Part shown: piece after piece, positions 1-64,000 of the stretch
How the letters are laid out: each line of letters opens with the position of its first letter
How positions within the stretch are numbered: position 1 is the first letter of the stretch
Translations under genes and position numbers: made by a program
Assembly (NCBI GenBank): GCA_021613535.1
Contig: CP075494.1
Span: 7,502,001 to 7,566,000, forward strand
Origin: Adineta vaga
Lineage: Eukaryota; Animalia; Rotifera
Direction: 5' to 3'
Length of the DNA: 64,000 nucleotides
Notes under the pieces: model-generated
What the model was told of the DNA's origin: nothing
Database searches by the model: none
What the model saw: the letters and a program-made list of their open reading frames with translations, nothing else

Positions 1-3000
1 ACCATTGGAAAATGTTGAAGCACCAAAAGGATCACCAGTCCTTCTTCGAGCAACGATAACTGGCAAACCAACACCGACAGTAAGCTCATATGTGAATTGA
101 AAGTATGTATTTATCACGTATATTTTGTATTTAGTTCACATGGTTCAAAGATGGTAAACCATTGATTGCTTCTAATCGTCTTCGTACTCGATATGATGTC
201 CCAACAAATCAAGTTGTCTTGCAAATCGATGAAATTCGACCAGAAGATGCAGGTCAATACACCGTTGTTGCTGCTAATCCTGTTGGTCAAGAAACAACAA
301 CTGGATCAGTAACTGTTGTACCGGAAAGTGGCGCTGAAGACAATCAAGAACTGCGACAACCACTAGGTCAAACACCACGACCAGTAGAGATGGTACCCGG
401 TGTTGATTTTCAACCAATGGATACATCATCTGCGACACCCGAGGAGAAACGTGCACCACATGTCATCGTTCCATTAAACGATAGTGACACGAAAGAAACA
501 ATGCCAGCAATATTTTCGACCACAATTGACCTTGGCGTACCAATGTCCAAAGTAAGTAATCTCCTTCGTATTTTTTCTATTAAACACATTGTAGCAGTTC
601 CCGTCTTATCACTCGAGGAGCAAATACTTTTATATTCTAGGGTCGTTTTTGAAAATGTATCCAATATACTTAGAAATGAGCTCGGCGTTAAGCCACTGTC
701 GAGTTTCTGAATTTTTAGATAACTTCCATAACTAAATGACACAGATACACACTACATTTGATGTTAATCTGTCGTTGAGAGCATCGATAAAAAATCACTG
801 CATAAATCATTATATATTTCTCTAGATTACTTGGTTCAAAAATGGACAACCACTCGTCGCTGGTGATCGTTTCATCACCAAATATGATGTCATACCAAAG
901 ACACTCACCTTGGAAATTCTCAACGCTCAACCGGAAGATCAAGGTACTTACACTGTTCAAGCAATAAATCCAGTTGGTAAAGATGAAACTAGTGCTAAAC
1001 TCACTGTTCAACCATTGACAAACAATGATGCACAAGCATTTGCTCAACCAAAACCACTGCAAGTCACTGCACCACAACCAACTCAACAAGATATGCAACA
1101 ACCACAACCACCGAAAGTGATTGTACCATTGAAGAATATTGAAGCACCGAAAGGATCACCGGTACTTCTTCGAGCAACGATAACTGGCAAACCAACACCG
1201 ACAGTAAGATTTTGTATTAAATAATGATTTGTATTTATTGACGACACTCTCTCTCTCTCTCTGATTAGTTTACATGGTTCAAAGATGGTAAACCATTGAT
1301 TGCTTCTAATCGTCTTCGTACTCGATATGATGCTCCTACAAATCAAGTCGTGTTACAGATTGATGAAGTTCGACCTGAAGATGTAGGCCAATATAGTGTT
1401 GTTGCTGCAAATCCGTTTGGTCAAGAAACAACCGCTGGTTCTTTGAGTGTAGTACCCGAACGAACAGGAGAAGATAAGCGTGGATTAGGTCAACCACAAG
1501 GTAAAACACCTCGACCAGTGGAAATGACACCAGGTGTTGACTTTCAACCAACTGATGTGTCATCATCAGCACCAGAAGAAAATCGTGCACCACATGTTTT
1601 GGTACCACTACAGAATGGTGATACGAAAGAAACCATGCCAGTATTACTAACAACGACAATCGATGCTGGTTCACCGATGGCAACAGTAAGAGTTTTATCT
1701 TACAGCTATGCTTTTCTGCTCGATAGAATTTCGATGCTTGATACCTATTTCAATAATAATTTTGTTGTATTTGTAGTTCACTTGGTTCAAGAATGGACAA
1801 CCACTCGTCGCTGGTGATCGTTTCATCACCAAATATGATGTCATACCAAAGACACTTACCTTGGAAATTCTCAACGCTCAACCGGAAGATCAAGGTACCT
1901 ATACAGCTCAAGCAATAAATCCAGTTGGTAAAGATGAAACTAGTGCTAAACTCACTGTTCAACCATTGACAAACAATGATGTGCAAGCATTCGCTCAACC
2001 AAAACCACTGCAAGTCACTGCACCACAACCAACTCAACAAGATATGCAACAACCACAACCACCGAAAGTGATTGTACCATTGAAGAATATCGAAGCACCG
2101 AAAGGATCACCAGTCCTTCTTCGAGCAACGATAACTGCCAAACCAACACCGACAGTAAGATTTTGTATTAAATAATGATTTGTATTTATTGACGACACTC
2201 TCTCTCTCTCTCTGATTAGTTTACATGGTTCAAAGATGGTAAACCATTGATTAGTTCCAATCGTCTTCGCACTCTATATGATGCTCCGACAAATCAAGTC
2301 GTGTTACAGATTGATGAAGTTCGACCTGAAGATGTAGGCCAATATACTGTTGTTGCTACAAATCCTGTTGGCGAAGATTCAACGAATGGCATAGTGAATG
2401 TCGTACCTGAAAGAGGCGGTGATCACACTCGAGGATCAGGCCAACCAAAAGGAAAGAGACCACGACCAGTGGAAATGACACCAGGTGTTGACTTTCAACC
2501 AACTGATGTGTCATCATCAGCACCAGAAGAAAATCGTGCACCACATGTAATGATACCATTGAGTGATGTGAATGTTAAAGAAACCATGCCTGCCTTGTTA
2601 ACAGCCATTGTAGATGCTGGTTCACCAATGGCAACGGTAAGAACAAAATTTAAATGTTTTATATGACATTAATATGATCACTGTGATAGCACTTGTTTAC
2701 ATTTGTATCCAATAATTCAAGTTCATTTATAAAACGTTGCGAATAATTCTATGAGAAAAGTTTCTGTATTGCTATACCTGATAGCCTTTAAAAATTGTTT
2801 CTATAGAACGGTACTTTTAACTAAGGAAAAAACTATACTTGAGAAATTCCTATAATCTAAATATATGATTGAATTGTCGAAGAAATGAATAAATTCGCCA
2901 TGATCTTTTGCAGCAATATTTATTCGTTCCAAAATGAAAACTAATCGATATCAATCAAACCTGAATCGTTCTCAGTCCCATTAGGTTAGATTATTCTGTT

Positions 3001-5882
3001 TTCTTTCTAATTACTTTAATCTATACAACTAAACCAAAACTTTGCATAGAATTAACCATTCATCTATCACAATTTTTAGTTCACCTGGTTCAAGAATGGA
3101 CAACCACTCGTCGCTGGTGATCGTTTCATCACCAAATATGACGTGGTTCCAAAGATACTCACTTTGGAAATTCTCAACGCTCAACCTGAAGATCAAGGTA
3201 CATATACAATTCAAGCAATAAATCCAGTCGGTAAAGATGAAACTAGTGCTAAACTCACTGTTCAACCATTGACAAACAATGATGTGCAAGCATTTGCTCA
3301 GCCAAAACCATTACAAGTTACTGCACCACAACCAACACAACAAGATATGCAACAACCACAACCACCGAAAGTGATTGTACCATTGGAAAATGTTGAAGCA
3401 CCAAAAGGATCACCAGTCCTTCTTCGAGCAACGATAACTGGCAAACCAACACCGACAGTAAGCTCATATGTGAATTGAGAAAGATCAATAAATTTTATGC
3501 TGCATTTAGTTCACATGGTTTAAAGATGGTAAACCACTAATTGCCTCGAATCGTCTTCGTACTCGATATGATGCTCCAACAAATCAAGTCGTGTTACAGA
3601 TTGATGAAGTTCGTCCAGAAGATGCAGGCCAATATCTTGTCGTGGCTACCAATCCATTCGGTGAAGATTCGACAGGCGGTTCAGTGAATTTGATACCTGA
3701 GAAAGGAGGTGATGACACAACAGGTGTTGTCCCGCAAAGTAAAACACCACGACCATTGAAAATTGTACCAGGAACCGACTTCCAACCAGTTAGCGCAACA
3801 CCAGAAGATAACAGACCACCACAAGTTATTGTTCCACTCAAAGATGGTACTATCAAAGAAACCATGCCTGCATTACTTACGGCAACAATCGATGCTGGTT
3901 CACCAATAGCAACAGTAAGAGTTCATGAAATCAGCCTATTTGAGATTAGGGATTTCAATAACGAATATTCTAGTAGTTTCTTTCTTCAATTTCTCTCTCC
4001 GTTATCTACTTTCTATGCAGAGAAGTAAATTATATATTTTCTTTTATTAGTTCACCTGGTTCAAGAATGGACAACCGCTTGTCGCTGGTGATCGTTTCAT
4101 TACCAAATATGATGTCATACCAAAGACACTCACATTGGAAATTCTCAACGCTCAACCTGAAGATCAAGGTATCTATACAGCTCAAGCAATAAATCCTGTT
4201 GGTAAAGATGAAACTAGTGCTAAACTCACTGTTCAACCATTGACAAACAATGATGTGCAAGCATTCGCTCAGCCAAAACCGTTACAAGTCACTGCACCAC
4301 AACCAACTCAACAAGATATGCAACAACCACAACCACCGAAAGTGATTGTACCATTGAAGAATATCGAAGTACCAAAAGGATCACCGGTGCTTCTTCGAGC
4401 AACGATAACTGGCAAACCAACGCCAACCGTAAGCTCATATGTCGATTGAAAGTATATATTTATCTTGTATATTTCGTATTTAGTTTACCTGGTTCAAAGA
4501 TGGTAAACCATTGATTGCCTCGAATCGTCATCGAACTCGATATGATGCTCCAACAAAACAAGTTCTCTTACAGATTGATGAAGTTCGACCTGAAGATGTT
4601 GGTCAATATCTTGTAGTAGCAACCAATCCATTCGGTGAAGATTCGACAGGCGGTTCAGTGAATTTGATACCTGAGAAAGGAGGTGATGATACTAGAGGTG
4701 TAGTACCACAAAATAAGATCAGGACAACCACAAGGTAAAACACCACGACCATTGAAAGTTGTTCCAGGTGTTGACTTTCAACCAACAGCTCCAACACCGT
4801 TTGAAAATCGACCACCACGTGTTATCGTACCGCTCAAGGATGGTACTATCAAACAAACCATGCCTGCTCTATTAACAGCAATGATTGATGGTGGTTCACC
4901 AATGGCTAAAGTAAGATATTGGAAACATCAATATTCATTCTTCTTTGTTATTTTTAGTTCACTTGGTTCAAAAACGGTCAACCACTTGTTGCAGATAATC
5001 GTTTTATTACCAAATATGATGTTAAACCAAAAATGGTGACTTTAGAAATTCTCAATGTCCGACCCGAAGATCAAGGAACATATACAGTTCAAGCAATAAA
5101 TCCTGTTGGCAAGATGAAACTAGTGCCAAACTCACTGTACAACCGTTAACTAACAATGATGTCAAGCGTTTGCTCAGCCAAAACCGTTGCAAGTCACTGC
5201 ACCACAACCAATTCAACAAGATATGCAACAACCACAACCACCGAAAGTGATTGTACCATTGAAGAATATCGAAGTACCAAAAGGATCACCGGTGCTTCTT
5301 CGAGCAACGATAATTGGAAACCAACACCGACAGTAAGCTCATATGTGACTTGAAAGTATGTATTTATCTTGTATATTTCGTATTCAGTTCACCTGGTTCA
5401 AAGATGGTAAACCATTGATTGCTTCTAATCGTCTTCGAACTCGATATGATGCTCCAACAAAACAAGTTCTCTTACAGATTGATGAAGTTCGACCTGAAGA
5501 TGTTGGTCAATATCTTGTAGTAGCCACTAATCCATTCGGTGAAGATTCGACAGGCGGTTCAGTGAATTTGATACCTGAGAAAGGAGGTGATGATACTAGA
5601 GGTGTAGTACCACAAGATAAGAATCGTGGATTAGGTAAACCACAAGGAAAAACACCGCGGCCATTGAAGATTGTACCAGGCGTTGATTTTCAACCAGATA
5701 TATCTCCAGATGAGAAGCGTAAATTGAAGCCTGTAACTCCTGTGACGAAACCAGAAAAAGCTATACCTGCAGAACAAATGCGACCACCACATGTTATCGT
5801 ACCATTGAAAGATAGTGATTTAGAAGAATTAATGCCTGTAATATTAACGGCAACTATTGATGCTGGCATACCAATTGCATCA
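1..5882 (+). repeat. Intragenic tandem array of a two-exon (A+B) Ig unit, about 6 copies visible
   Basis: A exons: 135-551, 1269-1685, 2220-2636, 3510-3914, 4484-4910, 5388-5882. B exons: 1-79 (partial), 826-1203, 1777-2154, 3080-3457, 4051-4428 (each 378 nt), 4958-5332 (375 nt). All introns are phase 0. Confidence 0.93.
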
Positions 5883-8800
5883 GTAAGCATTTTTCGGAAT
5901 AAAAAGATAACACTGATGTTTTACTTTTAGTTTACATGGTTTAAAAATGGTCAACCACTGCTCGAAGGTAATCGATATGCTACTAAATATGATCTCGGTA
6001 ATCGAACAATAACTTTACAAATTCTTGCATCGCGTCCCGATGATCAAGGGGTATATACAGTTCAAGCAACGAATCCAGTTGGTAAAGATGAAACATCATG
6101 TAAATTAACTGTTCGACCTGTAGCATCAATTGATACACGACCATTCATTGATGCTGATCGTTTTCGTCCATTGGAAAATCGACAATTTACAGGTCCACAT
6201 AGTGACGACGAAAAACAATCACTTCGTCCTCCTAAAGTACTCATACCAATGAATAATCTACGACTTAAAGAATCGCAACCAATTGTATTGAAAAGTATAG
6301 TTGATGCTGGTTATCCAATGGGTAGATTTACATGGGTTAAAAATGGTCAACCGTTACCTGCATCTAATCGATATCGTACTAATTATGATATCAATACACG
6401 TACTGCATCATTATTTATTGATTCTGCACGTCCAGAAACAGATACAGGTCCATATACAGTTTATGTGGAAAATCCTGTTGGTAAAGATGAAACTACTGGT
6501 AAAGTAGATGTTGAACCTACACCAGCTATTGATGATCGACCATTTATTCCTCCAAGTAAATTTAATAAATTTGAACCACCATTACGGGCACCAGGTGTCG
6601 GTCCTCGTGGTCCACTTCATCAACCAGATGAAACAATGAGAGATCGTGAAAATATGTCTCCATGGATTCGTTTAGTCAAAGAGCTTGATGATCAAGTCAT
6701 TGATGAAACGAAAGCAGCACAACTTGTTTGTATGGTTGATGCACATCCAGCAGCTACTGTAAATATACATCATTTTTCTTTCGATATATAATCATATGTG
6801 TTTTAACTATGAAAAAATATTCTATTTTAGATCAATTGGTTCAAAGATGATCATCCTCTTGTTGTATCGCAGCGTTTCATGCCTGAATATGATAGTAAAA
6901 CAGGTGTTGTTCGTTTATCAATTTATCCAGTGTATGCAGCTGATTCAGGACCATATACAATGGTTGCTCGTAATATTGCTGGAGAAGTTACAACCAAATG
7001 TACATTACGTATTGAACCAACAGTTGGTGTTGAAGAAAATCCATTGGTTAAATTTGCTGGTCTTCGCAAAACACCACATCATCCATCTGCAGCTGGTTCT
7101 GAACCTTCACATCAACCAGATATTCCTGAAGAAGGTCAAAAACCATATTTCATTAAAGTTCCAGTTGATCGAGAAGTACCTGAAGGACAATTAGTTCGTC
7201 TTGATTACATACCTGCTGGACGTCCTGAACCTAGTTTAACATGGTTTCGTAATGGTTTACCATTGCAACCAAATGATGCTGATCATCGTGATGTTGTCAA
7301 TGAAGGTGGTGTTCATTCACTACTTGTACTTAATCCAAAATTAGGACCTACTGTTGAATATACATGTGTAGCGAAGAATAAATATGGTGAAGCACCATTT
7401 ACGGTTCATCTTAGTGTTGCTCGTAAGTGAATTGTTGATGAGAAGAAAATGAACTATTTCTTTTGTTGATTTGTATTTTAGCTCGTAGTGCAAATATTGT
7501 TCCTTATTTTATTGAACAACTTTATAATATCATTATTATTGAAGGTCAAGATGCACAATTGGATGCTTGTGCAGAAGGTTTTCCCGAACCAAAAGTTGCC
7601 TGGGAGAAAGAGGGTAAACCTCTTACTCCAAATAAAGAATACAAGTAAATATAAACTATTTTCCAATGAACTTTTTGTTATCCATCAAAATATGTTTCAT
7701 TCTTTATCGTTAGAGTTGAATTTGAAGGAGCAAAAACAACATTATTTATACGAAATGCTAAGATGATTGACGCTGGTTGGTATCAATGTACAGCAACTAG
7801 TCCGGCAGGAACAGCAGTTACCAAATGCAAAGTAACAGTTATTCGTACGTATTGGATCTAATCGATTTGATTTTCTTCTTTCAATAAAATCATACAAGAA
7901 TTTCTTTATCTTTTCTAGCCTTATCTGAAGCGAGTCAATACGCCAAAGAATTACCACAATTCAGTCCTCAAATGTTAGCAAAATTGCCAACGTATGTATC
8001 CATTCATTCATTTATTAAGAAATCAATCTCATTTTCATATATTTTCAGTTTACCACAAGAAGATACTCGATCGAAATACATGACTATTCCAGCTAAACCA
8101 CCTGAAATTAAACCAGAAGAATTATATAAATTACCAAAACGACCTAAAAAATCTGATAATCCTTCTGAAGAAGCTCGAAGGTAATCGATTCTAAAACTTT
8201 GTAAACTGTTCAAAATAATATTTTATTTTGTCCCTCTAAATCATAGACGTGGTGTTAAAGTTTTACCAGATGAAGTTTTGAATACTCTTCAAAAGAGTCT
8301 AGAAGAATATCCTGAAGAAGAAATGTATAGTAAAGATCGACCACAACCACCGAAATTTAAAGTTCATCTTAAATCACATTTGAATCTTAATGAAGATGAT
8401 GCATGTTTATTCGAAGCAAAACTTATACCTGTTCGAGATCCTATGATGCGATTACAATGGTTTAAAAATGGAAAAATACTTCATCATGGTAAGTAATCAA
8501 ATTTCATTTTATCTATAGATATACAAATTAATATTAATCTTTCTTTTCTTTTTTAATAGCATCAAGAATGATTCCTCGATATGATTTTGCTGATGTCTCA
8601 TTGGAATTTCTTTGGACATTTGCTGAAGATGACGGTATCTATGAATGTGTGGCTACGAATCCTTATGGTGAAGATCGTACACGTGCTGAATTGAAATGTC
8701 GTCCTAAACGATCAATTATTTATAATACACAGTTACCTGAAGGTATGGAAGGTGTATCTAAATTACAAATGTTAGAAGATGAAATAAGGTAAATAAAAGA

Positions 8801-11263
8801 AGATTATATTTATCGATTTATTTGATAATGGAGATTATTTTTTCCTCATAGATATACAGCAAGTATGATTGGCTTAGAAGAAAAAGTACAAGAAAAAGAA
8901 CCCAAAATACCCGAATTTATTATGCCATTAGAAGATATTGCTGTGGATGAAGGTGATAATGCTAAATTTATTGCTAAAGTCGATGGTCATCCACGACCAC
9001 GAGTAACATGGTCGATTAATGGTGCTGATATTGCAAATGTAAATAATATTTTCTCATTTACTTTTTTTTCGTATCAAAAATCAAACAAAACTATTGTTCT
9101 GTAGGGAAGTCGATACAAATTAGTTTATGATGGTCTTGTTCATTCTCTTGATATACCAAAAACAAGACAATACGATGCAGGTGTTGTTCGTTGTGTTGCG
9201 AAAAATTCTCTTGGACAAAGTGAAAGTGTCGCTATGCTTAATTTGAAATTTCGACAAGATTATCGTTCAGTATTGTCAAAAACACCAGGTGGTGTGGATA
9301 CTGGTGTTGATGATTCATTTGATGTAGATATTGAAGAACGATTAAGAGTACGTTCTCAACAACGACAAATAGAATCGGGTATGTTTTCAATTTTTAGTTT
9401 TTTTATTAATTATTAATCGGTTTTAACTTGAGAGTATGTTTAATAAACAATAAAATCCTTTTCTTTTCTCTTTCTCATCATAGCTGATGAACATGCACGT
9501 CGTCCATCCACTGATAAACCAATTCATCCATTACATTCAAAAGCACTCGAACGTTTGGCATGGCGTCAAACTGTTGAAAAAACGGGTGAAGCACCAAATT
9601 TTACCAAATCATTATTACCATTGAAAGCGAAAGGTCTTCTATTCAATTGAATAATTTATCTTTTTGAATAATTCAAAACTTTTCTTTTCAATTTTGCAGA
9701 AGGATCCAAAGTTATTGTTGGTGTAGAATTTAGAGGTGATCCACCACCAACTGTTTCTTGGTATCGTGATGGATTCATGGTTGAAGATTCGGAAGATTTT
9801 AAAATTCACACAACTGCTACTGAAAGTGTACTAACGATAAAACATGCTTTCATTATTGATTCAGGTTTATTTACTGTGAAATTATTTAATCCAATTGGTA
9901 TTAAACAATGTCAAGCTGCGATACGTATAATGCCAAGTAAGAATAAAGATGATTGTTTTCTTTTAATTATTTGACGGTTTTCACAATGAAATTTATTTTG
10001 TTTTTGCTAAATAGTTATCGCTGAAGATCAAACACCTCGCTTTCTTGATATTCCACAAGATAGTGAGATTCTTGCCGGTGATCCAGTTCGTTTTCAATGT
10101 CGTGTTGAAGGTGAACCATTTCCAACTGTGGCCTTCTATCGAGTAAGAAAATTAAATTAAATATCTTTTTTTCGTCTTTTAAAACAAAAAGAATTTCGAT
10201 ATGTATAGGAAGATGAACCAGTTAATCTTAATGATAAACGATTTCGTGTTATACAAGAAGGTGATGTATTTACATTACTTCTATTCGAAGCTTTACCAGC
10301 TGATAGTGGTCAATATGAAGCTGTCGCAGAAAATTCAGTTGGAAAAGCAAATACACGTTTTACATTGATTGTCACACCACGTGAACCAGGTGGCAAGAAA
10401 GCATCGATTGTGGATGATCCAAAATTGATTCATAAAGTACCATACTTAGAAAAACCATTAGAAGATTTACATGTTAAAGAAGGACAATCAGCAACATTTG
10501 AATGTATTATTCCTGCTAGTTTTGGTAAGAAAGAAAGAAAGAAAGAAAAAAACATGAAAATGAAATGAATCTATTTTTCTTAATTATTTAATAGGATCGG
10601 ATGTGAAATGGTATAAAGGAACATCTGAATGGGCAATAAAACCATCGAAATTTTTCAAACCAAAATCTGATGGTACTAAACATCAATTATTTATTCTAGA
10701 AGCATATGCTGAAGATGAAGGTGAGATTGGTTTTTTCATGAAGAAAAAGAATGATTTATTGTCTTCTTTAGGTCTCTATAAATGTGTTGTTTCAAATCCA
10801 GTTGGAACAACAGCGACTACTGCTACATTAAAAGTTGATCGTAAGTTTTGATTTTTAATTGTTGTGAAATATACATGTGTGTATTTTTATTCAATAGATT
10901 CAATGCAAGTACCAGAATTCGTTCAAGGCTTTAGTAATTTAACCACTTATGAAGGTGAACAAGTTCGTTTTGATGTTGAAGTACGTGGTGATCCTACTCC
11001 AACAATAACTTGGTTTCGAGACGGAGAAATTATTCGAGATTCACCTGACTTTCAAGTAAATCGAATTCATTTTTTTCTTTTACAACAAACTAAAACATCT
11101 TCTCATTTTCTAATAGATCTTTACTGAAGGAAATCGTAGTGTATTTTATATATCCGAAGTATTTATGGAAGATCAAGGTTTATTCACTTGTACGGCTTCG
11201 AATACAGCCGGTTCTTCCGAATGTTCAGCTCGTCTTATTGTTGAACCACGACCTCAGCTATAA
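1..11263 (+). CDS. Kettin/sallimus-like (titin family) I-set Ig-repeat muscle protein; 5' end lies outside the window, multi-exon
   Basis: Many I-set Ig motifs (P.P...W.K.G..L ... L.I......D.G.Y...A.N..G). One domain is kettin-type (FEAKLIPVRDPMMRLQWFKNGK...YDFADVSL). GT-AG introns link the ORF pieces. Last exon 11117-11263 reads IFTEGNRSVFYISEVFMEDQGLFTCTASNTAGSSECSARLIVEPRPQL*. No FN3 or kinase domain seen. Confidence 0.88.
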
Positions 11264-13607
11264 TAACATATATACATATATGAATTATTTCATATCCCTG
11301 TTTTCTCTTTTTCTCTCTTTCACTTTTTTTTCCTCTTTTTTTGTCTTCTTTATACACTTTTGTAATGCTTTTGTTATATCACATACAAATCGTTTTCAAT
11401 TCTTTGTTTTTGCACGCGTACTATATTTGCCGCCGTCCCCTAACAATGCGCTTTTTCTCTCTAGAACAATATGAAAGAAGAATTCAAAATTATGCTTTTG
11501 GAAAATAAATAATCTGCAAAATAATTCGATAGTTATGAATGAATGGAAAATTGTTCTGATTGTGCCCAGTCTGCACAAATTAAATTCAACTGAATATACT
11601 TGCGTCGTTTGTTTTATTTTTTCAACGAATGTTCGCTCGTCTGTTGACATAATAATTTATTTGCATTGGTTTTACATTGAAAATAAGAAGCTGATTCAGG
11701 ACAAAAAAACAAGTGGGCTGAATAGAGTGCAAAGTAGGGCGTGGAATTTAATGATCGAGGATTTTATTTTATGAAATTCTGTTTCAGTTTTAATGATCAA
11801 CTAAAATTCGAGATTGTTTCAATCCTTTTTTTAACAGAAAGTATTTCCTGAATCGATACGAGTTCTTGTTTTAACCGACCATATTTATTATAGAATATTT
11901 CTGATTGAAAAAGAGATCCAAGTGTTTTAAATATCAAATAATCTTTGTTCTATTCGAATAAAAAGCTTCTCGATTCAGTAAATATACGGAAAAGACATGC
12001 AATTTGATTTAACAATTAATTTAAACAATGTTCCTATATGACAATACCTGTCTTCAAATCAATTGTTATCAATGAGAACGTAAAAATAAGATAGAAAATG
12101 ATTTTATTAAAACTAAAAAGAAGTTTGTATTGTAGTGAATATCTACTTAGCACAGTAAATATATTAAAACACAAATTGTAGATGATACTACAACGTTTTT
12201 TTATTTTTATGCATGACGAATTAATGATTGAGTATCTTGAATATTTTTATTACTAATATAATTTTGGATATTAGTTGTACTAGTATTCGATTGCTAAAGA
12301 AGAAAAATAAATAGTCATAGGTAATCAATAAAATAAAAGAGTATAATAACTTTTCTTTTGAATGTATTTTCTGGTTGTGAAAGTATTTTCGTAAGATATT
12401 GGTCAGCTAATGAATCTAGAATGATGAATAGAAAAAATATAGATTTGAATGAAAATTTCCTACGTCGTCGAGTTACATTGATTGCTATTTTTGCCATTTG
12501 TTCTCCTTTTTTCTTTAATTATTCGAATGTAAAGAAAAAATGCAACGTATCGAAGAATGTTCGTATAAAAAATGAAGACATAGAAAAAGAGAAAGAAATA
12601 CTAGACACCTATGAAAACAAATCACGTCGACATGTAAAATCATTTTGAAATATGGGTACATATAGTATATTCGTATGTAATATAAATAGTTAGCAAGAAA
12701 TGATAATAGAGATTAGAGTGTATAAAGCACCTGATTTACTGAAGATAATATATACGACCTACAATAATTATATTGATATTTATTTAAGAAGTCTGCATAA
12801 CATAATAAATTCAGAGAGAATCGATCACATTACTCTAAATGTTTTTATTATTCATCATCGATTATGAGTCTCTCAAGATTCAAGAGGATGTGATGATATT
12901 GATGATGTATAAATACAATAGAGAATATTGACCTATGTATTTTAACCTGACATCATATTGTATCAATTCTCATTACATATATTTCTTGTATAAATCTGAT
13001 GAATTAAAATTCTAATATTTGTCGAAACTATTTAAAATTTTCTTTGTTCATTAATATAATTCCTAACACCCATTAGCGACATCTATTCAAAATCGATTGT
13101 ATGTGTTTTATTTGATGTCCATTGATAGAGTACGAACGTGCATGAAGACGATAATAATAAATAGACAATATCATGGCGACGATGACAACATTCCGATTTG
13201 TAATATTTACTCAAAAAAATTCAAATCATTCCTTCTCTAAAGGTCATTTGGAGATTAGAATTTCAATCTTACCTTTCAACAATTTCTCTATATACAAACA
13301 CGAATTGTTTCTAGTTACTTATTAGTCAAGAGTTTCTTCTGTTCAGTTTGATTGATGTATGTAGACAGGTGTTGATAGACTTATTAACATATGACGCCCT
13401 ACTACTCGAGCAACTGAACATGTATAGATCGTTGTTTTATTACTATTGTAGTTCTATAATCACATATAGCTTACATTGAATGTGTTTTTTTGTCTTATGA
13501 ATGTCAGTGACAACAGGTGGTATTATTGTTTTGCGAAGAAATAATGAAGGTTAAAGTCAATACGTATTTATAATCTGTTTTAGATATAACGACGTAAAAT
13601 AATTGAA

Positions 13608-15023
<1,416 letters not shown>

Positions 15024-16940
15024 TCTATTTATGCATACAAGATGATGACCTTTAGATTTGATTTAATCTTTTATTTTGATTTGCCTTTATATAGTATGCT
15101 TTTTCATAGATTGATCATTAGAATAACCTTTCCATTTTTCATCAGAATATGCAAGATGATTTTTTTTCCTTAAAAATACAAAATGACTTTCATTGATACG
15201 CTTGTGAACTTATTCTCCATAGAATTGAACATAATCAAGAAGTTTCTCATATATTTGCATTCAATTTTTTTTTCTCTTCTAATATGATTGTCTTCAGTTT
15301 TGATTGTAATAGTAGCATGATGTGTATGTATATATCATTGACATTGGTCGTCGTCTCTTTTACATTCTCAGTTTTTCTCCATTTTTTTTGTCATATTGTC
15401 GATGCAATGTCGACGGAAAGGAGACTTGATCTCCTGGGTGTCGTACACACTTAACGTTAGAAACATAGAAAAGATCAATTTGTGACGACTGACTACTGCT
15501 ACATCAGTTCTTTTTCTTATCCCTCCTTCTCTTTTGCTCGTTTCTCCACCAACGGTGACGACTGCATGCGTCGTTATGATGATGGCCGTCGAAGTAGTTT
15601 AGCAGTGTTAGCGCAATTTTTTTTCTCTTTCTATTTAGTCGTCTCCCTTTTTACATCTCTTCTGCTGATTACACATACATACACGCAACTTAGTCCCTTG
15701 TGTATTTTGCCTCTACTACTACCCTCGTTCATTATTATTTAGAAGAAGTAACAAAAAAAACGAGCGTGCGCGAGCGCGCAAAAAGAAGAGAGAGAGAGAG
15801 ACAGAAAGCAAACCATAGCGGTATGAAAGAATTCTCTTGAACAATTTAGGTGAGTGACAGTCGTTCGGTTCATTGCACTTTTTTTTTCTTTCTTTTTCTT
15901 TTTCTGAGACGATTGTCCGATCGGTCACAACGATAAATTAGCCTTCATTAAAAATCATTTTATTTCAATCAATATAATGCTGAATGCATTTATTTTGAAA
16001 TGAATAAGAATAACAGTTACTTGTGAAATTTTGCTCATTTTTTTCTCTCTTATTATTCTCCTCCGTCATCTAATAGTATTCACAAGAGTAAAGACATGAG
16101 ACACGTTTAGAAAACGAACTAATCTATTATATTAGTCTCAACCATCATCGCGAGTGTCGATTACGTGAGAAGTGACGATCAAATTATGTAAACATTCGAT
16201 GACGTCACCCAGAAAAAGCTAGAGAATATGTTTGCATATATATGTATATATATATATGCATATATGCAGCCTCAAAGTCGATATCCGCACGTTCTTTATC
16301 TTCTCGAGGACAGGAAGAAACCAAAAACACTGTAAAACGAGGAAATAAATTGATACGACGAGCAAATTATGTTACAGAGACGATCAGGGTTATTTCTTTT
16401 TTTTCTCTTTCTATTTACGTCTATAATCATAAAAAAAACACCCCAAATACCTTCAGACCACCCTTTAAAATAACAACAGTCTGTAAGATTATTAATTCAT
16501 CATATTCAGATACATAGTTCGTTGATTTTATTACCCATCGTGAGAATGAGAGAACGCAAAGAAGAAGAAGAAAAAAAGAATCCTAACAAACAGACAAACC
16601 AACTATTTTCAATCTTGTATTGTATGTGCGTGCGGATAGAGAGAGAGAGGGGGGGGGGAGAAGAAGAAAGAAGAAAGACGCGTTGTATCGTCACAAGCAA
16701 ACCGAATCGGACTATGTCAATAGTGGTAGCTGTAGTATTAGTAATCATAATAGTAGCAACTTTCATATTGATTGTATATGTTCGACACGTAGAGTAGTCG
16801 TGTGATGAATGAAATACATGCTGAATGCGAAGACGCATTTACAATGAATGAATGATGGATTATTTTGTTTCTTTTTTTCTTTCTTTCTTAGATCTTTTTT
16901 TTGATTTGAAAAAGAAAAATCTTCTATTCCAATCTTGTCT

Positions 16941-19516
16941 ATGATGATGCCAATTCTGGATCAAAGTCCAGGCCATCTTCATCATGGTCATGGCCATCAA
17001 GTATTCTATCATCAACAACATATACCAGAACAAACTGGTAAGATGCAATTGACTCTTATCTTACCGAACGGTGTTCCATCCGTGATTAATGTTGATGCAA
17101 AGTAATTGATTTAATTTAATTAAATACGATTATTACAATCTGATCATGTCATTTTTCTTTTAAGTACACCAATGATGGATTTATTAGTACAAGCAGCATC
17201 GTTAAATAAACTTAATCCGAGCGGACATTCGCTCGTTGTACTTGATTCAAATCAACATTTAATTCATTTCAAACCTAATCAAACTGTCGGACAAATTGGT
17301 ATGTTAATAAAATCTTTGCAACAATAAATGATAATGAGACAAAATTGTTCTTCGATCTTTTTTTAGTTAGGAACTGTCAACTACCACAAATAAATGGTAA
17401 TATCACATAACTCATATTTAAGATTGATTGTATCTATCTATATCTATCTTCATTTTTTTCGTCTATTGTTTAGGTTCATCTACGATTAGTCTTCTTCCTA
17501 AAGAGATCTCTCATCCTAATACTTCCACGAAAGCAAAAATTCAACCATTTGAAGTATGTTAGATTTCAATTATATTTTCTAATAGACAAATATTTTCTTC
17601 TTCCAAAAGATAACTGTTCGTTTACAAGTGAATCTGCCAGATGCCCAAAAGATCTTGTTACGTGTTGATCCAACATTACCATTACATGAAATCAAAGAAC
17701 AAATATGTAAACAAAAGAAATATCACGATTCAAATCGTTTTACATTACGTTTACCTCATAAACTTGATGAACCATTATTACTTGGACTTACCTTAGCAGA
17801 ATATAAAACAAATGAAATTACTTTGGTGCATCTTAAACAAGGTAAATCATTCTTTTATTTAAATGATCTTTTGCAATTGTTCATCAATCTTTAGATCCAA
17901 AAACGACTACAAATCATATTCAATCATTTGATCGTCTCTATCGTACACGTTCAGAAAGTCAACCACCACGAGATTTAATGCAAGAAATTCAACAGGAACA
18001 TCAAGAATTAATGAATAGCAAACATGTAATATTTTCTTGATCACTTTCATCAAATTACACATCTTCCTTCCTTCCTTTCTTCCTTTTATAGCGTCCAGCA
18101 AGTGTTCAATTAAATCCTCTTCAAGGTCAACATGTTACTTCATTACCGATACGTCCTACACATCCGAAAACATCGCATACATCTCTTCATGCTTATTGGA
18201 ATGATCCGAATTTTGATACTCAATCTCAAACATCGAATTGTTCATCAACAACAAAAAAACGTCAAGCACCAAGACCACCTGGTTACGTTAGTCCAACACT
18301 AAATGATCAATCTCAACCATTAGAACATCATCAGAGTCAAGAATCATTAACAGAAAGTATGAATGAAGCAAAACAAAAGCGTAAAGCTCCTATTCCACCA
18401 AACACGACGACATCTGAAGACGACACTGCTGATGAACAACAAATAAAAAAAAATGATGATGAATTACATTCTCCTCGAAATGAACAACATGCCGATCAAG
18501 TTCGAATTGAAGAAAAATCTTCTCCAATAACACAATCTCAACAACAAACACATTCTGAAATACATTCATCTGCACCAATTTATTCTCAAATACATAAAAA
18601 TACGGAATCAGTATCTAATGAACCTCATTATTCAACAGTTAAATCATCTCCTACACCACCAATCCCTCAACGTCAAGATTGTGTTGCTACATCTGCAGGA
18701 AATTATTCTGTTGATGAAATTGTTCAAGCTGGAATTGCAGAACGTCCTTTTGTCTCACCTGTTAAATCATCGAAAAAATCCAGATCAACAGATGGTCTAA
18801 CTAAAATCGTTAAAGATCATAATGAACGTGCACAAATCTATCAAGCTAACGAAAAGCAACCAGAAAATCTTTCGTATTTTCGTGTAGCTAAGAGTCGACA
18901 TGGAAAATTTGAAACAGATAATCAAGGTTTTATCAATGCGGCAACGAATATCTTTGAGGCAACATCAAATCAACAACTTGAAAAAGAAGATGAAGTTGAT
19001 CAATCACAAATACTCAATGCTGATCAGTTAAAAATGATCTTAAGTGATAAAGAAAAATCACCGACACCCATTCAGGTTTGAACATTCGAATTATAGAAAT
19101 CTTATGCTCTACTTTATTTTACATTTCTAGCTTGAAGTTACCGAGCGTACAACACATATTTCTGTAAGTAAATTTGGAGAAAGAATTTTTTTTTCGAGAA
19201 AAATTTTATATTGATGTTTTCTATTTAGGTAACTGTAGAAAGTGATCGTAAACAATTAATTACTCGAGCTTCACCAATTCCTCAACAAACTTCTACAACA
19301 CCTCCGGCAGTAGCACCGAAACCCATGGGAAAAACTATTACTGAATATCGTACTGTTCGACGCATTGGTCAAGATGGCGAAACAACAACGACGACGACTG
19401 TACGAACAGCAACGGTCCCATCAGAATTAACGGATAACGTTGAACAAACAAGTTCACCAACACCAGATGAATCAAATCGACAATCTCATGATCAAGACAA
19501 TTTGAACAAAGAATAA
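16941..19516 (+). CDS. Cordon-bleu (COBL/COBLL1)-like protein: N-terminal Cobl ubiquitin-like domains plus KRAP-type motifs
   Basis: Spliced translation LILPNG...TPMMDLLVQAASLNKLNPSGHSL...FKPNQTVG...TVRLQVNLPDAQKILLRVDPTLPLHEIKEQIC matches the remembered COBL N-terminus ([22 protein letters not shown]...FKPNTLIG...[23 protein letters not shown]). KRQAPRPP (about 18258) and KRKAPIPP (about 18377) follow. Start codon uncertain. Confidence 0.78.
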
Positions 19517-20856
19517 TTTCAATTTCTCTATAGAACTAGTCAAATTCTTTTATTAATTAGCAGCTTATCTTTTCCGGTGCTTTCTAATGCTTAAAAAACA
19601 AATTATTCTTACAAATCAGAACAGTGACTATCATGGAATATTAATCTCGAACAAAATTATTATTCGCTTTTGTATAATTAATCATATCTTTCTTCTTTTT
19701 AACTATCTCATTTTCTTCGAATTATTCTACTTGTTGTATGTGTCTTTTCTCTTCTTTATATCTTTGTCTATACATATGTGTTTTATGTAGTTGATACAAT
19801 GAGTAAATTTGTATGTGTTTATATTTCGAATTCTTTTTTTTCTCTTTCGAAAAAAAAGGAAATACATAGGCTCACCCGTACTATTGCGAGACTATTATCC
19901 GAACATAAATCTTATTTTATATCATCAATCAATAAATAATGATTATGACAGATTATGATCATTAGAAAGTATTGGACTAGAAAGAAAATGTGGCAAAGAA
20001 ATCAATACGTTTGTCTATTATCTCAATGATTATGTACGAGGGATTTTCGCCTTTAGCTGAAGACCTTAACAATTGCTTTGAAAACGAAGGACAGAGACAA
20101 TTTCCTTCAAGTTATATCATACATATGGATTAGAAAAAGTCTTGAAAAGAATTTCGATCGAAAGTTTATTTGTATCGATAGGCATTTTCAATGTGCGTAG
20201 TTCTTTAATGAATACTAAAATAAAATAGAGGTTCATCAATGTCAATGTATAACCTCGATATTATTATTATTATTATATCTCCATCTAATTCAAGTATATA
20301 GCAGTGACATGAAAACTTAGAAATAGATGAAATCTGTACCGATATATTAAACATTAATGCGAAATTAGTTTAAAGTACATCACAAAGAATGACATATTCA
20401 CTTGGAAATAGTTCAATTTATTTTTCAAATGAAGTACACTTTAAGATATAGATCATTTATGAGGTAATTCTTTTCAAAAATATGAAAAACATTTATTATA
20501 AAATACATCAAATCTTTATCAAGTTCTTTTCAAACAATTAACCGTTGACAAGCAGACAGATATGTTAATATGTATCAGTTGTGTTGATTGTTTGTCATTG
20601 TCTAGCTTATTACAAGAATTGAAGTAAATTAGTAGACAAGAACAACATAATTTCCGTTCAAAACAATATTATACCACCAATGGTTATTTGCTAATCTTGT
20701 TAATTCAATCCAAGGAAGTTCCGTTGACGTGATAAGCATTTGATTTTTAAAAGGAAAAAAAAAGAGACGACAACGATCAACAAAAAAATTCTTCGAATCA
20801 TTTACAAACCAACTTTCTATCCCTTCTTTTCTAGATAGCATACATCTGATCGAATC

Positions 20857-22961
20857 ATGAAAAGTAAATTCTTGTAGCTTGTCTTCCATCGGAATAAAAA
20901 TGAATAGGACTATCTTTTTATTTAGCTTTAACGCCATCTGCGAAACAAATGGCTGATTTTTGTACATCAATGTACAATTCAACATTGATTGGATCTAATG
21001 GTGATTATGACATTAACGATATTATTCAAGATACGATACATTGTCTTTATAGATTCATATTGTCCTGCATTTTTTGATCGTATTGCTTGTTGGCCACCAA
21101 CAGAGCCCGGTTTTCGTCAAAAGATACCATGTTCTAGTAATGTTTTTCCTAATGCTAGTTCCGATGGTATAGACATTGTGTGAACTGTATAAATGTTTAT
21201 TTGAATTTGTTTTGTTAAGCTTATGCAACACGCTTGTGTACAAATGAATCACGATGGGAAGAAAAAGGTCATTATGGTTTATGTATTGGCTGTTCACCTG
21301 CTGAATTATCGAATTCCGTATATATTAATCAGAAACAAAAGTAAATCTTGTTAATAATCGATTTGAATTCATTTTTAGAGTGTTACAAGTCCTTTTTCAT
21401 TACCGACAACGTATGTTGTTATACGTCGATATTTTGTTGTTTGTGCAAATGGTCTTTCAATAGTTCTACTTGCTTGTGGTATTCTTATTTTACTTGGTAA
21501 TAGGTTTGTATTGTTCAGGATAATTTCTCAAGATGTATTAGACTAATAGTGACAACTTTCTTTAGTCGTCTTCGGCGATGTTCTCGAAATATTCTTCATG
21601 TGAATATATTTCTTGTTTTTCTCATTCGTTCTGTTATTCAAATCATTGCTGAACTTCGAATGAGTCGTGGCTATTTCGATCATAATGTTTTCCATCGAAC
21701 AGATGCATGCAATCGAACATCAACTTATTTCAAAGAAAATCAAGTAAGATCCTTTCATTAACAAAACAAATTCATCAAAAATCAAAACGATTTAGTTACT
21801 CGATTGTAAATTATTTACTGTTCTAATGAATTATATCAATACTAGTGTATCACATTGGTTTGTTTTTTGTGAAGCATTATATCTCTTTCGTCTTCTTCGA
21901 GCAAAAGCATATAAAGATCGAGTTCGATGGTATATATTAACTGGTTGGTGTAAGTTATTCAAATGACATTCAACAGTGACAAAAAAAAAGAATCTTCGTT
22001 GCATTTGTTTTTCAGTAGCACCATTGATTTTAACAATTGTAACATATACAACGAGATATAAAACGAAAACAAATCTGATGACTTGTTGGTTTGAACCATC
22101 AAGTTATGATTGGATTCTTCATGGACCAAATATTATATTACAGATTGTAAGACTGATTTTATAAATTCTATTTTTCATTGATAACGTTTTGGTTTAGTTT
22201 AATTTCATAATATTTATTTATATTTGCGTATTACTTGCTCGTAAATTGAATAAGACGTATCGAACAGCAGCTTTTTCTGATAAACGACGTTTTGCGAAAT
22301 ATAGGTAAGACGTTTTTTTGTTAAGTAAGTAAGCTTCATTAATGTTTTTCTTTCTCTAGTCGATTGACACGTTCAACTTTGATTCTATTACCTGTTTTTG
22401 GTATACATTACTTTCTATTCTCATGGAATACAAAACCATTATTGATTCCTAATTTAATACTAATTCATCTTACTGTACATACAGTTTCATTATCACTTCA
22501 AGTAATATCAAAGTTTTGATGTCTATTACATTATATTCACTTTTCTTTTTCGAAAGGGTTTAATCGTTGCATTGATCTACACTTTAATTAATTCAGAAGT
22601 ACAACGTGAAATGTTTCGAAGTCTTGATCGATGTCTCGTTCGAAATAATAATGGTTGGCAAAAGCCACAATTCTTTCGAAATTATATGAATAAACTAGAT
22701 AATGAACGTTTATGTTCACTTGGTTATGGTATACGATCAACACCTGTTCAATATCGACAAAAATCACAATTAACTGGAACTGTACAATATTATCGTTGTA
22801 CAAATCAACATAAATATAGTTTAAGTAATCCTAGTCGACATGATTCATTTAGTACAGCAGCAGCTATTGCTCAAGAATTATCTTTGATTAATCCAATACC
22901 AAATCATCGACAATCAATAGTTAACATACAAAATAATCCAATTTGTTTTATACAACAATAA
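20857..22961 (+). CDS. Class B1 (secretin-family) peptide-hormone GPCR, multi-exon
   Basis: Hormone-binding ectodomain CPAFFDRIACWPPT..G....PC; TM2 CSRNILHVNIF; TM3 WFVFCEALYL; TM6 STLILLPVFGIHY; TM7 SLQGLIVALIYTLINSEVQ. The 5' exon and start codon are uncertain. Confidence 0.88.
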
Positions 22962-23117
22962 ACAGTAGAAATAGACTTTCTTTTCAAGCTAAATAAGACG
23001 TAGTGTTTGTGTAGAATTGATGTTGTTTTTGTATTTAACATATAGAACTTTGATTGATATATGCTCGTTATTTTATACCATATGAATATTTAAAGTGTAC
23101 AACTGAGTCATATGTAT

Positions 23118-23310
23118 AGAAAAATTAAAGGTGCTCATACAGATATTGCAGAGATCTGTGATGCATGAAAAGGTGGCGTGAGATAAATTAATCAAGATTC
23201 AATGGCTGTAAGTTTCATCTCTCCTGAGGAACTGGTTTCTAACGAAGATCTAAATCAATTTGAGCCAGACTTTATCTATACACAGATATTCAAGGAGATA
23301 CTCCTTGAAG
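23118..23310 (+). pseudogene. Decayed fragment resembling the N-terminal region of bdelloid ART/TPR-repeat family proteins
   Basis: One frame reads RKIKGAHTDIAEICDA*KGGVR*INQDSMAVSFISPEELVSNEDLNQFEPDFIYTQIFKEILLE, with two in-frame stops (23166, 23184). It resembles a remembered consensus (KVKGVFT.I..IC.AL...DQ.SI.ISF...LDQL.PSFMYTQ..KEILL). Confidence 0.55.
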
Positions 23311-23731
23311 CAATTATTCATGTATTCCCTCGCCTTCAATATATGTGTAGAATAATCCCATTTGCTTCGTACAACATTGAATAACAAAAACCGACTGATG
23401 TTTTGTCAATCTGAATAAGTAATAGTATTTTCCTCTTCTATCATTCATGTGTTTTTTATGTTTAATAGTAAAAATTTTACTCGCAAGAATATTTATCAAG
23501 CTCAAGAACAATTCATTGATCAAATAAGAAGAAAATCAATTATTAACATCAATATTTACTTTATATCAAAAAATTGATAATACATAGTTAGACATACACA
23601 TACATAGATTCTATTCATTTATGTACAAAAAAATAACAATGCGATATGATTCGAAATTTACAATAAAAAACACGCACATATCTGACATTATTTTTAAATA
23701 TTGATAAAAAGAAAACAAGATTTGTTTTTGA

Positions 23732-24286
23732 TTATATTAATTCTCGAAAAGTAATTGTTACATTGTCGGAAGTAATGTCTGTTATAGTAATTTTAGTTTT
23801 TTCATTACATGTTGGTGGATACCAATAATCTATTGAAGCAGTAGCAGCACTCGGGGTAGGAACTTTTTCTTCAACTGCTTCTTCTCTTTGTTCTTTGTGA
23901 GATTCATCTTCTTTATCTGATGTATCATTTTTGACAGAAGACACATCATCATTTTGATCGCGTGAAGATTTTTTTGGTGAAGAAGTACGTCGAGAAGTTG
24001 ATTTACTTTGTTTTTTATAACTGTCAATTAATGATTTATCGAGTATATTACCTTCTGGTTCCCATGAATTGTGACTTCGATCATAATGTTTCCATTTGAC
24101 TAAATATTCGGTTCGACCCTAAAATATTGAAATTTCTTCATTTTCATTGTTTTTTTTCTTTGTAAATGTCTTTACTTTTCGTCTTCGTCGTTTCAATAAT
24201 CGTTCGACTGTATATGTTTTATTCAGTGATTCTTCACGTTTTTTATTGGCTAAGATCATTGCTGATGTTTTCTTATTTCCGGACAT
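23732..24286 (-). CDS. Polycomb/CBX chromobox protein (chromodomain + C-terminal Pc-box), about 165 aa
   Basis: Exons 24286-24176 and 24118-23732. Chromodomain [41 protein letters not shown]-box YWYPP...[18 protein letters not shown]. Confidence 0.88.
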
Positions 24287-24518
24287 GACCGATTGCTTGC
24301 TTGTTATATATTTGTCTAAAAGGAAGGAAGAAAAAAAAAGGATAATAATCCTTGTTGTTCATCATCATCAAGGATGACGAATGAAAAAAAAGCAATAAAA
24401 TAGCTATATATATATATATGTTTGTGTGTATATAAAAAAAGATATGAGAACAAATGAACACAATTCTATCAGTATATCCAAAGAAATATATCTGAGGAGA
24501 AGAAAAAAAAACAATCAG

Positions 24519-25923
24519 TTAAGATTGTGCTTGAGCGACAATTGATTCATTAGTTTGTTGAGTTTGCGCTTGTTTTGTCGCTGAATTATTCGTAGTGGAA
24601 TTCAATCGTAATCGATGTGAATTAATTGATGAAGATGTCATTTGAGATTGTTTACGTTGAGCTGCTAATGTTGCTTCAATCGCACTAAAACGTCGAAATG
24701 CTTCGTTTATTAAATTTAATGATTGTAATCGTGTTGGCATAGATAATGGTTGAGTAAAATCATTTGGTAGTGTCGCAGAATAATTAGTTGGACTGTTGAT
24801 ATTCGTTGGTAATTGCTGTTCAGTAGAAGAAGATGGAGATCCAGGTACTACAATACGAGTAAAATCTGTTGCAGATGATAGAGAAGGAGGTTTGGGTGTT
24901 GAAGGAGTCGATATTCCATTCGTATGACCATGTAAAGACGATGGTGCTTTGCAATGACCATTGGTTAAACCTAGAAAAAATTTCATTCTGTTTATCTGAC
25001 ATGAACTTCGAATATAGATAATTTCACGGCTAATAATTGGATCTAATATTTATCTTTCTATCTGAGTGAATAAGCTGATTGATTCGATTAGAATGGTTAT
25101 TTACCTTGCCGTTGCATTGAATCATGTGTTGGTGTTCCACCAGAAGCTGCTGCTGCTGCTGCAGCTTCGGATAAAATACTTCTCATTCGACTACTATTTA
25201 CAATAGGTGTTCCTTTTAAAGCTGCATTCGTTGAATTAAAAGTTTTTTCTGTATTAGTTTTATGTAATACGTCAAGTTCTTCACGTAGATCTCGTGTTTC
25301 ATCACGTAATCTTTGTACAGTTTCTGTTAACTATGTAAATTAAATAAAGAAAAAAGAAACTAATTATTTCAAAAACTCATAGTTTCATACTTGTTGTTTT
25401 TCATCAAGTTCATTTTCTAACAGAGCATTTTGTTCTAATGCACGATTTAACTGTGTTTCAAATGTTGATAAACTATCTAATAATGTTCGTTTACCTAATT
25501 TATATGCAAAAAATAACAACAATAACGTAAAGAACATGTGAATTATTAAATGATCTTACTTCGTTCTAAATCATCATTAGTTTGTTCTAATTCCCTGATA
25601 TAGGTTGTTAATTTTTCATTGAGATTCTTACAAGCATTTAATTCTTCTTGTAATTGATCAAAACGTTTATCGAATTGTTTTATTGTTTGTTCACTTCGTT
25701 CTCGATATTGTTCATTTTGTGTACGTTCAACAAATAATTCTTGTTGTAAACGATGACTTTGACTATCTAATTGTTTTAATTGAACTTCTAATTCTTGTTC
25801 ATAATTTAATGATGATTGTTGATATTCATCAAATTCAATTTCTAAACGTTCAAAACGTGTTCGATATTCAATATACCGTTCTAATGCTTCTTGGTAGGTA
25901 CTGGGTTCATTATCATTTGCCAT
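24519..25923 (-). CDS. nudE: NudE/NDEL1 dynein regulator
   Basis: Coiled coil EFDEYQQSSLNYEQELEVQL...YIRELEQTNDDLERSKR...[40 protein letters not shown] matches NDE1/NDEL1. Four exons; Ser/Pro-rich C-terminus. Confidence 0.9.
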
Positions 25924-26200
25924 TAAAATCAGATAAAAACAGTAGATGAATCCAATTTGGATCTCTAGAATAGAAAAAAAAGAAAAGCACATTGTTGCTT
26001 ATTTATATATATATGTATATGCTATTTGTGTTTTTTTTCACTCATGCTGGATTTAGAAGAAATAAACAGTTAAAATAATAAGATAACACGAACAAAAAGA
26101 CAATATATATATATATTCTAAAGATACAACAGTAAGTCGAGATACAAATAGAGGGATAGAAAAAAAAAGTCAAGCGACGAAAGAATGCTGGCGGAAAGTT

Positions 26201-28130
26201 TTAATGATGTTGATCTGTTATTGGTGCTGTTGGTGGTTTTATACGAAAACAGTGAATGCCCAAGAAATCACAAAGTTCTTGACAGACTTTAACGTTGTAT
26301 CGAAGAAGATCATATAAACTCCAAAGCTAAAAAAAAGAAAAACGATAGATACTGACGATCGTATTTTTTCAGTGTTGATAGTAAACTCAAAATGATTTAT
26401 GTAATGGAATGATTTACATCTTTTACGATTGATTCTATTGAGATCAATCGGCCTTGGTAATCAATGCATTCTGTGTATGCTTTGCCTGGTATTAAAACAA
26501 AAACTTATTCTGAATAGGAAACACTATTTATGATTTACAAGGTCATCTATCCATCGTAATGGATATCTGTGAATGCATGTTAATTAACATGCTTCAATCT
26601 CTTTATATAAAGACGCAACATCAAGATCGTCTCGAAACTTACTAGAAAAAACCAAAGAAAAACATGTTCATCAATCAATAAATTAAAATATTGATTAATA
26701 CAAACACCCAATGGTCCAACATATGCTGTATCCCATTTATTCAATGAACTTCTTGACATATGTGCTACCTAGAGAACAAATGAACGCATATTCATAACGA
26801 AATTGAATGAAGAGAAAAATCAACGTACAATTAAACGATTGGTAATTTTTGAAAAGACAATACCATAACAAAGTAAATGAAGTGATGTGTGTTCTTCGAG
26901 AAGATGGGATATTGAATAATTTGAAGCAATAGTTGCAAGAAACAGAAGTAAACCGATTGGCCAAGCAGGAAAAATAATACTAGTACCCTAGATTTTGTAT
27001 TTAAATGACATAGAAAAGTTGACTGAAATTAAAGCTTTTATTCTTACAGCAACAGATGAAGAGTTTCGTCCACAACCACCTTGTGATACTAATCGAAGAT
27101 TATTAAATGAACTCCACAATGTTGAACCAATGATTAATAGAGCAACTAATATGCGATACTCAACTTGTAAGTAAGGTATCTTTAGAGAGAGAAAAAAAGA
27201 ATATGATTAATAATTATGAAATTCTTTGTTCCGTATTTATCTTACCGGTTTGGACCAAAATGCTGGTGATAATGTACTAATCATATACACAGCAATAAAT
27301 GAAAATTGTGCTTCAGTACAATCAAGTCTAAAGAGAATTTTCTCAATTTATCTATGAAATTGAACATTTCTCGTTGATATTTACTTTCCAAATTTCAATT
27401 TTCCCGACACATAAGTTTGCCAATGAGCACAATAAAATGCAAAGAAAGAAAGCATACATGCGAAATACATAAGCCATGGATAAACACCAAGTTGTACAGC
27501 GCAGCAACATGCAATTGTCACAAATACTAAAATTGAAAAATTTGATTGTTATGTCATTTTGTTCATAATACTCTTACCAGCTGATACAGAATCACAACCA
27601 TGATCAAAGAGTTCACCTAATGGAGATTGAGAACCAGTTCGTCGTGCTTGTTTACCATCAATAGCATCAAGTGATTGATAAAAAAACAAACCCAATGCTG
27701 TTAAAAAATAGATCCATCGTGAACACTAGAACAGAATAGAAGAATGAAAATAAATCGAACAGATTGATTAAAAAAAAATTCAAACCTGTTCTTTGGCACC
27801 ATTTGTTTCAATCATTAATAGAACACTAGTTCCAATATTTAATGCTAAACCCACAATCGTTACGAGATTTGGTGCAACCCATAATGGACAAAATTCGACG
27901 AGCCATTTCCAAAATTCTTGCATGACAGGATCGAATAATGTTATACCTTCCGATGCATATTTATGTTCTTTTAAACGTCGTAATTCTTGTTCAGTTAATA
28001 CTTCCGGCATTCGACGAAGTGCATTCTTTGCATTATTTTCTAATCGATCCTTTTTTTCTTTTAATTGTTGAAAATTATTGCGAAGTAATGCCGATGGACT
28101 CTTGTCCGTATTTCGATCTATTGTAGTCAT
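26201..28130 (-). CDS. CEPT1: Choline/ethanolamine phosphotransferase (CDP-alcohol phosphotransferase)
   Basis: LKEHKY...[10 protein letters not shown]; catalytic motif [30 protein letters not shown]; C-terminal [16 protein letters not shown]. Stop at 26203-26201. Confidence 0.92.
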
Positions 28131-28663
28131 TGATAATCTAAAATAAGAATCATTTCAAATATTCTTTATATATTTCAATAAATCAGAGAAAAAAATGTCA
28201 CACGTGAGCATAGGATCGAACTTATACTTCTCGAATGATTCATCATACTTTTTTTTCAACTGAAAACTAACAAAGCATACGAATCATGCTGATAAAAATA
28301 TGAAAAACAAAAATAAAGGAGGAAAATAAAGAAGACTTATACTTATATAAGCAAGCATAACGAAAAAGAACAGAAACGAACGAAATGAAACGAAGAACAA
28401 ATACTGTCTCAAGGCTACCCATCACCTACTGCATACAACACGTAGATGATGAATAGTAACGGAAAAGAATTTGATATCAATAGAAAATATTAATTTTTTG
28501 AGAATATAAAAAAGAATCTAACAGACGAATTGTTGATACGTTTTCTCAAGCACGAAGAAAAACAGAGTTTTGATTAGAAAACGAAGAGAATTTTCTATAT
28601 CACATTCCATTTGATCACAAAATAATAATCTAAATATTTATTTAATTTTTGCCTATGTTATTA

Positions 28664-31651
28664 TTAAACATTAAGCAAATGTACTGCAGAATTGTTCGAA
28701 CGCTTTAATCTTAATGGTATTGATTCACTAAAATCTTCCATTGTATAAAGACGTGTCCAGTCGATATTAGTTGGCAGATACCAAAGTACACGACGATTGA
28801 TTAGATCAACTAAATTTTGCATCCATCCAAATGAGAATGGACTTGAGAATGGCGAACGAAAATATTTATATCGCCAGAAATTAATTCGTTCATTCGTTGT
28901 AAAACCTACAGCAATCTAGAAAAAAGAACAATTTTTAGAAAGAAGACTACATAGAATGTGTCAAATACCTGGAAGAGAACAGTAAGACAAAGTCCGCTTA
29001 TCCAAATAATGTGTAAGATTGCAAGTGCTGTAAACCATACAGCTGATGGTGCACAATGAAAGATGTGAAAGAATGATTCCGTTGAGAAGATATGACAATG
29101 ATTTTTAAAAACTAATAGGAAAAAAAATTGTTTTGAAGTTTATCAAGTTAATATTATTTACATAGATAAGCGCCATGAAGATAAAATCCAAGACATATTG
29201 GTGTAAAAAATACGAAACCAGTAAAATAACGTAGATTTTTATCACCAACACAATTATCTATCCACTAGAATATAGAACGAAGAAAGAATAAAACAAATGT
29301 TTAGATTCTTTGTCCATATCGAAAGGATTGTTATAATTAATATTCTAAACAAAACACAAGTACTCTTATGTTTTTTTCCTTTTCACAATCATCGCTTATT
29401 TTCTTTTCTTCTACGAGAACGGAAGATTAGTGGCTTTTTTTCCTTTGTATGTTCTGACATTTCCATAAACGATCAAGACTATTTTTTATTCGGAATCGTT
29501 AAAATCACCGCTTTTGTAGTTATTCGATTATATCTATTTGAAAAGACTAGATACTATTATCAGACGCGAATGAAATAAGTTCTTAGTCATTAAGACGAGT
29601 CGTGCTGAATTCTTTCAACCGGTATAAATATCGTTTTTAGCGTGCATTTTAGTTAGAAATTATTTTATAAATCAGATATTGTATTTCCTATGAAACGTCA
29701 CGCGATGTGTAGGTGTCTGTTTTTATTTAGTAACACATGATCATAACTATTTTCTTATCTGTTTGCACTTCTAGACTGAAAGGAGTTTGATGAGCAAAAA
29801 CTCTTACCGGACAATGATGATCAAATTTTGATACACATCTTCGACATAGTCGACAATGTTTTGATCTCAAAGGTCGTCGAGTTAAACACCATGTACAAAA
29901 CGTTTCATAATCAAATGAATTCTTCTCTACGAGTTGAATAATTGTCTAAATACATTAATCATTATTGAACATTTCTATTCTCAAACAAATTCAACATACA
30001 CGATTCAGTTGTTCACGATTGACTTGAATAAAACCTGGATCACATTTTTGTGCCAGATAATAATTACTCCATGACAAATATGTAAATATAACAAGAGTAA
30101 TAAAACCTATTGATATGACATGTACATCTAAATATTCACTAAATTGAAATAACAAAAGAAAAATTTCAATAGAAACTTACAAGGAAGAAAATAATAAAGA
30201 TAACATGCATAGAGACAAAGTATAGATGCTTGAGCTGCAGCAATAGGCAAATTACGATCTACATGTTCATCAAAAAAGATCCTAAAATTTAAAAAGAATT
30301 TTCCTATCAACCAAATGTTTGTTTCATTTTGACGTACATCATATATCCATAGGACACGAAGAAGAGTGCGAGAATAATAACTCCTTTATGTACGAACCAA
30401 ATAGATAATTCTAGAACAAATGCGATCAATATCAGCACTAAATATGGAAAAAGTTTTGTTCCAAAACGGCGAATAGGACGATTCAATTGGAATATTTTAG
30501 GTAGATCAGCATTTGAAAATGTTAATTGACTCATAAGAAATACTAAATGACGTGTTTGTGTAGATTTGGCTGCAAGTTCATAGACATCTTCATTCTAAAA
30601 GAACAACAGATTAATTACAAATTTCTTAAGATAGAAGATCAACGAACATCAGCATTTCGTATATTTGTTTTTGCACTACAATCAAGAAGTGAACGAATAG
30701 CTTCGGCATTATTTCCTACGACTGCATAATGAAGAGCTGTGTATTTATTATCTGAATTTTGATAATTAATAGAAGCACCAAGTCTAAAATTGATTATCAA
30801 TTGTTAAACATAAGATTGTCTGAATTTAATAGAATTCTACTAACCGAATTAGTAATTGAGTTGGATCTCGACTAAAAAACAAATTCATTATATTATCAAA
30901 TTTCAAAACAAAGATTTTCTTTTCATTACCCTTTAGCTTTATGAGCAGCATGCATCAATGGTGTCATTCCAGCTTTGTCGAGTAAATCAATATTTTGTCC
31001 CTTGGCTATTAAATAAGCCACAATTGCTGAATGTCCAAATATACTCGCTAAATGTATGCATGCAAAACCTAATTGCAAGAGAAGAAAGAAGAATAAAAAT
31101 GAATTGTCCTCTGTAAATTTATGTACCTTCTCCATCCATTAATTCAGGTTGAGCTCCATTCGATAAAAGAAATAAAATCATATCTAATTTTCCATCACGT
31201 ACAGCCCAATGTAATGGTGTTGAATTCAATGCTCCACCAGAAGCATCAATTTTAGCTCCTTTATTCAATAAATATTGTGCAATTTCAATTCGATTATTAA
31301 TTGCAGCCCAATGAAGTAATGTTATATTATCTTGCACTGGTGTTGATGCAAGTTGTGGATCAGCATTGATAAGTTCAGTAACACGATCGTAGTAGCCATA
31401 CTGAACAGCACTATTTTATTGACGAAAATAGAAAATTAATTAGTTACTCATTTTTGTATTTCTTACGTGACTAAATCAGCCGTGTGTTCATCGGGTGCTG
31501 ATGTTTTTCCATTTGTTGTCGAGCTATCATTGGAATGAGGTGGCGCTTTACTTGAATTTCCATTCGATGTGTTCGACTAAAACGAAATAGAAATTGATCG
31601 AATCGATTTTATCTTAGATATAGGATAAATTACTTCGTTCGATTTCATCAT
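28664..31651 (-). CDS. ZDHHC17: Ankyrin-repeat DHHC palmitoyltransferase (HIP14-like)
   Basis: Ankyrin repeats ([31 protein letters not shown]). Catalytic domain [31 protein letters not shown]|WIDNCVG; TTNE motif. Confidence 0.92.
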
Positions 31652-32808
31652 TTTCTTCTCTAACTATAAATTTGTTTTCTGTATTGTTGTCATCTCAACT
31701 TAATAATTCTATTGTTACGAAGGAGTGAGAAAAGAAAAGCAGTACAATACTAATCTTTAGAAATGATGAATCATTTCAGTTGACAAGAAAAGAACAAATA
31801 AAATCGATTCAATCATTGACAATGAACAAAAAAATGTTTTCTTTTGTAGAAATATAAAACTTTAAGAAAAAAAAATAACTTTCGATTTTTATCGACAAAG
31901 AACCTCAATCGGATTGATTGATTGATTTTTATTTTATAGAGGACACTAATGTATCGAAATAAACATTCCTTCCTATGTGTATCCAATAGCAAGAGAATAT
32001 TTGAATGATGATGATGTTGATGATGCGGAACAAAAACATTACTACCAATAAATAATCTAATAGGCAGAAAATGTCAGCAAATGCCATTTAATTTAAATAC
32101 GTTTTATCTTCTTTCTATGAAATAAAAGACACAAAGTTAATAATAAATGGATATTTAAGTGGAATAGTGTAGACAATAATCATTCGTTGAGTTCAAGTAT
32201 ACTTTATATTCAAGATGACAGAATCGAGTAGATATGTCCATAAACACGATCATTGTTCACGTTCATAAGGATCAACCTTTAGGTTTCTTATGCATATCAA
32301 GTAATGTAAACAAAGTATTTCGGATATTATGAGTTATATCTGAACGATGAATATAGTATAGTCTTTGACTGAATTCACGAAGAAAAAGTATACACGTTTT
32401 AGAATAACGAAAAATGGTTTTATTTCAATCTTCATGAAATCTATGGCTTAGTAATAATGATAGAACAAAAATATTGTTTATCTTTTCAAAGTAAAAACAT
32501 CATACAACATGTCTTGTAATGTCGTGTCTATAATGCTTATTAACAACACATTTGGTTTTCATCAGTAATCTAAACTACGTAGTAAAGAAATCAATCATTA
32601 TGAATCAAACTGATGATTAGCATTTGCTATTTTGCAATAGACGAGTCTATTAATGGAAAACGACATTGCGTTAGAGTATGAATAGGAATATAGAATACTG
32701 AGAACAATTATATCGATGATGTTCAGTATACCTATAGATGGCGTTAAGTTATAGAGAACAATTGTTCGATAAAAATAACCAATAGAATTGCAATGTTTTA
32801 TTTATTAT

Positions 32809-33564
32809 TTATTTGTCTTCTTCCATCGATGACGAAAGGTATCCTCCTATTCTTTTTCTTAATAATTTCATATCATTACTACGAAGATTTCGTACTGCAG
32901 GTCCACAACGGTGATTTAATTTTTTCATATATTCTGGCGCTTGCGTTTTTTCACTTTGTCGAACAACATATTGTAACATACGAATCAATTTTTCGAAAGA
33001 GATCCGTCTTGTTTCATCAGTTATATCAAATTTTGCAAGCAGATCAAAGATTTCTCGATCTGTAACTGAGATCCCTAAACCTTTACGTAAGAACATTGGA
33101 ATAGTTGCAACTGTTAATTTGCCATCTTGATCATCATCAAATTTACTTGAAAATACGAATGAAATATTTTTTATTTGAAGTTAAAACAAAGAACAGATTT
33201 ACTTAAATCGTTGTTGAATATCGAGTAATGTAAAAACATCATGTTTAATCAAACGAGCAAGAGCAAATATGAATTCATGAAAATCAATCTTTTCGTCATT
33301 ATTTAGATCATAAGTATTGATTATATCCAAACATTCGTCAGTTGTCTTTTTGAAATTTAATGCATTGAGTATTCGTCGTAATTCATGAACTTCAATGAAT
33401 TGATTTGCATTTAAATCGAAAAAAGAGAAGATGTTAACTATAGTTGAGACAGTTTCAGACATGAGTCGCGGTGGAACAGTATTGATTAATTTATTTGAAA
33501 TTTTTTGATGATGGTAAGAAGGATTAGAAGTTGATTCTTTCATCGATATATTTCTATCGGGCAT
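32809..33564 (-). CDS. Calmodulin-like EF-hand protein (about 4 EF-hands, some degenerate)
   Basis: Exons 33564-33203 and 33145-32809. Loops DLNANQFIEVHE, DLNNDEKIDFHE, DDDQDGKLTVAT, DITDETRRISFE. Confidence 0.82.
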
Positions 33565-33616
33565 GATAAATTTGTTTATTTTATATTTTAGATTATTCGA
33601 AAAAGAAAAATAGATA

Positions 33617-36405
33617 ATGTCATATCAACAGCCGCCACCATCGTAAGTTATTCTTCTTTTTAATTATTAAAATTATTCAGCTAGGAATGTTGTTATAATA
33701 AAGGAAAATATATTTGAGAGTAACATTGAAAGAGATTTTTAACTCTTATTAATATTTTAATTTATCATTTTAGTGGACCGAACAATCAATTACCACCATT
33801 TGGTAAGTTCTATTATTTTCTTTATTTTAAGAAACATTTCAATTTATTCTAGATTGGTCACTACCCGGTCGAAATTTTAATGGTGGAAACGGTGGTGGTC
33901 CTCCACCATTAATGGGACTTCCAAATCGAGTTAGTTTTCTTTCAAATTCTTCTAAGTAAACAATCATTTACTTTCTTTTCTTCTATAAATAGGATGACGT
34001 TCGATTACCATCCACTATGGAACGTGTTTTGAAATTTCGTGATAATCAACATGAAGAAGATCGTGTGACAAAATTACATAGTGGTGGTGGACATCAAACA
34101 GATTCTGGTATTGACCAAAATGATGAATATGATGATGATGATGATGATGATAATGATGATGAAGAAACAACTGGTCAAAATGGTCTCTCGCGAAAAGCAA
34201 AGAAAGAAATTGAAAAACGACGTCGACGTCGTGCTAAAAAGAAAACTAAACCAGTAACTTCTGCTACTACTACTATTGCTCCTGTTCCTTCACAACCAAC
34301 AAAATCTTCTGATCAATCTTCAAAAGATACTGACAGAAAGAAGAAAAAGAAACAAGACTCCGACGCTGATGCTGACCAAACAAATATTGAAATTGAATAT
34401 GTTCCAGAAGATCTGCCCGTTAAACGTGGCGATGGTTATTATTCTCATTTTGTCAAAGTATTTGAAAGTTTCAAATTAGATCCCAACGGTGATGAAAATG
34501 GTGAATATCATTATAATAAATATGGTAAAAAAGTTATGGGACCAAAAGTTCTTTTACCACGTGATAAAACAAATATCGATGAAAATGAAGACGACGACGA
34601 CGATGACAATGAAATGGCTGATAGCGATAAAAAGAAAGATGCCGATGATAACGAACAAAATAAGAAAAAATCAAAAAGACAACAAAAACGAGAAACACGT
34701 CTTAGTGTGGCACAATTAAAACAATTAGTTATTCGACCTGATGTAGTAGAAATGTTTGATGTAACTGCCAAAGATCCAAAATTACTTGTACATCTTAAAG
34801 TAAGTATTTCTGAAATATTCTTGAGTAACAACTCAATATTGTTGATCGTTACTATAAAATTTGAATTCTTTTTTTGTAGGCCACACGAAATACTGTTCCT
34901 GTTCCACGTCATTGGTGTGCCAAACGTAAATATTTACAAGGAAAACGTGGTATTGAAAAACCTCCATTTCAATTGCCTGATTTCATTCGTCGTACGGGTA
35001 TTATGGAAATGCGTGAAGCTTTACAAGAAAAAGAACAAAATAAAACTTTAAAACAAAAAATGCGTGAAAAAGTTCGTCCTAAACTAGGTAAAATTGATAT
35101 TGATTATCAAAAATTACATGATGCTTTCTTTCGTTGGCAAACAAAACCTCGTATGTCTATACATGGTGATTTATATTATGAAGGAAAGGAAAATGAAACA
35201 CGTTTGAAAGATAAAAAACCAGGTATTCTTAGTGAAGAATTACGTGTAGCACTTGGTATACCAGTTGGACCTACAGCAGATAAATATCCTCCACCATGGT
35301 TAATTGCTATGCAACGTTATGGACCACCACCAAGTTATCCGAATTTAAAAATTCCAGGCTTAAATGCACCTATTCCTGAAGGTTGTCAATTTGGTTATCA
35401 TAGTGGAGGTTGGGGTAAGCCACCTGTTGATGAACATGGTCGACCATTGTATGGTGATGTTTTTGGTACAAATCAATTTGCTTATATACGAAATATGACC
35501 GAAGAAGAACATGTGGAGAAAGGTTATTGGGGTGAAATTGAAGCAGAAGAACAAGAACAAGAAGCAGTTAGTTCATCCGATGAAGAAGAAACCAATGAAG
35601 ATACTGGTCTTGATAGTGAATTATCATCTGATGGACAAATGGCTGCACCAGCAGCAACAGAACATGCTCATCATCATGCACATCATCATCATGCTGCACC
35701 AGATCAAGAACAAAATATTCATCCAGCCGGTTTTCAAACACCACATGGTAGTGAAGGTTTTGCTACGCCAAGTGGTAAGTTAATTTTCTTTTCCAAAATA
35801 TATCTAATAGATTCAAACTTTTTTTCTCAGGTACACAATCATCAATACTCGGTGCAGAAACACCACAGCAGGTAAATATTTTATCCATTAGTTTCTTTTT
35901 TTTAAAAATATACATTGGTTCTATTTTCTTTAGTTTGAATTACGTAAATCTCGTTTTCATGCAGAAATGGATGGTGATACTACTCCCTCTCTGTATACTG
36001 TATTACCGGAGAAAAATGTTGGTGTCGGTCAATCGTCATTATTGTCGACTAATCGTGTTTATGATTTTCAAGCTATTAGTAGAACTCAAATGGGTCAAAC
36101 AGCAAGCGGTCGAACTGACGCATCTGGTGGTGTTGATATTGCTCTTAATCCGGATGAACTTGAAATGAATAGTCAAGCATTAGAAGCACGTTATCGTCAG
36201 GAATTAAAAGACAAAGAATTAGGAAAAGAAGATCTCAGTGATATGATTTCAGATCATTTAAATAAACAAAATAAGGTAGATTCTTTTCTATTCAAATAAA
36301 TACAATTTTCATTCATTTTATTTTTAGAAACGTAAAGGTAAACAAACAGATGCCAATGCCAAAGGTGGCAGTGCAGCTAAAAAACTCAAAGACTTCAAAT
36401 TTTGA
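33617..36405 (+). CDS. SF3B2: Splicing factor 3B subunit 2 (SAP145/CUS1)
   Basis: RLSVAQLKQLVIRPDVVEMFDVTAKDPKLLVHLKATRNTVPVPRHW; PSP domain PPPWLIAMQRYGPPPSYPNLKIPGLNAPIP; C-terminus KKLKDFKF*. The first micro-exons (33617 onward) are inferred from splice signals. Confidence 0.95.
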
Positions 36406-36486
36406 TTTGCCTGTTCTCTTGTGTTCGTTTTTTTCTTCTTTGTATAAATTGTGTTTTTTTCTGTTCTCATCAATAAAACAGTCATC

Positions 36487-37621
36487 TTATTGAAACCAAA
36501 GTTCAAAATGTACAGCACCTGTCATATCTTCAATACTAGTAGTTTGACGAATATTTCTTGCATATGCTCGACACATAATATTTAATAAAACATTTGATTC
36601 AACTTTTATAAATTGTGCCCAAATATATGGTTGTCGATAACCAGGTTGATTTAAAAATGGATAGAAATATATTGGAATACCACCGATAGCTTTATTACCT
36701 AAGATTGAAATATGATCGATTTGATGAACAAGATCTTGATCGGTTGGGTATTGTCCAAAACATTTAATTAAAACAAAATCTTTCATAGCGGGTTGCCATA
36801 AATCACGAATTTCTAGAGGAACTTCATCTTTCGATTGATAAGGTTCGGGTATCCAGCCAAAGACACGATTTAATTTAATAACTACACATGGACGACCTTT
36901 ATTATAACCGTAATTTTTTGGTTTAGAACATGGATTTGGACCAGGTTTAACATCAGTAAAGAAAAATATACATGAAAGACCTTGACGAAAATAAGTCATT
37001 AATACATCACGTGGTACACCAGCACAATCAATCATTTGTTGATGATATTGATCTTTAAGTCCATAACCAAGAACCCATTGATGAAGATTATCGACCAATT
37101 GAGCAACGGATTGATGTCCTGTTTTACGAGAAGTACGCCATTGAATTATAGAACGATCCATATAATATTGTGGTCGAAAACCCAGTCCTAGAAGATAAGA
37201 AAAAAAGAATTATATGCAATGAAAATGTACGTATGAATCAACCTGGATTAATTCCACCATCGAATGCTAAGGCACTTTCATTACCAAATCTTCTTGGTGT
37301 TTTCTTATCAAGTAATAGAATATATACAACAACCAAAGCAGAAAAGAGAGCACCTAAGACAAATAGAAAAACGGAAAAATAACAACCAAATTGTGCCCAT
37401 TCAAGTCCATCGCGCGCACAAAATCGTTTTGTCTTTCGATTCCATATATAATTTCGTATATTTGAGAGATAATCTAATTCCGTTAAAGGACTATGTTTGA
37501 TGAGAATATCATCGTTATTTGTTATCAATGGATACAATGGAGAACGAAGATTTGTTCTTGGACGAACAATATATGATTCAGGAGAATTGATAGTTTCGAA
37601 CCATTCTTCATCTGAATCCAT
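36487..37621 (-). CDS. Na+/K+-ATPase beta subunit (nervana-like)
   Basis: Exons 37621-37243 and 37187-36487. YIWN.....FCARDGLEW plus a single TM, PGLGFRP, YGYNKGRPCVVIKLNRVFGWIPEPY, YFYPFLNQPGYRQP. Confidence 0.9.
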
Positions 37622-38168
37622 TGATAAAATGTTTTAATTTGCGATGGCATCTCTGTTGTACGTTTACTCTTTCTTTACTATGATTATTGATGGTCCGAAA
37701 ACATCTTATCTCTTCTTTTTTGTCAGTTGTCTATTGATCATATTACATGTATGATCTTTTACCTTGCATATAGAACAGTAGTTTCTTCACCTTTACATTA
37801 AAAGAAAGAAAAAAAAATGTTTTATACATAATCAAATCTGACAGTAAAATAAATATCCAGACAATCAAGTTAATTGCCTGGAATTTTCATAGAAAATGTA
37901 ATTTTCTTTCGATAAACTTTTTGAAAATTATGATTTATCAATCGCCTTATGCAATCTACATAGATAAATAACATCAACAACATTCATTGCAATTGAAATA
38001 GATTTTCATTCCTTTTTCTTTCTTTCTTTCTCTCTTTCTTTCTTTCTTTGTCTGTCTCGGATTTCAAGAGCTAAACAAGTAACAATTTCAGCCACTTAAT
38101 CTACCGGTTCGTTCATCGTATGTGAATTCAATTATTTTTCAATCTTGAATTAAACTGACAGAGATACA

Positions 38169-38189
38169 CTCACACACACACACACACAC
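38169..38189 (+). repeat. (CA)n microsatellite
   Basis: cacacacacacacacacac. Confidence 0.8.
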
Positions 38190-40531
38190 CAGATTCAATA
38201 GCAATCGATAGGTGAAATAATCTACTAGTTCATTTTATTGTTCATATCATTAACTAAGTATAAATATAAAGTTTTGCTCGCTTGTCAGATTTAATCAGTA
38301 ATATGAACAAGAAAATGTAGATGATGCAACAATCAGCTTCACCGATTCAATAAATCTCGATAAGATTTAATCATTGGAAGATTTCTTTCCTCTTTCTCAT
38401 TCTCTCTTCTTGAAATATCGATGGTAACAGAGGAACGGAAATAGCCTTGTCTTCTTGTATAATAGACGAAAAATGAGACCTAAAAAATACATTATCGTTT
38501 AAAAAGAAGAAAAGAAATGTTCATGCTGACTCATTCCTCCTATCTTTAGAAAACAGAACATAGGGTATGACCTTGTGTATTTCTTTTGTTTCAGAAAGAT
38601 AGACATGACTGAACATATTCATATGAAACAGAACTAACTGTCTTTTTTTCTCTTATTTCTTTGCACTCTTCACCTTTTTTGAGTTGATGACAAAGTTTAA
38701 TACTTGGTAGAGGGGTATCGACATTAAATTAATTGAGTTTAGTACATGTCTTATATACAACTTTTGAAAATGAGAAACTATAGCATCATCAACTTGTCTG
38801 TCCTTTTCATAAAGAAAGTAACGAAGCGCATAAGTGCTTTTTCAAATATCTTTTCTTCTTCTTCTTCTTCTTCTACTACTCTCTTTGTGACTCGTGTCGA
38901 ACAGTTGAAATGTATTCACCGAATGTTTGACACTAGTCGTTTTTTGATACCCGATAATTATTATAAATAAACCTTGAGAATGTGCGAATAAGTCGCTCGT
39001 TAGTTCGTCTCGTTTTTTTGTTTCTTTTTGTCGATATTTATTGACTTAAGACACTAACAATGAGTCTCAATGCAATCTTAGTTAATTTTCTTCATTTGAA
39101 TGTCATTTTTATTTGGAGACATCAATAAAAAATGAATTTTCTGGGTATACACAACGACTAGTCTCAATGCCAAACGTGTCTACAGGTGTTTCGTCATTTC
39201 TTCCTCTCGTTTTACATCGATATGATACTTTGATGTCGTTATGATAAAAAAAAAGAGGAGAAGAAACAAAGAACGACAGTTCAAATATATAATCGACTTT
39301 GACTTCCTTCACGTAACGAACATATGTGTACCATTCTAATCTTTTCCTTTGACTATTATGATACGAGTATAACACTCTCTAACAATCCATTGAAGAGATA
39401 AATAGACTTATTCTTACTCAATGAGTAAATAGAGTATGCTTTTTTTTTCTTCTCTTTTTATGTAATAGTTTTTATGTATATGTGCGCCATAAATATATTA
39501 TTCATGCATAGAATAACCTTGATATTGTTCAGTCTGCTGTTACTTGTTCTTTTTCTTTTTCTTTATTCATATGAGTAGAAAATGTCATGAAGTTGATTTC
39601 TTTTGTTTTCTTTTTCTTTAAATATAAATCAGACGACATTCGATGTCAAATGAGAAAAGTTAATCGGATCAATAGTGCGTAATTGAACCATTTTTCTAGG
39701 ACAAACTTTGTTGATAAAAGAACGAAGGAACGAACTTTGTTATTTGTGCAACAGATTGATTCGTCATATTTCATATAATTGAAATAGACGACTTGTTTCT
39801 ATTATTCTCATATCGTTTTGTTGAATAGGTGACGCGAACAATTGTTTATCATATTGTACTCTATATGTTCTCCTTGTATCGAACTGACATGGTCATTATT
39901 TTTCCTTAAATTAGCAAGGCGAGCGAAAGAATATGTGTATATACAATTGTCTGCTTCTGTATATGTGTAAGTTTGATATTTATGCATATGAGAGAGAGAG
40001 AGAGAAAAAGAACGATTCGATGCCATGTATGTCTCTCCTTTCTATACTTATAAATGAACACAGTCCTGTCTCATTTAGTTGAGTCAATATCCTAACCACA
40101 TATATATGTATTCTTTTTCTCCTCCCAATCATTAACTTACTTCATAAATTAAGATTCTCATTGTCTATCAATTGTGTTAATCAATCGTCAATCTTCTTCT
40201 ATCTCTTTCTGTTCGTCTTATTTATACAAATAAGTGTATATATTAAAGTGAGTAATCTTTCGATCGAGACAATTTTTCGGTTCATTTGTTATTTGTGTGC
40301 TTCATAAAATCTAAGTCATCTATACTTGTTCATCAACATCCATATACAAATGATATGTTCATTACATTCCCCTTCTTTCTTACGCAATCCAATAAAGAAG
40401 AAAGAAAGAAAGAAAAAAAGATTCTTATCACTTCTTTATATACATATATCTTACAAAAAAGAAAAGATTATCGACATACAATCATTCTTACAAAACTTAT
40501 TCAAATCATTATCTTCATTTTTCTTTTAAGG

Positions 40532-43500
40532 ATGAATAGAATTCAAGTTTATATTTTTTTTCAACTTTTTAACATGGCTACTATGACACTTCTATATCCA
40601 TGTCAATATATTGATTCATCGGAATATATATTTAAGTGTGATTTATGTCAATGTTTATTCTCATCATCATCACGTTTTTGTCCAATAAAATTACCAATCA
40701 ATTGTATGAATGAATCTCATATTGAAATAATTCGTTTCAAACTTCATGATATGACTCGATCTTCAATACAATCAAAAACTCAACTTGAATTACATCATTT
40801 CAATGATAATATATCAACTTTAGAAGACATTTGTACGATAAAAAAATATTCGCAATTAACATTTTTCAATTCAATCGTTTCAAATTTACCCGAATGTTTC
40901 TCCATGATTTCATCCATATATTTCGTTCAATCCATTATTCATCAAAATACATTTTCATCGGAGATATTAATCTTCTATAATTCAACAATAGATTTTTTGG
41001 ATTTTAATTTAACTTCAACGAAACATTTAATTTTACATTCAGTTCAATTTTCACATAAACCATTTCAATTGAAATCTTTAGAAATCTTAACACATTTAAC
41101 AATTACAAATACTGAAGATTTCTATTTACTTGGTTCATATCCACATCTTTCCTATTTAAATTTCGATCATACAAAATTAACTGATAAACATCTAAATAAA
41201 ATATTTGCTCAAACAACAATACCTGATTTAACAACATTGATTCTATCAAATAATCATTTAACATCACTTACTCATCGTTTTCCTTCAACAATACGTTATT
41301 TAGATCTATCAAAAAATCAAATCAAATCTTTAGATTATTATTCTTTCAAATCACTTTATTCATTGAATATATTGAATTTAACTTACAATTCTCCATTAGA
41401 AATTCAACAAGATACATTTACACGTATACCTTATTTAGAAATACTTGATTTAAGTTATACATATCCAACATTACCATTTGAAGATCTATTTTTACCTTTA
41501 CAAAAACTTCGTCATTTAAACATATCGTCAAATTATCTTGATATTCTACCACATTTACCTATACCACATGATGCACATACAATTGAAAGTTATGATCAAC
41601 ATTTACCTGTTCTCTATGTTGATCTTTCGAATAATAATTTTGACAAAATTGATTTCGAAATATTTTCAACATCATCAACTCAAGATAAATATATTCTTTC
41701 ATTAAATATGAATTCAAATCATATAAAAACATTACAATTTTCATCAATCTTATTCAATGATACGAAACGACGTGGTCCATTCATTGAATTAGATTTAACA
41801 AATAATTCTTTAGAATGTGATTGTGATTTATATGAAAGTATTAGTCAATTATTACAAAACAATTCATCATTTCAGAAACAAAGTGCAGGAAATCGTACGT
41901 ATCTAAGATAGTTTTCGTGAATGATTTATTGCATTGCATAATTAGTCGAGTAGAAAATTTGAGAAGTCATTGTCATTGAAGAAAATTGAGATCTCATCTA
42001 CTGATTTCAATACATGACTTTGAGAGATTATATTACCGGAAATATATCGAGATTGGCATGCTCATTTTCTACGACGGAAGTCTAAATGAATTATATGCAG
42101 TCAATTGTGATAAATTACTGTTAGAAAGAAGGTCGATTGTATCGTAAATGATAAAGATTATGATTATTACTTAGAGATAGATGGTATTAATTCTGTATGA
42201 ACGATTGTCTAATTAGTTTGTCACTTTTCAAGTAGAATAAATGAGTAGAAGATGATCGATTTTATCTTATATTTAGCATCAATATTGTCACAATCTACTA
42301 AATTTTATTCGAATCGAATACGTCGTCAACAAAATCTTCTTACATCAACAAATAATCGTATAAAAATCTTACAATTATCGAATTTAACATGTCTCGATCT
42401 ACTTGATTCAACAATTCATCGATCAATCTACGAATTAAGTTCATCGAATAGTTTTTGTTCATATACAAAATCTTGTCCATCAACTTGTTCATGTTGTTTA
42501 ACAACTATTTCATCCAATGATTGTCATTGTTATTCTCAATGTCCAAATCATTGTTCATGTAAACATTCATTTGATCTTACACATAATTCAATCAACTGTT
42601 CAAATCGTCACTTAGATCAAATACCTTTCGATCTTCCTCATTCAATAACACATCTTTATTTAGATAATAATGAAATTAAATATCTCGATCAGAATTTAAC
42701 GTATCTAACACAATTAAAATCTCTTTCCTTAGCAAATAATTCTCTCGAATATCTATCGAATCATAACTTTTTTACAATGAATCGAATGGAAAATTTAGAT
42801 CTATCATCAAATCATATTAAACATATTGACTCGAAAACTTTCGCAAATATGATCAATCTCAAAAAACTTTACCTCCATCATAATGCATGGATACCAAATT
42901 TTTATCATCAAGAAAATATTTTTCAATCCAATATTCGTCTCGATCTTCTCACCTATGGGAATCGATTTACATGTAATCGTTCAACTATCTCTTCAATGAT
43001 TATCAACGAACGACCATTGACACCTGAAGATTGTTGTACAACAGATTTTAGTATTGAATCATGTGAGAAGAAGTTTCGTGTAGATAAATATAATCTTAAA
43101 CATGAAATGAGTTCAACATATTCAAAAACGTTATTACTATTATTATTTTATCAAAAATATATTCTCATTGGTTTAACTTTATTTCTATTTGTATTAATAT
43201 TTACAATAACATTTTATCTCAATCGAAAGAAACAACAGTTTCTAGCAAAAGAAAAACTTCTACTAAATACAGATCTTAAACAACAAACAAATCATTATCA
43301 TACAAAAGGTACATACAAATTTTCTTCATTCAATTTAATTCTTTGTTTAAATTTAGGAATGAAATATAATCAACATGAAAATGATAATTCAATTTCTTAT
43401 ACTGATGAAGATGAATATGCTTCCATACCTTTAACAACATCTCAAACAGATATAAGTTCAATAATTCATTCTCAGACAACGGTTCCTCCACTTCCACCTC

Positions 43501-44060
43501 GACGTCATTTTCTTTCAAATCGTCCGATTTCGCATTCATCAACTGTTTCAACATCCATAACAAATTCGTCCATAAAAAGTCCACATTCTTCATCTCTAAC
43601 AACAACTCATTCATGTTTACAAATTAAACTTGATGTTCTTGTTCTCTATTCAATAACAGATAGTAAATATGTTCATGAATACCTTAGTCAACAATTGGAA
43701 TATACGTATGGTAAACGATTTAGTTTCTATTTTATACATCGTGATCGAATGTTAGGTGAACTGGATTGGTTAATAGAAAATTCTTGTATAACAATATTGA
43801 TTCTACGTAAACCATATCATTTAATTCATGATTATATGAAAATTTTATCAACATATTCATCATTAAAATGTTTTATTATATTAATTAATCATGATCCAAA
43901 TCATCATTTAGTATCGATAAAAGCTCGAGAGAAAATTGCACGATTATATCGAACATCGGATATATATGAATGGAATTCAGATCTAAATTCCTTGATACAT
44001 GAACAATTGGATTTATTTCTTGAACAAAATTGTGGTTCAGCTACTTATGTCACTGATTGA
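40532..44060 (+). CDS. Toll-like receptor (multiple-cysteine-cluster type): signal peptide, LRRs, LRRCT, LRRNT, LRRs, TM, divergent TIR
   Basis: Exons 40532-41894 and 42277-44060, with a probable 48-nt intron at 43309-43356. LxxLxLxxN repeats; NNSLECDCDL; CPNHCSC...INCSNRHLDQIP; TM YILIGLTLFLFVLIFTITFYL. TIR-like boxes LDVLVLYS, FYFIHRDRMLG, IENSCITILIL, IYEW. Confidence 0.8.
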
Positions 44061-44168
44061 TATTTCAAATTTGAACGTTTTTTGCCGGTGCTGTCATAGT
44101 TTAGACATATGTTTTTTTCTTCTCCTTGTTCTGCTTGTTTGTATGTATATCTATGGTTTTCTATAAAA

Positions 44169-44200
44169 AAAAGAAAGAAAGAAAGAAAGAAAGAAAGAAA
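44169..44200 (+). repeat. (AAAG)n microsatellite between the TLR-like and TIR-SAM genes
   Basis: aaagaaagaaagaaagaaagaaagaaagaaa. Confidence 0.8.
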
Positions 44201-44610
44201 AGAAATTAATTTCGCTATTTTTAATTCAAAGTAAATATCATTAATCGGAATGGTTTCTTTTCCATACAAGCAAAATTGATTGTCAGTTATAAAAAGAAAA
44301 CTTAGAAAAATATTAGAATAAATTAACATATTAATGAATATTCTATTTGAAAACTTTAGTATTTATCTCCATTAGAACATGGATTTTCTTTCATAGAAGA
44401 AGAAGAAGTAAACTTGTCGACGATTAACAAACAACTTTAATGTGACACTTCACATCTTTCAACCTTCATGTCTGTATCAGAAGGCAAAATAAACTTACTA
44501 GACACTTGAATATACTGATGGATTCAATTAGAACTCTCTCTCTCTCTTTTTTGTATGTTTCTCTTCCATCAACCTGCGAGTCAATATGTACATAGAGATG
44601 AATTGAAATA

Positions 44611-47303
44611 ATGTCTGTTTGTTCTTTTTCGATCCATTCACATACGAATTGTTCTCTTGGCAATGATTGTCATTTGACATACGACGTGAAACAAAAAGAA
44701 ATGAATGAAATTCGTCAATTGTGTACCACATCTGCATCACCTGGCAAACATCTCGATGAAATTCTTGGACTTTTTCAAGCATGTCCACCACAATATCGTC
44801 TGCCATCATTATCACTTATTTGTCAATCAATATCTTGTATGTCGATTGAACAATTGGATATTAATATTATTAATCATCAATTGTTTTTTGTTATACGACA
44901 ATCTTCTGAACGTTTACTTCTATCATGGTTAACGAATGGATCATTAAATGGTCATGAATATCGAGCAATATTTTATATCTATCAATTATTTAAACTTTTA
45001 TCGGAATGGTTAATCGAACAAGATCAAATGATTGTGGATATGAAAACAAAAGAATTGATCAAACGAATTATAAAGAATCTTTTTCTTGATGAGAATTTTA
45101 TTGAAATCTTATGTCGAGTTATTCATCAATTGATTCATTATGAAAATGATGAACAACGTAGTACAATTAACAGTCCGATATTGGTAAGTTCTATGAAATT
45201 TCACTTTCCTTTCTTAAGATTTTATTTCTCTTTTTTGAAAAAGAATGATGAAAATCATGTTTCACCCGATGATATTCATCTACAAACTCATATATCAGAT
45301 ATTCAAGCTGAACAAACAGATATTCTCGATGTTTTGTTTCGTTGTGTGAATTCTTTAGTAGTTCTTTATACTCATCCAATTCTATTAAATAGTTCAATCG
45401 TCGATAAAAATCTTACACCTTGTATAATTAATTGTCTTAATACATCATTATTTCTTCAACTTGCCACAGATTTCTTACGTGAAAATATGACCAATGATCA
45501 AATCAATATTCAATCGATCTTTCTTATATTTACTTGTTTAGATTATTGTATTCTATCAGCGATTACCATGTCAACTTTACGATTACTTCCATCCATTCGT
45601 GATATCTTTCATATTTGGTCGGAAATTCCTCATACAGATATATCACCATTGATTATTCGTCTTATTCGTTTTCTTAATCAATTAACACTAGCTGATTCCG
45701 ATGCAATTATACGTGAAAATCTTTGTTCATATCTCCTATCATCTTTTGAAATTCTTTGTCAAACATCGAATTTAATTGATGAAATTGCGTCGATACTTGT
45801 TAAACTTTGTTCAACAAATCTTGGAAGAAAACATTTACGTCATTTAGGTTTTGTTCAATGTATTCTATATGGAACAAAACGTTATATACAATTATGGCGT
45901 CCATTAGCATTGTTAATAACATTACAAGATTTACATGAAACATCGTTTTTAAAACGATTAATTCATTTATTAATTCAACGAACTATTCATCTTTTTCAAT
46001 CATTAACAATAGAATCCAATGATACATCATTTGATTCGACATCACCATCATCAAAACATCAAGTAATAGAAATTACAATTGAATGGTTGATTTTATTACG
46101 TACGAATTTCTTAATCTTTTCTGTAATTGTCGATGGTTTAATTAATTCAACACGAAAAGTTAATTTCATTAATATTCTAATCGATACAATTCTATCGATT
46201 CAACAAGATGAAGATATTCATCCAAAATTAATCGATACTATGATTGAATTTCTATGGATTTTTGTTTTTAGTACAACAACAAATATTTCTGATAGTTTAC
46301 AAAAACGTACTGATTTGGGTCTATGGTTAAAAACGAATATGACAGATTCATTACCAAATATACGTTTAACATCACAAGGCATTCTTTCAACTTTAGATTT
46401 CAATAACAAAACTCTAAGTAAATCACATGCTTTTTCTCTCGAACATAATTTTATTCAAAAGAAATTCTAGATCGTTCAACTCTCAATCGTCGTTCTTCAA
46501 ATTCAACAAGTAATATCATTTGTATGATCAATGCAGATGATTCACATCGTGATTTATGTTTCACACTTCGTGATCGTTTGCAAATTGAACAACAATATTC
46601 TGTTGAACTTCTACAAACATCAACATGTCAATCAATCGAATCTGTTATTCAACTTCTTAATCGTTCATCTCTCGGTCTTTTCTGTGTCAATTCATCGATG
46701 AAAAGTGATAATCTATCGCATTTTATCTACCATTATATTTCATTTCAAACACATAAAATTCCTTTATTAACCATTCTTACTGAACAAGATTGTGAATTGA
46801 ATGGAAATTGGTTAGAGAATATTCCAATAGTTGATAAACAATCGATTCTAAAACAAATTCGACGATATTTAAATCAGAATGATGAAAGTTATCTTCATCC
46901 GACAAGTCATTTAAGTGACATACATAATCAATCAGGAAATTATTCTCAACGTCCAATATCTTACTGGACAGCAGATGATGTGACACAATGGTGCGAAGCA
47001 ACACCAGGTAATTTCGAAACATTACGACCATTAGTCAAACGTTTGAATGGTCCTGGACTTGTTCATCTTGCGGAAATTTTATCCATTGAACCAGCATCGA
47101 TGTATCATAGTTTAAATAGTGAATTAATTCAACGAACAGGTGCCAATGTTCCATTAACAGATTATGTTTCCTTACGAAGTGAATTACAACGATTATTAAT
47201 TCAAAAACATAATGAACATATTCCGCAAAATCCTCTTAATAATAAAACGAATAAACCAAAGAAGAGAAGATGGAAACGAAGTCGTTTTTGTACGATAATT
47301 TAA
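44611..47303 (+). CDS. Helical (ARM-like) + degenerate TIR + SAM-like protein with a C-terminal polybasic CaaX motif
   Basis: Exons 44611-45183, 45244-46417, 46471-47303. Leu-rich helical N-terminal two-thirds. TIR_2-like ICMINADDSHRDLCFTLRDRL...LNRSSLGLFCVNSSMK...KIPLLTIL...GNWL. SAM-like ISYWTADDVTQWC...LNGPGLVHL. Ends KPKKRRWKRSRFCTII*. Confidence 0.68.
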
Positions 47304-50300
47304 TGTTATTTGTCAGATACGAAATAAAATGTTTGTCTCATCTGATCATTCTTCAGATTTGCAAGAATTAAAAATTCATCTTCATAATACTATAGTACGC
47401 TTTCCAGATATTTCTGTTGATCAAAACATATGCGAAGGCGACTATTAATTAAGTGTCTGGAAAACAAAGACAGAAACCTTCGAAATTACAAAGTAATCAT
47501 TTTCTTATTTACGGAGGTGGATCAATTGTTGTCGATAATAGTTCTTTGAACTTTTTTACTTAAAATTAGAAATAAATCAAACTGCATTTTAAATCAAAAC
47601 ATTAATTTAGAAGTGCCGAATGAATTTTCTCATACAAAGTAACTTATTTTGATATTCTAAGTCACTTATTACAATTTAAGACACAAAGCTGTTATTAATT
47701 TTCATTGTAATCTCAGATCTTATTGCAAGTAATTAAACAAGAGATTTTGTATTGAAGAAAAGATAATTAATTATACTATTATCAAAGATTTCGAGTGACG
47801 TTTAGGAAAAGATGAAAATCATTTTCAAGATGTTATTAAGTGTCATTCGATCATTGTGTTAAACAATGTCCTAAAGCTATCAAATAGTGTGACGTCAAGA
47901 AAATGACAAACTAATTGGTCCTAATCTAGGCTTTTAGCGTATTGTCAGTTTATAAACATATGACTGACATATTCTGATGATTTTTTACATCTATTGACGA
48001 TGCTTTTACAATAGAAAGATCTCTGTGAGAAATATTTGCTGTTTTTCTTTGTCAACATTCTGTTAGTCATTCATTTAACTGTAACAATTCAATGTCATTC
48101 TTGTCAATGATGAGTTATTGGATGTTTTATTTATGTTTCAACGTCAATGTGCATTCGGAAAGAATTATTCATTCATAAACTTATAGGTATTGTGATTTAC
48201 TTGAACTATTCTATAGAGAGAATGTACTTTAGATAAGTAAATTTAATCATATCTCTTGAGTATATAGTTAAGTATAATCCATACGAGAAAACAATATCAG
48301 TAATCAACACAGTTAGACTTGTATTGAAAGGCTATTATTATGATGTAGAACTCTTTTTTCTCCCTTGTCGATAGATATTTATAGTTATATTTATGCTTTT
48401 GTAGATGTATTTCGGAAATATATTTCAGAAGGATGAGACAGACAACATATCGTCTTTTTCTTTCTTTTGTCATTGTCACGATATTGATGATAGATGCTTT
48501 TATTGTTAAGAGCTTGACTGAATTCTAATCACATCGTTGATAGAAAAGAAGCCAGAAAGAACAACTTGACAAATGTGTTTGATTTATATTTCGTATGTAT
48601 ACAAGAAGGAGATGATTTTATTTTGATAATGTACATCGTTTTTTTGTATTTTCTGTTGTTGATGGATATTTATTCATGTAAACGCCTTCGAAATTTTTAC
48701 TATTAGCTATGTTTTACGAGTATATTTATGTAAGAGCTTCTTATCTATTTTTGTATATACATTACAAACAGAGATAATATAAATGATAAGCAAGCTATTA
48801 ATATCATAAAAGAGCATATATTTATTCATGCAGAAAACTATATTCGATTTTGGTCATTTCTATCTTCTCTTTCTCTATGTCTCTCGATTGTTCGTATAGG
48901 AAACTTGCTTATTACTTCTAAACACAACAAGAGAACAATACTAAGAAGTAATATATCTGAAGAGAGCGAGAAAAGAAATCTTTAGTCATCGACATGGATA
49001 TTTTGTTAACGGAAGAGAAAAGTGAGCCTAAAATAACAATAATAACCCATCGTAATATTAACAATAAAAAAAACAATTGATTATGGGGGCGTGAAGCTGT
49101 TTTTTTCAAAAGGAGAAAGAGACAGTCGTCATTAAGAGTTTGTCCTTCTTCTTTTTTTCTTCTTTCTATTAAAAAAACGGATGATAATGTAAAAGATAGA
49201 AGCTTGAATGAGAAACATGAAGAAAATGTTGATGATTTTTCCATATTGAACATAGAAATGTCTTTTCTCTGATCTTTTTTGACGTTATGTTTTGTTCTTT
49301 ATTCTAATAATAAATGCAACAAGAAGTTGCATCAATCGAAGGAAAAGAAGCAGAAGAAAAAGACGAAGATTAGGTAGGAATAGGACACATCTAGATTCAT
49401 TAGATTAGAAATCTTGAAAAGTATCCATAGCTGATTTCACAAGTTTAATAGTGTTAAAATTATAAATCATTAGAATAATAAATAACGAGAATCTCGATAT
49501 TCTTTTGTGCTCTCTTATTTCTTAGATGGCAATGACATTAAACTCATCTGACGTTGAATGCCACTTTTCTGCCTTCGTTTTTTTTTCTTCTTCTCTCACC
49601 AAAATTCTTCTCATATACATTAGATTGTTCTTCTATATATATCGAGACAGAAATGCAGCTGTATATCGTTGATAGAACTATTGATTAACTAGAACAGCAT
49701 CATATCTAATTGATATCTTGTCTTTTCCTCTAATGTGTAAATTAGATTTGAAACTGTTTTATTTCATTCAATAGAGTTTTTTTATTGAAATAATTGATCG
49801 ATGGGCAGATTTTCTGTAAGGTATCAGTTTGTCATATGTAATTGGTGACAGTTTTTTTTCTCATTTATTTTTAAATAAAAAATATGTTGTGTCAAACAGT
49901 TAAGATGGATACATATACATTCATTAGATAGAACCGAATTATCGTAGGAGAATCGATAAATTTTTAAGTTTTCATAGAGGCAAGAAAATAAGAAAATTAA
50001 GTCAACAAGTGATCATTAAAGAACCGCTTAATAATAATTGCTATGCGTTGTACTATCGAGCGTCCGGAAATCAAACGTTGATAGAAGAGTTTTCTTTTTG
50101 AGATTTCTTATTAAGGTGTTGACAGTCATTACTCTCAATATTCGAGAATTTTTCTTCTCATTTTGAAGAAAATTCTTATTTACTCATGTTATATATATAT
50201 TTGAATATATTCGTCCTAAGTTCGACTGTTGTTTGCGATTTAATAGACATGAATAAACTAGTAGGCAGAGAGAACGAGAGACGCCGTAAATGAGAATGAT

Positions 50301-50560
50301 ATATATATATATATATATAGGAGGCAAAAAAATCCAAGGAGCAAGAGAATAAAGAGAAAATAGAAGATGACTCGGGGGAAATAAGCAATGTGTCATGATG
50401 AAAAAAAAAGAAAATCTTCGTCGATGTCTTCTCTACGTTGTTAAATAAATACTTTCCAAGGAAGATCGACGCGTTAACTTGATTACAGTTAACTGCATAT
50501 CTGTTTTGCTACTATTTTTATCAAAAATATCAACTTCTTTCTTTTCTTTTAGAGCCAAGT

Positions 50561-52307
50561 ATGACAAAATTATCCTTTGTAATTTTCTTTACGCTATTAA
50601 TACACATTAATGATGCATACGTGAATACAACGGATGAATTATCATTTATGTTTAATTCAACTAGTTCCAATCGAACAGTATTAACTTCTCAAGTGTTAAG
50701 ACAACCGACACGACAAGCAACATATCTCGGTGCAATACTTGCATTTGTTTTTATTTTCTTTGGTCTGATTGGAAATATTCTTCTTATAACAACAATACTC
50801 TCTGTGAAGAAACTTCGAATAAATATTATCAATATTTTCATCGTTTCGGTAAGATATCATTCGTAGACATCTTGGCAAACGATTTGAATCAGCTCTTGTT
50901 TTTTTTTATACAAAAGTTATATCTGTATGTTTATATATATATACATCCAACACTTCCGTTTCTTCTTCGTCGTCTTCAATAGAAGTAATCAGAATGAAGT
51001 CAGCATACCGGAAATCATTTTCATATCTAATAGTACGATCATGTACCTTGATAACAACGCATCATAATACGAGTCATGTTATGAATTGAATAGAAATTTT
51101 TTGACGATAGAAAATCTGTTTTGTATTTGCTTGAATAAATAGAAGAGAGTATATCGAGAGATAGGAACTGTTGAGCTTACTTTTTTTCCGCATTTTATAA
51201 TGATTTAATCAACCAGAAAAAAAGCTTTTATTTCCGTTTTTTTTGTAAGAGAAGAAAAAGGAAAGATTTTTTATATCAGATGATAAAACTGTGGAATTAG
51301 CTTAAAAGATTTCACTTAACCAAACTAAAATTAGTCTTTCCGATTGATTTCGAATGTGATAATTATGTTTTCTTTTCTAGTTGCAATTCAATGATTTACT
51401 TAATATTGGTTTCAATCAACTTTTTGTTGGACTTTCCTATGCAAATCATCATTGGGTTGGTGGCCCGTTGATTTGCAAATTAGTTGTCTATTTTTCAACT
51501 GTTTGCATGGGTTGTCTTCTTTGGCATCATTGTCTAATTGCTATACATCGATTAATTGTTGTTGTTTATCCATCTCTATTACGTCGTATGTCTGTCAAAA
51601 CTTATGTGATTGTTTCACTTGTCATTACTCGAATTTTGCCGATTATTTGTTGTATTCCATCATTTGCAACTTATTCAATTGAATATTCACCTCAAGCATT
51701 ACGATGTTCCATAAGAAATAAAGTACAAATATTTATTAATTTAACTGTTTTAATCATTTTACCCAATGTGATTATTATTTTTTGTTTTCTGGGCATTTTC
51801 TTTCATGTTTATCATGCATCATATTCAAGTGGAAGAACAAATACACCTTCAACATCTGTTTCACATTCATTAAGACGTGAAATACGTATTACAAAGATGT
51901 TTGCCGTTTTATTCACATTATTCTTTCTTGGCTATCATCCCTATGGATTCATACGTGCGTATGATAAACGTCGTCAATTACATCCGGATATATTTGTTTT
52001 ATTAACACTACTCTATTGTATATCAATATGTGCCTCACCATTTGTCTACGGAATAATGAATAATCAACTACGTCATGAATGTATGCGAGTGATTTTTAAT
52101 TGTTGGCATTGTCAAAAAATTGATGATTATAGAAAATATTCACATGGTCGATTAAATTCAACGGTAACAACCGCATTAACCGTTGTTAATGATGGAGGTG
52201 ATGATGGTCGAGCTAGTCCATCAACAGCATCAATGTATGAATTATCGTGTAAAACCATACGAAAAAAGACTTCAAGTGTATCAAGATTTGATACTGCTCA
52301 TATTTAA
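50561..52307 (+). CDS. Rhodopsin-like (class A) GPCR, Tre1/Moody/melatonin-receptor-like
   Basis: Exons 50561-50848 and 51381-52307. Signal peptide; TM1 GLIGN; NIFIVSLQFNDLL; LIAIHRL (DRY position); REIRITKMF; SPFVYGIMN. Confidence 0.85.
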
Positions 52308-54455
52308 ATAAATTTTGTTTGTTTGTTTGTTTGTGTTTCTATTTTATATAAATATCGATGAAATGACGTTCCGGAATATTTTATATCAAATCTTTTCTTG
52401 TTTTATTTTCTAAATGATGATGCTGAAATGATTTGCAAAGCATATAAACCAAGATCGAATTAGAACAAACCAATAAGTTTATTCCGATATTAATCCAATC
52501 AGAGCTTCATATTCCCAAAGCATCATCAACTGTAAACATTGAAGCTTAGCGATGATTCAATCATGTTAGTTTAAACGATAGAAACTTATAAATTTCCTTT
52601 ACATTATTTTTTACATTAGTATCTACAATAACCACATTGATGCTATTTTTATAACTATACAATCTGAAAACAGATGAATCCTTGCATGTTCGTGATAAAA
52701 ACTTGATCTGAAATGGTTTGAATAGTAGTGTTAGTAGTAGAGTAGTTCTTCTCTATCAACAGATACTTGCTTAAGTCATATATTTGTTCAAAATAAACTA
52801 TTATCCCCAGAAGCGCATTGAAGAAGAGAAGTTGAATAGAACAATAATAATGTTTCGTGTCTTTATGAATTACTGTAACCAGTCATTTAAAAGAAAAAGA
52901 TTTCTTTTCCATTGCATGATACAAGAACTCACTTTATATTTCAGCTCATTTTCACAGTTATATAAGAAGTAATTCACAAAATGTTCTTCATTTCTTTTGT
53001 AATACTTTAATGTAATTGACAGTTCCATCAGCATCATCATCATCATTTTCAAACTAATTTATTTGTTTTATATATCAATCAACTAGATCTTTTTTTTTAT
53101 AAGTATATATGATAATCAAAATCATGATTAGAATACTCTCCATTAGTCTTTATTTCTCCTAGAACAACGTTTCTCTATTAACGATCGAGCTCATCAAGAA
53201 TATATTAAATAGCTTTTGTTCAAGATGAACAAGGACAAAAACTTCAATTGTTAAGTAAGAATCGGCATGTTGTTTGAAGACGAAATCTATTCCAGTCATT
53301 TTGACATTGAATATAATTTATCATCATGACCAACTATGCATCAATTTTCATAGATTCAAACAATGCTTGCACTTCGTATAATTAAAATTCATTGCCAAAG
53401 GCGAAGTGCCAAATTTGCATATCCAACTTATTAACCACGTATTAAAGATCAGAAGCAAATGCTTTGCACCAATTATCACTGTTTATTCTGCCGTATAGAA
53501 TACGAAATTAGATATGTACGTTGAACATTGATAGTGAAAGATGTATCGAATGATTTTTGATCTTCTATGTTGTTTAAAGATTTATGACTTTTTTGTCTAT
53601 GAATATATTTTTATGACAATGTTGTTATACAGTTCGATGTTTAGTTTTATAGTCCTATCAGAATTATGAAAAATCATTTGCTTGAATGATGTAAACGGTC
53701 AAACAAAAGAAAAAAAAGTCCAACTTTCGTTTATTAATTCTACTTTTCTTTTCGATCGCATTGTCTAATACAAGGCTAACGTATTGCGTAAAGTTTATTT
53801 ATTTCTATGAAGAAGTTGACTTAACTTATCTCTCACACTCAATCACATCTATTAAGTAAATATGATTTATTAATATTGATTGAATAGATAATTTGTTTCA
53901 ATTAATTTATATTCGTATACCGAATACATTATTCTTGTACGATATAATTCAGTTAAGAAGTGTATATATTCGATTGAGTAACGATTACATCATCATCTTT
54001 GAACATAAGTAGAGAACAAATTTCGTTTCGTTCGTTATAATATTGACCTTATTCGAACACTTCTTGTCATTGAACTTCTTGCTAAGTCAGAATGTGACCG
54101 ATGGGATTGATCACATTCCAATCGAACATATGCAATCGATTAATTAACAATTATTCTCTCCAAGATGAAAAGGTTATGTTGATGGATATTAATTGTATAG
54201 AATAGAGACAATACATATATGTATTGATGTTCGATTTTATGAAAAAAAAGAAAATGGATGAAGAGAAGAGAAGAGAAGAGAAATAAAAGTAGGCGAGATG
54301 GAGAGTAAAAGAGATTAGAATACCACAAAGTGGTGCATACTATTTGTTGTCAGGGTGAACGAACAAATAAGATTGATTATAAGAAGAGTCGGTCAATACT
54401 TCTCTTCTCTCCTCTCCTTCTCTCGACAGAAACACTTTCTTCTTGACATATAACT

Positions 54456-55551
54456 ATGATCTCAATGGAATTTTGCCTCCTAATTATTTTGATTTTATCC
54501 ATTTTTATCGTTAATATTTCTCATATATTATATTTAATTTTACGTCGAAACGATCAACGACTTCGATTTTATCGTTCAATATTATTAAATATTTCTTTTT
54601 CATCAATGATTATTTCGATTTGGCTTATACCTTTCTTTTATTTTCGTTTGATTTGGTCACCGGAATCATTTCCATGGCGTTTATGGTCATTTATTTTTCA
54701 TCTAGTTGATGCTGTTCAACTTTATTCATTTCTTCTTCTCATTTCAAATCATAATTTTATCAATCTTTCTCTTCAACGTTTTCTCATTTTTCTTTGTTGG
54801 TTTGCACCTACTCTCACCTATTCTCCATTATTATGGTTATCAATTTCGAATGATAAATTTGATTATTTACCATATCGTCGTTTATCTACAAATGTTCCAT
54901 GGTGGATATTACCGACGATCTATTCTTGTATGTATCTTGTACCAATATTTATATCATTTGTTTTAATTGGAATGGGAATATGTTGGCCATGGATATATAA
55001 ACAATATAAACAACGAGAAAATGCTTTACAAGGACAAATAAATGAACATCGAGAGAATATGGCAGAATTGACTAGTTTAGTAGAAACAGTTTTAAGTTTT
55101 GAATTAGATCCATCAACATCAGGAACAATTAATGTAAGTTATTTGTAAGTGTTTGTTTCTAGATTTGATTATTGTTGATTTTTAGACATGGATTCCTTCG
55201 ATATCTTCATTATCCAATCCATCAACATCAACTAAAGATCAATCATCTTTATCGTATCTTTCTAATAAATTCAATGGTTCATTATCATGTAAAGTTTCTC
55301 AAGATCATTCTTCTCTTCTATCGGATGATCTTTCATCATCATTACAATTCAAAACTTATCTATCCAAACCACATTCATCTGTATATTATTGTTTATTATT
55401 TCTTATCACAGGTTTATTATTTCTCGTTCACTTTCCATATGTACTGTTTTCATTGATGGATATTTATACATCTCAATTACCAAGATTTATTTATATACAT
55501 TGGTTCGGAACAATGTTTATACCAATTATACATTTACAAAAAAATCACTAA
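54456..55551 (+). CDS. Highly divergent 7TM rhodopsin-like receptor
   Basis: Exons 54456-55133 and 55186-55551. Seven hydrophobic segments with class A remnants: N in TM1, LLNIS in TM2, W...P in TM4, P in TM5, HFPY in TM6, P in TM7. Confidence 0.62.
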
Positions 55552-56766
55552 TACTTTCTCCAATTCATTTCATTTGCTGCATATTGTTGCGTATTTTGTT
55601 TAGCTACATCAGGATTAAATTGAGAATTATATCGTCGTTTACGTTCGTCGATTTCGATTCGTGCTGGTTCACGTGCTGGTTCAGGTGTATCAGGTGTTGA
55701 ATCACTACCAGTAAAAACTCGTGATAAATAAGCAGCAGTTTTTGTACGTTCTTGTGATTCCCGTTTTAATCTAAATAGAGATTTAATAGAGATAAAAGAT
55801 GAAAATATTTTATCAATGTACCGTTCAGCTCGAAGTTGTTCAATACGAGAAGTTGAAGAAGTTGAAGTTGAGAATGAAGTAGATTTTTTTGTCGAAGTAG
55901 TTGAAGAAGATTTGGTTTCATCGTCACGTTTACGTTTTAAATCATCGACATATTTGGACATGTGATTAAGTGGATCTTGTTTGTGAATACGTAAACGATC
56001 ACGTTCTTCTCTATAATATAACATTTATTTTCACACGTAAGTTTCAATGCAGAGAAAAAGGGATTTACTGGTTCTGTTTATGAATAGAAAACACTCTTAT
56101 AAGTATTGTCCAATACTACAGAACGATTATTCTTTCTATTTTAAGAAGCTTACCGGTCTGTTCTAGATACTTCTTTTGTATCTGTTGGTTTGTTACCACT
56201 TCGTTCCAAATACCATGGAACATTTCCTAGATAAATTTTTGAATAAATTCAATATCATTTAGCCTATCTCTCTTACCTTTACTCTCAACAATGCTACCAC
56301 CAAGATAAGTTAACAAACCAATTTTTTTCTCGAATTCTTCCGTCTCTGCTTTTTTCTCTTTTTCATGTTCAGCATTAGTTGCATCAGTCGTTTTTAACTA
56401 TACATATCAATAAAACATAAAGTATTCATTGTACTTTCAACCATACATACTCCTTGTTCTTCAAGTTGAAAGAGATTCACATGTTCTTTTGGTTGCTGTG
56501 TTGCTGATGATTCATTTGGACCTTGAAACTGAATCAATTGATCGCCACGTTTTGCTCGTAAATGATTTAGACGATCTTCTTGTTCCTTTAAAAAAAGATC
56601 AAATTCATTCTTAAAAATAAATATATCTTCATCGAGCACTTACAGCAAGAGTTTTCCTTCGAAGTGCTTTTGCTTCTTCGTCAGCAGCTTTCTTTTCATC
56701 ACGTAAAACTCGAGCAATGTTATCCTTATTTCTAACATGCCAACGTTTCTTCGGTAAAATATTCAT
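55548..56766 (-). CDS. LENG1: Leukocyte receptor cluster member 1 homolog (CIR_N domain)
   Basis: N-terminus [24 protein letters not shown]; HVNLF; LLTYLG; PWY; [12 protein letters not shown]; YNSQFNPD. Confidence 0.9.
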
Positions 56767-56942
56767 ATCTAGAAAGATCATAGAAGCGAAATAATATATA
56801 TTCTTTTTTTTCTATAATGTAAATACAGTTATTGAATAAGAGCGATCTTAATTCTTACTACTAATTAATAAAGAATGAATGAAATGAATAAGCATCACAA
56901 CGAAGAAGATTAAGAAATAATGTTTATTTTTTTTTGTGTTGA

Positions 56943-59387
56943 TCAAGATGTTTGTGGAGATAATGGATCTTGTTTATCATCGAATTCAGTTTGTTCACTA
57001 TCATGTATAGATTCATCAGTGCCAAGACTTAATTGTGTTTTACGTAAATTCCAATGAAGAATATCAGCTAATGATTCAAACCAATCTCCTAATTGATCAA
57101 ATCGACAAATTGAAGGTACAGGATAAACACTTGTAGTGATGCGAACACTAGAGAAATATGATCCATAGATGAAGACGAGCGATTTTCATCTACTTTACCT
57201 GTCTTGTTGTTGAAGTTCATGGCGATTTCGTCCATCAACTGACAGCCAAGCTGTAAGACGAGTATCTTCTGACACTTTAACTTTTAATTCAATACCAGCA
57301 GGTACAACGATAGGTCGAAATGATAGAGAGTGTGGACAAATAGGACATATAACCATAGCAGGAACATTAGGATGAACCATTGAAGAGCCAGCTAAACGAA
57401 ACAGTTTCCTTTTGATATAGAAATGATATAAAACATACCAGCCATGGCATAAGCTGTAGAACCAGTTGGAGTTGATAGAATTAAACCTAAAAATTAAAAA
57501 AAAGTATTTAATTTAAAGGAAAAGCAAAATGAAATGAAGTGTTTGAATATACGAATGAGAATTTGAATCTTCACTATAGATGTGAGGGGTAGGCAATACA
57601 TAGAAGACATCGCAGACCTTGACAAATATTTCTTTAAACGACAAATTTAGTATATATACGATTAATCTAATCAAAAATAAATCTCATTTGTCTTATCTGC
57701 TATCTGTATTTTAGATTATATAAAATAGTCTTAAGTTAAAAACATACTATCTTACCATCGCCTTGAACTTTCGTAATAAATCTATCATTGATATACAAAT
57801 CCAAATTGGATAAATATGAATTTGGTCCTCGATCAATTACAACTTCATTCAATGCTAAATGAGAGATTTTCTCATCTTTATGTGTTTGTTGATCTTTTTC
57901 ATCTTTTGATGTATCATCCGATGATATTGAATGGAATGATGCGTCGGATGATGATTTCTTCTTTAAACCATCTTTCACAATCGAACATTTTAAACGTGTA
58001 CGTAAGAGAACAGCAACATTGCCGGATATAACTTCATTTAAAATTTTATCATGATATTTGAAATCGAATGGTGTTAAAAAACCCAATGATCCCATAGCAA
58101 ACGATAAAACTGGCGGGCAACTTCGTTGAAATATACTTGAAGCATGTAAAAGTGTGCCATCACCACCCAAACAAATGATTAGATCAATTTTTGCTATATC
58201 ATTGTCTAGAATTCAATTGATTAAAAACAAAGAGATGAATTTCGTCAAAATATACCGTGATCAAAAGCAAGACATCGTTCAGCATGTTCTTTCAATTCAG
58301 CATCATTAGCAAATGGAAGATGCATATGTTCAGAAAATTCAATATAAACATGAAGACGTCGCTAAATCATAGAAATTGCTTTCTGTTAGCCTTGAGGTTT
58401 CTTTGTTTATTTCATACCTTCAGAAGTTTTACAATTATTTGTCGAAATTCTTGCATTGTTTGTGGTCCAGGTTTACGTATGATAAGAATATTATTCGGTG
58501 GCGATATCCAATGTAATCGTTGACTTGATGGATCTTGTATAACACTAATGATTAGAAAAAAAGAATTGATAATGGAATTTGAAAGAAAAATAAAAACGAA
58601 CATGAGTTGATCATTGTTTTGTATTTTTTTCAATGTTGCTTTGGGTCCGAAATTTGATTTTGGTGATGGAGCAAATGCTGAACGAGCAGCCTAAATTAAA
58701 TGAAATAACAATAAAGAATTAAGAGAATTATATACAATGATTAATTAATGAATTTAAAAAAATTAAAAAAGCGATTAGTTTTTATAGACATTACCTCATT
58801 TTACTATTATCGACTGACATCGAGATTGATCGTCTCGAAAATGAGGTAGGAAATGATGGTGGTGATGATGTCATTATTTTAGTTAAAGAAATTTCGCGCC
58901 AAAGACAGGTATAAGTATTTAAATGTACAAAGGCACGTCGATAGAAGAACATATTTTCACGCACATAGAGAAAAAATTATGATAAATTTATGTATAGAAA
59001 GAAAAACACAGCAATATGATAAAATATATCTTTTTTTTATCTATAATAAAAAGCACATTTATAAAGGGTTAGTTCTGTCATAGAATAATTGTATAAGGTT
59101 ATACTAATGACTATGAAAACGTTTTAGTTAAGAGTAACAATAGAGAAACTAACCAGCATGTTTTCGCAGTTGGTCGATTAACAATGTGGTAGTGGAGCAC
59201 AGACATAACCATTATCATCACATTTTGTTATGTACTGATTATAATCTGTGACTGTACTGGTCGTGGATGTTTCCGATTCATCATCTGTAGCCGATTGTAA
59301 TGGAGAATCACCAACACTAACAGATCGTCGTTGAAAACTAAGGTTTCGTGATGGTGGTGATAGTTCCTTATTATCAAGATCAGTCAT
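56943..59387 (-). CDS. NADK: NAD kinase; 5' exon structure uncertain
   Basis: FGPKA...IQDPSSQRLHW; GGDGTLL; LALNEVVIDRGP; VQGDG..LSTPTGSTAY; MVHPNVPAMVICPICPHSLSFRPIVVP; LHWNLRK. Stop at 56945-56943. Confidence 0.92.
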
Positions 59388-59556
59388 CTTAATTCAGGAG
59401 GAGAAAGAATAAAATAATAAAGAAAAAAATAAACAAAATCTAACTCAATTTTCATCATCTAGCTGCTTTCCTAACAAAATAAATGAAACAAAAGACAGAG
59501 ATATATCTCAATTATAATTCTTTTTCCTTTATTTATTAGTACAAATATTAAACGTA

Positions 59557-60030
59557 CTACAACTTATCAATTTTCATTTTGCCAGCATTTCGTTTTTGAC
59601 TTTGTCCAAGACGATATTCATTATCTATACGTTTGCCAGTACCTAAACGTCGAGCATGAAAATTGAGTGCACCTCGTGAACATACTACAGGTAATTGTCG
59701 ATGTTGAGTAGTGATGGATTCATTACTAACAACACTCATCGATGGACATTGAGCAAATGTTCGTGCAGATCGAAGTGCATGAGTTGGTAATTGCAGACGA
59801 GTTTTAGGTAGAAGACGAGCTATACTAGATTTGTTCGATGCAGTTCGTGAATTGACTATATCATCTTCTTTGACAACATTTGTTGGAAGAACTGGAGGTG
59901 TTGGTTGAGATTTATTTACTTTCTTCTGGTTCAATTCACGAAGAAATGGATCCTTGAAAACTTTCGTTTTCTTGGATATTTTCTTCGTTAATACTTTCTT
60001 TTTCTTAATATCATGCATAGCTTGTTTCAT
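59557..60030 (-). CDS. Single-exon basic protein of unknown function (157 aa)
   Basis: Uninterrupted ORF whose codon usage resembles the neighbouring genes (cgt, cca, gca, act) rather than the poly-A/T intergenic DNA. Lys/Arg-rich; no recognised domain. Confidence 0.6.
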   Translation of the reverse strand: MKQAMHDIKKKKVLTKKISKKTKVFKDPFLRELNQKKVNKSQPTPPVLPTNVVKEDDIVNSRTASNKSSIARLLPKTRLQLPTHALRSARTFAQCPSMSVVSNESITTQHRQLPVVCSRGALNFHARRLGTGKRIDNEYRLGQSQKRNAGKMKIDKL

Positions 60031-63000
60031 TGTATATTTTATCCAGTTGATTGAATAGATATTTTGTCAAGTGATACATGTATTGTATAAATATATGCAA
60101 TATCGGATATTCGGTATGGTTAGTTTCTGAAGCAATGAAAATAACATACAATTCGAATGCATTTTATGCATAGATAGAGGTCGCTACCATGCATCATTAT
60201 TAATGACGTCATTTCGAAATATAATAAGCAAAGCAACATGGGAAAATTCTATCTTGTATGCAATGTAGAATTTATATCTATCTTTGTCATAGTTACCCTC
60301 CGTTTTCTCTATGCAAACGAAAGAATCTTCACAAAACAAATCGGCTTAAAATGAACAAGTGTTAATGAAAAAGACATATTTTCATAATGAGAATTTAAGA
60401 GAAAGCACTTGCACATATCAAGGTTATAAAAATGAATAAATCCCTCAATCAAATAATCAATGTGTATTATGTTGACATCAATTATATTAATAATTCATGT
60501 TCAATGAACAAAATAGTTTGTCAGATGAAATATACCAATTTGACAGGTTGTTTTCAATCAAAATATTTACGTCCCTATTTTTCTGAAATTCATAGTTATC
60601 GTAATGAATACTAATTCCGAAAGGCGATCTTTTGAATGTACTTTCATCATCAAAGATTTTTCGCAACATTATTAAACAGATGAAATGCAATAACAATCGT
60701 TGTTTTCATGAATAATAAAAAGTGCGTAGGAGAATAGTGTAACAGATGGGAATAGAAAAAACACAAATATAAAACTTTAAAAATCATTGTTCTGATTTGT
60801 TTTCTTACGAAATAAAGAATTGAATTGTATAGTATAATGCAAGGACGTCATCTTGTTTTCTCTTACGACAGTGTGGTATACATTATTAAGATAGGCAATC
60901 GAACCCACGCACTAGTTGATTTATACTTTTTATATGTAATTAAAAAAGAAAGAGTATAACTGTTATCAAATGCATCGAACTTGTCGCTTATGCGACATAT
61001 ACGTTTGAATAATTTCATCATTCATAGAATATGACTAAAAGAAAAAAGAAAGCAAAGACTTAAGGGTAATTTTTCTTAATGTATGTATAGATAAATGATC
61101 AATATCATCATACACACTATAGTTTACATCATTATATGATAGACAAAAAAAAACGCTTGCATCATGCCCAATCTATCGTTGCATTGATGGTCTTTTTCGT
61201 TCCTTCTTCCCTTTCTTTTTTTTTATGAGTAGTCGATGATATTCTTTTTCTTTTCTTTTCTTTTCCTAGTGACGCAGAATTGTATATTTGTTTGAAATGA
61301 ATTGCGTTTCGCAATAACTGACATCACATGACGATGTGTGTAGGCGAATCATTGAAGGCGAAGCTTCTCGATTTTTCCCTCTCTTCTTTTTTTTTCTTCT
61401 CCGTCATCAAGAAAAATCCAGCGTCTACGATAAATGAGAGAAATAATAGAAAGAGAGAGAAAAAGAGAACGCAACAACAAGTATATAAAGCAGCAAGTAA
61501 CATAGGTTGTTTCATTCGCAACGTCGTCGTTTACCATTTGGTGGTACTCTTTCTGTCTCTCTTTTTTTCTCCCCTTCATCAATGTGAAACAATATTAATC
61601 GACGACGTCGGTAATGTTATACCGCGTCGATGGCAAATAAGGTAAGTGACAACAGATTTCTTTTTCTTTTGCGCATCAATAATCCACATACAATATTTGT
61701 ATGATGGTTCGTTTCTTTTACCTTGTTAGAATATTGGTTGACAAAAAAAACAGAAAACATAAAATACTCAGGTTTCTTTCTTTTATAGTTTGGATTATGC
61801 GTAAGATACATTGATTCATTTCAATCTCTTTTCCCTTTTTGTTTTCTTTTACTTTTTTTTATCTATATATTAAGTTTAGTTCAGACACAATTTTCCTTTT
61901 TAGTTCTCGGGACAGTAACACAATAATTAATCGGCCATTGTTAATTTATCATCCGATATGCATAAAGTGTCGAGTATACATATGCACAAGTATCATCACT
62001 AGGAAATAATTAGTGATCGAGAAAAACCAAAGAGAAATCTATCTAATCATCTGTCCTCTGGTAGGGCATCATTTGTTTTACTGCCCAATGTTGTTCTACT
62101 CTAGCATTACACACCTTCATCTATGAAAATGATCTGTTTATCCATAAATGTCGTTGGTGGTAGGATACATTTGTATAAATCGGCAGATTTTTTATCATAT
62201 AGTTAAAAAAAACCCGCACCATTTCATACATATAATCAATGATATCCAAAATATATGGTAAAATCTTTTTAATTTTCGTCAAGATTTTGTTCGTATATAG
62301 AACAACAGAAAAAAAAACACATTAACAGCAACAAATTAACCTATCAGCTGCGAGTTGTTCGACCTACGCGTGTGTGTGTGGTAAGAAGATTTTGATCGCA
62401 AATCGTCAATCTTTTATACTTAGTATACATCAAAAACCAATTAATGAATTACATATGAATTGTTATTTTATAAAAAAAAACAGATTTTCTTTTCTGGCAT
62501 TTATCTGTGTTAAACCAGGTAGAATTTTTGTTATACCAAACAATTGTTTATTTACATAGAAAAGAAAAGAAAAACGTAATATGTTTGTTTAAATTCGAAC
62601 AAGTGAAGAAGTGATCTATGGCATAGCCGTGAGCCTATTTGTTTATCCTCAAGTCCAATTTGTGACATTGTAGGTTGTTTTCGAGAAAAGAAATGAAGAT
62701 TTTATCGTGTTTCAAATCAACTTTCGTCGGTTATTAATTCGTCTGATATAAATACATACATATATTATAGAGAAGCAAAAATATCTTTCGATTAGAATAA
62801 ATTTTGGCTGGTTCGTCGTTTTCAGGGTAGCGTTCGTGCGCGCATAACGTGCAAGAAGTGGGCAGCCAAAACGCCTGGATGAGTCGTAGTTAGACTCTCC
62901 AAGTGCAGCAATATATGTTCGATGTGACAAATGTAACATCAAAAAGGTGGATTGTGATAGCACAAGAAAGCTAAATACTAAATTGTTCAAGAGGAAAAAA

Positions 63001-64000
63001 AAGAAAAAAGAATTAATCCGTAAGCAAAATTTACGCTAATTAAATGCGTTCATTTTCAAGGGCAGCCAGACAGCAGAAGATCAAGAAAACGATTCTTGTC
63101 CATACTATATACTAAGAAGCTCCACATTTTTACTTGTACAACAACGATGAGTATTGAAAAGATTCGTTCAATAAGAAGTGAGATTATCTTACATTATATT
63201 CAACCTATGGCTTAAATTTCAGAAATCTTACGTTTTCATTATGTAAAAATTCTCGTTTAATATTGCATTAATGTGTAAGTCTTTACCTCCAGTACTTTAC
63301 TCTGGTTTACATGTTAAATACCTTTAGTTCTCAAAAAAAAAATCTATATATAAAATGAGAAACATGTTCTCATTACTTCGAGAACAGGAAAACAATCGTC
63401 TCTGCAACTTGACAGCCATACTAAGAAAGAAAGTATTTACCATTTTCCAACTATGTTTTTTGTGTAAGTTAATGTCAATATTTATTCATCCATCTATGTA
63501 TGATATTCATACTCATTTGAAGACAATGGTTTTATTATTATTATTTAAAAGATATGTCATTATATGCGATGAATCATCTACTATAAGAAAAAAGAAAAAT
63601 TCCATTGATATTCTGTGTATTTCAAGTGATGCTGTATAATTAGTATGTTTCTCTTCTTGCGCAAGGTCTTTGTCTTGATATATTATTTCAATTATCAATG
63701 ATGAAGAAATTTGATCAAACTATGATGTTTAGAAGAAAAATCCTTGATTTTCATTAGCAAAATTCGGTTTTGTCCAAATCAAATCATCTTTGCAGAAAGA
63801 AACGCAGGGTGAGAAACAGCATTGTTTAGTATTTTAGTTACTTTTCCAATGTATCTACCCGTTCGTCAGTCGTATATTTTGAAGCGCAATTTCCAAGAAT
63901 TATTTTTACTCAATCTTATGAATGAATTACACATCTACATATCGAAGAGAAATAATTCTTCTGCTCTTAATTTATTAATTAACAATGCTATTAAGAAAAA

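Follow-up and report, generated by a model that had tools for sequence, protein, structure and literature searches.

Toll and Toll-like receptors (TLRs) of the protostome type (MCC, P-type) combine a signal peptide, two LRR blocks with an LRRCT-LRRNT element, one transmembrane helix and a C-terminal TIR fold with boxes 1 and 2. In PMC8609888, on the authority of the 2013 genome paper, TLR loss is recorded for Adineta vaga and other bdelloids. SARM1, dSarm and TIR-1 are ARM-SAM-SAM-TIR NADases, and invertebrate ARM-TIR proteins have been catalogued in Aplysia, for example (PMC9334734). The adaptors TIRAP/Mal and TRAM, whose contacts with receptors are proven, use PIP2 binding or myristoylation and are built without ARM or SAM domains.

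The window analysed here is a 64-kb stretch of chromosome piece C5 of A. vaga, a rotifer known for desiccation tolerance and the uptake of foreign genes. It contains two real, co-oriented genes on the + strand, whose ORFs, 540-620 codons long at 28% G+C and backed by dozens of conserved homologues, did not arise by chance. Gene 1 (40532-44060) is a bdelloid Toll-like receptor, a type I membrane protein of the multiple-cysteine-cluster class. Its architecture is that of the protostome-type Tolls, from which it nevertheless departs in having a TIR domain missed by Pfam TIR and TIR_2 in 18 of 18 orthologues, a replaced box 2 Pro (RDRMLG) and a Ser/Thr/Pro-rich linker of ~135 aa that joins the membrane helix to the TIR.

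Gene 2 (44701-47303; NCBI I4U23_024288, P0001) shares its building blocks (helical repeats, SAM, TIR) with SARM1, dSarm and TIR-1, and SARM1 clusters appear among its language-model neighbours at 0.88-0.89. The order, however, is helical repeats, a TIR-like domain and one SAM-like domain in gene 2, against ARM, tandem SAM and C-terminal TIR in SARM1; gene 2 also has I/V in place of the Glu and a C-terminal polybasic-CaaX signal. It is not a SARM1 orthologue. Gene 2 is homologous to invertebrate ARM-TIR proteins (Aplysia, corals) and to the rotifer TIR_2/SAM-like/CaaX family from the end of its helical domain through the TIR to the SAM-like domain. With its orthologues it sits on a long branch confined to bdelloids, marked by a Glu-less TIR that escapes Pfam and a polybasic stretch before the CaaX box. 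With TIRAP/Mal and TRAM the likeness is a functional analogy (a membrane-targeting signal joined to a non-catalytic TIR) with no sequence relationship. The initial annotation had compared the locus with SARM1 and the lipid-anchored sorting adaptors, which is apt as analogy.

The receptor gene

Exon 1 of gene 1 (40532..41882) carries the start codon, a hydrophobic N-terminus that is a probable signal peptide, the first LRR block (Pfam LRR_8, E 3e-14) and, by reading of the sequence, an LRRCT-type Cys motif (CDCD). This exon is left out of the NCBI model P0039, which starts at 42252, but the start codon lines up with residue 1 of P0048, and the orthologues P0040, P0048 and P0052 each combine exons 1 and 2 in a single protein. 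Intron 1 (41883..42276; GT..AG, phase 1) was placed from the sequence and its exact donor is uncertain. Exon 2 (42277..43310) continues with an LRRNT (E 1.6e-4, about 42537-42638), the second LRR block (LRR_8, E 4e-16), a Cys cluster, the transmembrane helix and the start of the cytoplasmic linker. In the exon 2 translation, hydropathy exceeds 1.8 (19-residue window) only at residues 285-315, and this peak goes with the helix, which lies at ~43152-43223 between the LRRs and the TIR. Mapping of the annotated P0039 onto the window gives intron 2 (43311..43358; 48 nt, GT..AG), after which exon 3 (43359..44060) encodes the Ser/Thr/Pro-rich linker, the cryptic TIR domain (about 43626-44042) and the stop codon. 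The complete receptor thus runs from two LRR blocks, split by an internal LRRCT-LRRNT, through a single transmembrane helix and a linker to the C-terminal domain. The LRR-TM-divergent TIR arrangement first read from the sequence is borne out by the Pfam LRRs, the single transmembrane segment and the AF2/Foldseek assignment of the TIR.

By its modelled fold, the C-terminal domain of gene 1 is a TIR. The AF2 model (pLDDT 80) has five beta-alpha units, and its top Foldseek matches are the TIRs of TLR5, TLR10, TLR2, TLR1 and TLR15 (E 5e-5 to 1e-3, 16-21% identity). Aligned by hhalign with TLR TIRs (E 0.0018 across boxes 1-2), the domain pairs LDVLVLYS with YDAFVSY and HRDRMLG with HRDFxPG. VIA, which scores geometry only, finds the RRS1 TIR as best match (Z 11.8), and on that geometry alone the model stands level with Ras-like and receiver domains. 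The Pfam TIR and TIR_2 profiles match none of the 18 orthologues even up to E 10, a profile search against PDB sequences returned nothing, and genome-wide TIR and TIR_2 searches gave no signal at the gene 1 locus. The domain has drifted below profile thresholds with its fold and boxes 1 and 2 retained, and presumably signals via TIR-TIR assembly.

This cytoplasmic domain is the best-conserved part of the protein, with 57-86% identity across bdelloids, and between the A. vaga paralogues it is 72% identical versus 54% for the ectodomain. Mean column identity within bdelloids reaches 75% (alignment A4) and 67% (alignment A3) for the TIR-type domains of the two genes, both of which, to judge from these alignments, are under strong purifying selection in that group. 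No member of the gene 1 family was found outside bdelloid rotifers and rotifer-like metagenome contigs.

Gene 2 and the rotifer TIR_2/SAM-like family

Two ATGs are candidates for the start of gene 2, the annotated one at 44611 and a conserved one at 44701 (MNEIRQLC), and all 13 relatives in alignment A1 begin at MNEIRQLC. Exons 1-2 (44701..46417), separated by an intron at 45184-45243 according to exon mapping of the annotated protein, encode an N-terminal domain that likely consists of ARM-like helical repeats. Its language-model neighbours are ARM/HEAT families (0.90-0.92) and its last ~100 residues can be aligned to the stretch ahead of the TIR in relatives, some with Pfam Arm matches of their own; the gene 2 N-terminus itself gave no Pfam Arm match and no PDB sequence match. 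Intron 2 (46418..46470; 53 nt, GT..AG, phase 1) was located from the sequence and the frame change, and the annotated protein agrees.

The TIR-derived domain (46509..46883) has a flavodoxin-like beta-alpha-beta fold with Ile at the catalytic-Glu position. AF2 models four beta-alpha units (pLDDT about 70-80), VIA also points to a flavodoxin-like domain in which TIRs (Z 7.2-7.5) are tied with other alpha/beta domains, and Pfam did not detect it, staying below threshold. The SAM-like domain (46956..47213) is composed of five helices, at residues 166-242 of the AF2 model, and is matched in VIA by the CNK/HYP SAM and the Aveugle SAM (Z 6.7 each); sub-threshold Pfam matches within the family are to SAM_Ste50p (6 of 13 members) and SAM_PNT (4 of 13). 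The gene ends, by sequence reading, in a polybasic stretch, a CaaX box (CTII) and the stop codon (47250..47303), the CaaX Cys being invariant in 13 of 13 full-length relatives. The order first proposed for this protein is upheld: putative helical repeats, a TIR-derived domain lacking the catalytic Glu, then a SAM-like domain and a polybasic-CaaX tail.

The gene 2 family profile, searched against 1.8 billion representative sequences, strongly matched bdelloid orthologues only; rotifer and coral TIR_2 proteins came next (E 5e-8 to 8e-4), in alignments that cover their TIR_2 domains and C-termini. A comparison of gene 2 with the TIR_2 alignment by hhalign gave E 5e-5 over 98 columns (67% probability). 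The SAM-like domain is homologous to the C-terminal domain of these TIR_2 relatives (alignment A8, with conserved motifs W..DV, NG..L, MY.SL and LPI..Y), and is the part of gene 2 best conserved with respect to distant relatives. The catalytic-Glu column, which reads SEA in the TIR_2 relatives and aligns with the WC..E Glu of solved TIRs, holds I or V in 13 of 13 gene 2 family members, so the gene 2 product is probably not an NADase.

A CaaX box, with Cys at position -4, two mostly aliphatic residues and X, is present in 24 of the 26 family members whose C-terminus is included (X = I, L, F or M) and in the TIR_2 relatives P0127, P0128, P0130, P0132 and P0150. The motif for the prenyl anchor suggested by the initial annotation is invariant, but a predicted anchor of this kind is widespread among TIR proteins of rotifers and does not set gene 2 apart; within its family, only gene 2 has a polybasic stretch ahead of the box. 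The A. vaga genome has at least 100 TIR_2 matches and at least 44 loci with a gene 2-type SAM-like domain, most of which adjoin a canonical, Glu-bearing TIR_2 domain. These homologies place gene 2 as a divergent offshoot of a large rotifer TIR_2/SAM-like family, in which several members have ARM repeats and many CaaX. The gene 2 motif suggests that the protein would be prenylated, probably geranylgeranylated. It may then reside at the inner leaflet of a membrane, oligomerise via the SAM-like domain and scaffold or regulate membrane TIR signalling without enzymatic activity; possible targets are the receptor next door and those of its own paralogues that are catalytically competent.

Adjacency and its interpretation

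From the gene 1 stop codon there are 551 nt to the annotated ATG of gene 2, matching the spacing of about 550 nt first noted for the co-oriented genes, and 641 nt to the conserved ATG. The spacer (44061..44700) contains an (AAGA)n tract, an AATAAA about 260 nt past the gene 1 stop and, on both strands, low-complexity ORFs only. The C2 paralogon, two groups of Rotaria paralogues and the metagenomic contig L016 show the same co-oriented adjacency, and L016 is colinear with 34-58.7 kb of the window. The C2 paralogon and Rotaria retain the TLR, gene 2 and a 7tm_1 GPCR, and the paralogon retains further downstream genes up to an NAD kinase-like gene. Since the order of a ~25-kb block of unrelated flanking genes is conserved as well as the pair itself, the conserved adjacency is non-specific. 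The counterparts in Didymodactylos carnosus are not adjacent (an SF3B2-like gene flanks the receptor and Na/K-ATPase beta precedes gene 2), and one Rotaria gene 2 copy is without a receptor; the expected linkage in relatives is thus kept in Adineta and Rotaria but broken in Didymodactylos. Genome-wide, only in these two paralogous pairs do an LRR_8 locus and a TIR/SAM locus lie no more than 10 kb apart, where we estimate about 1.4 LRR/TIR proximities by chance. The early caution that adjacency could be fortuitous where TIR genes are numerous was well placed, given the number of TIR_2 matches in this genome.

We therefore lean towards reading these as two separate genes that lie side by side through inherited synteny, any coupling between them being hypothetical. 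Sitting uneasily with separate genes is our estimate that a TIR-superfamily immediate neighbour is expected for this one receptor with a chance of only ~1-2% (about 100 TIR loci, 100.8 Mb). The neighbour is, moreover, the most divergent, non-catalytic and polybasic member of its family, as a dedicated adaptor might look, and the TIR-type domains of both genes are strongly conserved within bdelloids. It is rather unlikely, in our judgement, that the two form a Toll module in which the prenylated gene 2 protein would be a membrane-resident adaptor dedicated to the receptor, brought in through heterotypic TIR-TIR contact, multimerised by the SAM-like domain and replacing sorting adaptors of the TIRAP/TRAM type. 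The repeated co-oriented adjacency fits such a module, as do the predicted membrane attachment of both products, each with a divergent yet conserved TIR-type domain, the Glu lost as in adaptors and the polybasic stretch peculiar to gene 2. That a functional link between Toll receptors and SARM-type proteins is possible is shown by Toll-6 and dSarm in Drosophila and by TRIF and SARM1 in mammals. Yet the flanking order is equally conserved, the two genes lie apart in D. carnosus, a Rotaria gene 2 copy stands without a receptor, and Death-TIR proteins elsewhere in the A. vaga genome are other candidate adaptors. Compared by hhalign, the gene 1 and gene 2 TIR profiles show no special similarity (E 0.038 over 25 columns), and nothing specific speaks for a linked receptor/adaptor pair with the co-diverged TIR surfaces that had been proposed. 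Stated in full, the proposition would be that bdelloids retained a single cryptic receptor lineage, which signals through the adjacent SARM-like helical-repeat/TIR/SAM protein; geranylgeranylated and catalytically dead, this protein would be a lineage-specific sorting adaptor at the membrane, in an independently evolved, linked pair. We consider it unlikely.

Gene 2 could also act within its own family only, as a dead subunit that co-assembles via the SAM-like domain with active NADase paralogues, a decoy or brake independent of the receptor. We hold this quite improbable, although pseudoenzyme paralogues commonly regulate active ones, the SAM-like domain is shared by dozens of loci, mostly beside a Glu-bearing TIR_2, and no other part of gene 2 is so well conserved towards distant relatives; hetero-oligomerisation is conjecture, and a polybasic-CaaX tail unlike that of the relatives suggests a different membrane address. 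Very improbable, finally, is that gene 1 is a developmental or adhesion LRR receptor rather than an immune Toll, with a degenerate, non-signalling TIR and an irrelevant neighbour. The TIR does fall below every profile threshold, the linker is unusually long and many protostome Tolls have roles in development (PMC8609888), but conservation peaks in the cytoplasmic domain, between paralogues and across bdelloids alike, which argues that this domain has retained a function. We thus retain two separate genes in inherited synteny, with the receptor-adaptor pairing as a hypothesis.

A complete A. vaga receptor with a profile-evading TIR would correct the reported TLR loss and would show how false losses can arise from domain-profile surveys. 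Gene 2, as a non-catalytic, polybasic and predictedly prenylated offshoot, would be a natural pseudoenzyme of the SARM-like world and could tell how TIR NADases turn into scaffolds. If genes 1 and 2 interact, they would make up a compact, genetically tractable receptor-adaptor pair.

Gene structure and cryptic TIR domain of the receptor

The window (G000:C5:7502001-7566000 in the A. vaga assembly) is eukaryotic DNA of 28-31% G+C. Word searches match its two long ORFs to A. vaga I4U23_024288 (P0001) and I4U23_024287 (P0039) at 97% identity, the residual 3% being explained by gene-model differences. With individual exons plus both public models as queries, both ORFs also returned homologues in Adineta ricciae, A. 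steineri, several Rotaria species and Didymodactylos carnosus.

In the upstream gene (gene 1), the first large ORF carries a C-terminal CDCD LRRCT motif and is joined in phase to the second by an intron with its GT at 41883 and its AG ending at 42276. Mapping of P0039 onto the window places a second intron, of 48 nt, at 43311-43358. A single polypeptide spans both large exons in the orthologues P0040 (965 aa), P0048 (970 aa, with the same start Met as gene 1) and P0052 (959 aa); therefore 40532-44060 is one gene, the span given by the initial annotation. The NCBI model, starting at 42252, is 5′-truncated. I4U23_024287 thus begins inside gene 1 and leaves out a 450-residue first exon (40532-41882), which is present in orthologues from A. 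ricciae and two other sequences.

Pfam places LRR_8 repeats in each half of the ectodomain and an LRRNT after an internal Cys cluster, the multiple-cysteine-cluster layout. A single hydrophobic segment follows the LRRs and precedes a Ser/Thr/Pro-rich linker of ~135 aa. Conservation is highest in the last ~160 residues of the protein, where the A. vaga paralogues share 72% identity (54% in the ectodomain) and 18 bdelloid sequences 57-86%. This domain has no Pfam match up to E 10 in any of the 18 orthologues, genome-wide TIR and TIR_2 scans of A. vaga gave no match at gene 1, and its profile found nothing among PDB sequences.

An AlphaFold2 model (mean pLDDT 80), for which the alignment of the 18 sequences served as input, has five beta-alpha units. 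Foldseek ranks the TIRs of TLR5, TLR10, TLR2, TLR1 and TLR15 at the top (E 5e-5 to 1e-3, 16-21% identity), with plant and bacterial TIRs likewise among the top matches. By geometry (VIA) the RRS1 TIR is best at Z 11.8, and Ras-like and receiver domains tie with it within one unit, so that the fold alone is not decisive for a TIR. Profile comparison by hhalign with TLR TIRs, represented by a small set of aligned fish and oyster sequences, gave E 0.0018 over 63 columns that are in register: LDVLVLYS falls on box 1 (YDAFVSY), HRDRMLG on box 2 (HRDFxPG) and IENSCITILIL on the alphaB-betaC segment. Considering the fold matches, the hhalign result and the LRR-TM context, we read the predicted domain as a genuine but drifted TIR, which bears out its first description as a divergent one. 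Among rotifers, a TLR clade occurs in the monogonont Epiphanes senta, and the gene 1 TIR may descend from it. The cryptic TIR matters because a metazoan TLR survey records A. vaga as lacking TLRs, and Rotaria tardigrada likewise (PMC8609888). The truncated annotation and the cryptic TIR together may be the reason why the receptor was overlooked.

Probable TIR ancestry and family context of gene 2

On the window, P0001 has exons at 44611-45183, 45244-46417 and 46471-47303; all other family members begin with MNEIRQLC, at 44701. Mean column identity within the family is 69% (n=13 full-length relatives). Pfam returned nothing above threshold on gene 2, with sub-threshold SAM matches in 6 of 13 and 4 of 13 family members. 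The AlphaFold2 model of the last 275 residues (overall pLDDT 61, ~70-83 in folded parts) contains a beta-alpha-beta domain with four strands and, C-terminal to it, a bundle of five helices that matches the SAM domains of CNK/HYP and Aveugle (Z 6.7). For the alpha/beta domain, which is flavodoxin-like, the TIR matches (RPS4/RRS1 at Z 7.5, TRIF at 7.3, IL-1RAcPb at 7.2) are on a level with those to B12-binding, MID and receiver domains. Foldseek found no match to the C-terminal model at E <= 0.001, its top rows being CbiG, PurE and receiver domains with bacterial TIRs interspersed; among ESM-Atlas shapes a rotifer TIR_2 cluster comes closest, at a TM of only 0.38. As modelled, the domain is indistinguishable by fold alone from other flavodoxin-like domains. 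Against PDB sequences, the profiles of the TIR-like and helical domains, as well as that of the gene 1 TIR, gave nothing or a lone match at E 0.27.

Sequence homology is more informative. A search of the 13-protein family profile against 1.84 billion representatives returned only bdelloid orthologues and fragments at E < 1e-10; weaker matches (E 5e-8 to 8e-4) followed, to proteins of the rotifers Rotaria and Didymodactylos and of the coral Orbicella. Inside the stretch aligned to gene 2 these proteins carry Pfam TIR_2 at E 1e-18 to 1e-25, and two of them have ARM repeats upstream of it. Aligned with these TIR_2 relatives by hhalign, the gene 2 domain scores E 5e-5 across 98 columns that run from betaA to betaD, and on such profile evidence homology would settle its TIR origin. 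Where the relatives have the Glu of their S-E-A motif, all members of the gene 2 family have Ile or Val. PDB matches place this Glu at the WC..E Glu of Cat1 and TLR15, a position that we take to be the NADase catalytic one of SARM1 and plant TIRs. Gene 2 thus very probably encodes a TIR-derived domain that has lost NAD+ hydrolase activity; given the homology and the replaced Glu, the label "pseudo-TIR" that it had received at the outset is a fair description.

For the helical N-terminus, a domain of 555 residues, the language-model neighbours (0.90-0.92) are the ARM/HEAT families UNC45-central, V-ATPase H, Arm, RICTOR_N and Ric8, while those of the whole protein are rotifer TIR_2 proteins, mollusc ARM-TIR proteins and SARM1. 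These neighbours make an ARM-like N-terminus probable, and the ARM repeats of the initial annotation are retained at that strength.

Gene 2 has a large family around it. More than 100 TIR_2 matches occur in A. vaga, and at least 44 loci have the SAM-like domain, in most cases directly 3′ of a TIR_2 match (for instance C5:11689865-11758462, C4:8963415-8964116 and C5:1990222-1990959 in G000). A tandem cluster of ~8 TIR/SAM-like genes lies at C5:11.69-11.76 Mb. A convincing alignment links the SAM-like domain of gene 2 to the C-terminal domain of canonical TIR_2 relatives, several of which end in CaaX motifs (CTLI, CTIL, CNAM, CNLM, CTLT). Gene 2 therefore shares both its prenyl signal and its TIR-then-SAM-like order with other genes; it and its orthologues are set apart by a drifted TIR that lacks the Glu and by a polybasic run ahead of the CaaX. 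In 24 of 26 family C-termini the X position holds I, L, F or M. Such a residue favours geranylgeranylation and, with a basic patch, plasma-membrane targeting. A prenyl anchor, as first proposed, is predicted, though its signal is not a trait of gene 2 only.

Death-TIR proteins, candidate conventional adaptors, are encoded by at least five A. vaga loci. In one of them (L022, G000:C4:5679501-5685500; ORFs 2163-2699, 2759-2965 and 3043-3489) a Death-like region is followed by a TIR_2 split by an intron. A Ser-rich ORF downstream of the TIR_2 ends in CSIL, and the locus may encode another prenylated TIR protein.

Conservation and meaning of the adjacency

In the C2 paralogon the gene 2 paralogue has the receptor paralogue as its direct 5′ neighbour, on one strand with it, and a receptor is also directly 5′ of gene 2, same strand, in Rotaria sp. 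Silwood1 (L012). The two genes adjoin likewise in the other paralogue group of Rotaria socialis (L014) and on a metagenomic contig (L016) whose gene 2 is just 45% identical. On these comparisons the adjacency is old.

Its neighbours are equally well preserved. By tblastn, 34.0-58.7 kb of the window is colinear with L016 gene for gene, in the order SF3B2-like (DUF382/PSP), Na/K-ATPase beta, receptor, gene 2, 7tm_1 GPCR, further ORFs and NAD kinase. The flanking genes, which include two unnamed ORF groups, occupy 33993-37633 and 50483-58690 and were named solely via Pfam labels of their L012 and L016 homologues. The C2 paralogon keeps the order from the receptor through the NAD kinase-like gene, and the shorter L012 keeps receptor, gene 2 and GPCR. 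As unrelated neighbours are retained in the same order, conservation of the pair is no greater than that of its flanks.

Furthermore, the pair is broken in D. carnosus. There the receptor orthologue has the SF3B2-like gene after it, on the opposite strand. Before the gene 2 orthologue lies Na/K-ATPase beta, and the intervening 5 kb show no similarity to the receptor. Read across the separate contigs L017 and L020, this would fit an inversion of the segment with Na/K-ATPase beta and the receptor. The synteny named as a check by the initial annotation is hence found on C2, in Rotaria and on L016, but it extends equally to the flanks and fails in D. carnosus.

One Rotaria contig has a 5′-truncated gene 2 copy and no receptor within 13 kb. 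In Rotaria sp. Silwood1 (L023:10001-15554) such a copy, without its first ~200 residues, is joined by the gene model to a Pellino FHA fragment of 60 residues; it is probably a rearranged or decaying duplicate. The Pellino domain of the Rotaria model P0023 was accordingly rejected as the mark of a Toll-pathway cluster.

With ~70 LRR_8 loci and ~100 TIR/SAM loci in 100.8 Mb, our own arithmetic gives ~1.4 chance proximities within 10 kb; those seen genome-wide are only this pair and its paralogue, and LRR receptors beside TIR/SAM-like genes are not a general rule. For this single receptor the prior chance of a TIR-type neighbour is ~1-2%, which is suggestive, though the case was chosen post hoc. 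Comparison of the two domains by hhalign points to no special similarity (E 0.038, 25 columns), and the scores of the gene 1 TIR against the TIR_2 relatives (E 0.097) and of the gene 2 domain against TLR TIRs (E 0.38) are also weak, so that neither a common origin nor co-divergence of the two TIR-type domains could be shown; the co-diverged TIR surfaces initially proposed are not borne out. A predicted complex of the two domains scored 0.00, a run without controls and with alignments unused that counts neither for nor against binding. The 640 nt spacer has an AATAAA ~260 nt past the gene 1 stop, compatible with separate transcripts. It also holds an (AAGA)n microsatellite (44165-44200).

The two-gene arrangement is confirmed and its domain reading was largely right. 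A dedicated receptor-adaptor module we consider unlikely, given non-specific block synteny, the lack of special TIR-profile similarity and the expected chance proximities. The best-supported account is two independent genes kept together by block synteny, gene 1 being a cryptic Toll-like receptor and gene 2 a predicted membrane-anchored, non-catalytic member of the rotifer TIR/SAM-like family, with a probable role as scaffold or regulator in TIR signalling. The more solid novelty is twofold: a receptor found in a lineage that had been recorded as TLR-less, and a branch of the rotifer TIR/SAM-like family defined by its dead TIR and polybasic-CaaX tail.
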